A DNA stretch of 64,000 bases from Botryllus schlosseri (GCA_051294905.1 CM119386.1:8060001-8124000); one strand, 5' to 3'; shown: positions 1 to 64,000, numbered from the stretch's first letter. Program-made: numbers and translations. Notes: a model not told the origin generated them from the sequence alone.

Positions 1-2884
1 GTCGGCCAAATATTTGAAATTAGCGCGAATGTGTTTCTCAATACTACCCATAATTTCTCACGGAACGCAGACCATTTGTCGGGTATTTATGGGCAGGATA
101 GAGCGTGCATGAATACAACGCGGAGTAATATTATCTAAACTGACACGTATCTTTCCATTAGTGAGACATTATCTCGCCGCCGTCTCAACGTTCCGGATCA
201 GAAGTTCAGAAATTCTCTTTAGTCAACTTTTGTCAACAACAGCTTCACATATTACATCACACATTACACGCTTAATATTTAGACCAGTTACATTATTTCG
301 CGCCGTGTCGACCCCGAATCCTTATTTTGAACATGGAAGTCTTTTAGGTTCTTGCGTTCATATAAAATACGATGGTGAGACATGGAATCGGACCCCGAAT
401 ACTTGTCTCTATGGTAGTCTGAATTTCGAGGTCGATCAATCACATTACCCTGCGGCCTGCTCACATACTCAACTAAACATGCTATAAATAACATGGCGGC
501 AGACATGACAATGTAAACCTGATCAAGTTTCAAGGCCTACACGAATTGGTACATTGAGTGACAGACATTATTTGTCGGACATTTTAAAACTATGACGAGG
601 CACAGAATTATACATATGTCTGTCGTGGTGATACACGGCTTACTTTGGTTGTTGTGATTTCTTGATAAATGCATTTTGCATTTGAGTATTGAGACGCACA
701 TATTCTGGTGGAAATGGGTATAAAGAGACCGCTTCATCAAATAGTGAAATTGAAGGGAAGCTATATTACTTGACTACTCAGGTTAATAAGAAGTCTTTTG
801 TTTGCTGACAATATGGATTGAAACAAGGCACAATGTGCAATCATTGTGACATGGTGACGAGGTCGTATGCTTAGAAATGCATTTCAAATCATTTCATTTT
901 GGGATATTCTGTAGCATCTGAAATTTGTATAGAACCGAAACAAACTTTTCGACTTGCAAATTGCAATTGTAAGCGCTAGAAATACTCGTGTGGGAGTATA
1001 TAAGTTGACGATCGAACGAAACCCATAATGAGCTATCAATCATTGAAATAGAGATGCTATTCTTAGTATTTGTTAGCCAAGAACACTATCTGTTTATCTA
1101 ATGATACAAATAGCCTTAAATTATCGAAGACGCAATGCATGTATTTGAATAGCCGGCGTAGACACGAAACAATAATGTCCATCCACTTTCGAGTCAACCA
1201 TTTGCCGGCTGGCGGGAATAGAGGAGAAAGGTTCAGAAATTTGCACACGCAATCCCATAATTGCTTGATCGGTTACTGAAATAATACTGTGAAAGGAAGC
1301 GGAATTTCCGGCAACGGTGCCGAATCTGAATACGGCAGAGAGGATTGCATACACGGTATACGGGAATACAATTTGTGATAAATGGAGGGCTTAAATCTTT
1401 AAGGGGTCATAATGATCGCCATTCTATGATGTTCATGGTTATACACCAAGTTGATAATGCTTTACCTTATCATGGTATCCCGTAGCGACAGCAAGTCGGA
1501 GCATGTATAAAAATGAGAACTTTATTACCCAGGAGCGGCAACCGTGTGCAAATTTTTGGTATAAATCGATCAGTCTTTAAACCAGATTCAACCGTCTTCA
1601 ATTCATAGAGTATTAACGATTTACGCTGAACATTGATCTACTCTCTTTCTCCCTCCCTAACATCTTTAGTATATCCATAAAATTTAACACTATAGCAGCA
1701 CGTCTTTCTTTGCGGTCACGTTAAGTGGCCGATCTCCTAAATTACGTTGCCGCTATTCGCATTCCCGCCCTTATTGTTTGCGCACGTAGCGTAATTAGTA
1801 TCATTATTACCGATACCTCAGATCAGCGATTTCTCTTAACCTCGTTAATTTCGTGCGCCGCAATTACGAGCTTCCGCTCCGCAATTTGATTGTTCAAGGT
1901 AAACGATCTGTTGGTTAGGTGGTCAAACGTCGAATTCATTTCGGCTATGGACACTTGGACAGCATGTATGCAAAATGAAAATTGTATAATGAAGTGTGAA
2001 CAGGGCGCACACAAGGGGTAAATTGTTCTCCCTAATGCTGCAAAGCTTCTATTTTGGTCATTCTGACGTGATTTTCATGCACTTTGCCATGATGTATATC
2101 TAGAGTCGTTTCACTGTGGAAATGATTTTACCTATTCTTGATTTCAATTGTGATTCGTAAAAAATGTCTATTTACAGTTATCAAATCACATTCTATAATA
2201 ATAGCTGCGACTATTAATTCACAAATCTGCTGAATTATATCAATAAACCCAGCTGGAAATAGCCTTAATGCGTCATTGAAAATTTATCGTATTCGATCAT
2301 TTTTGATTCCTCGATGCTCTATTAGGTACGAATCCGTACACTCTGATAGCTCACGTCATGGTAGTTTCCATTTGGGTGGGGTGGGGGTAACATACTATCC
2401 ATCATATCATGTATTTTTGGGTTATCGGATATCGGACGAGCACACTAACATTGTACTCTCAATTCATTGCGGGACCAAAGCGCGCAAATTTCCTGATCTC
2501 AACGAGATGAGAATCATTCAATGCTCTGAGTATACGGAGTAATTGGGAATTTTGTAGCTGTTCTGTGATTATATACAGGACATGTGGCGATGCCAGTGGC
2601 TCATGTAGCCCGCTACATCAGTCCGGGGTATATAGCATATTATTATCATACGCAAGGCATATAATTTCAACTTTGTTTTTGGTACGGTTCCTTCGAATTA
2701 CTCCAATAACCGCCTTGAGCACTGGTGTTGTTTCGCTAATTTGTGGTACTTCCCTTCACTACGCAACATCGCTATGCGACACATCCGTAGTATATGCGAT
2801 GACGCAATGAGCCAGCGATGGAAAGTTAATTTCTAGTTGCCGATTTGCACACTCGATTTGAGCTTTTTTCTGCGCTACGAGCTA

Positions 2885-2891
2885 TATATAA
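2885..2891 (+). promoter_or_regulatory. TATA box of beta-trefoil gene 1
   Basis: TATATAA about 110 bp upstream of the ATG at 2999; Rel-like GGTACTTCCC at 2745-2754. Confidence 0.5.
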
Positions 2892-2998
2892 GCGCACTGA
2901 TTTCTCTGGGATAACATCTAAGCGACATAATCATTTTGAGATTACCCATAACAGGATCTATACACGCTTTAAGGAAAGTAACCGAATCCATTGCTAAC

Positions 2999-4047
2999 AT
3001 GAGTGCAAGAATATACCGCCGACGAGGTAAGAACACTAGCTATGGAATTGCGTATGTATGTGGGAATCAGGACTGTATATTGCCTGTGTACAGCATGTCG
3101 TAGAATTGTACAACAATTCCTGATCATAGCATTTCGAATTAAAATTGATATACCTGTTATTGATGATTGGATAAGATATATATATAATTTGGTGCGTGTC
3201 AAGTTGAGTTACACTCTGAACTATATCAGTGTGCATGCGCTGGCAACTTATGTATTACACCTCTTGTCACGCAGAGAGCTCGAGCACCACCGGTATCTCA
3301 CCATGCCAACAAACCAACGCGAGAATGCTACGCAAGCGCAGTTCTTGCGATGAAGGAAGGGAGAGCAGCTCTTGCGAAGTGTTCGTGGGGCCGTCAATCG
3401 CAGAGAACTCGCCTCTCGCCGATGCATTCCTCCACCAGTCATACGCCTCCGCGAGCTTGGTAACCTTCCTTTCGTCTGAATTCATGCATCTCGGTAAGAA
3501 ACCGAGGCGGTGTTCGCCAAGATCGTCTCGTTCTTCGTCATCATCATCCGACTCTGCTTCTGATTGTGAATCGTGCCTTTGCGAAGCTGTATTCGACATC
3601 ATCGAGCCTACCACAGTGTGCCCGGAAGAAGTCACTGTTGCTCCCAAAACAACCGTGAAACTCGTGAGAGAAAATACCAAAGTGTGGAACGTGTCTCGAC
3701 CGGCAGAAGGTCAGCGCATCACCGTCTCAACAGCTTCAGCTAGTCTCACCATCTGGGATTTGCCGGATGACATTTACGTTTTCGGAGTGGAATCGGGCGG
3801 CGTGACTTTCTATGTCCACACGCCGTCGCAAGCCGAAGACACATTCCTCATGCTGAAAACAGGCGAAAGCCTGGACGCTATTCAAGACCGGCATAGCGAC
3901 CCGAGATGTTTCAAGCATGTATACAAGGAAGAGCTTGGCAAGCAAGTTCTTCAGCCCGTATCGGACGACCAGCTAGGTGTAGCGCTGGAGGACGGATATG
4001 CGGTTGTCAAGCCGATAACTGACGCCGAAGGGTGGAAGTTGGAGTAA
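2999..4047 (+). CDS. Putative IL-1-like/beta-trefoil protein 1 (266 aa, leaderless, N-terminal propiece); exons 2999-3026, 3275-4047
   Basis: ATG at 2999 (MSARIYRRR), consensus donor AG|GTAAGA at 3027, acceptor cttgtcacgcag at 3274 joining in phase 1 to the long ORF; C-terminal domain shares IYVFGVE, FYV, SDPRCF, terminal GWKLE with two neighbouring paralogs; TATA at 2885 and AATAAA at 4055 and 4375. Coding status well supported; family assignment is inference from motif/strand pattern. Confidence 0.8.
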
Positions 4048-4305
4048 TCTCGCAAATAAATTCATTCACGCACTTATGCAATCATGTTTGCACATGAGAA
4101 TTTTAATGTTCTGAATTTATCACAGATTGTCGATACATAACTAACCGGTGCAACGAGCACTGATTTCGGTAAAGCAACATTATTGACTGTTTCGTCGAAA
4201 CTCGTCAACCCCATCTTCATTGGTATCATTATTTATAATACTACCTCGCGAATTGTACATTTATATTCTTTGGAAATTTAACGGTAAGGAACCGTTTATT
4301 CATTG

Positions 4306-4342
4306 TTTATTTATTTATTTATTTGTGACATATTTATATTTA
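4306..4342 (+). promoter_or_regulatory. AU-rich element cluster in 3' UTR of beta-trefoil gene 1
   Basis: Three overlapping ATTTA pentamers (4309-4321) plus two more (4332, 4338), upstream of AATAAA at 4375. Confidence 0.45.
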
Positions 4343-5072
4343 ATTGCACAACATTACTTCATTATGGATGCCTCAATAAACATTATGTTCGCGGTAGAAA
4401 AATCGAGTCCGAGAAAAAGTGTAGGAGGTTAAGTTGGATATAAACCCCGGAAAACGCCTTCAACAATTTCCCCAAGGATATCTCCCGAAATAACCTCCTT
4501 AGTTCGTAAGGTCAGAATGGAGGTGTCACCAATCAATAAGATATCAATAATCGTCAGATTATATTATCATCTGATCAAGACCCCACAAGTAGTCAAGTAC
4601 AATGCGATAAGACACAATGCGATGTAACTATAGCAACACGTGAATCAATTCTCATTGCTTCATACTGTGTCGCATCTTGTATGAACAATTGAACATTTTA
4701 ACTGAAATTTAGTCCACCATGGCGTATTTCTATCCAACATGTCGGTACGAGAGTTTGACAAGGCTGCGACAGTTTGATAAAGTTTATGACGGTACACTAG
4801 CGAAAGAATGCATTCGATAAAAGGGATTCATTCATTCGATGCTGGTCAATGAATTCATTCTACATATTTTGAAATGTCGAATGTTTTCTGCCCTTCAGCG
4901 CAATATGACTGCTGTGCCGTATAAAGATTTTTAACGATGTATATCAAATGAACAGAGAAGGTCATGGTCATGGTCATGGAAGTGCTTCCACTTTTCCGGC
5001 GTATTCAGGGTGGTTTTTCTCTAGTTGCAGCACTTACTCAATTAACGCAACTTTTCGGCCATACTTCTACGA

Positions 5073-5125
5073 CAGTGCCAGTTTTCAACCTTTTGACTTC
5101 GCGGACCCCCCACCCCACCCTTCCG

Positions 5126-5166
<41 letters not shown>

Positions 5167-5853
5167 GATAAGTTATAGTTCAAACATAGCTCAATTATCT
5201 TGCAACCGTCACCTGTCAACAAAATGACTTTTCTTGAAAATAACACAGCACTATTTATTTGGAACTAGGGAAAACTTCTATTATTTCAAAGCGAATTCTG
5301 TAGCTGCTAAGTGGCCGTGTGCTGAAAAGTCGCGTCGTGGATTCGATATAAACAAGTGCCTAAAATCCATTCCCACAAAGATAAGTGGTGGCGAATGTAA
5401 TAATAACGCTTCCGGCGATATCTTTGGGTATGATCGCAACGTATGTGGCATTAAAATTAAGAAACAGATTTCTAATGAACATATACCGTCCAGCCTACTC
5501 ATATCCAGCAGCTCATCTTGAAATGAATCTGGAATATCGGTCATTTATATCACAGGATAAATTTATCTTGACAAACAAATTTTTTCCAAAACCCAAACAA
5601 AAGCAGCAACATTTTTGTATTAGTAGGTTATTGGCAATTTGGCAATGAAATCCAGTTTGTGCAGTATAATATTCCATCTCAAACGGCCATTCTGTTTATG
5701 TGAGTCATCACGTTTTAGCAGTTATGAAGTGAAACGACATCGTGATTTTTTTCTAATTCAAAAAATACAAGTTAGCTTTCAACCATTTTTCTAATTTGGA
5801 AGTTTCGCAGACCCCCAGAAAATGCTTCGCGGACCCTCGGTTGAGAACCACCG
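5073..5853. mobile_element. Non-autonomous hAT (Charlie-like) element
   Basis: Ends cagtg..gttttcaacc / ggttgagaaccaccg, perfect 8-bp TSD ttctacga; contains (CA)n. Confidence 0.85.
5128..5163. repeat. (CA)n microsatellite
   Basis: Direct reading. Confidence 0.95.
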
Positions 5854-6547
5854 TTCTACGACAACCTCACCATATTTTGCTACTTGTCTACTGTTGGCAC
5901 CATTTACAGTTTTTCATCTAGAAGCATTATGCCCTTCCAATCAAAGAGATAGAGGCAAAGATGACGAAGTCTACGGTCTGTTTTCACAGAGATCTTGTTC
6001 AAATCAGGACGTCTCGCTTACGTGATCCTCCATATCAATAATTCGGTTAACTAATAAGACCTTCGTCGACAAAGATGCATCTGAGGTTAAATGAATCATA
6101 TATGTTTATCTCTAGTTCAGTCTTGACGGGTGCTGATTTCAGGGGTTCAGCTCTAGTTTTAATAGTGTGATATATAATATGATGGATTTGACTGTGACGT
6201 GAACTGTAATCTGTTATTTTTAAATTTATGAATTAGGTGCAGTGCAGTGGATCTTAACCTTTAATAACCTGGCGAACCCCATATTTTCGCCGAGTCTAAT
6301 TATACATCTACATTAGCGTTGCCCAAAATTTGGAAAATCTCAAAAAGGCTGCGTTTTAATGTCTCATTCTATAAGTTATTGAAAAGTCCGACAACGAGCC
6401 TGCAAGAATCTCACAGGAAAGTCGTTGAGATTTCGCGCAAATCGTTTGAAAGAAGCTGCAGAAGAGTGGGAGATCCACAAACCAAAGAATCGCGAGAAGA
6501 CCGGTAGTCGCGAAATCACCGCACATGACTGGTTAATCGGCTATGTT

Positions 6548-7100
6548 TCAATGATCACGAAAGCAGCGGCTTGCTGCTGACCATAGTCGCTCACACGAGG
6601 CCACATGCCACGAGCATGATAGTAAGGTATTGCCTAACATGGAAATGTCTGGCGCATTCCCCTGCGCGTCACCCCAAAAGATCATGGGGTTTGCTGTAAT
6701 GCAGGGTCCCCAAACTGAGCTATCTCCATCAAAAAGACCTGTTTTCATGTCACAGGCCATCCATTGCTTGACAAATTCGTGAGAAGTAGATCGCAAAGGA
6801 TACAAATCCTTGAAGCGCGAGGTCTCTTAGCTTTCGCCTGCCTTACTGATTTAAGCACTCATCACATCGATGTCCTCGCTCTTCTTAGTTGGGCATGTTT
6901 TGTTCTACGGCGAGCACTTTCTTTCCGCCATTATCATTTATTATTATCCAACATGAATAATGTTGACAAGGCGGACTTGTCCAACCGTCCGAAACCATCG
7001 TCAGATGTTCCGCCCTGTTGATGAACGATTGGGTAGAGGTATTCGTCTTTGCATGTACTATCGGTGATACCGACAAAAAAAACCTTGTTTTCTTCTGAGT
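6548..7100 (-). pseudogene. Degenerate, internally deleted hAT transposase remnant
   Basis: LTMVSDGWTS (first catalytic Asp motif) and NPMIFW...LLSC..HVASCERLWS (hAT C-terminal dimerisation motif) in broken frames only ~300 bp apart. Confidence 0.7.
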
Positions 7101-7278
7101 ATTTCAAATTCCGGCTGTATCGAGAGACAGAATTTTTGGAAATGTTCATTTTCCAAACAATTTCACGAAACATTCCCGCTTATTAGTACAAGAACTAAAT
7201 GCTAGTGTGCAGAGCTGACAGCAGCCTGATTAAAAGCACCACTTTTACATGTATGTAACTGATGTATTGCCGTATGAC

Positions 7279-7472
7279 CAATGTTCCCTCTAAGCTGCGC
7301 ACGTGCGCAAATGCGCAGTGCTGACACGGTCTCCGCGCACAGAAAATCTAAGTTGCGCACAAAAAATCCGAAATGATGATCTTATTTTTAGTCGTCACGC
7401 ACTGTTGTCCAAGGGTCTGCGCAGTGAGTTGGTGAGTGTGCGCAGACTCATCAAAAATTAGAGGGAACATTG
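7279..7472. mobile_element. hAT MITE
   Basis: 15-bp TIR caatgttccctctaa / ttagagggaacattg; TSD cgtatgac/cgaatgac (7/8). Confidence 0.85.
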
Positions 7473-7826
7473 CGAATGACTGCTGATTGCTGGTGCTGCT
7501 CCCGACACCCGAGCTGCATTCACTTTCATCGTCCTTTTCCAATTGCACGGGACGAGCGAATTTGCATTTGTTGCTCATAGGGGTCCTGCTGCACTCCTGA
7601 GTATGCTTATCATCATCCGCGAAACTTGTCCTTCAACTTCATTGGCACAATAATTACGCGTAGCCTTCTTATGTACCGGTAGTACACTCGAAGAACTTGC
7701 ACAGACTTATTTATATAAACCGAACGTTCACACCAGGGCGAGAAATTTATACGCTTTCCAGTAGGGTGGTATCATCGTGAGCCTGTAACGCTAATTTTGC
7801 GAAAACCTAGGCGGAAAAGATTCTAT

Positions 7827-7986
7827 CAGACTTGAACAATTATAAAATTTTCAACTTTTCCAAATTATATCAGAATTAGAATTATAGCTACAAAATTTTT
7901 TCAAAATTACATTAGAATTAGATCACCCGCATTTCGCTCTAATTAGTCTTATTAGTCAATTAGAATTAACTAGTTGTCCAAGTCTA
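7827..7986. mobile_element. Short deletion derivative of the CAGACTTGGACAACTAG hAT family
   Basis: Degenerate TIRs and AATTAG subterminal repeats shared with 38585-39435; no clear TSD. A further end fragment at ~8764-8900. Confidence 0.65.
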
Positions 7987-8262
7987 CTCGCGATTCGCGA
8001 ACGTGTCTGCTCTCTGGCCTCGAGTGGCTTACAAGCCTCCATGATTATGGCCCTATAGTGTCATCTAGCGTTACAGTTTTGGATTTTCGACCTGGTTGAA
8101 ATTGGGCCGCGCTGTGCCTATCGAGTCTTGTGAGCATTTGAGAGTTGAGAGCAACCAGAGTAAGCGATTTTCCTTGGGAATTGAGCTTGATCGTCCTTGT
8201 TGGAGCCACTTGCAGCGCGTTTAAATCTATAAATAGACTACCTTGTGCACGAGGAGCTATGC

Positions 8263-8360
8263 TAGGGTTACCATACGTCCTTGTTTAGGAGGATTTGTCG
8301 TCCTTTGTCAGGAAATTGAAAATGTCTTCCGATGACGCCTAAATGTCCTCCTTTTCGGCA
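8263..8360. mobile_element. hAT-Tip100-like terminal fragment
   Basis: tagggttaccatacgtcc end; similar inverted sequence at ~30010-30120 in an MTTP intron. Confidence 0.55.
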
Positions 8361-10676
8361 ATTCGTCCTCGTACATTCAATAATAGAGGATTGCATTAGT
8401 TTTAGAATTCCCATCACTTTCGATAATAGGCAATGTGCGTTTCAAGCTGGAGATAAAATATATTCCAAGATATTCCAGCAAACGGAATATTATCAATATC
8501 TTCTTATTTTATTCGTATATTTAGTCACGTCGGGCGATGTAAGATGCGGAAATAATTCAGGCCATGATGCTCATACCGAAACCTCGTATTTTGTGCATAT
8601 TAGACCGAAAATATACCTTATATAACTTAAGAAACGCACGTAGTTGCTTCACCTATATTTGAGTCAGCATCGGAAATATCCAGTCCTCAAATCAACGCAT
8701 CGCTCTATCTCTATACAGTATGACGGACAACGTCTGTGCAACAGCATTTCGGTAACAATCCGACAGACTTGGAAAACTAGATCATTCTAGTTGTCTAATT
8801 TCACTAAATTAGAGCGAAATACCAGTATCTAATTTTAAGATAATTTGTGAAATGTTTCTATGCTCTAATTTTAATAGAGTACTAATCTAATTTATTGTTT
8901 TCCTGGAAATGCCTGTGTCCGAGGCATAACACTTAGGTAGGAATTCTGGAATCGACTTCGGTCGGACTAGAATTCGCAACCCATTGTTGTTGCAACTGTG
9001 GATTTATACCACCACGCTATCTCACAACTGTTTTCTGAGCGTCCTGGCCGTGACAGTGACGGATAGTGTCTGGGCCATTGCACGACAAGGCAATACGCCC
9101 AAGCCTATTCATATCAACAATATTTTTGAACTGAAATCAATTTCAGCATTTCAAAATGCTTTATCAAGCGTTCTTCCGAAATCTCAAACCAGGTCGCTGG
9201 CCGCAAAATGTGACCTAGCGGGCTGCGTGTTGGTAACCGCTTGTCTAGCGCGAGCTCGAACTTTCCAGATTGCAAACGGAGTCCTTACATAACTACAGTA
9301 TGCCTCATGTAGAACGAAATTTTCACACGTTCACCTCTGGCTCAGGGCATAATCACTGGCACGACAAACCTGTTAAAATTTGAACAACTATCAATAAGCG
9401 ACGGCTCTCGGACCTTTCCCTCTGTCAAGGAATATAGGACTAAGGTAAACAATACTTTCCATATAAATCCTAAAGATTTGTTGCAGATTTTTTCTGGAAT
9501 TATTTCGGTAATACTTGATGGGGAAAGTCGATGCACACCGTGCGCGTGCAGTCGCGGTCGCGGAAATCTATAGTTCACTGACTGCACAATAAGATAGCTT
9601 TAGATGCCATGTGATCTTGTATTCGCTGATACAGTATTTCGTCATACATTTCTAATTTGATCCACATGATATCATGAATCTCGGCACCTGAACCACGATG
9701 CCAAATTATCTGATAGCCGAGAAGAAATAATGATGACATCACTAATAAGTACAAAGATCATATTTGTTTGCCTTACAGCCTCCTATGCACTCGATGTACT
9801 GATTCAAGCGAGTCAACCAACTACTAGCATGATATCTATGTCTTATCTATGTCTTATGATGATTTGGCTCATCGTTTCTTTATCGGCCTTAATCGTAGGC
9901 CATCGAAAATCGTCAAACAATCGCAAAGTTAGGCGAACCATTGTCTCCATTCTTGTAGGACCTTCGTTTTCTAAATCGGAATTACGTGTGATGTGCGATG
10001 AGACAGCTTACCCTTACAAATATCACTATATCGCGTGGTGGAAAAGGCTGAAGCCTCGCACTAGTCTGCAGTCGATTTTAAGAAGAAGACGCTGAGAATA
10101 GAAACCTAAATAACAAAAGTGCTATATGGAAACTGCATTGAGTAACATGAGTTGTCGAGACAGCACGATGTAGTGACTTGTGCATGTATTGCATGCAATA
10201 TTATGTTCCTTCAACGCGGTGGCCTGAGTTGCTGACAAAAGTACTTTCGATGCATGTACTATTGGTGTGATGCAGTGCAAGCTTAGGGCCGTTGTTTCTT
10301 CATGGCTTTTCTGCATTGAATAAAACTGATAATCAGTTGCAAGATGGTATGACAAGTTTTTCGGGACTTTATATGCGGTTCTATATTCATTCTGTAAACA
10401 TTGATTTCAACTGAATGACTGATTGGCGTGATTGTCTCTCATTTACGCGCGATAATATAATTATAAATAATAATGCTTTCAGTTGCCATGAGCACAATCT
10501 GTATGTCAAGTCTCTTCTCTGGTGAATTCGTGACCGATGTGATTTTGCGCGGGTTTTTCCAGTGTCGGCCATGGGATACTAGGTGTTTCCCCTTTCTATA
10601 ACAATTTGGTAAGATGACGTGATGTCTTATGAACGCGCAATGTGACGTTTCGTCAGAAGTTTTTTTACAGAGAATG

Positions 10677-10683
10677 TATATAA
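10677..10683 (+). promoter_or_regulatory. TATA box of beta-trefoil gene 2
   Basis: TATATAA about 90 bp upstream of the ATG at 10773; Dorsal/Rel-type GGGTTTTTCC at 10551-10560 and TGACGT half-sites nearby. Confidence 0.45.
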
Positions 10684-10772
10684 CATGGATGGTTTTAGTC
10701 ATCCTAGCACAACTGGAAAAAGAACTGACTTTGCAATTCTATTACTAACGAACTTGTCAACACCGATAAGAA

Positions 10773-11636
10773 ATGGATAGATTCCGTAACATGGTTACAG
10801 AAGTGACACATCGAAAGCAACAAGGTAAGTTCTTGGCCTAGGCTACAAAGCAGCGGCGATTGTGATATTTTTAGATGTATTGGCATCGTGTTTGTGTTCA
10901 CTCTACAATATTTATAGAGCCCTTTCTCTTCTATTTTTCAGGCGTAGCTACGGATTTTGACATACCAAGTATGGTGGAATCACTCAGAATGAGAGATAGG
11001 ATGCAAAACGGATATTGGGGTGAGTTTGGGTGCGAAATGCTCAAGGAACGCATGGAGACTTCGCTCGGGGAAAGTGACGATGAATTCGATATAAACGGCA
11101 AGGTACTAGAAAAGGAGCCGAAGTTAACGCGATCAATTGATCCCGACCGTAATGCAGGACGGACATCGAATGTTTTTCTGTCTCTCGCCACAATGCGATT
11201 CGAGAGGTCAAACGGCGCGAACAGTGTGAGTCTGGTAGACGATGTAAACACCGAAAACTCATGGTGTCCGGTGGAAGGAGAGCACAGATTGCAGCTATAT
11301 CCCGGCAGAACCAAATTTCTACATTGGGTAATAAGGGATGGATCTTCTGGTCCAGTCCACGTCTTCGCACTGGAAACTGACGCGGGAAAGCGTCGGTACG
11401 TGAGAACGGAAGACCATCACGACTTCCTTATACTCGAGGCGTCAGACGAGTCTGGTGAACCGGTTATTGACAGCAAATCCTCCGATCCCAGATGCTTCGA
11501 ACATGTTAGAATGCCACTCGCAGGGGGTGATAAAGTTCTACGTTCCCTACGTAAGCGCAAAGCCGTTGGAATAAAAAGAGGCTTTATCGCCGTAACTTCA
11601 GACGAGCAGGCGCGGTCGTGGCTTCTAATGACATAA
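10773..11636 (+). CDS. Putative IL-1-like/beta-trefoil protein 2 (248 aa, leaderless); exons 10773-10824, 10942-11636
   Basis: gaaATGG at 10773 after an in-frame stop, perfect donor AAG|GTAAGT at 10825, long polypyrimidine acceptor ending 10941, phase-1 join in frame; motifs VHVFALE, RYV, SDPRCF, RSWLL shared with paralogs; TATATAA at 10677. Confidence 0.8.
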
Positions 11637-12656
11637 TACAACGACCCACTCTATTGAATTTGTATGAAAAACATACATTATCTATTTTTCTATATTTTAC
11701 CAAGAGCATTTGCATTCGTTTGAATTCATTCGCATTTACATCTATATAAAACTTTCACTCTGCCTTTTCTTGAAGTCTTTACACAATCGACATATATTTA
11801 TATGCCAACATTTTCGCTATTCTGTCAATCATATGAGCTAAACATATATTTATTCTACAATTAATCGCTGTTATACTGCGAAGGTTTTTCTAATACACAT
11901 ATTGTACATTTTTAAAATGGTGGAAAGTAAAAGAAAGTCTGTTCCAATAGTTCTGTGACTTGAAGGCATAATCATAATTATAATAATTATTCACAATGAT
12001 TGATTAAATTCGATCCGCCGAAACGGACTTCTCAAAAACATCAAGCAGATCCATTCTAGAGCTCACTGATATATGGCGAGCGCGGCTCTACCCAGCGTGG
12101 ATATTAACAAAGATTTATAACAACACTTTAGTATATATGAAAGTCGGATTTATTGAGTGAAATCTGAAACTGAGTGAAGAATGATGGTGCAGCCTGATAT
12201 TCAAAACACGGAACATATATTACATTTCACTTGAAATATTCCTATACCTGCGATATAAGTAGTAAAATCCCAGGTCATTTTACCACGAACGTCGCGGTTT
12301 TTATTGTATTCAATTATAGGACATTAAACAATTCAGCCAGAGCATTTGCTTCGAGCTCTGTATACATAGGGTTGCATTAAATAAAATCAATTTAAAACAT
12401 ACATGTTTAAAACAAAGCCATTGTTTAAAACATGTTTGTTATTGCTTTTTTAGGTCATGACGTCACTATTATTCAATTGTGACGTCATAATGGATTAACA
12501 TGCACAATTGAAAATATAGGGTAAATATAGCTCCTTGGACGAAACATCGACGTAATATAGCTGTTGTACCGACTATTTTGAGGTTTCCAATAATCCAATA
12601 TCGTTTAAGTCGGCCTTTATAGGCCATATCGTCACCTCCGGTCAAATTTTTATGTT

Positions 12657-12811
12657 NNNNNNNNNNNNNNNNNNNNNNNNNNNNNNNNNNNNNNNNNNNN
12701 NNNNNNNNNNNNNNNNNNNNNNNNNNNNNNNNNNNNNNNNNNNNNNNNNNNNNNNNNNNNNNNNNNNNNNNNNNNNNNNNNNNNNNNNNNNNNNNNNNNN
12801 NNNNNNNNNNN
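12657..12811. other. Assembly gap (155 N)
   Basis: Direct reading. Confidence 1.
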
Positions 12812-12914
12812 CGTCCGTAGGCTCATACAACATGATATTTGGGAGGTATTTACACAATTATGACATAATTATACAATCCTAAAAAATTTGTGTTTTAAAA
12901 AAGGTCCGTTTAAA

Positions 12915-12985
12915 CAGGGGTGTCAAACTCAACTGAAGCCACGGGCCGGATTGAACACTTCAAATCGCTCGCGGGCTGCACCGAA
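12915..12985. mobile_element. hAT-Charlie-like terminal fragment
   Basis: caggggtgtcaaactc...gggccgga end motif; partner end not found. Confidence 0.45.
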
Positions 12986-13272
12986 ATTCCTCAATCCCAA
13001 AATACATGCTCTTGCTCCTCATCGCCGACCTCACTACTACGGTAGTGCATTGAAAAGCCCAGACTGAAAGTGAGTCGTGCTACAAGTCGGCAGCAAAGAC
13101 CACGATGGGAACGCTTGGGAGCGACAGAGAATGAAGAATGACTGCGAGAGCGTTTGAAAGACGTTCCCAAGAATACTGAAAACGCAAAGACTTCTGAACA
13201 TTATGAAATTCGTGTCGTGGAGCACAAGGCTAAAAGGGCGATAAGCTCCACTGTGTTGTACCCATTAATAAA

Positions 13273-13301
13273 TACATACATACATACATACATACATACA
13301 T
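13273..13301. repeat. (TACA)n microsatellite
   Basis: Direct reading. Confidence 0.9.
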
Positions 13302-13699
13302 GCTCTTGTTTTGCAAATTGGCAATAATACGATGATTGGCGGCGGCGATGACGGCGGTTAAAAGTTATAAACCGAGAAAACAGTGGCTCTAACGAGGATA
13401 TAAGTTGGCATATTTCGATGATCCCTTCGTTTTAATGATATATTGGCATCAACCCTGCATATGCGTCGTGAGAAATGCAAAAGATTTAACTGTAATCGAG
13501 GACGTTGGAATTTGCTTCGTATTGTTATATCGCGATTAGGGTTTATCTCGAGGCTGAAGACCTCTATTATATTTTCCATGTAATTTGCATATAAGGGTTT
13601 AGCATTCACGTTTTCGCTTCTGTGAAAAACTAGTTTTTGGTCAATGAAATGAATTTGCACATTCTTGCCTTCTCAGAATTGGGTGTCAATGCCAGTGAC

Positions 13700-14636
13700 T
13701 AGGGATGGTGTGAACCTCTGAAACGTTCAGGTTCGTGTGAACGCGAACCTTTTTGAAAGGTTCTGTGTGAACGCGAACGTGAACTTCGTGACGTCACGTG
13801 ACGTCATATTGCTAATTCCAACCCTACATTTCAGTGAAGTGATAGCCTTGCAATACCTAGCGACGATTCGGGCCACATAATGCCACAATGCTGAAATACC
13901 TATTGATGCTTTAAACGTGTACAGATGTATCAACTGGGACAATTTCGACGAGAACTTGCAAGGGAATATAAGCTTACGCCTTAACGGTCAAGGTCAGACC
14001 GGACAATGTATTCGGCGTCCCACGTATTGCTAAGTTGATATTGAGCAGAGTGTAAAACGGCTTTCCTTACTTGCTACCGATATTACCCCTTTAACAAGTT
14101 ATACAGCAGTAGCCAACACCCAAATCCACGGAGTTGGTTTTTATGATACAATAAACATATGAAGTCGAGATTGACCCCGTACGCCCGCTAGATTTTTTAC
14201 ATCAGACAAAGATATCAATTTCATTGATTGGTTGGATAAGAGTCATTCGCTGACTACCTACATGTAGTGTTTCGCTCTTGATGCAGTGTGATTGCGGGTC
14301 ATGCTCACAGCAGAGATGAGTCACTAAATATTCGCAAACGGAAAGCTGGATATTTCGAGCAAGCAGTTGTAACAAACAAGTAAAATGTTTGAGATTGTCA
14401 AGGTGCATGCTCGTTTAGTGTTGATTTTTATGCTGCCAGCGCCATGCATATACCGGGCCCGCAGTTGAAATGCAATAAATTTCAACCAAAGATGCTATAA
14501 TGAAGTGAAAATAGTAATAAATGAAAAAGGTTCACAGTGCAGAACCTACCAAGGTTCGTCTGTGAACGTGAACCTCTAAATATCTGAGGTTCACACACAG
14601 AACGCGAACGTGAACCTCACGTTCACACCATCCCTA
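13700..14636. mobile_element. Non-autonomous hAT (Ac-like) element
   Basis: 16-bp TIR tagggatggtgtgaac / gttcacaccatcccta, GAACGCGAAC subterminal repeats, perfect TSD ccagtgac. Confidence 0.9.
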
Positions 14637-14920
14637 CCAGTGACCTGTTCCTAATAGTGACCAGAAACCACAACACCACAGTCGGCCTATAAACATACTC
14701 GACATGGGTGGTCTTTAAGGACCATTCAATGGGAGTATTTCTTACTAAATATATCGATATTTATTAAAAATGTACTGGATAATACACGCATTTTTCAAAC
14801 TACCCAGAATTGCTTCGCGGACCGGATGCGACACGCGCGCCGTATGTTTGACACGCTATTAAAACATGTTTTAAAAAAAGTGACCCGACCCCATTTTTTT
14901 CGTCTGACTGCGCGCCTCAG

Positions 14921-14983
14921 TATGTATGTATGTATGTATGTATGTATGTATGTATGTATGTATGTATGTATGTATGTATGTAT
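14921..14983. repeat. (TATG)n microsatellite
   Basis: Direct reading. Confidence 0.95.
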
Positions 14984-15797
14984 AGCATACACCGTACAGA
15001 GGTATACAGTGAATTTTACAATGTACAATTGTATATACAATATACATACGAACAGTGAATATAATAGTAGGTACTAATAACACTATTTAAATGCGAATGA
15101 AATTTCGTCGCAAAATACAGTTATGGAATCACTGTGGTATACATTGTCACAACGAATGGTATTTGAAAAGCACCTTTGAAGTCAACCCATCTCCAGCAAG
15201 TTCATTACTCAGTAGGAGAAGGTTCAGAAATGAGCTGAATGACTGACGTAGTTTTCTTTCGTGATTGATCTGCATTCCCAAGTCAAATTCTCAGTTGCAA
15301 ATAAACCGTGTTTGCAAATCTCAGGAATGGAACATGCGAATGATGTAGAAGGCTGCGAAAGCCCATAAATAACATCGAAGCAAAGAGGCAAACAGGCAAA
15401 CAGTTTGAGCCGAAACAGGAATGCATTCCTATTCACGGATGGATCATCCTACATAACATGCTCAAGCTCACATATCATAGTCGAGTAACGCTTAAAGTTC
15501 ATTGCCGATGCCGGGGAATTTACAAAAATGATTATTTTGCAAGAGTCCGATCTTCCTAATGTCAAACGAGGTAGACAGACATGTGGTCATACCATGTTCA
15601 GAATTCAAAAAGTCTATATATTGTGAGCTCGGTACTTCCCGCAGAGGCGTATTAGGGATGTAGTTTTACACAGGTACTTTCCAACTTCCTTCGCACAAAA
15701 TACTTTATGGCTTATAACAATGTGATCCGAAAAAAGACTCAATAGCTGTGTTCTTGTTGCCTTATATATGATCTTGCGCTTGTTCCTTATCGTCCCT

Positions 15798-15805
15798 TAT
15801 AAATA
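15798..15805 (+). promoter_or_regulatory. TATA box of beta-trefoil gene 3
   Basis: TATAAATA about 46 bp upstream of the ATG at 15851; Rel-like GGTACTTTCC at 15673-15682 and GGGAATTTAC at 15514-15523. Confidence 0.5.
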
Positions 15806-15850
15806 ACGACCGTAGCGGAGAGTTGGCGAACACTATAAAGTAGCAGCGTC

Positions 15851-16585
15851 ATGAGCGAGAAGACGGTATCGGTGACCATAAGCACTGAACAGTTTACTAC
15901 TAGATCGCCGCCAGTTACTGAAATTCACAAAAAGACATACCCCTGGACACGGGAAAGGCTGGAAGATTTGCGACCACAAAAGACAAACTTTCGAAAGATA
16001 TCCGAGCTCCCGCCTCCAAGCTTGCAGCGGAACGTCGCCGATGAGATCGGTAGTTGCACAAGTACATGTAGAAAGATGATGCGAGGGAGAAAATGGGTGA
16101 AAATAAGGAGTGAGCAAACCGGGAATCTTTGGCAAATTCCAACGGACTTACCATCTACGACCATACCTGTGTCGCTCGAAGTCGCTGACTGGAACGTGTG
16201 CGACTGGGATCTGGGTGAAAATATTCACGTTTTTGCGTTCGAAGATAGAATAAATCAAGATATATACTATGTTAAGTATCGACAGCATGGTGAATCCCGC
16301 AGTTTGATAACAGCAAGTGATGATGTTGATCCGATGTCGCTAACAATGACTGAAATGAAAACGGACCTTCGATGCTTCCATCTTATTCGCGAAAGAGCGA
16401 CGCGCGACCGGAACGGGCGGGCTTATAACATGTGTCCGGTGTCAGCCCATGACATACCGAAAGACCAGCGCCCCGCTGTTGCGGAAGAAAACGGTAGTTT
16501 AGTAATAGTGCAAGGGCTGCGTCATGCTGTACAATGGGATTTGAGATATAGAAGTCGGAAACAACACCCGGAGTATAAATTATAA
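15851..16585 (+). CDS. Putative IL-1-like/beta-trefoil protein 3 (244 aa, apparently intronless, leaderless)
   Basis: 244-codon ORF in AT-rich DNA, TATAAATA at 15798, gcgtcATG start; motifs WDL, IHVFAFE, YYV, TDLRCF, CPVS, VQWDL align with paralogs 1 and 2. Confidence 0.78.
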   Translation: MSEKTVSVTISTEQFTTRSPPVTEIHKKTYPWTRERLEDLRPQKTNFRKISELPPPSLQRNVADEIGSCTSTCRKMMRGRKWVKIRSEQTGNLWQIPTDLPSTTIPVSLEVADWNVCDWDLGENIHVFAFEDRINQDIYYVKYRQHGESRSLITASDDVDPMSLTMTEMKTDLRCFHLIRERATRDRNGRAYNMCPVSAHDIPKDQRPAVAEENGSLVIVQGLRHAVQWDLRYRSRKQHPEYKL

Positions 16586-17334
16586 TATTCGCATATCGAA
16601 CGTTTTATGACTCGGAATGATATGAAATATATGGTGAATGGAATTAATAAGGTAGAGTACTCCTAAGCTAAAGTAGCCTAATTGGCTTCAGCTTATTTCA
16701 TAAGGTATAGGTAACAATGTAAACTTTCCAGAATAGAATTGCTTTATTGTTTCATCTGCTTCTTATTACAGAATGGCAATTGTATGATGTATGATAAACT
16801 ACGAGTTAACGAAATTCGAAAACATGCATTAGCGACATAACGATTTTAATGCTGTTATGCACAGAGGTGTGAATTTATTGTACTTGAAGAGGCATTACGC
16901 GCGTCGCTGTCGCGTGGTCGCAAATTAAAGTTAAAAGTTTGAAAAACATTTGGTCACTGTATTCGAATGGTGGCTACAAGATTTATCGCACTTCATCAAT
17001 CTCCGTGGTCTCCCGGTCACGCGCCATCGCTTCCTAACCCAATCAATGATTTTTACTAAAATTTTCATTGAATCAAAACACCACAAGATTGCGATATATG
17101 CCTAATGAAAAGATTGGAGGGTGTCGAAACAACTTGGAGTAGTCTTTTAATCATACGCCCTTTTCGAAATTTCTGGGTATATCGGCTGACCACTATTTCA
17201 GAATACTTCTGAAATTCGTTCTCTGAGTCATCACTTGGACCCGACTCCCGTTATACCCGATTTTCTACGAAACTACGACGTTCGTTGCGTCGGGTCCGGT
17301 TTTTGATCGCATTTTTGATCGCACTTTCAACAAC

Positions 17335-17714
17335 GATGCAAAACAAATTTGACTCAATTCCAACCAGTAGAAGCAGAGTTATTTCAGTTTTTCGTTGCTA
17401 ATCGTCGGATCAAGGATAATCCGAGGATTATCAACGAAAAACTGATATAACTCCGCTTCTACTGGTTGGAATTGAGTCAGATTTGTTTTGCATCGTCTTT
17501 GAAGACAATGAAGACAACAATTTCACGGGGTTGGCAGAAATTTTTTTTTTTTTTAATTTTCCCTAATAAATTAAAATTTTTAATTGGATCTGCAGAGCCC
17601 TATACTTGTTAGAATTGAACCAAATTTGGTGTGCAGCTTTTTTTAGGGTAACCTGACAATTTCATCAGTGCATGGCTGGAATACGGGAAAAAAAGTTATT
17701 TTTGAACAGTCCTA
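17335..17714. mobile_element. Truncated copy of TAGGGCTGTTCAAAA MITE family
   Basis: Homologous to 19597-20193, with internal palindrome and right end atttttgaacagtccta. Confidence 0.7.
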
Positions 17715-18868
17715 CTGCACGATCACAACTTTCACATGAGCACAAGATAGCACACATACAGTTGGAACCACGAAGGATGTATTAGAAACACAGGAACATA
17801 TCAATGCGGAAGGTAGACATCGCTGCAGACACCCTACGACAGGTCCCGGCCATTCCTGGAATGATCACCATAGAATCTCCCTAAATTTGCAGGTAGTGAG
17901 CACGCAGTATTGCGAGCTATATATCTCTAATTACCATCCAAGTGTCGTAACTGATGCGACGCATGCAAGAGAAATGCAGTCAAATTCTAATCATTCACAG
18001 TTCACAGCACACGTAGCGACTTCCAAAGTCAGCAAATGAGAGTGAAAGGCTGTCACAATTGCAAGACACATCTTCCAGCTTGGCCAAATGGTGCCACATA
18101 AAGCGATTTCGTGACCATAATCCAGACCGCATCCAGGGATGTAGGCCACAGCAAGGCATTTGCGACTCTCGCGATTGAAAGATACTAGTCGATAAATGCC
18201 CCAAGGATAACAGAAGCATACTGCATGACTTGACTACTCTAGATAACCCTGATGACTACGCATTGCGAGCTGATGAAGCCCGCTTGTATCCTTTGAATAG
18301 GTAGAAATTAGCTACTTAAGGGGCTAGGCTACCCTAGAAATTGAAAAAAAAATCAAATGTTTTTTATTGCCGATATTTGTTGTATTAGATGTCATCTTTC
18401 ATATACCCAAGTATTATAATCATTGAATTCACCTAAGTGTCACAAATTGATTTTTTCATGAGACTATGTAGTCAATCTCCCCCCTTAATAGTGAACTCGG
18501 CTACAACCACCGCGAATATCCGAGCCCTATATTACCTGAGGAGGATATCTATGGTGTAATCAACGATGCGTTACAACAGATCAAAACAAACGGTATGCCG
18601 GTCTCAGCACTTTGCAGCCAGTGGTGCCACTCCTAGTGTTTTAACACTAGATCTAGTGTTTTTTCGGTCGTCCTAGTGTTCTAGTGTTTTTTTTTTGCAA
18701 AATTTTGCTAATCTAGTGTTTTTCTGTAATTGTGCGAACAATGAATATTCTAACGTTATACTACTAAATTATACACTAAATTTATTGCTGATAAGGCGAT
18801 TTATTGTCTCTGACTGTGTTTGTTTTCAATAATTCCATGTAGTGGTGTAGTAACAACAAGCAATTAGT

Positions 18869-19140
18869 GAGAGAGAGAGAGAGAGAGATATGATATTCTT
18901 TCTCGCCTGCACCATCGAGATGCTTTGGCGACGGAGTTGCGATACGGCCCCATGAGGTCATCTAGTCTGCGGGCTGCGCCCCCGTTTTTTTTCTCCTCCA
19001 TGCTATCCGTGATTGCTGAGCGCCTAGCAGGATAGCTGCGGATACCATTTTTCGAGTCTTTGGTATGACCCGGCCGGGGATCGAACCCACGACCTACCGC
19101 TCGAGAAGCCGGACGCATAACCATTACACTATCTCGCTCG
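18869..19140 (-). mobile_element. tRNA-derived SINE, copy 1
   Basis: A-box-like tagtgtaatgg, B box ggttcgatcc, core cataccaaagac..ctgctaggcgctcagca, (TC)n tail; near-identical to 26318-26582 and 45424-45740. Confidence 0.88.
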
Positions 19141-19596
19141 TAACAGGGTACGCTGTGAATCCGTACTTATGAGCGAGAGTCTCTGATAAAATGAAGAGCG
19201 ATTTCGCTCTGATACTCGTGGTTTATTGTTGAACTCAGTCTGCAGATTCGGGCATGATTTTCATTTGCCGTGGACAGCATACTTTGGTGTCTTGAATCCG
19301 TTAACAGCCTTATCGACACAAAGAATAGTAAAATTAATCATTCCTCTAGCTGTGCAATTTCCCTCTGTGATATTGATGAAGTTGATGATTCGTCGGAAGA
19401 ATGGGCTGCTTTGGCAAGATCGCAAAATAAGCTGCAGGTTATCAGTCAATGCCCTCCAACAGAATTTTTGCAAAAATTGAAATATCTGTGCACAATGGAT
19501 TCGGTGAATCAAAATTCCCTTTACTGGGTAAGCTCATGATGAATCTCTTGGCATTGCCACATTCCACTGCATTCGTGGAAATGAAGTATGCTGTAC

Positions 19597-20193
19597 CGGG
19601 CTGTTCAAAAATCACTTTTTTTCCTGAATCTTGCTGGCTACGTGATTTAATCGTTAGGCTGCCTTAAAAAACGACGCATACCAAATTCGGATTCTTTCCA
19701 GCCGATAATCGCGGATTTCGTTGAGTTTGAAAATGTTAAATTTGCTCAAAGATACCAAAAACTTTTTCTGCCAACCCCATGAAATTGTCGCACTGTCTTC
19801 AAAAACTATACAAACCAAATTTCACTCAATTCCAAGCCGTAGAAGCGGAGTTATTTGTGTTTTTCGATGATAATTCTTGGATTATCCACCGATCAAGGAT
19901 AATCCCATAATTATCAAAGAAAAACTCAAATAACTCCGCTTCTACTATAGTTGGAATTGACTTGATTTGTTTTGCATTGTCATTGAAGACCGCCCATCAA
20001 TTTCATGGGGTTGACAAAAACAATTGAAAATGTTTTAATTCTTCCTAATAAATTAAAATTTTTAATTAGATCTGCGGAGTCTTATACTTGTTGGAATGGA
20101 ACCAAATTTCGTGTGCAGCGTTTCTTAGGGGAACCTGAATGGAATGGAATGAATGGCTGGAATCCGGGAAAAAAGTTATTTTTGAACAGCCCT
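19597..20193. mobile_element. MITE, TAGGGCTGTTCAAAA family (probably hAT)
   Basis: TIR gggctgttcaaaaat / atttttgaacagccc with internal palindrome; other copies at 17335-17714 and 22480-22845; TSD unclear. Confidence 0.8.
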
Positions 20194-22226
20194 ATGTACA
20201 GTAGTGAGCAAGATGCCACACAAAAGATACTCATGTTTGATGGATGGTGTACAATCGAAAGAAATTTTATGATGCCGTACAATTCGAAAGCGACAATATT
20301 TGATTTGTTCGTGCTTTTGAATTCGTGTCATTAATTTTCGTTGAATAATCATGCATATGTATCAAATTAATGTGTGGAACACTTCCTATCTATGGATTTG
20401 TACCTTGGTCATAATGCTTGGCAACTTGGCAACGGCAAATTTTTCTTGCAATTTACGAATCTAGTGTTTTTTTCGCCAATCTAGTGTTTTTTCACGACAT
20501 AATCTTGTGTTTTTACGGGAACCTAGAGTGGCAACGCTGTTTGCAGCTGGTGTTTCGTAGGTTCTCAGTGACTGGGTTTGGGGACTGTTTTTTGTCAATC
20601 AAAGCTGATATTGATCACTGTTAGAGGCTGGATTGGAGTATCACAGTGTCATTTGATGTGTCATGGCATTTGTCAAGACATGCAATTGACCACGGAATCG
20701 GATTTTGTTCGAGCCATTCACCGTTTTACGGTCGACTATTGAGCGGCTATTGCAAAACGTGGGAAATGGGAAGTCAAAGAATGGAAATCTACTCATTCAG
20801 AACTGTGAACGAATGGACAGGGCTGTCAAAAGCAGAAAACATGGCAATACAGAAGGAAAATATAACATCCTGGCGCTTTTTAGACTATTAACTGTGTGAA
20901 ATTTTGGATTTTCAGAGTGATAATGTGACTTTTTCATGTTACGAAATAAAAGTGGCTTTTTCTCAAAATTTTCTATTTTTCGTACCTTGAAAGTTATGAA
21001 TCATTTTTGTGGCAGACAAAATCGTCCAATCAACGTGAAAATTTGCAGGTATATCACCGTATATGTATCTTGGGATGCTTCTCCGGATGAAACTGTTTAT
21101 TTTCTTTTATAAGTTAAGGGTCCCTTCCCTTTAGGTTCAACTAACTCAAAAATTTGCAAAAATTTTTATTTTATTTTAATTTTCAATTTTTTTTTTCAGA
21201 GAATAACCCTTGTTGAAAAAAAAAAAGTTTCATCCGGAAATTAGGGGTAATTTGAATCTATTATAGGCACCAAGAAAAAATTTCACTTCAAAATTTTGCC
21301 AGAAAAAAGTTCACAAAAAAATAGTTTGAAAAATCATAAAATCGGATGAAAGTCAAAAAAACGTTGACCATTTTCCACCAAATTTTCACCAAAGTTCGAC
21401 TGTCCAACACAGCACCTTGTGTCAAAATTTCAGAAAGATTGCTTCATTAGTATCAAAGTTATGGTTATATTACTGATTTCCCAATTCGAGGGGTAGCCTA
21501 GCCCCTTAACCCCTCTCGTTATTCTACCGCCAAGCTACTGCGCAACTTCACAGTAGCCAGGACCTAGAAACCTTGCTTTCACGTTTCACCTGCTGAGTAT
21601 ACAACAATTGCTTTCGTTGATGCAAAATTTCATGTCAATAAAATGTAATAGTTTGAGACAAACAGACGTACACAACAAACAACACTATGCCAACGGAAAT
21701 CGCATTCAAAACTCCACGGAATTAGACACTGAATAGGGCTGATGTTCAGAACAAACGACAGCCATCCGATCACGGCGGAACAAAAACATCATCTTATCTT
21801 TCTATTTTTTTTCATGGTGGAGTGCGAAAAATATAACAAATGAATTTACAACTCGAAAATTCATTACCTAGTAAAAAATGGATATGGCAACGACAGCTCA
21901 TACCAACTATGCACTGACCGCCGGATCGAATAAGATACAGAAAATTGCGTACATGCTTTTGTCAATAACACCACATATATCAAACTGCATGCTATTTATT
22001 CCACGATTTCAATAGGACCTCCAAAATACTGTTGATAGACACACTTGCAAAACAATAATAGGCACCGTCTACGAATAAAGTACCTCCTAAGAGATGTGAC
22101 AAATTTCCAGTCCAACACGGCGCGCGCGTTCCGCGAGACCAGTCCAGCCGCCCGTTACCGGGGACCGACCCACAGTGGCACGGATATGTTTCTTCAATCT
22201 TACGAGAGTAAAATAATATTGCACTA

Positions 22227-25200
22227 TTAGCTGTTCATAATTTTGCCACACATCACTGAATTGCCCTGCTGCAAGGGTAGAGTTTTGCCGAGATTTTTCG
22301 CTTTCCGCCTCGTGAGCGTTAAAAGTTTTCTGTGGGTCCCTTTGACCTTTTCGAATTTTCTCAATGATTTCCTGCAAAACGTTTACGAAAATGAGAAGGT
22401 TGGCTGCACACTGGTTTTGGTGCAATTATTCCAACCTATAGAGGCATTGCTGTAAGAGAGAAAAGTTTTGGATTTATTTAATAAAACTAAACAATAAAAA
22501 TTTACTGGCTACTCCATGAAATTGTTAGGTTGTCCGAAAATAACGATGCACAGCAAATTTGGCTCACCTCCAACCAGTACAAGCAAAGTTATTGGAGTAC
22601 AAAATTTTGGATTTGGAAAAAGTAGCGTTCACGGTGGCTAGTTCTTGAATTATTTATTACAAGTCTACCCACCGTAAATATTATGATTTGAAATCTTAAA
22701 GTTTGAACGTCAACGACTTCGTTTCCACTGGTTTGAATTGAGCCCAAATTTGGTTTGCAGCGTTTTTTTAGGTAAACCAATCAATTTTATCAAGTTATCA
22801 AGTAGACAATAGAATTTAAAAGAAGGGTATTTTTGAACAGCCCTATTATACATTGTTGGTGGCTGGTATATAATTGGTCCTAGGTTTTATCAGGGGTGTT
22901 CAAAGTACTCATCGTCGGCACTCATGTTTTTAATCAAGTAAAAACTGAACACTGAGTCGTCTAATATCATAACCAAGTGAAGAAGTACTACAAGTAGAGA
23001 AACTCTACTTGTAGCACTTTGAAAAGTAGAACTACTTCGTTACTGGCAACCTCTGGGTTTAATTAGGGTTCCATGGAATTGGAAGTAATGATCGAGACCA
23101 GACTTGTATCAACTACTGGATTATAAAATAGTGCAACTAGAACTAGAACTACTCAATTTTCAAAACCTGCAACTAGAACTACTCAAAAAAGACGTTAGTT
23201 AGTTAGTTGACCGTCAGCTAACTAAACAAGTAGTCTGTACGAGTCTCATCGAGACAGATAGAATTGAGAAGTATGAATTGATGACATAGTCCTAATCCAT
23301 AAGCGACAGTCGATTTGCCTACTCCCCACTGCCACTGCCCTAGGCTGAGCGAGAAAAAAGATTTGCGAGGGGCATGAATTTTCAACAAGGACGTGACGTC
23401 ACCAAAGCTAAGATTACAATTTCCAAATCCAAAATTTCTGAAGAAACAACGCCGCTTTGCGTATGGCTATGCCATTGTCTACTGCCCAGTCTAATTTCAA
23501 ACTCAAAACGAAAGCATTGGTCACTGTATCAACCACAAATTATGTGCTGACAAAGCTCTTACCTCATAAAATCTCAAATTACACCTAAATTTTAAACAGC
23601 ATACTTACGTGAACGTAAAATCTGGATATGATATCCTTATACAAGACTTTGGTGGTAGAGTTGAAAAACCAGTGAACACTGACAAATCGATAGAAGCCTG
23701 CATGTCAGCGGAATGACGGACAGAAGCGCGGACTATTGGCGATTCCAGCGACAGCCGGCATTGGACTGATAACGCTCCGCTGCCAAAAGGAAACGCGCAT
23801 CGTAAGATGCATGTTCTTTGACAAGAACGATCGAGACTTACCCGGTAGTGGTTACGATCTCAACAGTTCGACTCCAGAGCGAAAAATCAATTTCCGCGGT
23901 GATTTTTGTGGAAATAGCGCCCAACACTTCGGCTTTCACGCGCAGCCCTGACGCCATCGGTATGTGCTGCAAGATAGTGTTACGGTAGATATTTGCGCGG
24001 CAAAAAGTTTGATTTTGGTCAACATCACAGTTGATAGATGATAATTAATGATCACATATTATGTAATATACAGATTGCCACAAATTATGAAATACACACA
24101 TGTTCAGTGAGCCGAATGAGCAAACATTGTTCGCATTTGTAGTGTGACCTGGGACGGCTCATTTGATATCCATGCATACCACGGCACAATCAACATATCA
24201 TAGTGAATAGGTATGGTATGAAAGAGATGAAAGCATCGTTAATATTATGCATAGGAATCGGTGACTCAAATCTCAATAATGACGTCACAAACGCTTACTT
24301 CGAGATGATCCACCAGCATCAACATGGCTTCCACCCCGCTCGGTTCTCCGGAGCTACCCTTCCACGCCAGGGCCATCATCTCACCGTAGCCCCGGAAGAA
24401 GGTCAAAGGCCGTAATTTGACCCCCATCATGATGGACGACATTCCGACCATGGAGTCGAATTCCTCTTCTCCCGGATCGTGAGCACTGCCGATGAGAGAT
24501 TCCAGGCCTTGCACGACGATACCAGCCTGAAAGGAGAGAAGCCATAATGTTGCGGTGTACTGGTCAGTGGGGTTTTTCAGTTCAAAGATAACTTTTTTTA
24601 CTGAACAGCCCTCTTGTAGGACCAACTGAAAATAAGTTCTAAACTTGCTCCTATTTGTCGTCTCACTATTCATTTTACTTAGTCGCGAAGCTGAATCCTA
24701 CGATGAACTGTAAAAAGTATTCGAACAAATCTACTATTTTGAAACTGCGTACTTGATTAGATTTTGTAAATTCATTTTCTAGTTCCACTCAAAGTAGTTT
24801 TGATGACTTGGAAATCACTACTCTTGTTCTAATCAAGTAGAAATTTACTGTGTCGCTTCAACTTCGATAACGCCACCAGAATTTTACAGGGGGTTGTAAT
24901 CGTCGGCACAGAACAGTGATGTGTGTTCTTATATTCTTATATGGAGACACGATATTGATGGACTGAAAAAGCCTGGCCACCATGAGTTCTGAAAACTACA
25001 CTAGCTACATCTAGCAGCTTTAGTTCGCTTGATACATCAATCAATTCTCTATCGCAGAATAGCATATTGATGATGTATATTAGGTATGGCTGCAGCTATA
25101 TTTTTGTAACTGCCTAGGTACTTCATAGTAATATAGGTATGCTTCAAATATTTGGATATAGCCTCTATCATTAATGATCACATACATGTGAATAAAGTCA

Positions 25201-28200
25201 GTAGCTAATGTCAGTAATGATATTTTAGAATAGAAAAAAATATAACTGTGGATGACATACCTCAGTCAAAGCGATGGAGTTTCCTTGGCTGTGCAACGTA
25301 AAGTCAGAACCAGTCCGTCTCATCATGCCGGCGTTACTATATTCCATGAAAAGGCCGTAAGTAACGTGAGCATCGTCAGTACTAAAAGCAACAATCCGAT
25401 TAAGCCACGTGGACAGTGAAGAGCTAAGTGCAAAGATCTTACGAAAATAAGACTCCAGTGAAGGCGGAAGCCATCCCTGAATTTGCTAGCGTCCAGTAAT
25501 TTGAAATCGTGCGGTCTTTGAGCACTTTGAGAATCACATCCCTTGAGAAAATGGTAATAAATATATCTTCAATGTTATGATAATACATTGCTACAAAATA
25601 ATGATAGGATGACATTAAATTATCCTCCATACTATTTAGCATGAAATATACAACCTGAGCAGCATTCTCAGCGACTTACACAGATAACACATGAATCATT
25701 TATAGCCTCTTAGTAGTTTTGCAATGGCATGAAATAAAACTTCATAATTTAGGCGAAGTCTACCCAATATCCATATCATCTGCATCCGCACATTAGCTCA
25801 AACGCCACGAACTAAAAATATTTGGTGACTTGAAATTGACTCAACATTGGAAAATTTGCGTGACATGACTTGCGAGTCAACTTGAAAACTTGTGGTGACT
25901 CAAAATGACTTGATCCCAACACTGCCTCATACAGAGATAACATTGCTCATTATCGTAATTTCACTTTTTGAAAACAAATTTCGCATACTTTGAAGGATGA
26001 TTGGTCTTGATGATGTCCATTATTTTTTGATACATGAAGTTTGAAAATTCCTTTGATTTGTCCTCCGGCAGCGAGAGAAGAATGTTTCTGATGCTGACTT
26101 CGCTCGGGTTGTTTGTGAGAATTAAAATACCCGCAGCTGACCGGATGGTGTTGTCGTACCATCTGACGTTCAGATGGTAGATCCTGTTCATCACTGCATG
26201 AAACTGCAATAAAAATGTTATTACGACACTTAAAATACGTTCCTAATGACAGATGGCAGCGGATGGTTGGGATTTGTTGCTATTGTATTTTTCGCAGATT
26301 TAACTTTGTAGAGCGAGCGAGCGAGATAGTGTAATGGTTATGCATCCGGCTTCTCGAGCGGTAGGTCGTGGGTTCGATCCCCGGCCGGGTCATACCAAAG
26401 ACTCGAAAATTGGTATCAGCAGCTATCCTGCTAGGCGCTCAGCAATCACGGATAGCATGGAGGAGAAAAAAATACGGGGGCGCAGACTAGATGACCTCAT
26501 GGGGCCGTATCGCAACTCCGTCGTCAAAGCATCTCAATGGTGCAGGCGAAAAAGAATACCATCTCTCTCTCTCTCTCTCTCTTTTGTCATCTTGTGTTAC
26601 AATCCTGGTCTTGTGAAGTTTTGAATTGATAAAATTATCAAACAAAATCTCATGATCCGACCTATTTACCATGACAAAACTTATTCTAAGCAACCATAAA
26701 ATCAAAAATCTGGACACCACTGTTATACACCACTTTGCCGTTGTTGTTCGCGATATTCATGGTGTTTTTCAACTACATTCGTCATTTACTCCAGGCCGAT
26801 ATTCTCTGTTATAATTGTGTATCTGCCGACTTGTAGCATGGCCCACTTCTCGTATTTTTTAAGACACCGCTTACTCAGATCTGTTAGCAAGTAATAGCCT
26901 AGATCAGTGGTTCTCAAACAATTTTTTACACGCCCCCTTAATGATGGTGATAAATTTCGCGCCCCCCTCATCGTGATGTCACAAAATATCAAAGAGAGCA
27001 ATCAGAATTCTAGCAATCCCAACGGATAGTTTGATGGCATTGAAGGTCATCGCTGTTGATGAGAGAATTCTCAAATAGGAAATTAGGACAATAGACAGAG
27101 CAATAAACATGAGGTGGAGGTAAATCGCGCTGAGAACCACTGGCCTAGATAAACATCCTACACTTGGGATGGAATTCTGGACTCGACCACGGTAGGACTC
27201 AACCTCAAAACTAATTTGTGCTGCAGCTGTGGATCAACCTTATTGAAATTAATTCTGTATGAAAAAATAAACACGGACGAGTGATTCATATCACAGACTT
27301 TCAAGTTATTGCTTTACAAACTTACGTCGCTTCCAAAATGCTTCGAGTCGAAGACAGTCAGTGTGGTGAGAGCGTGATGGCATACAAGATCGAATTTGCT
27401 CTTCTCGGCCAAATGAACGAGACGATTGATGAACTCGGGCATGCCGGAATTTCTCGCGATCAGTATGTGATGGTTTTGGGTTTCTTCCGTGGTGGACTGC
27501 ATGAAGCCGTCTTCTATCAGACGAATGATCTTTTGTGGAAGCTGCGGCAAACGGAAAAGATATTACTTAGCAGGTTTTTTTTTCATTAGGTAATCAGTGA
27601 AGCGATAGTATTACCTAGCAAGTTATGTTCACACTTGATCATTTCCCATTTGAGGTACAATGAACCACAAAATTTATCAATCATGGCTTATGTGCCATTC
27701 CTAAGGCTGGGAACAATGATTCGAGTATTTGATTGGAATAGGGTTTTAATTGTAATGAGTCAGGTCTAGTAGTGAGAGATCAGAGTGACGATTTTTTCGA
27801 GTTCGAAATTATACGTCTTTTGCAGGTTGGTAACCAAGTTGCAAGGTTGCGAGTCGCAAGTCAATCTCACTTATATAGTTTTGACTCGAGTCAAGTCAAG
27901 TCATTTTTAATTCACGACCGAGTCAAGTTCGAGTCCAAGGCAGCTAATAGAGGGTCGAGTCTGAGTCATTATGTTCACTGTTCAGTTTTCAGTACAATCC
28001 AGTTCAACCCATTTTTTTCAACTCTGCTTGAGTGATATAGAATGGCTCGCATTCATAATATAGTAATTTTCCTCAGTCTTAACAGTTTCTGGCCCTATTT
28101 TCCAAGTATCAGGACTGATAGACGAAATACCAATAAGTTGGTGACTTTACTATTCTTCAAAGTTACAATGAAATGTCTGTCTTGGTAATCCTAGCCTTGA

Positions 28201-31200
28201 GTCATATGACTTGGGCCGAGTCATGCACAATGTCTCGAGTACAAGTCGAGTCAATACAAAAATTGACTTGAGTCAAGTCAAAGTCAATTAATACTAGATT
28301 GGCTTTGCGTCACTCAGATACTCCATTTTGCCCAGCTCTAGTCCTGGCCCATCAAATTATTAAGTTATTCTGCTGCTTGGTAATGGTAGCGCTGGTAATG
28401 CAGAGTATAGTGAAGAATACTAATGATGTGCCATGTAATTGTATACCAATTCCCAAAAAATGTGTTGACCCGTCGAAACCTGGACTCTCATTGTCATTGT
28501 CAACAATCTAAAGTGCCAAGTCTCTGCAAGCAGACAAACAAATTTTACTAAAATAAATTTGATATACGCCTAGGCCTACAACTACATATATTTGAATTCA
28601 ATTTAATAAGTACAACTTGATGCTAGGCCAGGCCATGTTTTTTCACTTATAGATTAAGAACAGGCAGCACTGCCGAAACGTACCATCAGTTCATCAGTTA
28701 AACTGGCGGTTGATAACAAACAGCTGAACAAGCCAACTAAGCTGGTTCTGATAAGTTTTCAATATAAAAAAATGAATGTTATGGGTTTTGCATATCTTAC
28801 CTCTCTTTTGCAATTTCCCGGCTTTGCGGCACAAAACTTTTTCAGAACCGCACCGATGGCGAGTCCGACGGTGTCTTTGATCTTGGCACTGGAAATTTTT
28901 CCTTGATAGATTTTCTGTCGATGTAAAGTCAATAGTTACCCACTATTTAATGCTGTCAATTACTAACACCAATGCAAGTTACTAACCACAGGGTCCGCCA
29001 CAACGAGAACAGCCTTAAAGGGCGAAATGTATTCTTAGATTAGATAATTTTAGGGTTTAATATCTACAATTAAAATCTTGACAACTTTTTGTTTCTTTCC
29101 AAATCATTTTTTTTATCTGGTAACACTTTTGATGTAAATATGTACCAAACGGAGTTTTGTTGCCGAGCATGGCTTGCCTCATCTACCAGTAAATTAACTT
29201 GGTTGTAGTAACAACGACAGTTTGGATATCAAGTATATCATTCGCAATTATATTTACATATACATTATAGCGTACACACCTGTATCATACGTACAACTTC
29301 ATATCAGCACACATACTAAATAGAATCCTTCCATCCATACAATACAAAGGTAGAAAGTCTTGTATGAATTACCAGAAGATCTCTCAAAACTTTCTCGGAC
29401 GGGTGGGAAGAGAATGCGATCCCGGTCAAAGCCCGTTCGACTGCGCCTTCCATATTCTTGTCGTTGATGTCCAAATACTCCAAAAGCGCGTCTTGGGAAG
29501 ATTCAGTTTGCGCAGCGGCAAGTATATCCAGCAATGTGTATCTGAAAGTTGGAAAGATAAAATCAGTTCCGATGAAAATTTTACTTGAAGTAGCGTCGTC
29601 GGCAGAAAAAAACTCACAAAATGCTCTTGAACTGTTTTGTTTTCAATAGTTTCAGCAGCGTTGCTTTGTCAGCCTGTCTCGCCGCCCGCACAGCGGAAAT
29701 GTACGCCTGCGCCGACGTGATATTCGCCATGTTCTTCTTCGATAATTCTTCGGACAAATCCGTTATGATTTGGATTACCTAAATTGGGGTTGCCATATTT
29801 TGAGATCCGGAGAAGAGGACACTTTTTACAAATGACAAAACTTCGTAAAAATCGGACTAAAATAAAAGGATTTTCGAGAATCGACTCCCAGAACGCCCGG
29901 TCTAACATCAGATTTTGTTCTTTCTGCCTGCGCTGCCTTCGAAATAGTTTATCGCGTTGATTATGCCCTTTTTTAATTGTGCCTGTACAATCGCCTAGCT
30001 GTCAAAGCTAGAAAGGAGGACGAATAGCCAAAAACGAGTACATTTGGGCGTCTTCGGAGGACATTTTCGATTTCTTGAAAATGGAGGACAAACGAACAAC
30101 GAGGACGTGTGCTAACCTTACCTAAATGCGATATAACCTATGATATATGATTCCGCGACTCAAACACAAAGGGCACCGATACTGAGTATAGCTAAAGATT
30201 GCACATACGCAACTGGACTATCAGATTCAATTATAGATCCAAAAATTGATAACGAAAGTTAGCTCTTTGGTATGTAAAATACTCCCACATTGATTAAAAG
30301 CTGTATATTATATTTAATTTTTGAATGCGTATACAACTGCAGAGCATCAAATTATTGTGAGTAGAATACTGAATCTAAAGGGCATTCTCATAACCGACAA
30401 CATTATACTTACATCGAGGCAACCTTCAGCACAATTTTTGACGTCTCTTTCTGAAATTAGCGACTGTCGAACGTACTTTTCTCCGATTTTCCTTTGCTCT
30501 AAACACAAGGGAAATTATTACAAACAAAAATAGAAAGAATAATTTTGGTAAAATTCTGACTACCTCGGGCAAATGTTTGCAATGCCTCTTCTTTTGTCGA
30601 TAGCGATGAATCTTTAATGTCATCAATGGACAGGAGTCCCATTTTTTGTCTGGAAATTTAATGGACTAGTTAGTAACTAAATTTGATTGTGCGACAACCA
30701 GAGGCAGCAATTGGATTCTTTCATAAGAAGCTTTGAGTCAAGTACATAGAAAATACAGCATTGGGTAGAACTAGATCATTCTTCATACTCTGTGATGATG
30801 TCAATAACCAATACCACGTGGCTGCCAATGCATACATGCAGATGCATCACGACGAGGATTTCATGGGTAAGTGGGGACAATTTCCCATAATAATCAGCAG
30901 CAATTTGGGCAAAAAAATCTCACCAAGATAAATTACAAATATGAAATCTTCATCCCCATGCCATATCGATTTTCAGTATATCATACGTAGCTTATCACAA
31001 AATGACGCACACCATACCTCCCCAACGAATAAAGGCTTATCTCTTGTCTAACATTCAGCCTGATGGCGTGGGACTCAATGTTGACACCGTACATGATAAA
31101 GTTCTTGCCGGGCGCCAGAGTGTAGATACTTTGACTCGAAGAATCGGTTGTGATTCCAAGAACCTAAAAAGGGACAATATGTTACCATTACACAACAGAT

Positions 31201-34200
31201 TACTAACCTATGGATAGATGCGCTACTGCAGTCGGCACGCTTGGGTACTAAGAGATGTTTACTGCAAAGCAGTGTAAAAGAGGCATAATTGGTAGTCCTA
31301 AAGCCGGCGACCAAAGCACTCAAATTTGATAAAGTTGATCTTGATGATCATATTTGAAAGCTACTGTCGCTCTGATTCCGAAAACATTCATTCAAATGTG
31401 GTCAGGGAAATGTAACCATCCCGAAATGAGCCCCAAAATCTGAAAACCAGAACTGTTCTGAACAATCGCAGTGACGCAGTACAATGACCTTGACAATGAA
31501 AATGACAACAATGACCGCTGCCATCTATCCGTAGGTCAGTTATGTATAATTATACATGGTACGACCTGGGTTGGTATCAACTCACCTCACCTCAGTATTT
31601 AAGAGACAATTCATTACAAAAAATATGACAGATTGGTGCAATATGTGTACAAGATAATTGATCATGAAATATGATAGCCAACTAGATTAGTATATTCACG
31701 TCAAGCTGTCATATCAATGTAATCATAAACACATAATTCAGATACACCCGTACAATCGTACATACATACATTTTAGATCATCACACTCGATACCCACCTT
31801 ATTAGGCGAAGTAAAGCTTTCTTCGCCGTGGACACACGACTCCATATCTTTCTCTTTTTTTACCTCCATACCATCGATTCTATATGTTATATTGCATTTA
31901 CCGGAGAGATCTTCCTAAACATTACAGAGTATACGGAAATAACAAAATTTCCGAGAATCCCATTAGCAGATCTAAGTATATTACCTCAACGCGGACCCCG
32001 GGATGCGTTTGAACTTGAAAGAATCCCAAAATACCTCTTTTGATATTGAGCGATGTTACCGTCTCTCCTGTGCTTGCATAGAATTCTTCAATCTAGACAA
32101 AAAGTTTAAGTAGTAACGATGTACAAGTTTACATATAATTAACAAGAAACACTATGGAATGACATGGTACAGAAATTCACATGTCATGGCGCTATCATGC
32201 TCAACAATATTATATGGCAATATCTACGCCACCGATTGACCTATACATGTGGTGCATAGTAACTATTATATTCGTTAAATACGTCTGAAAAGACACCAAC
32301 AGTATACAGGAGCCCATATTTATCTCTCCAGTTACACTACTTTCAATATGGTACATTGATATCAATCACTCACACAACAACACATTTTGTATCAAAGTAC
32401 TTTTACTTGTGCCAGTTCAACTTCTTGATAATTAATAACATGAGCCTTGAATACTTTACAAGGCCTCTATTTTGTTTCTAGAATACGTCTTAATAAGACT
32501 CGGAAAGCATTACTTTTGCTAGGGCGTGGATAAAATTTGAGTGGGCTACTTCTACTTTTACATGAGCAACACGGTTGAGTGCTTCCTTCCACAAGTAACT
32601 AGCCGCCAGCTAAGCTTCCATATTATCCAGTCATGTATAGCAATTACAATCATGATTTGTAATCTCGACTTACACTCACCTAAATATTCACAGTAAAGAC
32701 TATTGCAATTGTGTTCCATATATTGGACTCTGGCCATCGTATATTCCATAATATCTATAACTCACTAAATGAAAACTGCCATCTCGAGGTCAGTATCTCT
32801 TCGATGCATTCATCAAGCAGCATGCATTTTGATACTTGATTACTTACCAGGCCATCTTTCCATCGGAATATAATTGGTTTCGTGATGGTTCGAAGGGCCG
32901 CGCTATTTCTTGTCACAAAAAAATTTGGATCTCTCCTCTCCTTGTCGCTGACATTGAAGACTTCGGCTCCGTCGAACTTGAAAGAAAACTTTTGAAAGTT
33001 TATTCCTTTCCAAACAACCTTGTTAACATCTGGAATATGGCTAGGGGCAGATTGGGCATATTTATTGTTCATTGTTATGTTGCCATTTATCAGACATATT
33101 TTAGTACCAGGGGCTAGAAAGAATTTTTATTGTGTGATATTACCAGAGGTGGTCAGTAATGAATTACTTCTACTTTTTAGAAGTAGCCTACTCAAGTAGG
33201 GTTTGGCCACTTGCACTACTTCAAGTGGTTATGATTATAGACTACTCTACTTCGAAGTATTCAGTTTTCAAGCAAAACCTGGCCAAGAATACTTACTTTT
33301 TACGTTATTGGAAATAGCTACTTCTACTTTTACTTAAGTAGAAATTTACATTTTAAAGTCTATTAGAGTAGCAACGATGACTACCTTTACCACATCTGGA
33401 TATTACAAATATAGTTAGGTCAAAACTCCCCCCCCCCCCCCCCGACCATATTTTTATAGGAGGCGCACTAATGCTACCCTAGCTCCACCAAGATTTGTAT
33501 TATTAACGTAGCCTACACACAAAATCATGATCCAACAATTTAATGGTGTATGATGGAGGACCAAAAGAACTAAAATTAGTTTATAACATCGAAGACCAAT
33601 AGAATATGTCACTTTTTATGGTTAGACAGGAATGCGCAATAAGGTCTTGCAGACTTACGTTGCTTAGCCAAATCAAAATACATCTATGATGCCTCCTAAC
33701 TTAGCAAGATATGTGGGCTGATACAAAGCAATGCAATGTTGGACTCACCTTCATTTCAACAATTTGGTCATATTTGTTGTTCGGGTCCGTCCATCTCACA
33801 ATAAGGTCGACCACGGCGTTAACTCGAACACCTTTCAAGATAATGAATAAATACATCAGCAATCAGCATAAGAATTTTCACGCAGCGTATCGTTCAGGCC
33901 GCGACTTTACGATCGAGGCTCAAACATTGGCTGAACTCATTCGATAAAGCACAATCTCATTGCCAATAAGCACTTTCAGATGGGAAGTTAAAGTTATAAA
34001 TTTAAAGAGACCATTGGAGGTAAAGGACATCAGTATACAATTGAATAATAAATTTATATTAAACTAAGCCCGGGTATTTTCGGCTGACACTCGTCAGAAG
34101 TAATCGTCAAAACTGACGCTTGCAAAATAGATTACTGAATTTGCCGCACAAGGACACGCATTGAGAATTAATAAACGTACCGGGTTGCGTGGCACAGGCG

Positions 34201-34440
34201 ATAATACTCACCGACGTCCGAGTGGCGCGTGTGAACTTTAGCATCCGTCGGCACGTCGGCTTCGTTCAGTTCCACTTCGGCTTCGTAGCTGTATTGGTAT
34301 ACTTTCGTCGGATCCAAAGACTGTCCCGATACACCCGCTGAAGCTGCTTGTGCGAAGCCACGCACAGCAAAACAACAGCACGAATGAAAGCAAGTCGCGC
34401 AGATCATAAACATGTAAGGTAGGATTCGCGAGGGCCTCAT
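22227..34440 (-). CDS. MTTP: Microsomal triglyceride transfer protein large subunit (~915 aa, 19 exons)
   Basis: Exons (descending): 34212-34440, 33749-33831, 32848-32976, 31985-32092, 31798-31914, 31018-31163, 30564-30649, 30413-30498, 29618-29778, 29373-29541, 28801-28914, 27326-27541, 25989-26203, 25443-25541, 25261-25381, 24299-24526, 23842-23966, 23609-23779, 22227-22371; all GT-AG, phase-compatible, total 2748 nt. Peptides match MTTP landmarks in order: NIKRGILGFFQ, EDLSGKCNITY, SCVHGEESFTSPNKVLG, DILAAAQTESSQDALLEYLD, FSSHPSEKVL, RSAAGILILTNNPS, VKLRPLTFFRGY, FSLW, LPLQQGNSVMC. Confidence 0.95.
22480..22845. mobile_element. Diverged copy of TAGGGCTGTTCAAAA MITE family in MTTP last intron
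   Basis: Right end atttttgaacagcccta and internal palindrome homologous to 19597-20193. Confidence 0.65.
22891..23055. mobile_element. hAT MITE
   Basis: Ends caggggtgttc / gcaacctctg; AGTAG/CTACT repeats; TSD ggttttat/ggtttaat (7/8). Confidence 0.7.
26318..26582 (+). mobile_element. tRNA-derived SINE, copy 2 (MTTP intron)
   Basis: Same head, core and (TC)n tail as copies 1 and 3. Confidence 0.88.
26905..27142. mobile_element. hAT-Charlie MITE
   Basis: TIR cagtggttctca / tgagaaccactg; perfect TSD gcctagat. Confidence 0.9.
27828..28290. repeat. Remnants of the GAGTCAAGTC-rich hAT family
   Basis: Degenerate tcgagtcaagtc arrays at ~27828-27975 and ~28195-28290 like the ends of 56524-57497; another end fragment at ~25820-25924. 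Confidence 0.55.
33144..33398. mobile_element. hAT MITE
   Basis: TIR cagaggtggt / accacatctg, AGTAG/CTACT repeats, perfect TSD gatattac. Confidence 0.85.
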
Positions 34441-35530
34441 AGTCGCGATGATACGTTATGCGAAAATCTAGAATTTCAGCAATAAGCGTGGAATGCGTTA
34501 TAAGCGATTAAGGGCGACTTCCATCTAGATAAGCTTGAGAATATATATTATGCCAAAAAATAAACGTAGTAGTTTCAAGTCACATGTTTCAGCCTTGCGC
34601 AACTACCCATTGTATAGCATCGCTCAGTCACCAACCAGGGCAGGTCAAACTTGAAGGAATTTCTTATCACCTTTTATTAGCATAGTACCGCTATGAATGA
34701 AATTGGTGAAAGCAAACGAAAAGTACAAAAAGCTACTCTACTACGGTTGGGTAAGCCATTTATTTGATTCACTCAAAATAACTCGTATGCCAAACGCGCT
34801 GAATCACGTTGACGTTTCAAACCCACCCATGTATATTCAATAGAATTACAAATATGTTATACATTCGCAATTTAGAAACGGTTGTAGGCCTCGGTAAGCG
34901 ACTGAAGCTTCTCACGAATCTCTTTGTTTTTGCTCAAAATTGTCATAACAAGTTTAGCTCTAACCGATTATATATTTCCCTGCACTGTTTCCAGTCAATA
35001 TCTTCACTTCAACTTTCTCGATACTAAGCAACACTTCATATATGATCGAAACAGCAGCTCCTTACAGAGCATTTCGCACAGCCACGTATATATCCTCGTA
35101 AAACTACATCGTGTTGTTTACCAATTACTGCAAACTCAACAACATAACACAGGCGGAGAAGAGATATCTGATCGTCGCGAATGTTGTGAGCGTAAAGCTA
35201 GATCGGCCGCTACTTTTGCAATACTGACTGCCGCTCTCGCTTAGCGGAGCAAAGTCCAATCTACGAAGCAAGTACTTTTTCGCTTTGAAAACATAGGATT
35301 GCACAATAACCGGGAGCGAGAGAGAAACGAAGGCCCAGATTCAAGTCGTTTGCATAAGAATTGAACCGGCTTCATCGTCACTGTCGGTCGATGAATGGAT
35401 GACGAACTATTTGAGAAAATTCGATTTGGAAGAACTAATACTATATATACCTTGAATAGCGTACGAATTGGTAGTGTTCTCTCAAAGTTTCGAATATTTT
35501 GCTGCGGAATCAGAAATTGGGTAAACTTAC

Positions 35531-35591
35531 CGGCAAATACGACAAATGCGATCCACAGCGCACGAAAAGCGATGCTCTTGTTGATTGCCAT
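35531..35591 (-). CDS. Candidate alternative first coding exon (signal peptide MAINKSIAFRALWIAFVVFA), probably of MTTP
   Basis: Acceptor ttttaaacaag just upstream, ggaATGG start, hydrophobic signal-like peptide, perfect GTAAGT donor in phase 1; phase-1 AG acceptors exist inside MTTP exon 1 (cacaag, aagcag, cttcag near 34340-34350). Confidence 0.45.
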
Positions 35592-37194
35592 TCCGCTTGT
35601 TTAAAATTGAGCTATTAAACTATCAATGAAAACACCAAAGTCACAAAAAGTACAGTAGTGAAAATGTTTTGATAACAAAACTGTTCTCGAAAGTGATGAA
35701 TCACAATGTTCCTTTGTTCGAGGCAACAGCTTGCTGTGCCAGCAAATAATGTATACGTGTACCTTCTCAGAGCATGAGCAATGAGCATATTGGCGATATA
35801 TGCTGGTTATATTTATAACAGGGATTATATATATTGTCGTAATGGTGAACATAATACTCAACTGAAGTGCGTTGACTCTGATGATAAACTTATCCGTTAG
35901 AAATCAAGACAATATCTGTCGATGCGTAATGCGTTTGCATGTCTCCAGGGCAAAATACTAGTAGGCCTACATTTATTCCCAGCACCGTTGTAAGTGCACA
36001 CTGAACAATGAACATCGAATAATGGAATCAGCAATCTTGTTCGCATTTTGGTTACACATGAGCCTCACCTGTCTAGAGTTCCCTGTAATGCTAAAGAAAT
36101 CATATTCATCGATAGCTACCATAGCGACTTGAAGTGTCGCCAATAAATCGTTTTTATCGGCGCGAGATAGTTTTATATAGATGCCGGTGGAATCAATGCC
36201 CGCAAGTGAGCAAAGTCCACGATAACGTATCCGATACACGCAGCATTCGTAAACGTGGCAAAATCTTGTTAGGAGTCGGACACCGGGTTTACTACTGATT
36301 GCATTGAGTCAACAACCAAAGCACACAATTGATATCATGTATCGAATTGCGATTGTATGATGTCATTATAGACGTTTGACTTTAAATTATGATGCTATCG
36401 CTGACTGCAACTCGAAGAGCGGACATATTCGCTACAACCGTTTGTGAAAGGTTTCTTCGCGAATCGCCAAGAATATGCTGAGACTTGATATTGTTTACCA
36501 AGCGACGCATCAATAATCACAGCTGATTTCTCTCGCTGCAACGGAGCGGAACCTACATGGCAGGTCAAAATCATCTGTTTTTGTACTCTTGAGAAGAAAT
36601 ATTTGGTTATCCACCAGGATTGATATATTCCTCGTGTCCACCCACAAACGTTTAAGCGAAGCCAACTTGTTCAGCTCAATTGCATAATATTGTAGGCGCC
36701 AGCGCAAACGACGACCGACAGCCAATAAATCACAAAAATAATGCTTTCGGAATCTCTTGATAGCGATTCCACGCGTGCAGCCGCAAAGACCACACACGCG
36801 CCACGCACGGCGGAAGCCCTTTTGCTCGACATGGAGTAGACAGAGATAATATATCTTCAGAATTTAATAGTATTTCTGGTGATTAGTTATGCGTATCAGC
36901 AAACACTATGGGGCATTGTGCCGGGGTGGGGTATTTTATATGCATGACGTGGCCATGCAGGATTGAAGAATCCATCCTCAGATCTTCAACGCATCCAAAG
37001 TACTTGCTTTTTACAATTAGTCAAGTAGAAAGTAAATGTTTTGATAGATCATAGCCTTTACAAGGGATCCAGTACGCGAAGGGATTTTGACCGGCCCACA
37101 GAGAGTTTCTACCCTGAAAGTGAAATTCAATTCTGAAAGTATTGACAAATTTTATGCGTCATAAAATGAATCCAAATTTGCCAACCTGAGAAAG

Positions 37195-37392
37195 ATGGAT
37201 ATGAAAGTGAGACTACTTGTCCTGTTCGGGTTCACATATACATTGTCGACCATGAGCACTGACGAGACAAGGCTGCGTTCCAATATAACTGACGTTCACG
37301 TGCAGTTTTTACAAAGGGTTTCTACATACGATATGCAGCCTGAGTTCAAAGAACTCTTCGACAACTTTGACCGACCACAGATGTCTGATTGA
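37195..37392 (+). CDS. Candidate small secreted peptide (65 aa, orphan)
   Basis: aagATGG start, signal-like MDMKVRLLVLFGFTYTLS, NIT sequon, AATAAA at 37410 shortly after the stop; no family recognised. Confidence 0.3.
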   Translation: MDMKVRLLVLFGFTYTLSTMSTDETRLRSNITDVHVQFLQRVSTYDMQPEFKELFDNFDRPQMSD

Positions 37393-38584
37393 CTCCAACA
37401 ACTACTGTCAATAAATAAATTAAATACTGTTTTTGGTCTCTATGGTTTAAAGTTTAAAGCTTAAACACGATTTAGTCCCATGTTTGGTGGATAAATACGC
37501 GTATGTAATCCGGCCCACCACGTACTTCATTTACCCATATACGTCCCGCCGACCGGAGAAGCTGCCTATCCCTGTTCTAGTGAATAAATACTAGTCTGTG
37601 TTGAGATAACCGTATCACGATGGATGATATGTAGACCTCGCCTTTGGACACATGTCCCTGCATTTTTATCGCTTGTCCTATTTAAGTTATCTTCTATGAC
37701 TCCACTTTTCATTCGGTGTGCATGCCTTTTCTTTATGCCTAGACGGGTGTCCGATTTCAGAGATAACTCCAAGTCGTTTCGAGACCTTACTATCTTTTGA
37801 TTGTATCACAATCTTGAGGTGTTCAGATCTGATGGTATTATTATTTGATAGTCTGAAACAGACCTGAAACTATAGTCTAGATATCCACGCTGGGAAGAAA
37901 TTAGCAGCATTACTTCTACTTGAATATCCTCAATGTCCAGACAACGTCTGCGACTAAACATGGATGTCTGAAACAATGCATCAGCCAGCATCTCCAAACT
38001 CACATGTTAACAAAATCAACTTTATTTCAACGAGGTACTCAAGCATTAATTTCATCCATACCGTGAGGTATTACTCACGTTTACTATAGGCAATCTCTTG
38101 ATACAAATATATAAGAAAGCAGACACTATAAATCTCATAACATTTTAAACAATTTGATAGAATGATGGTCTTCTACAGTGGGAAGTATGGAAAATATATA
38201 TATTACATAAATTGGATTTGAAAATAGAGAGTTACAGGCCTACTGAAGTTGGACTAAGATGGATAAAATATTCAAATTGGACGGGAATTTCCAGGCGAAG
38301 TGTTATATAACACCAAATTTTAGTTGATAAAGTAAATCAGAAGTAGGCTGATTAAGAACCTGGAGCAAAATTGGATTGACTGTAGTTTTAAAAAAAATAT
38401 CAAAAAATTTAAAGCAAATGAAAACCAAACCTTGGAAGAATAGTTTCAAGTAAAATTGCAATTGCAAATGTCATTTGTGGATATCTCAATTTGCATTACT
38501 CTACATTGGGTCAGCAATAAGAGCTTGAACACAGTGAGTAGTACGGGAAATCCCAAAGGCACCAGCGCAACTGAACCCTCATGG

Positions 38585-39435
38585 CAGACTTGGACAACTA
38601 GAAAATTTTCAGCTTTTTCAAATTAGATTAGAATTAGAATTAGAGCTACACAGTTTTTTCCAAATTAGATTAGAACTAGAATTAGAGCAACAAAATTTTT
38701 CCAAATTAGATTAGGATTAGAATTAGAGCTACACAGCTTTTTTCAGATTAGATTAGAATTAGAATTACTGAATTCGCAAATACTTGGAAATTGAATGAAA
38801 TTGTGAATGAGAAATCAAGTTCAGTTCATATCAAATCACAGCGCGTTCCCATAATAATGAGAATGGTCTGTACACCATGCTTGGCTCGTTTTGCAAATCA
38901 GTGTTCACCAAGACGCGGGCCACATGCGGCCGGCGATCTGATTTGTGATTTTGGAAGAACGCGAAGTAAAGCATTGTGAAATGATGAAATTGATTTCAGT
39001 TTCAAATTATTGTTGTTGTTTTTTCAAAATAATCTATTTGCCTGTGCCCAACAACACTATTCCGCACTAGCAGAAGCGGCTTCGGCGTTGCACTAACACA
39101 TGGTTAATTATTATTCGTCACAACTACTACTATGATCGTACGTACTGTGTACTGTAAGTAATGCGATGGCGGCTTGGCAGTTGGCACTAGATTTCCCTGT
39201 GCGAGAGGGATATTCTTATTAACTCGCTACAAAATGCCGCGGACAACGAGGCATTTTCAGGAAAACAATAAATTAGATTAGAAATAGAATTAGAGCTTAG
39301 GACCATTTCACAAATTAGTAGAATTAGAATTAGAGCATTGAAACATTTCACAAATTAGACTAAAATTAGATTACTGGCATTTCGCTCTAATTTAGTGAAA
39401 TTAGACTACAAGAATTATCTAGTTGTCCAAGTCTG
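38585..39435. mobile_element. Non-autonomous hAT element
   Basis: 17-bp TIR cagacttggacaactag, AATTAG subterminal arrays, perfect TSD cctcatgg; lies ~230 bp beyond the TRP stop codon. Confidence 0.92.
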
Positions 39436-39663
39436 CCTCATGGACTTTACAAAGGCTCGCGAAGATGCAAGGAATGCTTACGCCTTATATCATAACAGCA
39501 ATAGCAAATGCATATAAAGTAACAGTACTCTTCCTAAAAGGCATACTGACATGATTAAAAAGGATCAAAACATTGAAAAAGGCATAATTTCGGCCAATTC
39601 ATTTTAAGAATCAGACCGTTGTCTGCTAATAATCAACAATCATTTGATCATTGAAATTCTAAC

Positions 39664-42600
39664 TTAAACATTAGATGATCCCATATCCGAGTCTTGTAAG
39701 CTAACAGATGGAAACGGCATGCTGGGAAGTCCGGGCTGATCTAGGAAGCTATCATCTTGGGTACCTGACTGAGGGATGATGGACGTACCCGGCAAGATCA
39801 TCATATCTACATCGGATGGTGTGGATCTGAATATAGGAGTCTATTACGAATATCGGTATATCGCAAAGTTAGATTCTTGAAAGTACCGTTTTTTGGAAGC
39901 TTTTTGGGAGGGGCGAGAATCCTGGGCTTTTGAGGCTTCCCGTCCGGCTGACGAATGCCTCATCAGCTGATTGATGTCTGGATGTCTCCTTAGTTTTGAA
40001 AAGAGATTTTGATACTTGGTAGCAGGTTTAAAATACACGGAATAATAGGCAGCGTATTCTGTCAGTACCAGTGGTGGAATGCAGTACAGCCTAACAGCCT
40101 ATCAACTTCTACCCAACAACAGTGAGAACAAGCGGTTGGAATTAGGTCATTGATGTGAAATCACTTAGTGACAGTGGGATAAGTCTTTGCAGTTTCATTT
40201 TATTTTGTTACTCATCCATAACTCGAACCTCAATAGTCAGATTTCAAGCCATTTCATTTCAATAAAATCACAGGCCTGAAATCTGCTCAAGTAAGTATTT
40301 TTAGAAAGCAGATTCGGTCAAGAGGTAGGATACTTTTAGCAGTAAACCGGAGTTGATTGATTTCGAAATTGCAAGAAGTAGGCCTGTTTTTCTGACTTAT
40401 CACAAAATGAACAATGACACTATAAATTGGTACAATCTTTCGAATGTGACAATCTCACTCCAAAGAGTGATGCCATATTATCACAATACTACTAACCTAG
40501 AGCCAACAATATAAAGAATCTGTGACAGTCATGTTTATCATTAAATACTAGCCATCTTCAGCAGTGCATCAGTGGCTATACGGTGTTCAGTTAAGAAAAT
40601 AGTTAGGGCTGTAGACATGTCGACCGCCCCAACGTGTTTCAAAGATCACAAATGTACACAGGCACCCAAGATCTAGGCCAGTGGTAACCAACCTTTATCG
40701 ACTCATCGGCCCCTTATCAAGCTCGACACAAATCTTCGCCCCCCATATTTACAGATCCGAAAAAGAGAACATATAAACAGGAAAATCATCCACCTTACTC
40801 TGATCGCTGGTGAATTGACTAAAAAAGTCATTTTTCCGAGCACCTACTATTCGTTGCGTTGACCTCTTTTTCTAGTCAACTTTCACGTCATATGCAGAAA
40901 ATGCCGTCTTCACGTGCATTTTTGGCCGTGGTAATTAAATATATCTCACTGGACATTCTCACATTTTCTCCCCCGTTGGTATTTTCGCCACTTGTTTCTC
41001 AAAATCGCCCACTTGGTGGCGATATCGCCCACGTTGGGAACCACTGATCTAGGCCGAAAAGCGATTTAAGGTGCCGCGAGTTTCATTATTACTTTCGGAA
41101 AGATGTGAATTTTGGTCTTGTTTTCGCAAGCACTTGGCTGCATTTCTGCAAATTATCATAGGCTGAACATTAGGGTGTTCAAAAATGACTTTTTTTTTTC
41201 TCAAATTGTACTGGCTACTTGATAAAATTGTTAGGTTACCTAATTTAAGCCTACACACCAAATTTGGTTCTATTCCAGCCAATAGCCGCATTGCTACAAG
41301 AGATGGAAGTTTCTATTTATTAACCAAATTTGGTGTGTAGGCTTAGATTAGGTAACCTAACAATTTTAACAAGTAGCCAGTACAATTTGAGAAAAGAATT
41401 CATTTTTGAACACCGCTACTGAAAATATTACAATATTACATCCTTCAATTACACTGTTGGTATGGTACATGACAAACCTCAGTTGACCATAAGAAAATTG
41501 TCTACTACTGCAATATAACTTACGAGTCACTTCTCGAGTCAGGACTTTGCTGGTGATAATCAGAAATGGGAGGAAGGTGCTGCTGGACTTCAAGGTTGGA
41601 ACTGAAGAGGAAAAACATAGATTACTAGGCGCTGGTAACATGAATAAGCTAGTGAAAATACCTTTGCTGCTTTCTGGCTACTCGAACACCTCCATGGGGT
41701 GTCAATTGAGCGAGAAGCTGTTTGATCTCTCTCAAGTCTCGCTGCATCTTTTTCATGGTGCCATCATTCGCTTTCTGTAAAATATTTATCGCACAACATC
41801 TTCATATTGCTAAACTTCAAGGCGAGTCGAAATTTGGGAAGAATTTGGTTCGTTCGTTCCAGATAAACTCAAATTTGTGAAACCCATGCCGCAATGGATG
41901 ATAAACAGTAAATAGGACAATTTGGCATGTTGAATTTTATACAAATTGACACTGAAGCATCCTCAAAATTCCATTTCAGCCCGCCAGGGCAAATATATTG
42001 CAAGCGTAAACACATTTATAGCACACGTTGCTTTTTAATTCGTTTCTAAAAAGTATGATAGCACAGTGGTACCTGATTCCTATTAATTGCTGCGAGCGTA
42101 TCATGAGTGATCCTGGCATAAGCACCCGGCATCCTTAATTCTGCAAATAAGATTTGATTGAGACGATTCCCCGATTAATACTGTGGCGTAAGGGATTTGT
42201 AATATACAAGAATACAGCAAAATTACAATCAGTTATTTTTCGGCAGATCACAGCTTGATGCAGTTGGATGTGCATAAAGAATAACAGTGAAATATAAAGG
42301 AATATCCAGCCCGCATCTTGTACCCAGCTTGCCAATTAAGGTATCGTATGATAAGTAGTTGTTGTGCGAAGCTTTTAGCATTGAGATACTAAATCATCAC
42401 CGTTATATATCAAACACTTGAAACAAGTGAGTTTCATAAGGCAGGGATTTTACGATACGAATTAAATAATAATAGATAGAAAAAACTAGCAAACTAGCAC
42501 CACATTGACATAAATCTCTAATGGAATAATCAACTAAAACATGATACGACATCGTGTAGGATGGCATACGTGAAAGTTTGCGAGTACCCGGAAGAAGGAC

Positions 42601-45600
42601 TTAATATGCAAACATCTATAGATCATTTCCGATACTGAATTTGATCTGGTCATTCGTTATCCAATGCCACAACAGTACATAAGCACAAAAGTGTTTACAA
42701 GTGCTTTCAAACAATTGCGAACTCAACAAAACAACATATCGACTCATAAATTGATGGCATAGAAATAAGCAGTACCTTTGCTCGTAACTGAAGACTTGTG
42801 TCCAAATCTCCCATCGACTTGATCTGCCTCCTGCACCAGAGAACATGATGAAATACAGCACAAATCAAGTTAAAATTGAGCGTGTCCAAGAGAAAGAACA
42901 GGAATCAGCGACTTACCAAGATAATCAGATAGATTAAAAACAATCATCAATTCAGGAGAAGACGAAAACAGATACCAGATAATCAGATGGGTCTCGGATC
43001 GATGTTTTATTGTTATTAAAAATCACTGGTATAATAGTTCGGTCAACAGACGAGAAAAGAGAAGAATTTGATAGACTTCAGGGATTGGGAATCGAGTCGA
43101 GTTTTGGTAGGATGCCGAAACTCACAAAAGAATGTCCATTCGTATCTTGCAACTCCCGAAATCGTAGAAGTTTGTGCGTGTCACAAAATGATGGAAAGAC
43201 AGAAAGAAATCTCAATAACGAAAGTTTTTTCGTACAATTTAGTCGCAGTAATACTTCAAGTCATTGTTAATCAGCACTACTTCGTTGAAACAAGTAATTT
43301 TCTTTTGCAGCTGATGTATATCCATTTATGAGCACTCAATTTCTGAAACGCACACAATGATGAACAGATATTGGATCGATTCATTCAGAAGCGCTATGAT
43401 ACGATTGATCGTAAACTAACTACAGGCTAGCGCACAGCAGAACATTATACCGCGACATAGCTTCTTTTGCGCAATGAAAGACCGCGTTCAGAGCCATGGA
43501 AACCTCCTTCGACATGTTTTTCCTGGAATACCATCAATATTATTATATTATGTATATATACTTATTAATATATATTGACTACTTTAGTGTAAAATAGTTT
43601 TTTTGTTAATAATGGTGCATAAACTTGTTCACTCCTCACCAAAGCCTCTCTCTCCTCGTTCTCTTTCCTTATGTACTCGAGCACCTCGTCCATCTGATCC
43701 CGTACTTGTATCGTCGCTTTCTTCAAGTCCTGATCTTGGTTTGTGGTGAGGTCGTCATCGTAGAATTCCACTTTTGGACTGCACTTGTCCATGATGAACC
43801 TGAATTGCGTTGTCAAAATCACAACACGCTTCCTTATTTCTGATGCAAAATAGCTAACGTACGATATTCAAAAAAAATTTCGTGCAGGGGACGTAGTGTC
43901 TGCTAATTGTATGACACACTTATCTTTGGAAATCGCGATTTGAATACTTGAATATGAATTGAGTATCAATTTCGGTTTGATTTATGTAAATAAGCAGACC
44001 GTGTTATTTTTGGCATTTCAGGAGCCAGATGCCAAAACTGCCAAAACTAAAAATTTGAAAATGCCAAAAATAAGCAATTTTTGGCATATGCCAAAAATAA
44101 CACGGCCTGCCAAATAGTTTATTTCGTTCATGGTGTTGTGTTAACAGGACCACGTTACAAGCGAGAAGAACGTTTGTGAAAGGCAGGTTTCTTAATCTGG
44201 GTCCAGCCCACCCATTAGGGGTGAATGCATGGTGTCCTAAATGGTGTGGGCACAGCGAGATTGGACGGCTGACTGCATTTGGTTTACGTCATACTTTCCA
44301 TTTGTCCAAAGGCAATTTTACGACCATTTTTGACCGGCTTGTCGAGCGCTAAATTTGATAAAACGGGTATCAATGTGAAGCTGCCGCAGTACTGATTATT
44401 AAAATATAAATTATATTCTGCTCATGGAACTGAAACCCCCAAAATCAACCACGATTTTTGCATTGTGATCGAGTTGAACATTGTGACGCAACAAATTGTC
44501 TGGCTATTTATGAGCTGCATAGTCTCGTTTTGCCAGACAGTCTTGTTGCGTCAATGTTCTTAAACAAGCTAACCTTCCCAGGACTCTTCCATCCGAGTTG
44601 GTAATATTAAAGATACCTGAATTGACAAAAGTCCTCTCAAAAGATATCGGTAGACTGAAGGAGAAATGATAGTCGGGCTACTAAATAAAATGTGTTGAGA
44701 GACAACACAGGAAACTCCCCAGGATCGGGAAGAAAATTCTTTTCGTAATGAGATCGATGGCACTGGCGAAGTGATCTCTTTTCATGATGCATGGAAGCCG
44801 GTTCGGCCCTCCAAAGATTTTGAAGCTATGAAAACCTTTTGTGGATGACTGGCAACATTCTTTCCCTCAACGACTACTGTTGAAGCCGATATTTCCCAGA
44901 TTCGCTGGGCGAGAAATGAATTTAGGAGAAACTTAGCTGACCTGAGTTTGGAAGCACTGTTACAGTGCAAACGATTTAAGTCTATTCAACAGCTGTAACA
45001 ATCAGCTGTTGAGAGTGTTTGTTTGGCTTTTCTTTCCTTTTTTTGCTTATTGGCACCGATTCCGATGGATACTGCACATTTTGTGGTTTCGTTTAATATT
45101 ATTAACCTATGAAATCGTTACGTATTTTCTTCTGCTCATTGTTTGTCGGCACTGATTATACGTGGGTGCTGCACATGTTGTGGTGTATTTTGACAAACTA
45201 GCCCAAATAATGCGTTTTTGTGACTAATTCGAGGCTGAAACTATCTATTTAGAGGACGATGCCAAAACTGCCAAAAATAAAAATAGAAAAATGCCAAAAA
45301 TAAGTTATTTTTGGCAGTTTTGGCATATGCCAAAAATAACACGGCCTGTAAATAAGCAAGTAAAAAGTGAGCGGTTTGAACACCATCACTGGTAAAGTGA
45401 AGAAAGGTGAATAGAACTTCTCTCGAGCGAGATAGTGTAGTGGTTGCGCGTCCGGCTTCTCGATCGGTAGGTCGTGGGTTCGATCCTCGGCCGGGTCAGA
45501 CCAAAGACTCGAAAACTGGTATCCGCAGCTATCCTGCTAGGCGCTCAGCATTCAGCAATCACGGATAGCGTGGAGGAGAAAAAACCGGGGGTGCAGACCA

Positions 45601-45676
45601 GATGACCTTACTATAAAGGCCGTATCGCATCTCCCTCGTCAAAGCATCTCGATGGTGCAGGCGAAAAAGAATACCA

Positions 45677-45744
<68 letters not shown>

Positions 45745-48700
45745 GATCTGTTACTGCCAAGAAGCATTTCGATTGTAGCGATCTCCAGCCACGTTATACT
45801 CAATCGATCAAGTAAGCCTACACAAATCAATTGATATCAGGGTCATACCGTCGAAATCGATCCTTTCTCTTTTGACTGAGATTTTCCTCGATGCTCAATA
45901 TCAGTATCGCTTGTTGCATCACCGCATTTGCCTGGGCGTTGTCGTAAACCCTGTCAATAAAATAGAAAATATAAATACACTAACACACATTACGAAAAGC
46001 ACAGGCCGCAGACCAAACATTGGAGACGCCTGAAAATCACAACTCACCTTTGGAAGGTATCGGACAGCAATGCAATGAAGAGATTGATGCACAGTATCGC
46101 GCTTATCCCAAGAAATGTCCCGACGAGAATGTACGTCATCACCACGTCGAACGTGTGCATTTGATCGTACTCGTAGTCGTCAACAAGGGTGATACGGTAA
46201 AGTGAAAAAAGCATCTGGTCAACACTGCTCATCGAAACAATGGTAGGCTCGTTGCCTGGAAAAGAATTTTTTTTACGTGTAACGGCGTCAAATTGCCTTG
46301 AATAGTGCAGATATTGATTAGTTTGGGGCGGAAGTGAAACCTTTCCAGATCAACATGTCCCAGCAGCCCATATGGCACCAAGTAGACTCGTCTGACTTAT
46401 TATATGAGTTTGTGGATTTTTACAAAACTTTGGTGGTATAGCTAATATAATTGGTATACCAGGATCATCGGATACCACTCTATGTGATAAACAGGCTTCA
46501 GACTGTATAGTGTGCAAGACAGTTCTGGTTATTTGGAAGAAATACAATTGATTCCCTAAAATTTCAAATTACAATGCAGGCATAACTATTGTTCGGAAGT
46601 TGGCCCATGGGAAGTTATAAACATCATCATAGGTATAACCAAACACAGGGCTTGCTTTCTACAGATAGCATAGTGAAACATACTGTTTCCGTTACCGTTA
46701 CTCACCAAATATCATCCAAAATGCGCACGCATATGGAATGTAAAATTCAAAGTACAGAAACAGGAACCGTAAAACATCGTATGTGATTTTTCCAAGCATA
46801 ACGACGAATGGCCCCAGTTGTCTGAAAAATACATACCAGTTGCTATTTGTCAGGCTTACTGTATCTCAAACTCATTCTTGTAAGATTCTCCCCATGAAAA
46901 CGAAGTATACGTGAAGCTAACACCGGACCATGTACCGTATTCAAGGGGGCAGTCAAAGAAGTAAAAACTTTCCCAATATTCAAGTTTGAACAGGTGCGAA
47001 TAGGTTAAAGAAAAGATTTCAGCTAAAAGCGTTTAATTTAATTTGAAATCCTGAAACTGATCACTGATATTTAGCTTCAACTGTTGAAGTAGGAGTACTC
47101 CAAAAACAAAACTAAACTGCTTCAGGAAATATTGCAATAGGTTTGAGTATTCAGACAAAATCCTGGGATCCCTAAACAACATTTTACGTAGGCCTACTGC
47201 ATGTAAATAGCTCTAGTATTGCAGAGAGATATAAAAGGGAGCATTATGATTATGTAAAAATACCATGCAATGTACCAATGTGGTTGGTATCATGAATCTC
47301 ACGTAAAACATAGGCCATACCTGAAAGCCCTAATGTTTTTCATCAGCCTCAGCCACATCATGATAATGTTGATCGCAAAGATTCTATTGACCCAAACACT
47401 GAGACACCCATTGTTAACATAGGCATCGGGAATAGCGCAGACAGATTTATCCGTCTCATCTGAAAGACAAAAATCATTGTGTTCGCAGTGCAGAATTCCG
47501 AAGTCACAATTCAATGAAATTGTCACAATTTAGCCTAGAAAGTCTAACTAAAGTCATAGCGCCTCACTTCCTTGTAGGATGAGCTGTGCGGCGGCATCGC
47601 AACCATCAGTAGTGCAACATGGGGGTGGTCGGTTTTCAGGAGTATAAGCGACGATATTCACGATATGCGTCAGCTGAAAATTTCACATTGTGTAAGCTTG
47701 CATTTTCCGTACACGTAAAGGAGGTTGAATATCTTGGTAATGCACGCATTCAAACGAGCACGCAAACCAGTTGACAGTGAAATGGCAAAAAAGTTGTCAT
47801 TCCTGCGATAAGCTTCAGCGTTTGTCACGGAAGGAGTGAATTTAAAAAAAAATTTATCTACGTACGTGTAAGAGTTCGTAACCACGAAGCACAATTACGG
47901 AATAACTTACAAAAACGAAAAAGTTCAGGAAATACACTGTCCAGTCGAAAAAGTTCCAAAAGTCATGAAAGTACGCGGGTACCATGTCATCCAGATTCTC
48001 GATTTCTCTTTCCAGGTAGTTTTTCTCCTAAAATATATCGATATTCAACCTGAGACATAAAATCAGAAAAAAAATCTACCGGTGATTACCCCACGCCGAC
48101 TTACGAAGTGGAATGAAAAGTGCAAAATGTATTAGCGTATCGTTCACAACATTTTGTTTCATTTATGTTTCATAATTTAAAAATATGACAAAATCATCCC
48201 GCCGATAAAAGACAGGACAGTGTCAAAAAGATATAGTCAACTTGTTGAACACGAACACCTGTTTTCAGTGAGAAGGGCATCTAAAGGTTATTATATCTAG
48301 ATAATGGCTTGCATAGTACAAAACAAACAGGAAGTTAGAGACAGAATCGCATGAAAACTCGATCCGTTGATTGCTAGAAGCCAATTAGAGACATAAACCG
48401 GTAAACAGTAATAGACACATCAGCACACCTCCGGCCACTTTGGATGACAAAATTTTTTGTCGCTTTCGATGTTCTTGATCCTCCATTCCTTCCATAGCGC
48501 GAAACGTTGCCTGGACGCTCGAATTTCCAAAACCTCGATCCCGACAAAGTACAAGGAGGATGCGATGGCAAAAATCCAGAAAACTATCCGCCAAGCATCC
48601 TGAACAGTGCGAAGCATTTTATACTTCAAACTAGGCCTGGACAACATATACTGATATAATAGCATGTGTGCTACACCTTGTACAAGACAATTTACATAAG

Positions 48701-51700
48701 AAATTGGAATCTTCAAAAACATCAATGCTTTTGATATATCTACCAATTTAACAAGGGGTAATTTTGTGGGTACATTCCTCTTCAGTAACTTGACTGGTTA
48801 AAAAACTCATTTTAGAATTACTCATGTACGGACCCCTACCGTCTTACAAGCTATGACAAACCTAATCAACCAAACAATTCAAGAGAAACAAACAAATGCA
48901 CCCAGAAAGTTCATTAGTCGAGTTACAGATTTGCTACAGATTAATACAGCATAAATAGTCGCTTACCGATCCCGGCAGAACATAAAGGTATCTGGTTTGC
49001 CACGGAACCCCCACGGCTAATGTAGTCCATATCAAAATGTACAGTAGATTGACCAATAACGCTCTGATGGCACCAAATCTGTAAATAAACACAGGGGTAT
49101 GTTAAATCGCATATATTTTAATCCACGAGTGTTGACATGTGTATCGAATTCAATATAAATGACAATGCACTGCAGAAGTGCTCTCTCGGCCAGAGTGGCC
49201 TTTCTGATTGTGCAATCTACTAGGGAGGGCATGGTCAATCTGCCATATCAGCGTTTACAATTACATGAAATTGGCAATTCCCCCATTACCAATAGCGTCA
49301 GCAAGATATTAACCAGATTGAAGTACCTGCCAAAGTGGTGCCATTTCACATTCAGCATTTTCAGTATGACGGGATGCATTATAATGTCCAATTGTTTGTA
49401 ACCGACAATGACTTGAAGCTGCAAGATAATCACTGGCTGTTACTGCATAACCGCCCCAATTGCAATAACTTACTGGTGTTTTTGCAAGGGTACTTCCACC
49501 TAGGCAAAAAAGATCATTATTAATTAACAAGTACTGTACCTATGTTAGACATTGTAGAGCAATCCACGGCCGCATTTCAATTACTTATGTAGCTTATGGC
49601 CGCATTCCAGAGCATAGCCGTAATAAACTAACTGGACGCCAAACACACACGTTAAACTGGCCATGTCCATTTCTGGTGAACTCCGGACTAATATATTTTT
49701 TCATATCGGGTTACTATACGAGCCGAAATCGCGAGTGGTCATCTTTTGAATAGTTACTGGTACGGTATACGATATGATTGCGATAATTTTTTTTTCAGAT
49801 TCACGAATAAATTTTGCCATTATTATTAATCGTTTCACATATTACTATCAATAATTCACCCTTTCTCAGCCCATGTGATCAGATTCACCGGTAGAGTTGA
49901 TGGAGGGAGTGTTTTTGAAAATTCACAGCAAGTTATAAATGATGATGCATCTTCGGGTGGGGCACTTGTTATTATTTATGTCATTAGTTGCATGCTGTTA
50001 TTTCTTGACCTCCCACCAGGATTGTCGGTATAGTGGGAAGATCAAGCATTTGATGGTATATCAAAATGTACGTTTGAATCAAACAGTCACAGCAAAGGTG
50101 AGCAATAACAATGTATGGTACTTCTATTTCCGAGTATACCAGCACATTAAACAGGCTAATACACAAAAACGGGTCCTGCTTTTAGACTAATTCCGCATAT
50201 CTACTTGGAGAGTTTTCAAAATTTTAACTTCTCCACCAAAATGCTTCTTGGAATAGTAAAAATTAGCGGATCAGTTCCTGTATCAGGATAAAATAGGATT
50301 AGTTCTGAAATGAAAGGTAGCTTTAGAATAATTATTCACTCCCCATTAGTCACAAAGATGCACCAATCAATTCTACAAGTTGTTTCAAGATAGAGACAAA
50401 AACATCTTGCATTACTCTGGAAAGCAACTCACACAAATACTTGATAGACCATTCATTTTTTCAAACTACTTGGTATAGGATTGGTACATCTTTGAAATGA
50501 AGTACGGTATACTTTACTTGAGTTACATCCATGGCTACTTTTAGCACCCCACTAAAACCATCACAGTAAATCGCAGCAAACAAGAATGGAAGTGACCAAT
50601 AATTATATATTGTACTGCATCTACCATCCGAAAATGCAAGGCTGTATCAGTATCAGTACCCCATATCCACATATTCAAAGGCAGAAAGAATGAATTCACG
50701 AGGCATGCATAGTATGGAAAATATATAAACATGAATGTGAATGCAGTTGAGTTATATGGTGATGTCCATCATTTGAAAGCTATTTCAGAGCAATAGTAAA
50801 GCTGCAAGTCGTTTGCACATGTACTGTACTGTAGCCAACAGCAATTACCAGCGGTATCAGTCTCAATTGAATGAAATGGTTTCTAAGTGATACTGTCCTG
50901 ATTGCAAAGTAAAATATTCATTAAGTGTGAAAGTAAGTTATGATTGGGACTACAAAATGTGCTCTACGGGTTATTCTCAAGGTTAGTATTCCATCCAGAT
51001 ATTGCACACAAATTTCAACAATGCAATGGTCTAGAAGTACCATGTACGATTTCCATACCTGGGTCTTTCATATCTATTCCTGATATCAATGAACATTTTA
51101 TTCAAATACCCGTATGGAATCATATCGGATCAGAACTACAACACAATTCCAGCAACAGAAGAGAAAACGACATCATAAAAAGCAAAGCAAATTAAATCGT
51201 AATTATTATATACTAAAGGGGCACTGCACTCTAAAAATGATGTGGTCTCAAATTGAAGGGCAAAACGAAATAAAAATTTTGGCCGCAGCCGTTTTCTTCA
51301 GAACGCCACCGTAATGGTGGTTTAGATACCGCGTTCAACGGAAGATGTTCAGTCAGGAGATTTATGTCAAAATCGGGCCTAGTGTATTCTATTTCTTCGG
51401 GACAAAGGGCGTGTACCACATATTTCCTTCATAGCATCGGCTGACAACGATATAAAGTTCGATCTCTGCGTGACTGCTGGAACGTGAAGTAGCTATCAAA
51501 ATTTCAATAAATTGCAGCTCCATTACGGTGGCGTTCTGAAGAAAACGGCTGTGGACAACATACTTATTTCGTTTTGCCCTTCAATTTGAGACCACATCAT
51601 TTTTAGAGTGCAGTACCCCTTTAATAACACTAGCCAACTAAAAAAAATTTTTGTAGTGCCAAAGATATTCTAATGGTTTTGGGGTATTTTTGGGCTGCCG

Positions 51701-54700
51701 AGTCCGAAAATGACATTCGTTTCTTTGAATTGGCTCTATTTTCTGAGATATTTAAATTTTTATTCAAAAAAAAAAAAGCAAAATCATTAACTTTAGTAAC
51801 TGTGAAATGCGGACAGAAGTATCAGTGATATGTATATTGGAAATGTCTCTTAAGCCAACGCATTACTTATTCTGGACCAGATCTCCACTACACTATTGTG
51901 GCACTACATTACTTCAGAAACAAGACATTGAAAACACTCCAGTTTGGACAGCACAAGTTATTTATCTGCAGCCTATATACAGTATGTTGTTGTACTATAT
52001 AACTCGACTGTCACAAGCGATTTCCTCGTCTTTCTGCAAACTGTAAAGTACAGCATCACATAGTAAACCAGGCGATTGGAGTGTAACAGTAGAAGCATCA
52101 TGCTGATAAGCTGCATAGTGCTATAGTTGTGTAAGGCGCTTCGAGACCTTTCTGAATATACTTTGAGCGTTAGTAAGAGCCGGGCTTGTGCTTCTACATC
52201 AGCTGATTTCGTTTACTGCTAATATCGCATAACTTAGCTTGATCTTCACATGAAACATGACTCACGTTTACAAGGCAGAGAATTTTACCTACGTCAAAAT
52301 TGGATATTTTTAGCATTTTTTGAAACTAAAATATGGAATATCTCAAAAAATAGAGCCAATTCGGAAAAACTAATGTCATTTTTGGATTCAGCGACATGCA
52401 ACTACCCTGAGACCGTTGAAGCTTTCTTGGCACCAAAATTTGTGTTGGCCAGTGTAATGAATCAAACACAAGAAAAAATGAAATTTATCCCATCACAACT
52501 CAACACTGTACTTTTCTATCATATATCTATATCAACACACCCCAGCTACTAACACTCGGTCTATACCTTCCGTTTCACTTTCATCTAAAATTGAGAAGAA
52601 CAAATTACACCGATTGATTCAATGTCAATTTCAATGTTTCAATAAATAATTTAAGCATAATTCTTGATTACCGGCACCAAAATTTCAGTATCGGTTTGTT
52701 CAAAATGAGTCACGAGTCAAGGCCACTGAATTCGAGGTGGGTTTTGGATTTAGGGACTCCTTTAATCAGTTTAGATTCCTTCCTCACTCTCCACCAAATT
52801 GTTCTTGAGTGATATTTTGACGTGTTATACGTAATGATATAGCAACGAAACACAAGCGATGGCACTTTATGTGACTTGGGAGGAGAGGCTGCACATGACC
52901 GGAATATCGACCCACAGCACAAAACAGTTAATTGAATAGTAGTTACCGCGGCGTTTTGGATATCACATTGACTTTGCCTTGTGCTAGACACATCCAATTG
53001 CACAAAATTTTCTTGATGACAAACACGATTCAGCAGAGATATAGACACTTGAACAGATCTATTATTATTGACATAGTCAAGAACTGTCAATAGTGCAATG
53101 AGATTCATTCTATAATGTATAGCATGTGTGCTTAACAGTTTACGTTACAGCAAATAAGGCAAATACGTAGGAATCTTAACTACACTGGCAGGTAGCCTAC
53201 AGCTTTACAAAAAATGTTAATATAAATTTTCACGGCTTGTTAATTATGAAATGATGAGATGATTTCGTGAATGAATGCATCGCAGGGATGATGTTAAATG
53301 TGAAATGGTGAGGTAATTAGTTCTTGGCTACGTATTTGAAGTCATATCAAAGTACCGAATTACCAGAGAGATTTGGTTCCAGCAAATGCAAAGAGAAATA
53401 CTGCTTCCTGCTGGGCCTGTCCATTTTATGAAAAGTGTCCAACGCGTCCATGGCCTGAAAACAGGTATACACCACAACGATAAAGAAAATTTGAACATGT
53501 GCGATAACGATTGAATGATCTGTGCATTGGCGTGAGAGACAAAAATGATAAATATCACTATGTATCATCAAATGAATTTGTCTTCGACAAAAAAATGCTC
53601 TGAACAAACATCCTTTCATGATAACAGATGTAGACGAAAATGAGTTTTACAATAAATTGGGTCACAGCCCGGCACATTTACATGTCTGCACGGCCTTTAA
53701 GATCACATCATCGCATTGTATGGTCTATTTTTCCCGGTTAGCTCTAGGTATTACCGACATTGAATTGACTTGGGTACACAACTTTAATATACAATTGAAT
53801 TCTATCATAACACTACAATCCCATGCAGCAGTATAACAGTTATTGGTAGTGGATTAAAATTTCAACATCAAAGAGTTTTTCGCAACATTCACACTTACCA
53901 CAGGGCCCATCCTTATGATCATATTGGTCATGCACGATTGACCGGCATTATCGAATCTCCCGACATCGGCTCCGTTTTCCATAAGCCACCGAGCGGTTTC
54001 GCTCCGATCTAAGAAAAGATTGCACTGATAAACAATCAAAACTTCGCGAATTGACAGCAAATTTCATAATTCCGGCTGACTAAACTTGTGATTAAATTGC
54101 AGCGAAGCAAAAAATCTCAGAGTATGCGAAGCTTTTCGGCAAGCAGACCTGATCCAAAAGGGAAATTTGTGATTGCAACCACTTTACTTCAAGTACAAAA
54201 AGAACAGTTACTCAAATAGGTGGCCTACTACTAACAAACAGCACTTTGCATGGTTGCCTCTTGGATTAGCATTTCCTACACAACCATTTCAAAAGTACGA
54301 GCATTAACAAAAGTTAATCTGACCTTATACCTGACCCTTATCCTCAAACCTGATCCAACCCCTACCATCACCATCAGATAAGCTAAATTGACCCCTGACC
54401 TTATCACTAATCTGACCTAATATTGTTATGCACTGTTTTGAAAGCATCACTATTTTGACACCAGCTATATTGCTCGGTTGTTGTTTATAGCAGACGCAAG
54501 ACCGGGAATTTCAATTTGAATTGGTAACGGCATTGGACTACACATAGGCTTATTAGCTGAAGGCTGTGGTTTCTCAAATACATTTTTGTAAAATGTGCAT
54601 ATTTTAGCAATTTTGAATGATCTTGGTGCTTTCCCACTTTGCTCAAACATACCAAACCAAGATATATAAGAAACCTATTTTACGGGCAGCAATGCCAGCA

Positions 54701-57700
54701 AACCATTCAAAGTTCTTTGCGGGCCTCAGCAGGCATACCCATGCTCTAACTAATGTACAGGTAGTTGTTGAATCCTGCCAAAAAACATAGCGATGTCACC
54801 TAAATCAGCGGCAACGTAGACAGGAGTTCTCTTTTTGTAGTCCTCTGCTTCTATATCTGCCCCACACTTTATCAGGATCTTGCACGCTTCCACCGCATCA
54901 TTACGAGCGGCAAAATGAAGCGGAGTCTGCTTTTCCCCGGCTGTTTGTTCCTCCAGGACGGCTATCGAAAAAGTGTGAGTGCGAATTGAAGGCAAAAGGA
55001 ATTTCCAGCAAATTTAGAATGACAAGATATCAATATTTTGTCACACTAACCGCCGTTTTCCAAAAGTAATTCAATCATGTCTGGATAATTTGTAGCAGCT
55101 GCTACGTGTAACGGCGACCTTCCGTATCTATAAAATTATAGAATCAATGACAGTAAATGAAATAATTGAATTCGGATTACGTTGCATTCCCAATCCACTG
55201 GTCGCCACGCAGATATGATTGCGGAATCGCAAAAGTGAATCGCAAAAGTTTGAACTTATTTGGTACGAAATCAGTACATAAGTAACATCAATGGATGTCA
55301 CTTTCACATTCAAGCACACATTTCCACAATTATCGCCAGTACATAATGGCTCATCCATTCATTCTATGGTTAAGCATTCATATAACAAAGTAATCCAGTT
55401 TTACACAACACGCTCACCAGAGAGATCATATTGAAGATATAATAAGTATGTTCCACCTAAAATAACATAGCACCGATTGATTGTGGATTTAGGTTGAAGT
55501 TTCTGCTGAGACACAGTGAGGTTACTTGACAATAGCAAACAATGTGTTTCTGCTCTATCAAAGTACTCAAAGAGGATATTTCAATGTGTAACCCAACTGA
55601 AAGATATTTCATGCTTTATGATTTTACTATGGAAAAAAATTGTATTGCAAATAAAGCGGCCATCGCTGTTTAGAACACTGTACAAACACACTTTCCCCTT
55701 GAGCGGCAAATAAATGCATTATTCTCCATTATATTCATGGATCAAAATGCGCTATCAATGTCTATAAAATGTGATAAAATCTTGCAATAAATTGTGAGGT
55801 CATTTTAATGTTGGCAAATACTAAAATATCAGTAGGCTACTGTTCGCATCAAGTCATCTAAAACTGGTAACCAGATGAGAATAACTGTTTTGAATCTCTC
55901 AATCTCTCTCAATAAATTACTGCCTAAAGGCCATCTTGTAAAACAAGTTGTAGGTCACTGTTGCAAGGGATCCATTGCCTGATATCAGTTTAGATATTGC
56001 TAACATATCTTTCATTAGATTTTGAATAATGGATCAATTGAATGATAACTCTACATAATATGCAGTGGCTCATTGTTGTCAGGCAATAGTCATGAAAGTT
56101 ATATCAAAAGTACAGAAGACCAAGATTTGAGTATCGTCTGTAGCACACTTTGAAGTCTGGGCGGTATATGTGGGCTCGCCTACCCACCCTGTTGCTATTC
56201 TCATGGCAATTAAACAGTCAAAAAGAAAGACTAATTCGAACACTAATTGTACATTAATAAGAGTAACACCAGCAGGCTCAGCTGGATGTTAGATTGATAG
56301 ACAGTACTTGGTCGTATTACGACATCCTCCTATCAGTTCATCCGTATTGTGACTTGTGTCGCACTGTTCATTGTGTGTTTGTGAGGAAAATAATAGAATT
56401 GCTGATTATGATTAGAAATATATCAAAATAAAACACGAATTCATCTGCATTTTGGGAGCTTGTCAAACTGCTTCAAAGCAATAAATATGGCAACGAACAA
56501 AAACAGAGAGAATTACTGTACAGCAGTGTTGGGATCAAGTCACTACCTTCGAGTCACGAGTCATCTCGAGTCATTGCACATTTTGACTCGAGTCAAGTCA
56601 AGTCAATCGATTTTCGAAAGTGACTCGAGTCAAGTCAAGTCACTCGGTTTTTGGAGGTGACTCGAGTCAAGTCGAGTCAAGTCAAGTCAAGTCACGAGTC
56701 AAGTCACAATTCAAGTCAAGTTGCCTTTTTTAAGTATGAGGCATGATTACGTCATTGCATTTTGCTAGCTGTCTAAAATACAGATTGAGCGGTCATTGAT
56801 TCTGAACCAATGAGCGAATATAAGTTAAATATAAGCGCAATAAGGCGCTGAATCGCTCATATATACGTAGAACTGCTAAACTACGTAAGTGATTGAACAG
56901 CCTCAGTTTATAGTTACCAGGCAAAAGAGAGAATAGAGAAACGAATTGAAAAGATGCAATACATTATGCATTTACAAATTGATATGATACAATTCAAGCC
57001 TACGCTAATGGTTGAGGACTATATCAACTGTATTTGAATTCAATTTCAATAAAACAAGAGCTTTGGTTCAGGAAAGAACAGAGAACAGAAATAGACATTT
57101 TGCTATTAAACTACTTTACTGTATTAGTTTACGACAACGTAATCTGTAAATTTCGATCACTCCGTTTGCAGTCAATTTATGTGTGTGAGAACAATGGAGG
57201 TTCAGTAAAGCGCACAATCACTGAAAGATTGGTCACTCTCACGGGTTACACCAGCATTTAGCGAACAGTCCGACCATATGCAAGATACAGGGATTTTTAT
57301 CGACACCGATTACTTGATGACTTGAAATTGACTGGTGAATTTTGCTCCGAGTCACGAGTCAATCCACATTTCTGATACGCCGAGTCAAGTCAAGTCAAGT
57401 CATTTTAGCAAAGTGACTCGAGTCAAGTCAAGTCATACGAAAAAGGTGACTCGAGTCTGACTCGAGTCAAGTCATGACTCGAGTCATCCCAACACTGCTG
57501 TACAGAGCAGATATCAGCATACAACCGCCAAGTTCAAGTTACCTGTCACTCTTGTTCACATCGACGCCTCTCTGAATTAGAAAGAGAGCAATGTCGGTAT
57601 GCCATAACCTGGCCGTCTCGTGCAGAATAGTTTGTCCGTAACGATCCGTGCAGTTAATGTCGGCTCCCTTGTCGAGAAGCGAACCCACCAGCTCTAGATC

Positions 57701-60700
57701 CACCTAAACAACGTGCAAGTCAGATAATATTTGAGTATTTCCACTCGTTTACATTCAAGAACTTACCTCCGCCGTCTCTGGCGGCTGCTTGCTGACCATC
57801 ACAAAGTGTTCGATCAGCTTCCTATTAAGCCTTGTCACGTTTCGTTTTGAATCTACGAAATGAAGAGAACGTCACAAGTAAGCCCGGATTAGGGTTACCG
57901 TACCATTATTTGAGAATGCAAACTTACAGACAAATCATTGATGCTACTTGAGTAAATGAAATGGCACAATTCTCTACTCAATTAAATGTAGCAAGTTTGA
58001 GATCTATTCGAAGCATACTTGAAGTAGAAGTAAAATTTGAACGTTGCTTCAATGATCTGACCAAACACGGAACTGCCACTAATATCTTACATATCTGAAT
58101 TTGTAATGCAGAATACCGTCGTACTGAATGCTAGTCAGCCAAATTACAACACAGTCAAATCATTTCTGCCACACCATTATTTCATTCGATAGCAATGGCA
58201 ACGCCCTATTACAAGGGACATCTCCGACACACGATTAAGGATGATTCAAGCATAGTGACAAAGTAGGCTTGAAGACTGTGTCATATCAAGCCTCCTGTCT
58301 ACCTTTCATGTCGCATTTCACTGTGTTACATTTTTGTTGCGTGATGTTGATATGTAATGTGGACGAATAAAGATTCTCTCTCTCTCTTATATTGTATGTG
58401 GTGATGGATACATTTGAGGGTGACAGACAATGTGCTTAGATTGCACTATACTTTGAACAGTGTAGAAAAAAGTGACACCCTACAGAGAAATCATGAGTGT
58501 GGCATAATTTTTGAGTATCTTGAACTTCAACGCATGGAACCCAGAGACAGATTATAACACCGAAATCTCGGACACGTCAGATAAATTTATAACTACGGCG
58601 GCCCTTGACCGGATAAATGTACTCAGCAGTCGTTAAATATCTGTTTGAAGTGGTATTCGACGACATTTAATCACACCCACAATAAACTCTCACCTCTTGG
58701 TGACACAGATACGCCGTTGTTTTGCATACTTGGTTTGAACGCCAATTCCTCGCGGAGCAAAGCTGCGTCTATTTCCAAACCTAAATGCGAATCCATGACA
58801 GACTGTTGCCGAGATGTCTTCCCGCTCCGCAGACCTGTAAGTGGTACAAGCAAAACTTAACAGACTTGAAATGACACCTAGAATCTTGTCGGCAGGGCCT
58901 GGCATAAGAACTCGAATCCGAGTTGAGTATCAAATGTAATTATTCGAGTCAAGGAATGAGAGCCCACTTTGCCTACTTCCACAAGTGGTTATGTTTGTAG
59001 ACCACTTCAATGAAAACCGTACATAGTTTTGAGATAAGCTTGCATCCTTTTTGCAAGCAGAATTGTCATGATAACGTGATGAAATAGCCTGTATCACGGT
59101 ATCTGAATATATTTTTTGAAAATTGCACCTATTTGTAGTGTCATTTGTAGTTCCACTGCAGTCACTGCCCCCAAAATTTCAATGACTTATTTACCTCGGC
59201 ATCAAAACTGCCCAAGTGCAACACACGCATGTCCAAGTCACCCAACTACCATATGGTCGACGTAAAAGATCATCGCTCTATCAAATATGCCGTAACTGCA
59301 GTGTGGAACAATATCTCGCCGGCTATCCAACAGCCATCGAGCATTTCCACATCCAAGTCGAAATGCAAGCCGTTTCTACTGAATCAATACGAGTCAGTCC
59401 TCAAGTTTACCGGACCACGACCTGACATATCGATCTCGCTTTCCGTCACACTCCACCTCATTCTGACGCTTGTCCTATTGTATTATCTTCTTTTACTTTT
59501 CATTCAGTCTGCATGCGTCCTTTTTCACATCGCCTAGGCCAGGTGGTGTCTGATTTCAAAGACTAATCCAAGTCGTTTCGACACCGTCCTATCTTTTCAC
59601 TGTATCACAGTCTTGTGCTGTCTTGAAATGATGAAATTGTTACCAATAATTGATTGATTGATTCATTAGTTCCCACATCCGATAAACTGCTTAAAGTATT
59701 CGGTTCCTCAACCAAATCTAATTTTTGAAACTACTTACTTAACTACTTTTTAGCCCTTTCATTTTAGACTTCTATTTGATATAGTTTTGATCTTGGAAAC
59801 TGCTACATCGACTTGTAATCAAGTGAAAATTTATGGCGTTACTTCTACTTCTACGCTATCTACTATGACCACCTCTGTTCATCGCCTCAATCTACTTCTT
59901 CATGCAACTTATTTGAGCAAGTATCAGACATCCTCAATCTACTTGTCATAGAGTGAAAATCTACGGATTACTTCTCTACTAGTACTGGAGCATCATCGAC
60001 AAGTACCAAGGTCCAAGAAATTCTGCTTGAAGCTAATTTGAATACTTGCATTTCAAATCATATTGTAATGTAAGCACAATAAGAAGAAACTCCGCTATGA
60101 GGTATTGCTCTTACACTGATGCACAGAAATTCTGCTTAACATGTCTGAAATCACAGCCAGCAACCTAGTTCTATGCCGCATTTGACATAATCTAAAGTGG
60201 CTACCTGTAGCAGAGTCCTTACCAGAGTCATTTCTTTGAATCCGTTCTTTTCTCATCTGAGTCACATATTCCCGCCAGTCTTTGGCTCGTTTTTGCATTC
60301 GGAGGACGTCTTCAAATTTAACTGCTTTAGGCGCTTGTCCTGACTGAAAAATTATCAATAAAACAACAGGTCTCCAGTAGTTCGAGTTGCATTGCAAAAT
60401 ATTGATCAATCAATATTTTATTAGTCCACAGGAGTTGAGATAATAGTGTTTCTTCACCTATTTTTGGTACAGAAAATTCTTGGAAAAGCTAGGGACGGTT
60501 GGAAAGCTATTTTGAACAGTTGAGATATGTTTTCAGATTAGTGGTAGGCCTACTTATCAACAATATTATGAATGGGCTAAATTTTCAAATGAGGATACTT
60601 GTAGAACTATTGAGCCAAATTGCATGTAATGACGAGGTTATGGTACTTGGGGTGGAGAACTAAATGAAATGTTCGGGTAGTAGCAATAAATTGCAACTAA

Positions 60701-63519
60701 TAGTGGTAGCGGCCGATTCTTAAGCCCATTAGTTAGAGGAGGTGCTACGAGCTCAACCTGGCTAAATCAATGTTTAGGTTAATCTATTACCTGTTCTGTC
60801 TCATCAACAGGAGCCATGAATGCACGGTTGTCGTGTCCTCTGGCATCTGAAGGCATAAAATAGATTACCATAGAATCACAAAAGGTTATGCCAATTGATT
60901 ATTATGTACCGGCATGGATTGCGATAAACAATTGTTTATGGAAAGCACTTTGAAATAACAAAAACAAAAGAAATATGCTGCAATCATGAAAATCTAGACT
61001 TCGTAAATGAGGCGGGACGGTCCAAACGACAGCTGCAGTAACAGCACAGCACTGATACTATAACCGCTGAAATTTTGGATTGAATTTGGATTCGAAAATC
61101 ACCAGTACGGCGATAGTAATACCAAAAAATTCACGTTAGTTGTTCAGTTCAGTTTTTAAGTAATTAAATCAATTCAAACACGGCAAGCTGGCGATAAAAT
61201 GAAAAGATATAGGAATAGCCTAATAAGAAGTCGAAACGACTTCACTACAAAAAATTAGACAAGTTTGGTCTTAATGTCTCAAATCGATTTTTTAGCAGAA
61301 AAAGTCTTAAAGATAAATTAGTCTTACCAAGGAATTTCTGTCTCAAATCGATTTTTTAGCAAAAAAGTCTTAAAGACCAATTAGTCTTACAAAGCACTTT
61401 CTGTCTTAAAAATAAGACCCAAATTGATCGAAAATAATAGCAGTGCTTTGAGGGCATTCTTTTCAATGTAAGGTTCCGGGGAAGGGGAAGCACGAGAGAG
61501 ACCATAATCTGCAATGTTGGGATAATACTGTATACTAAGGAGTTTACAATGCATTCACTTGATAATCTTATTAATGTACATGCCACTTACCACTCAACAT
61601 GTAATGTTCAGAGAACAATATACACGCTTGTCTGAGTCAATACTAGCATTTGTGGTGAGTGGGTAAAATGAGACCAAAAACTGCAAAATTCGTCTTGAAA
61701 ACAGGACTAAAATCACTGAAGCATCAAAAATTATCTCAATAAGCTAGCTGTGTCTATAAACTCTTTATCACAGTATTGTTGGGTGGTCTCTCTCACTCTC
61801 CCTCTTCACTCAGAACCTAACACTGAAAAGGATGCCCCAAAACCACTGCTTTTATTGTCAATCAATTTGGGTCTTACTTTCGAGACCGAAAATACTCATG
61901 GTAAGACAAACTGGTCTTTAAGACTTTTTTACTAAAACATCAATTTGAGACAGAAAGGGCTTGGTATGACCAATTATTCTTGAGAATTTTTTTTATAAAA
62001 AATCGATTTAAGACCAAATTTGTCTAATTTTATGCTCTTGGCCCGTGTCAACTTTCGGGTCTCATTTTTAAGACCACAAACCATGTTGCTTCTTGATTAG
62101 CGAAATTTGTCTCAAAAACAAGACCAAAAATACTGACACATCAAAAACTGTCTCAAAAAGCCAGTTATGTATTATGCTCTTGACCGGTCTCATTTTCAAG
62201 ACCACAAACCATGTTATTTCGGCACTTCTTCGATAGTAGGTAGACATCGAAAAGTGTTCACCATGATCACCAATAAATGTTTCCCATGAACACAAATAAA
62301 AATTTATAAACGTCAAAATGAATTGTTGTTTTTTGTGTCTTTGGAGAGACGGATATTAGGGTCGGGTTGGGGGGGGGGGTATTAGGATTGGGGAAAGAGG
62401 GATATTAGGGCATAGGAGGGGATGTTAGGCTTGGGGGAAATTAGGGTTATGGGAGGGGGGATATTAGGGTTTGGGAAAGAGGGATATTAAGGTTTGAGGA
62501 AAGGGGGATTGGAGGTGGGTTAGGGTCAAAGTTGGGGTTAGGTATCCCTAGATTAGGAAGGGGGATATTAGGGTTGCGGGAAGGGGGATATTAGGGTTGC
62601 GGGAGGGGGATATTAGGTTTGGGGTAATATACCCCTCCCGCAACCCTAATATCCCCCCTCCCACAACCCTAATATCCCCCCTCCCACAACCCTAATATCC
62701 CCAACCCTAATATCCCCCCTCCCACAACCCTAATATCCCCCCTCCCACAACCCTAATATCCCCCTAACCCCAACCCTAATATCCCCCCTCCCACCCTAAT
62801 ACTCCAACCCTAATCTTGGGATACCCTAAACCCAACTTTGACCCTAACCCACTCCAAACGCAAAAACAATACATTTTGACGTTTATAAATTTTTGTTCGT
62901 GTTCATGGAAAACATTCATTGGTGATCATGGTGAACACTTTTCGATGTCTACCTACTATCGAAGAAGTGCCGTTATTTCTTGATTAGCGAAATTCATCTT
63001 GAAAACAAGACCAAAAAAATGGATGAATCAAAGACTGTCTCAATAAGCACAATATGTCTTATAAGATGCGTTTTATAGGTCTGATTTTTAAGACCGAATG
63101 ATCGTGACAATTTCACATGGATCAGTCTCAATTTTAAGACCTCACATCATCAGCAAGACTGAAATTGCTGAAAATGAGACCAAATCATCCTCATGTCTCA
63201 AATTTGAGACCCAATTTGTCTAATTTTTTTTTTGTAGTGTTGAATTTGCCACCATAATTGCTTTCTGTCAGTTTTACTGGTACGCTATTATAACTATTAT
63301 TATCACATCGCCTAGTCCTAGTTAGGTGTCTGATTTCAAAGACTATTCCGACTAGACTATAGCCGTTTCGACACATTCATATCTTTTCATTGTATCGCAG
63401 TCTTGAGTGTCTTGTGGAGTTTTGAAATGATGAAAATATTGGTACTGCTACTCGTCTTTTACGCAATAAAAGCTTACTCTACCTTGCTGTCTTTTGGTGG
63501 GGTACACTTTCTTCGACAT
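39664..63519 (-). CDS. Ankyrin-repeat TRP cation channel (TRPA/TRPV-like, ~995 aa, ~27 exons)
   Basis: Exons (descending): 63483-63519, 60791-60846, 60205-60343, 58694-58834, 57767-57852, 57543-57703, 55051-55127, 54800-54961, 53899-54008, 53364-53454, 49474-49499, 49327-49418, 48967-49078, 48429-48599, 47911-48027, 47568-47673, 47321-47459, 46706-46821, 46048-46255, 45849-45950, 43640-43799, 42776-42830, 42073-42140, 41662-41774, 41524-41601, 39887-39988, 39664-39826; all GT-AG, phase-compatible, total 2988 nt. About 6 ankyrin repeats (GQTILH, GRSPLH, KQTPLH, KRTPVY), pre-S1 MHPVILKMLNVKW, S3 DFWNFFDW, S4-S5 WLRLMKNIRAFRQLGPFVVMLG, pore and S6 INLFIALLSDTFQR, C-terminal coiled coil. Core exons (57703-43640) are secure; terminal low-complexity exons are less certain. 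Confidence 0.9.
40679..41046. mobile_element. hAT-Charlie MITE
   Basis: TIR cagtggtaaccaac / gttgggaaccactg; perfect TSD atctaggc. Confidence 0.88.
41171..41418. mobile_element. Fold-back hAT MITE with ~100-bp TIRs
   Basis: tagggtgttcaaaaatga...accaaatttggtt inverted at both ends; TSD ctgaacat/ctgaaaat (7/8). Confidence 0.85.
43995..45348. mobile_element. hAT element carrying a degenerate transposase C-terminus
   Basis: TIR cagaccgtgttatttttggcat / atgccaaaaataacacggcctg, perfect TSD taaataag; extra internal TIR copy at 44089-44110. Confidence 0.9.
44574..44998 (+). pseudogene. hAT transposase C-terminal remnant (stops and frameshifts)
   Basis: LPRTLPSELV ... SFHDAW ... G*LATFFPSTTTVEADISQIRWARNEFRRNLADLSLEALLQCK. 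Confidence 0.75.
45424..45740 (+). mobile_element. tRNA-derived SINE, copy 3 (TRP intron)
   Basis: Same head and core; long (TC)n tail at ~45679-45740. Confidence 0.88.
51217..51620. mobile_element. Kolobok-like fold-back MITE
   Basis: ~100-bp TIRs aggggcactgcactctaaaaatgatgtggtctc..., flanked by ctaa/ttaa. Confidence 0.75.
51628..52454. mobile_element. Tc1/mariner-like non-autonomous element with diverged long TIRs
   Basis: cactagccaac / gttggccagtg ends with ~130-bp diverged inverted arms; TA on the right flank. Confidence 0.55.
56524..57497. mobile_element. Non-autonomous hAT element with GAGTCAAGTC subterminal arrays
   Basis: TIR cagtgttggga / tcccaacactg; perfect TSD ctgtacag. Confidence 0.92.
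61243..63239. mobile_element. CACTA/EnSpm-like non-autonomous element in TRP intron 1
   Basis: TIR cactacaaaaaattagacaa / ttgtctaattt..ttgtagtg, 2-bp TT flanks, dense AGACC/GGTCT subterminal repeats. Confidence 0.75.
62221..62971. mobile_element. Merlin-like palindromic MITE nested in the CACTA element
   Basis: Near-fully palindromic 751 bp starting GGCAC, perfect 8-bp TSD gttatttc; interior G-rich/C-rich ~23-bp repeats containing TTAGGG. Confidence 0.8.
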
Positions 63520-64000
63520 TGCAGCTACGGTTCACACCCAATAATCCTACAATAATCACCACGCCATGCGATGCGCTACTGACATACAAAATATCTTGTT
63601 CTGTCGAAGCATAAGTGCGTTGTTCCTATAGTTACTATGATAACATGGGTATCTCCCGATTTTCAGTGCGAACTGCAGCACCTAGCCGGTAACAATCCGC
63701 TGACGACTTGATCGCTAGAGGGATGCACGACGTTCCGTGATTTCATATAGATAACTAACCTACGGATTGCAATTGTAATTGCAATTTGCATGCCGACGGC
63801 CGCTAACACATACTAATTGAATTACTTGTCGACAGCGGCACTCACACAAATTGCAAGCTAGGGCCACAGGTTGCTCACCCCTGTTCTATACCAAGTTCAA
63901 CACATTTCCCCTTATTATTCATACGTCATTTGGTAAGACCACTGAGCTATATAAACGCAGAACAATGCTGATTTTCAGACTTTGAGGTGTTTTTCAAGAG

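What the first reader, a model, noticed from the sequence alone, without database searches (positions are those of the whole stretch)
2999..16585. Tandem cluster of three divergent leaderless beta-trefoil genes: candidate invertebrate IL-1-like cytokine family
Seen: three co-oriented genes of 244-266 aa share, in the same order and only in their C-terminal ~135-150 aa, the motifs W-(D/V)-(L/I), [IV][YH]VF[AG]xE, YV, D[PL]RCF, a V-small-x-x-x-G segment and a terminal WxL; none has a signal peptide. Inference: in gene 1 the core splits into 12 alternating hydrophobic segments (TTVKLV, KVWNV, RITVS, LTIWDL, IYVFGV, TFYVH, FLMLK, FKHVY, KQVLQP, LGVAL, YAVVK, WKLE) with a helical-looking insert between strands 7 and 8 ending SDPRCF, the position of QDKRF in IL-1Ra and MEKRF in IL-1beta. 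Established: the IL-1 family is leaderless, beta-trefoil, made as a precursor, clustered and fast-evolving; it was long considered vertebrate-specific, and my recollection of recent reports of structural IL-1 homologues in invertebrates should be verified. Canonical FGF (C-x-F-x-E motif) and ricin-type lectin (QxW)3 are alternative trefoils that fit less well.
Basis: partly seen in the sequence, partly recalled or inferred. Interest (0 to 1): 0.92.

Follow-up and report, generated by a model that had tools for sequence, protein, structure and literature searches.

The report
Sea-squirt gene family with IL-1-like fold
Three neighbouring genes belong to an undescribed protein family, found so far only in sea squirts, whose predicted shape is closest to the IL-1 inflammation signals of vertebrates; no IL-1 gene has been found in sea squirts, so this is a candidate, but it is not proven.

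Summary
Three co-oriented genes share a divergent C-terminal domain of about 145 aa: g1 (2999-4047, spliced, 266 aa), g2 (10773-11636, about 248 aa) and g3 (15851-16585, 244 aa). The N gap (12657-12811) is intergenic and touches no gene.

- **Family size:** a fourth copy lies 11 kb upstream of the window, and three more lie on two other chromosomes.
- **Relatives:** every named relative is from an ascidian (Styela clava, Ciona savignyi); best E-value 2e-29. Two other assemblies also hold tandem clusters, and the two S. clava genes checked have the same mini first exon and phase-1 intron. No member matches any Pfam family.
- **Real genes:** dN/dS between g1 and g4 is about 0.3.
- **Limits:** the margin over lectin-type trefoils is about 1 Z. 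No sequence-profile search links the family to IL-1. There is no PDZ domain, exact (F/L)ES motif, IL-1 intron pattern or linkage to a receptor gene.

A 2026 paper found IL-1 homologues across animals but none in tunicates.

Verdict: this is a real, new, leaderless beta-trefoil family. It is a plausible candidate for a tunicate IL-1 (about 0.4), not a proven one.

The parts
2883..2891 (+). TATA box of g1 (TATATATAA), about 50 nt before the first transcribed base seen
   Evidence: Read from the sequence. The spliced contig begins at 2939.
2939..3026 (+). g1 exon 1: 5' UTR plus the coding part 2999-3026 (MSARIYRRR plus 1 nt). The ATG at 2999 is the first in the transcript.
   Evidence: Contig piece 2939-3024 is joined to 3273-3590; with the cut placed 2 nt further right the intron has GT..AG ends. 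The upstream paralogue g4 has the same mini-exon.
3027..3274 (+). g1 intron, phase 1, GT..AG, 248 nt
   Evidence: Joint seen in run X5. An X6 contig starting at 3273 carries the last letters of exon 1 (CCGCCGACG) as a loose end.
3275..4047 (+). g1 exon 2, coding to the stop. It encodes the Ser/Arg/acid-rich N-terminal part and the whole trefoil. The protein is 266 aa.
   Evidence: dN/dS against g4 is 0.30.
3607..4044 (+). g1 beta-trefoil domain. Residues from 3733 onward are modelled at pLDDT of about 90.
   Evidence: Family-profile match, AlphaFold2 model, fold searches.
4055..4060 (+). g1 polyadenylation signal AATAAA. Contigs end by 4107.
10773..10824 (+). g2 exon 1 (MDRFRNMVTEVTHRKQQ plus 1 nt). 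A TATA box lies at 10677-10683.
   Evidence: Sequence reading: GT at 10825 and the same phase as g1 and g4. Not checked with reads.
10825..10941 (+). g2 intron, phase 1, GT..AG (inferred)
10942..11636 (+). g2 exon 2 to the stop. The protein is about 248 aa, and the trefoil domain is encoded by 11202-11630.
12657..12811 (.). Assembly gap (155 N). It is intergenic, between g2 and g3, and is not part of any gene.
15798..15805 (+). TATA box of g3 (TATAAATA), 46 nt before the ATG
15851..16585 (+). g3, single coding exon, 244 aa. The trefoil domain is encoded by 16070-16546.
   Evidence: An orthologue, P0001, matches at E 2e-29 on a 1.5-kb assembled contig. At least 14 small assemblies from 6 studies hold g3.

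Best explanation
The three genes belong to a fast-evolving, tandemly duplicated gene family. It has seven copies in this genome, and every named relative is from an ascidian.

Each gene makes a protein of about 245-285 aa with no signal peptide. The N-terminal 90-140 residues are low-complexity, rich in Ser, Asp and Glu, and carry basic patches. The C-terminal 145 residues form a 12-strand beta-trefoil with no internal sequence repeat. The nearest structural neighbours of that trefoil are the IL-1-family cytokines IL-18, IL-1Ra, IL-36 and IL-33.

The most likely single reading is that this is a strongly diverged tunicate branch of the IL-1 superfamily. It would have lost the PDZ domain and would carry its whole trefoil on one exon.

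By analogy with IL-1alpha, IL-33 and IL-18, the protein would be made as a cytosolic or nuclear precursor. It would be released by cell damage or by unconventional secretion, possibly after the N-terminal part is cut off in the acidic linker. The trefoil would then act on an Ig-TIR receptor.

**Shown here:** the genes are real, g1 is transcribed and spliced, g3 is held by many small assemblies (which suggests expression), and g1/g4 are under purifying selection. The proteins have no signal peptide, the fold is a beta-trefoil, and IL-1 family members are the top-ranked structural neighbours.

**Inferred only:** descent from IL-1, release, processing, receptor binding and any immune role.
For: **Real family**
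- Pairwise E-values of 6e-8 and 3e-5.
- Seven copies in the genome at three loci.
- Nine relatives at E from 2e-29 to 6e-4; every named one is from an ascidian.
- Tandem clusters in two other assemblies.
- The same mini first exon and phase-1 intron in two S. clava genes.

**Genes in use**
- A spliced transcript of g1 in two studies.
- g3 is held by 14 or more small assemblies from six studies.
- dN/dS of 0.30 between g1 and g4.

**No signal peptide**
- No signal-peptide-like or membrane-spanning stretch in 13 members.

**Fold**
- AlphaFold2 with 20 sequences: pLDDT 74 overall and about 90 for residues 47-150.
- Conserved alternating hydrophobic positions mark the four poorly modelled N-terminal strands.

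**IL-1 ranks first**
- Foldseek PDB ranks 1-3 are IL-18, IL-36gamma and IL-1Ra.
- 26 of the top 30 Swiss-Prot AlphaFold hits are IL-1 family and none is FGF.
- The top ESM Atlas cluster by shape is IL-18, TM 0.63.

**Other points**
- No internal three-fold repeat, as in IL-1 and unlike typical ricin-type lectins.
- Strand 9 carries a conserved L-x-P/S where IL-1 has (F/L)ES.
- An N-terminal pro-region followed by a C-terminal trefoil is the IL-1alpha/IL-33 layout (established knowledge).

**Context**
- IL-1-like activities, and molecules that react with anti-IL-1alpha antibodies, are described in tunicates without a gene (PMC9020223, PMC5465252).
- The genome holds a candidate Ig-TM-TIR receptor gene.
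Against: - No sequence-level link to IL-1: Pfam IL1 and every other Pfam family miss all 20 cores and 13 full-length members, and the profile hits no PDB sequence at E up to 10.
- Structural margins are small. In the representative search, lectin-type (8.4, 8.3), IL-1 (8.2, 8.1, 8.1), FGF (7.6) and fascin (7.6) trefoils tie within 1 Z.
- Foldseek E-values are 0.003-0.1, and none reaches 0.001.
- The first 46 residues of the model have low confidence.
- Language-model neighbours of three members are ricin-type, CCL2, I66/I48 inhibitor, CdtA and fascin/FGF trefoils. None is IL-1.
- The features that define IL-1anc are missing: there is no PDZ domain, the trefoil sits on one exon rather than 3-5, and the (F/L)ES motif is only approximated.
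- The TIR genes found lie on another chromosome (C13), so there is no ligand-receptor linkage. The neighbouring gene is MTTP.
- Raw bulk RNA shows only a few reads for g1 in one sample and none in the other.
- Immune induction was not tested.
Confidence: 0.4

Rival explanations
1. An ascidian-specific beta-trefoil family with no evolutionary link to IL-1, acting inside the cell, for example as a nuclear or cytosolic adaptor. The conserved N-terminal linear motifs would do much of the work, and the trefoil would be a protein-binding module, as in FRG1, fascin or the intracellular FGF-homologous factors.
For: - The proteins have no signal peptide, and the N-terminal part carries basic patches such as RKR and KKPRR.
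- Between g1 and g4 the N-terminal part is more conserved than the trefoil: dN 0.22 against 0.45.
- The N-terminus has conserved short motifs: R.R, CEVF.GP, and L[IV]DFL followed by a Ser/acid tract.
- No sequence link to IL-1 was found.
Against: - IL-1 family members rank above FRG1, fascin and FGF in all four structure libraries.
- Tandem expansion and very long branches (median 0.96 changes per site) are more typical of immune or defence genes than of housekeeping adaptors.
- IL-1alpha and IL-33 are also nuclear, so nuclear signals do not separate the two readings.
Confidence: 0.25
2. A cytoplasmic defence protein of the lectin or protease-inhibitor type. This would resemble the signal-peptide-less beta-trefoil lectins and inhibitors of fungi (CCL2, clitocypin, cospin) and of mussels (MytiLec, SeviL). 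It would bind glycans or block proteases of parasites and predators when cells are damaged.
For: - The nearest language-model clusters for g1, g3 and P0003 are ricin-B-like, CCL2-like, I66 and I48 families, scoring 0.84-0.91.
- HA33, CBM13 and CBM42 lectin-type trefoils tie with IL-1 in the representative search.
- The AlphaFold DB cluster hits are mixed.
- A fast-evolving tandem cluster suits a defence effector.
Against: - No internal three-fold repeat (hhalign probability under 1%).
- No (QxW)3 motif.
- No Pfam lectin or inhibitor hit in 20 members.
- The conserved residues are mostly core hydrophobics plus one D-x-R before strand 8, not three equivalent polar sites.
- The long, conserved, disordered N-terminal part is unknown in those families (established knowledge).
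Confidence: 0.2
3. A divergent member of the FGF family, such as a signal-peptide-less FGF1/2-like or FHF-like factor.
For: - The D-x-R-C-F stretch before strand 8 recalls the FGF D-E-C-x-F-x-E motif. This is my recollection, not a test.
Against: - Pfam FGF misses all members.
- No FGF appears among the top 30 Swiss-Prot hits, although that library holds many FGFs.
- The domain is about 145 aa, longer than the FGF core.
Confidence: 0.05
4. Not a functional protein family: chance ORFs, pseudogenes, or the ORF of a repeat element.
For: - The genes were not found in the protein collection searched.
- g1 has low read depth in the two raw RNA runs.
Against: - Three ORFs of 244-272 codons lie in a 40% GC genome where no other ORF in the 64 kb exceeds 144 codons.
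- g1 gives a spliced transcript.
- dN/dS between g1 and g4 is 0.3.
- Homologues exist in other species with the same gene structure.
- The genome holds only seven copies.
Confidence: 0.03

Closest known systems
IL-1 superfamily cytokines of vertebrates (IL-18, IL-1Ra, IL-36, IL-33, IL-1alpha/beta; Pfam PF00340)
   Same: - No signal peptide.
- An N-terminal non-trefoil part followed by a C-terminal beta-trefoil of about 150 aa with no internal repeat.
- Genes in tandem clusters that evolve fast.
   Different: - No detectable sequence similarity.
- Strand 9 has L-x-P/S instead of (F/L)ES.
- The whole trefoil is on one exon.
- No link to a receptor has been shown.
IL-1anc, the PDZ-plus-trefoil IL-1 homologues of invertebrates and lamprey (PMC13736523, Nat Ecol Evol 2026)
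   Same: - Recognisable only by predicted structure, not by sequence.
- Cytosolic or nuclear precursors with a C-terminal trefoil.
- Lineage-specific expansions.
- The paper reports independent loss of the PDZ domain in several lineages.
   Different: - No PDZ domain in 13 members.
- None of the 3-5 exon structure with conserved phases.
- No linkage to TIR genes.
- That paper reports no candidate in Ciona, Botryllus or Styela.
Signal-peptide-less beta-trefoil lectins and protease inhibitors (fungal CCL2, clitocypin I48, cospin I66; ricin-B-type domains such as HA33)
   Same: - Beta-trefoil fold.
- The fungal proteins are cytoplasmic and have no signal peptide (my recollection).
- These are the nearest language-model neighbours.
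   Different: - No three-fold sequence repeat and no QxW motifs.
- No Pfam hit.
- This family has a long, conserved N-terminal part that those families lack.

Membership tests
IL-1 superfamily (PF00340 / IL-1anc) | C-terminal 12-strand beta-trefoil | tested here: met
   AlphaFold2 places strands 4-12 at pLDDT of about 90. All top hits are beta-trefoils. Strands 1-3 are poorly modelled, but conserved alternating hydrophobic positions mark them.
IL-1 superfamily (PF00340 / IL-1anc) | IL-1 family members are the nearest structural neighbours (the criterion used in PMC13736523) | tested here: inconclusive
   IL-1 ranks first in Foldseek PDB, Swiss-Prot AlphaFold DB, the VIA second look and the Atlas. 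It ties with lectin-type trefoils in the representative search, and all Foldseek E-values are 0.003 or weaker.
IL-1 superfamily (PF00340 / IL-1anc) | Sequence match to the IL1 profile | tested here: not met
   No PF00340 hit at E up to 10 in 20 cores, none in 13 full-length members at the E cut-offs used (10, 0.1), and none in the whole genome. No PDB sequence hit. Published invertebrate IL-1anc proteins also fail this test (PMC13736523).
IL-1 superfamily (PF00340 / IL-1anc) | (F/L)ES motif in strand 9 | tested here: inconclusive
   Strand 9 (KQVLQP in g1) ends in a conserved L-x-P, with L-Q-S, L-H-S or I-Q-S in some members. The leucine is conserved; the Glu is absent and Ser is rare. No residue-level structural alignment was available to confirm the register.
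IL-1 superfamily (PF00340 / IL-1anc) | Trefoil encoded by 3-5 exons with two conserved central intron phases | tested here: not met
   The whole trefoil lies on one exon in g1-g4 and in two S. clava genes. The only intron follows a mini first exon and is phase 1.
IL-1superfamily (IL-1anc subtype) | N-terminal PDZ domain | tested here: not met
   No Pfam domain of any kind in 13 full-length members. The paper notes that a subset of IL-1anc proteins lacks the PDZ domain.
IL-1 superfamily (PF00340 / IL-1anc) | No signal peptide; made as a precursor with an N-terminal part before the trefoil | tested here: met
   Hydropathy finds no signal-peptide-like stretch (maximum 12-residue Kyte-Doolittle mean of 1.3 or less in the first 45 aa) in 13 members. 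The N-terminal parts are 25-180 aa. The g1 ATG is the first in the transcript.
IL-1 superfamily (PF00340 / IL-1anc) | Genomic linkage to IL-1R-like genes or to GCC2, ESD, TRAF3 or EIF2A | tested here: inconclusive
   All TIR hits are on C13: three TLRs and one Ig-TM-TIR candidate. The family loci are on C16, C11 and C12. The neighbouring gene is MTTP. GCC2, ESD, TRAF3 and EIF2A were not searched.
IL-1 superfamily (PF00340 / IL-1anc) | Binds an Ig-TIR receptor; induced in immune cells; cut by a caspase or other protease | not testable with these tools
   Only transcription and splicing of g1 were shown, plus the presence of g3 in many small assemblies. The tissue, induction, processing and receptor are unknown.
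Ricin-type (R-type) lectin domain | Three homologous subdomains with QxW motifs; match to the Ricin_B_lectin or RicinB_lectin_2 profiles | tested here: not met
   hhalign between the three thirds of the family profile gives probability under 1%. No Pfam hit.
FGF family (PF00167) | Match to the FGF profile; FGFs as nearest structures | tested here: not met

The most novel reading that the evidence does not exclude
These genes are the long-sought tunicate IL-1 cytokines. They would be the molecules behind the 'tunicate IL-1-like activity' described since 1989, and behind the anti-IL-1alpha-reactive material that botryllid morula cells release during allorejection. They would fill the one chordate gap left by the 2026 survey of IL-1 across animals. 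On this reading the IL-1 gene in tunicates lost its PDZ domain and its introns, perhaps by retroposition, and then expanded in tandem.
Probability: 0.3. Interest if true: 0.85.

Novelty: new variant of a known kind. Interest (0 to 1): 0.66.

Why it matters
[quoted passage not shown] Tunicate IL-1-like activities have been reported since 1989, and IL-1 receptor-like genes are reported in Ciona. Yet no IL-1 ligand gene is known there. The 2026 study that found IL-1 homologues from cnidarians to lamprey states that it found none in Ciona, Botryllus or Styela.

An unannotated, transcribed family whose predicted fold sits nearest IL-18 and IL-1Ra gives that question a concrete gene set to test. The tests are ordinary ones: expression in haemocytes on challenge or allorejection, processing, release and receptor binding.

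If the IL-1 link fails, the family is still new to Pfam. It would be a beta-trefoil family with an unusual conserved, disordered N-terminal part, and every named member found so far is from an ascidian.

Tried and rejected
1. **Word-index protein searches.** Searches with the full-length alignments and the core alignment found almost nothing. Serine-rich words swamped the candidate list. Only the exhaustive HMMER search found the family.
2. **First AlphaFold2 run.** With four sequences it gave pLDDT 35 and was useless.
3. **Sequence searches against solved structures.** The 4-sequence and 20-sequence profiles gave no meaningful hit. P0007, is a coiled-coil false positive and was dropped.
4. 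**Botryllus histocompatibility factor (BHF).** I considered this because BHF is about 250 aa, has no signal peptide and has three N-terminal cysteines. I rejected it. BHF is described as disordered regions plus alpha-helices and lies within about 110 kb of HSP40L (PMC12065747), whereas the nearest DnaJ gene here is about 740 kb away and this family is a beta-trefoil.
5. **Linkage to a receptor.** The three tandem TIR hits on C13 are LRR-TIR Toll-like receptors, not IL-1R-like genes. The fourth is an Ig-like/TM/TIR candidate, but it is unlinked.
6. **Literature.** A search for the S. clava and C. savignyi accession numbers found no paper.
7. **Profile-profile comparison.** A comparison with IL-1, FGF and lectin alignments could not be run, because no tool gave me sequences of those families and I did not type any from memory.
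8. **From memory only.** The stretch from S-D before strand 8 through strand 10 seems to align without gaps to human IL-18 (SD..FF...K..FES...A), and nearly as well to FGF2. I treat this as a lead, not as evidence.

Full report
**1. What is in the sequence**

The window has three long + strand ORFs at 3229-4047, 10875-11636 and 15851-16585. No other ORF in the 64 kb exceeds 144 codons.

The only run of N (12657-12811) lies between the second and third gene. It is 1,021 nt after one stop codon and 3,040 nt before the next ATG. A scan of every reading frame on both flanks with the family profile, filters off, found nothing. The gap therefore affects only the distance between g2 and g3.

BLASTP gives g1-g2 E 6e-8 and g1-g3 E 3e-5. 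g2-g3 alone is not significant.

**2. Gene models and expression**

*g1.* The sequence has a TATA box (2883-2891) and a first ATG at 2999, followed by 28 coding bases and GTAAGA.
- A contig of run X5 joins 2939-3026 to 3275-3590 across a GT..AG intron.
- A contig of run X6, from a different study, starts at the same acceptor and carries the last letters of exon 1 as a loose end.
- Contigs run on to 4107, past AATAAA at 4055-4060.

*g4.* The upstream paralogue g4 (L004) has the same mini-exon (MSSRRYRRR against MSARIYRRR) and a homologous acceptor.

*g2.* It has a similar exon of 52 coding bases and a phase-1 intron, giving about 248 aa. This is inferred from the sequence only.

*g3.* It is a single ORF that begins at the first ATG after a TATA box.

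*Other species.* Two Styela clava genes have the same structure: exon 1 of 34 or 37 nt, then a phase-1 intron.

*Selection.* Between g1 and g4, dN is 0.34 and dS 1.11 (ratio 0.30). The N-terminal part (dN 0.22) is more conserved than the trefoil (dN 0.45).

*Depth.* g3 is held by at least 14 assemblies of 6-57 Mb from six studies of the same organism. That is far too small for a 495-Mb genome, so these are most likely transcriptomes. Raw bulk RNA of 2026 gave only a few reads on g1 in one sample and none in another, so expression there is low. Expression of g2 was not tested.

**3. The family**

*In this genome.* There are seven copies:
- the three in the window;
- one 11 kb upstream (G000:C16:8049244-8050059);
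- two on C11, 18 kb apart;
- one on C12.

*In other species.* An exhaustive HMMER search of 1.84 billion representatives with a four-sequence profile gave nine true relatives, with E from 2e-29 to 6e-4. Every one that carries a name is an 'uncharacterized protein' of Styela clava or Ciona savignyi. One assembled contig (L005) carries four co-oriented copies and the S. clava locus carries three.

*Annotation.* No member hits any Pfam family. No paper mentions the accession numbers.

*Tree.* Branches are very long and the deep nodes are unresolved. Four groups are well supported: g1+g4, g3+P0001, the C11 pair with P0010, and the C12 copy with the C. savignyi protein. That last pairing suggests the family predates the split of the two ascidian orders.

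*Which organism.* The genome has 495.5 Mb, about 40% GC and at least 16 large contigs. This fits the published haplotype assemblies of Botryllus schlosseri (496 and 494 Mb, 40.5% GC, 16 scaffolds; PMC12448946). This is an inference, not a test.

**4. The protein**

None of 13 members has a signal-peptide-like or membrane-spanning stretch.

The N-terminal 25-180 residues are rich in Ser, Asp, Glu and Arg and carry basic patches. They also carry a few short motifs conserved across species: R.R, CEVF.GP, and L[IV]DFL followed by a Ser/acid tract.

The C-terminal domain has this consensus: W..V / L..WKL....VFGF....YYV / L.L...G..P / SD.RCF........G...L.P / A..W.L. Asp and Arg before strand 8 are invariant in 20 sequences.

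**5. Fold**

*Model.* AlphaFold2 with four sequences failed (pLDDT 35). With 20 sequences it gave pLDDT 74 overall and about 90 for residues 47-150. The first 46 residues are poorly modelled, but conserved alternating hydrophobic positions mark three or four more strands.

**6. Which kind of trefoil**

*For IL-1:*
- Foldseek against PDB ranks IL-18, IL-36gamma and IL-1Ra first (E 0.014-0.05).
- Against Swiss-Prot models, 26 of the top 30 are IL-1 family. None is an FGF, although that library holds many FGFs.
- The ESM Atlas search by shape puts an IL-18 cluster first (TM 0.63 and 0.59).
- The family has no internal three-fold repeat (hhalign probability under 1%).
- Strand 9 ends in a conserved L-x-P/S where IL-1 has (F/L)ES.

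*Against IL-1:*
- AlphaFold DB clusters are a mixture.
- No Foldseek E-value reaches 0.001.
- No profile-sequence search links the family to IL-1.
- Language-model neighbours of three members are lectin and inhibitor trefoils, never IL-1.

The features that PMC13736523 uses to define invertebrate IL-1 are absent or only approximate. These are the PDZ domain, the FES motif, 3-5 exons with conserved phases, and linkage to IL-1R, GCC2 and ESD. The neighbouring gene here is MTTP. The only TIR genes found are on another chromosome: three tandem Toll-like receptors and one Ig-like/TM/TIR candidate.

**7. Reading**

The genes are real, and they encode an undescribed beta-trefoil family without a signal peptide whose named members are all from ascidians. 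The single most likely specific reading, at about 0.4, is a strongly diverged branch of the IL-1 superfamily that is PDZ-less and carries its trefoil on one exon. On that reading the proteins work as precursors released on damage or activation.

That reading rests on two things: a consistent but narrow structural preference, and the protein layout. The rivals are an unrelated intracellular trefoil (0.25), a lectin- or inhibitor-type defence protein (0.2) and an FGF-like factor (0.05).

Two points of published context raise the stakes:
- The 2026 survey found IL-1 homologues across Eumetazoa but none in Ciona, Botryllus or Styela (PMC13736523).
- Tunicate IL-1-like activities and anti-IL-1alpha-reactive molecules have long lacked a gene (PMC9020223, PMC5465252).

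**8. Earlier notes of this scan**

Two first-reader notes on other pieces of the same genome describe further trefoil or IL-1-like candidates (s1-237965, s1-286522). I could not check whether they correspond to the C11 and C12 copies found here.

Noticed in passing
window 24269-34455, minus strand: The neighbouring gene is a microsomal triglyceride transfer protein (MTTP) homologue. The exon at 24269-24697 matches Pfam MTP_lip_bd (E 2e-19). The ORF at 34171-34455 looks like its signal peptide plus the start of the lipoprotein N-terminal domain; that part was read by eye and has no Pfam hit.
   Followed up: partly
window 4597-4628: A stretch of about 30 nt is covered at very high depth in all four runs, with reads running on into unlike sequence on both sides. 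It is a short repeat shared with one or more abundant RNAs made elsewhere, and is not part of g1.
   Followed up: no
window 18867-19166 (-) and 26304-26621 (+): Two copies, in opposite orientation, of a repeat whose translation reads ...SVMVMxPASRAVGRGFDPRPGHTKDSKxGI.... It is probably a dispersed SINE-like element.
   Followed up: no
window 3267-3680 (-) and L004 1428-2006 (-): Long antisense ORFs (137 and 192 aa) overlie the Ser-rich N-terminal coding part of g1 and g4. They read as acidic runs (DDDDEE) and are most simply a by-product of the serine codon runs, not genes.
   Followed up: no
window about 5100-5170 and 14880-15010: Simple repeats: a (CA)n microsatellite after g1, and a tandem repeat of about 8 nt (translating as HTYIHTYI) before g3.
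   Followed up: no
L016 (G000:C13:1762000-1771999), minus strand, about 4383-6881: Candidate IL-1R-like gene. Exons encode an Ig-like motif (VVISC ... DPQTYVC), a transmembrane stretch (AVIVIIVIVLFLVVSLYCL) and a TIR domain (FDAYVS box; Pfam TIR E 4e-7 on the next exon). Pfam did not confirm the Ig part on the short exon pieces.
   Followed up: partly
L014 (G000:C13:3084000-3093999) and C13:3075887-3076162, minus strand: Three TIR exons lie in tandem. The one gene examined is a Toll-like receptor: leucine-rich repeats and an LRR C-terminal cap precede the TIR exons.
   Followed up: partly
N-terminal parts of family members (alignment A3); in g1 about window 3290-3500: Short motifs are conserved across species in the otherwise low-complexity N-terminal part: a basic R.R/RKR patch, C-E-V-F-x-G-P, and a hydrophobic L-[IV]-D-F-L-like core followed by a Ser/acid tract. 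The last resembles a SUMO-interacting or similar docking motif. Between g1 and g4 this part is more conserved than the trefoil.
   Followed up: partly
L012 (G000:C12:5921359-5921775) and P0009/P0014 (Ciona savignyi H2YZ47/H2YZ46): The most divergent copy in this genome groups with the Ciona savignyi protein (support 95/93). At least one subfamily therefore seems older than the split of the two ascidian orders.
   Followed up: partly
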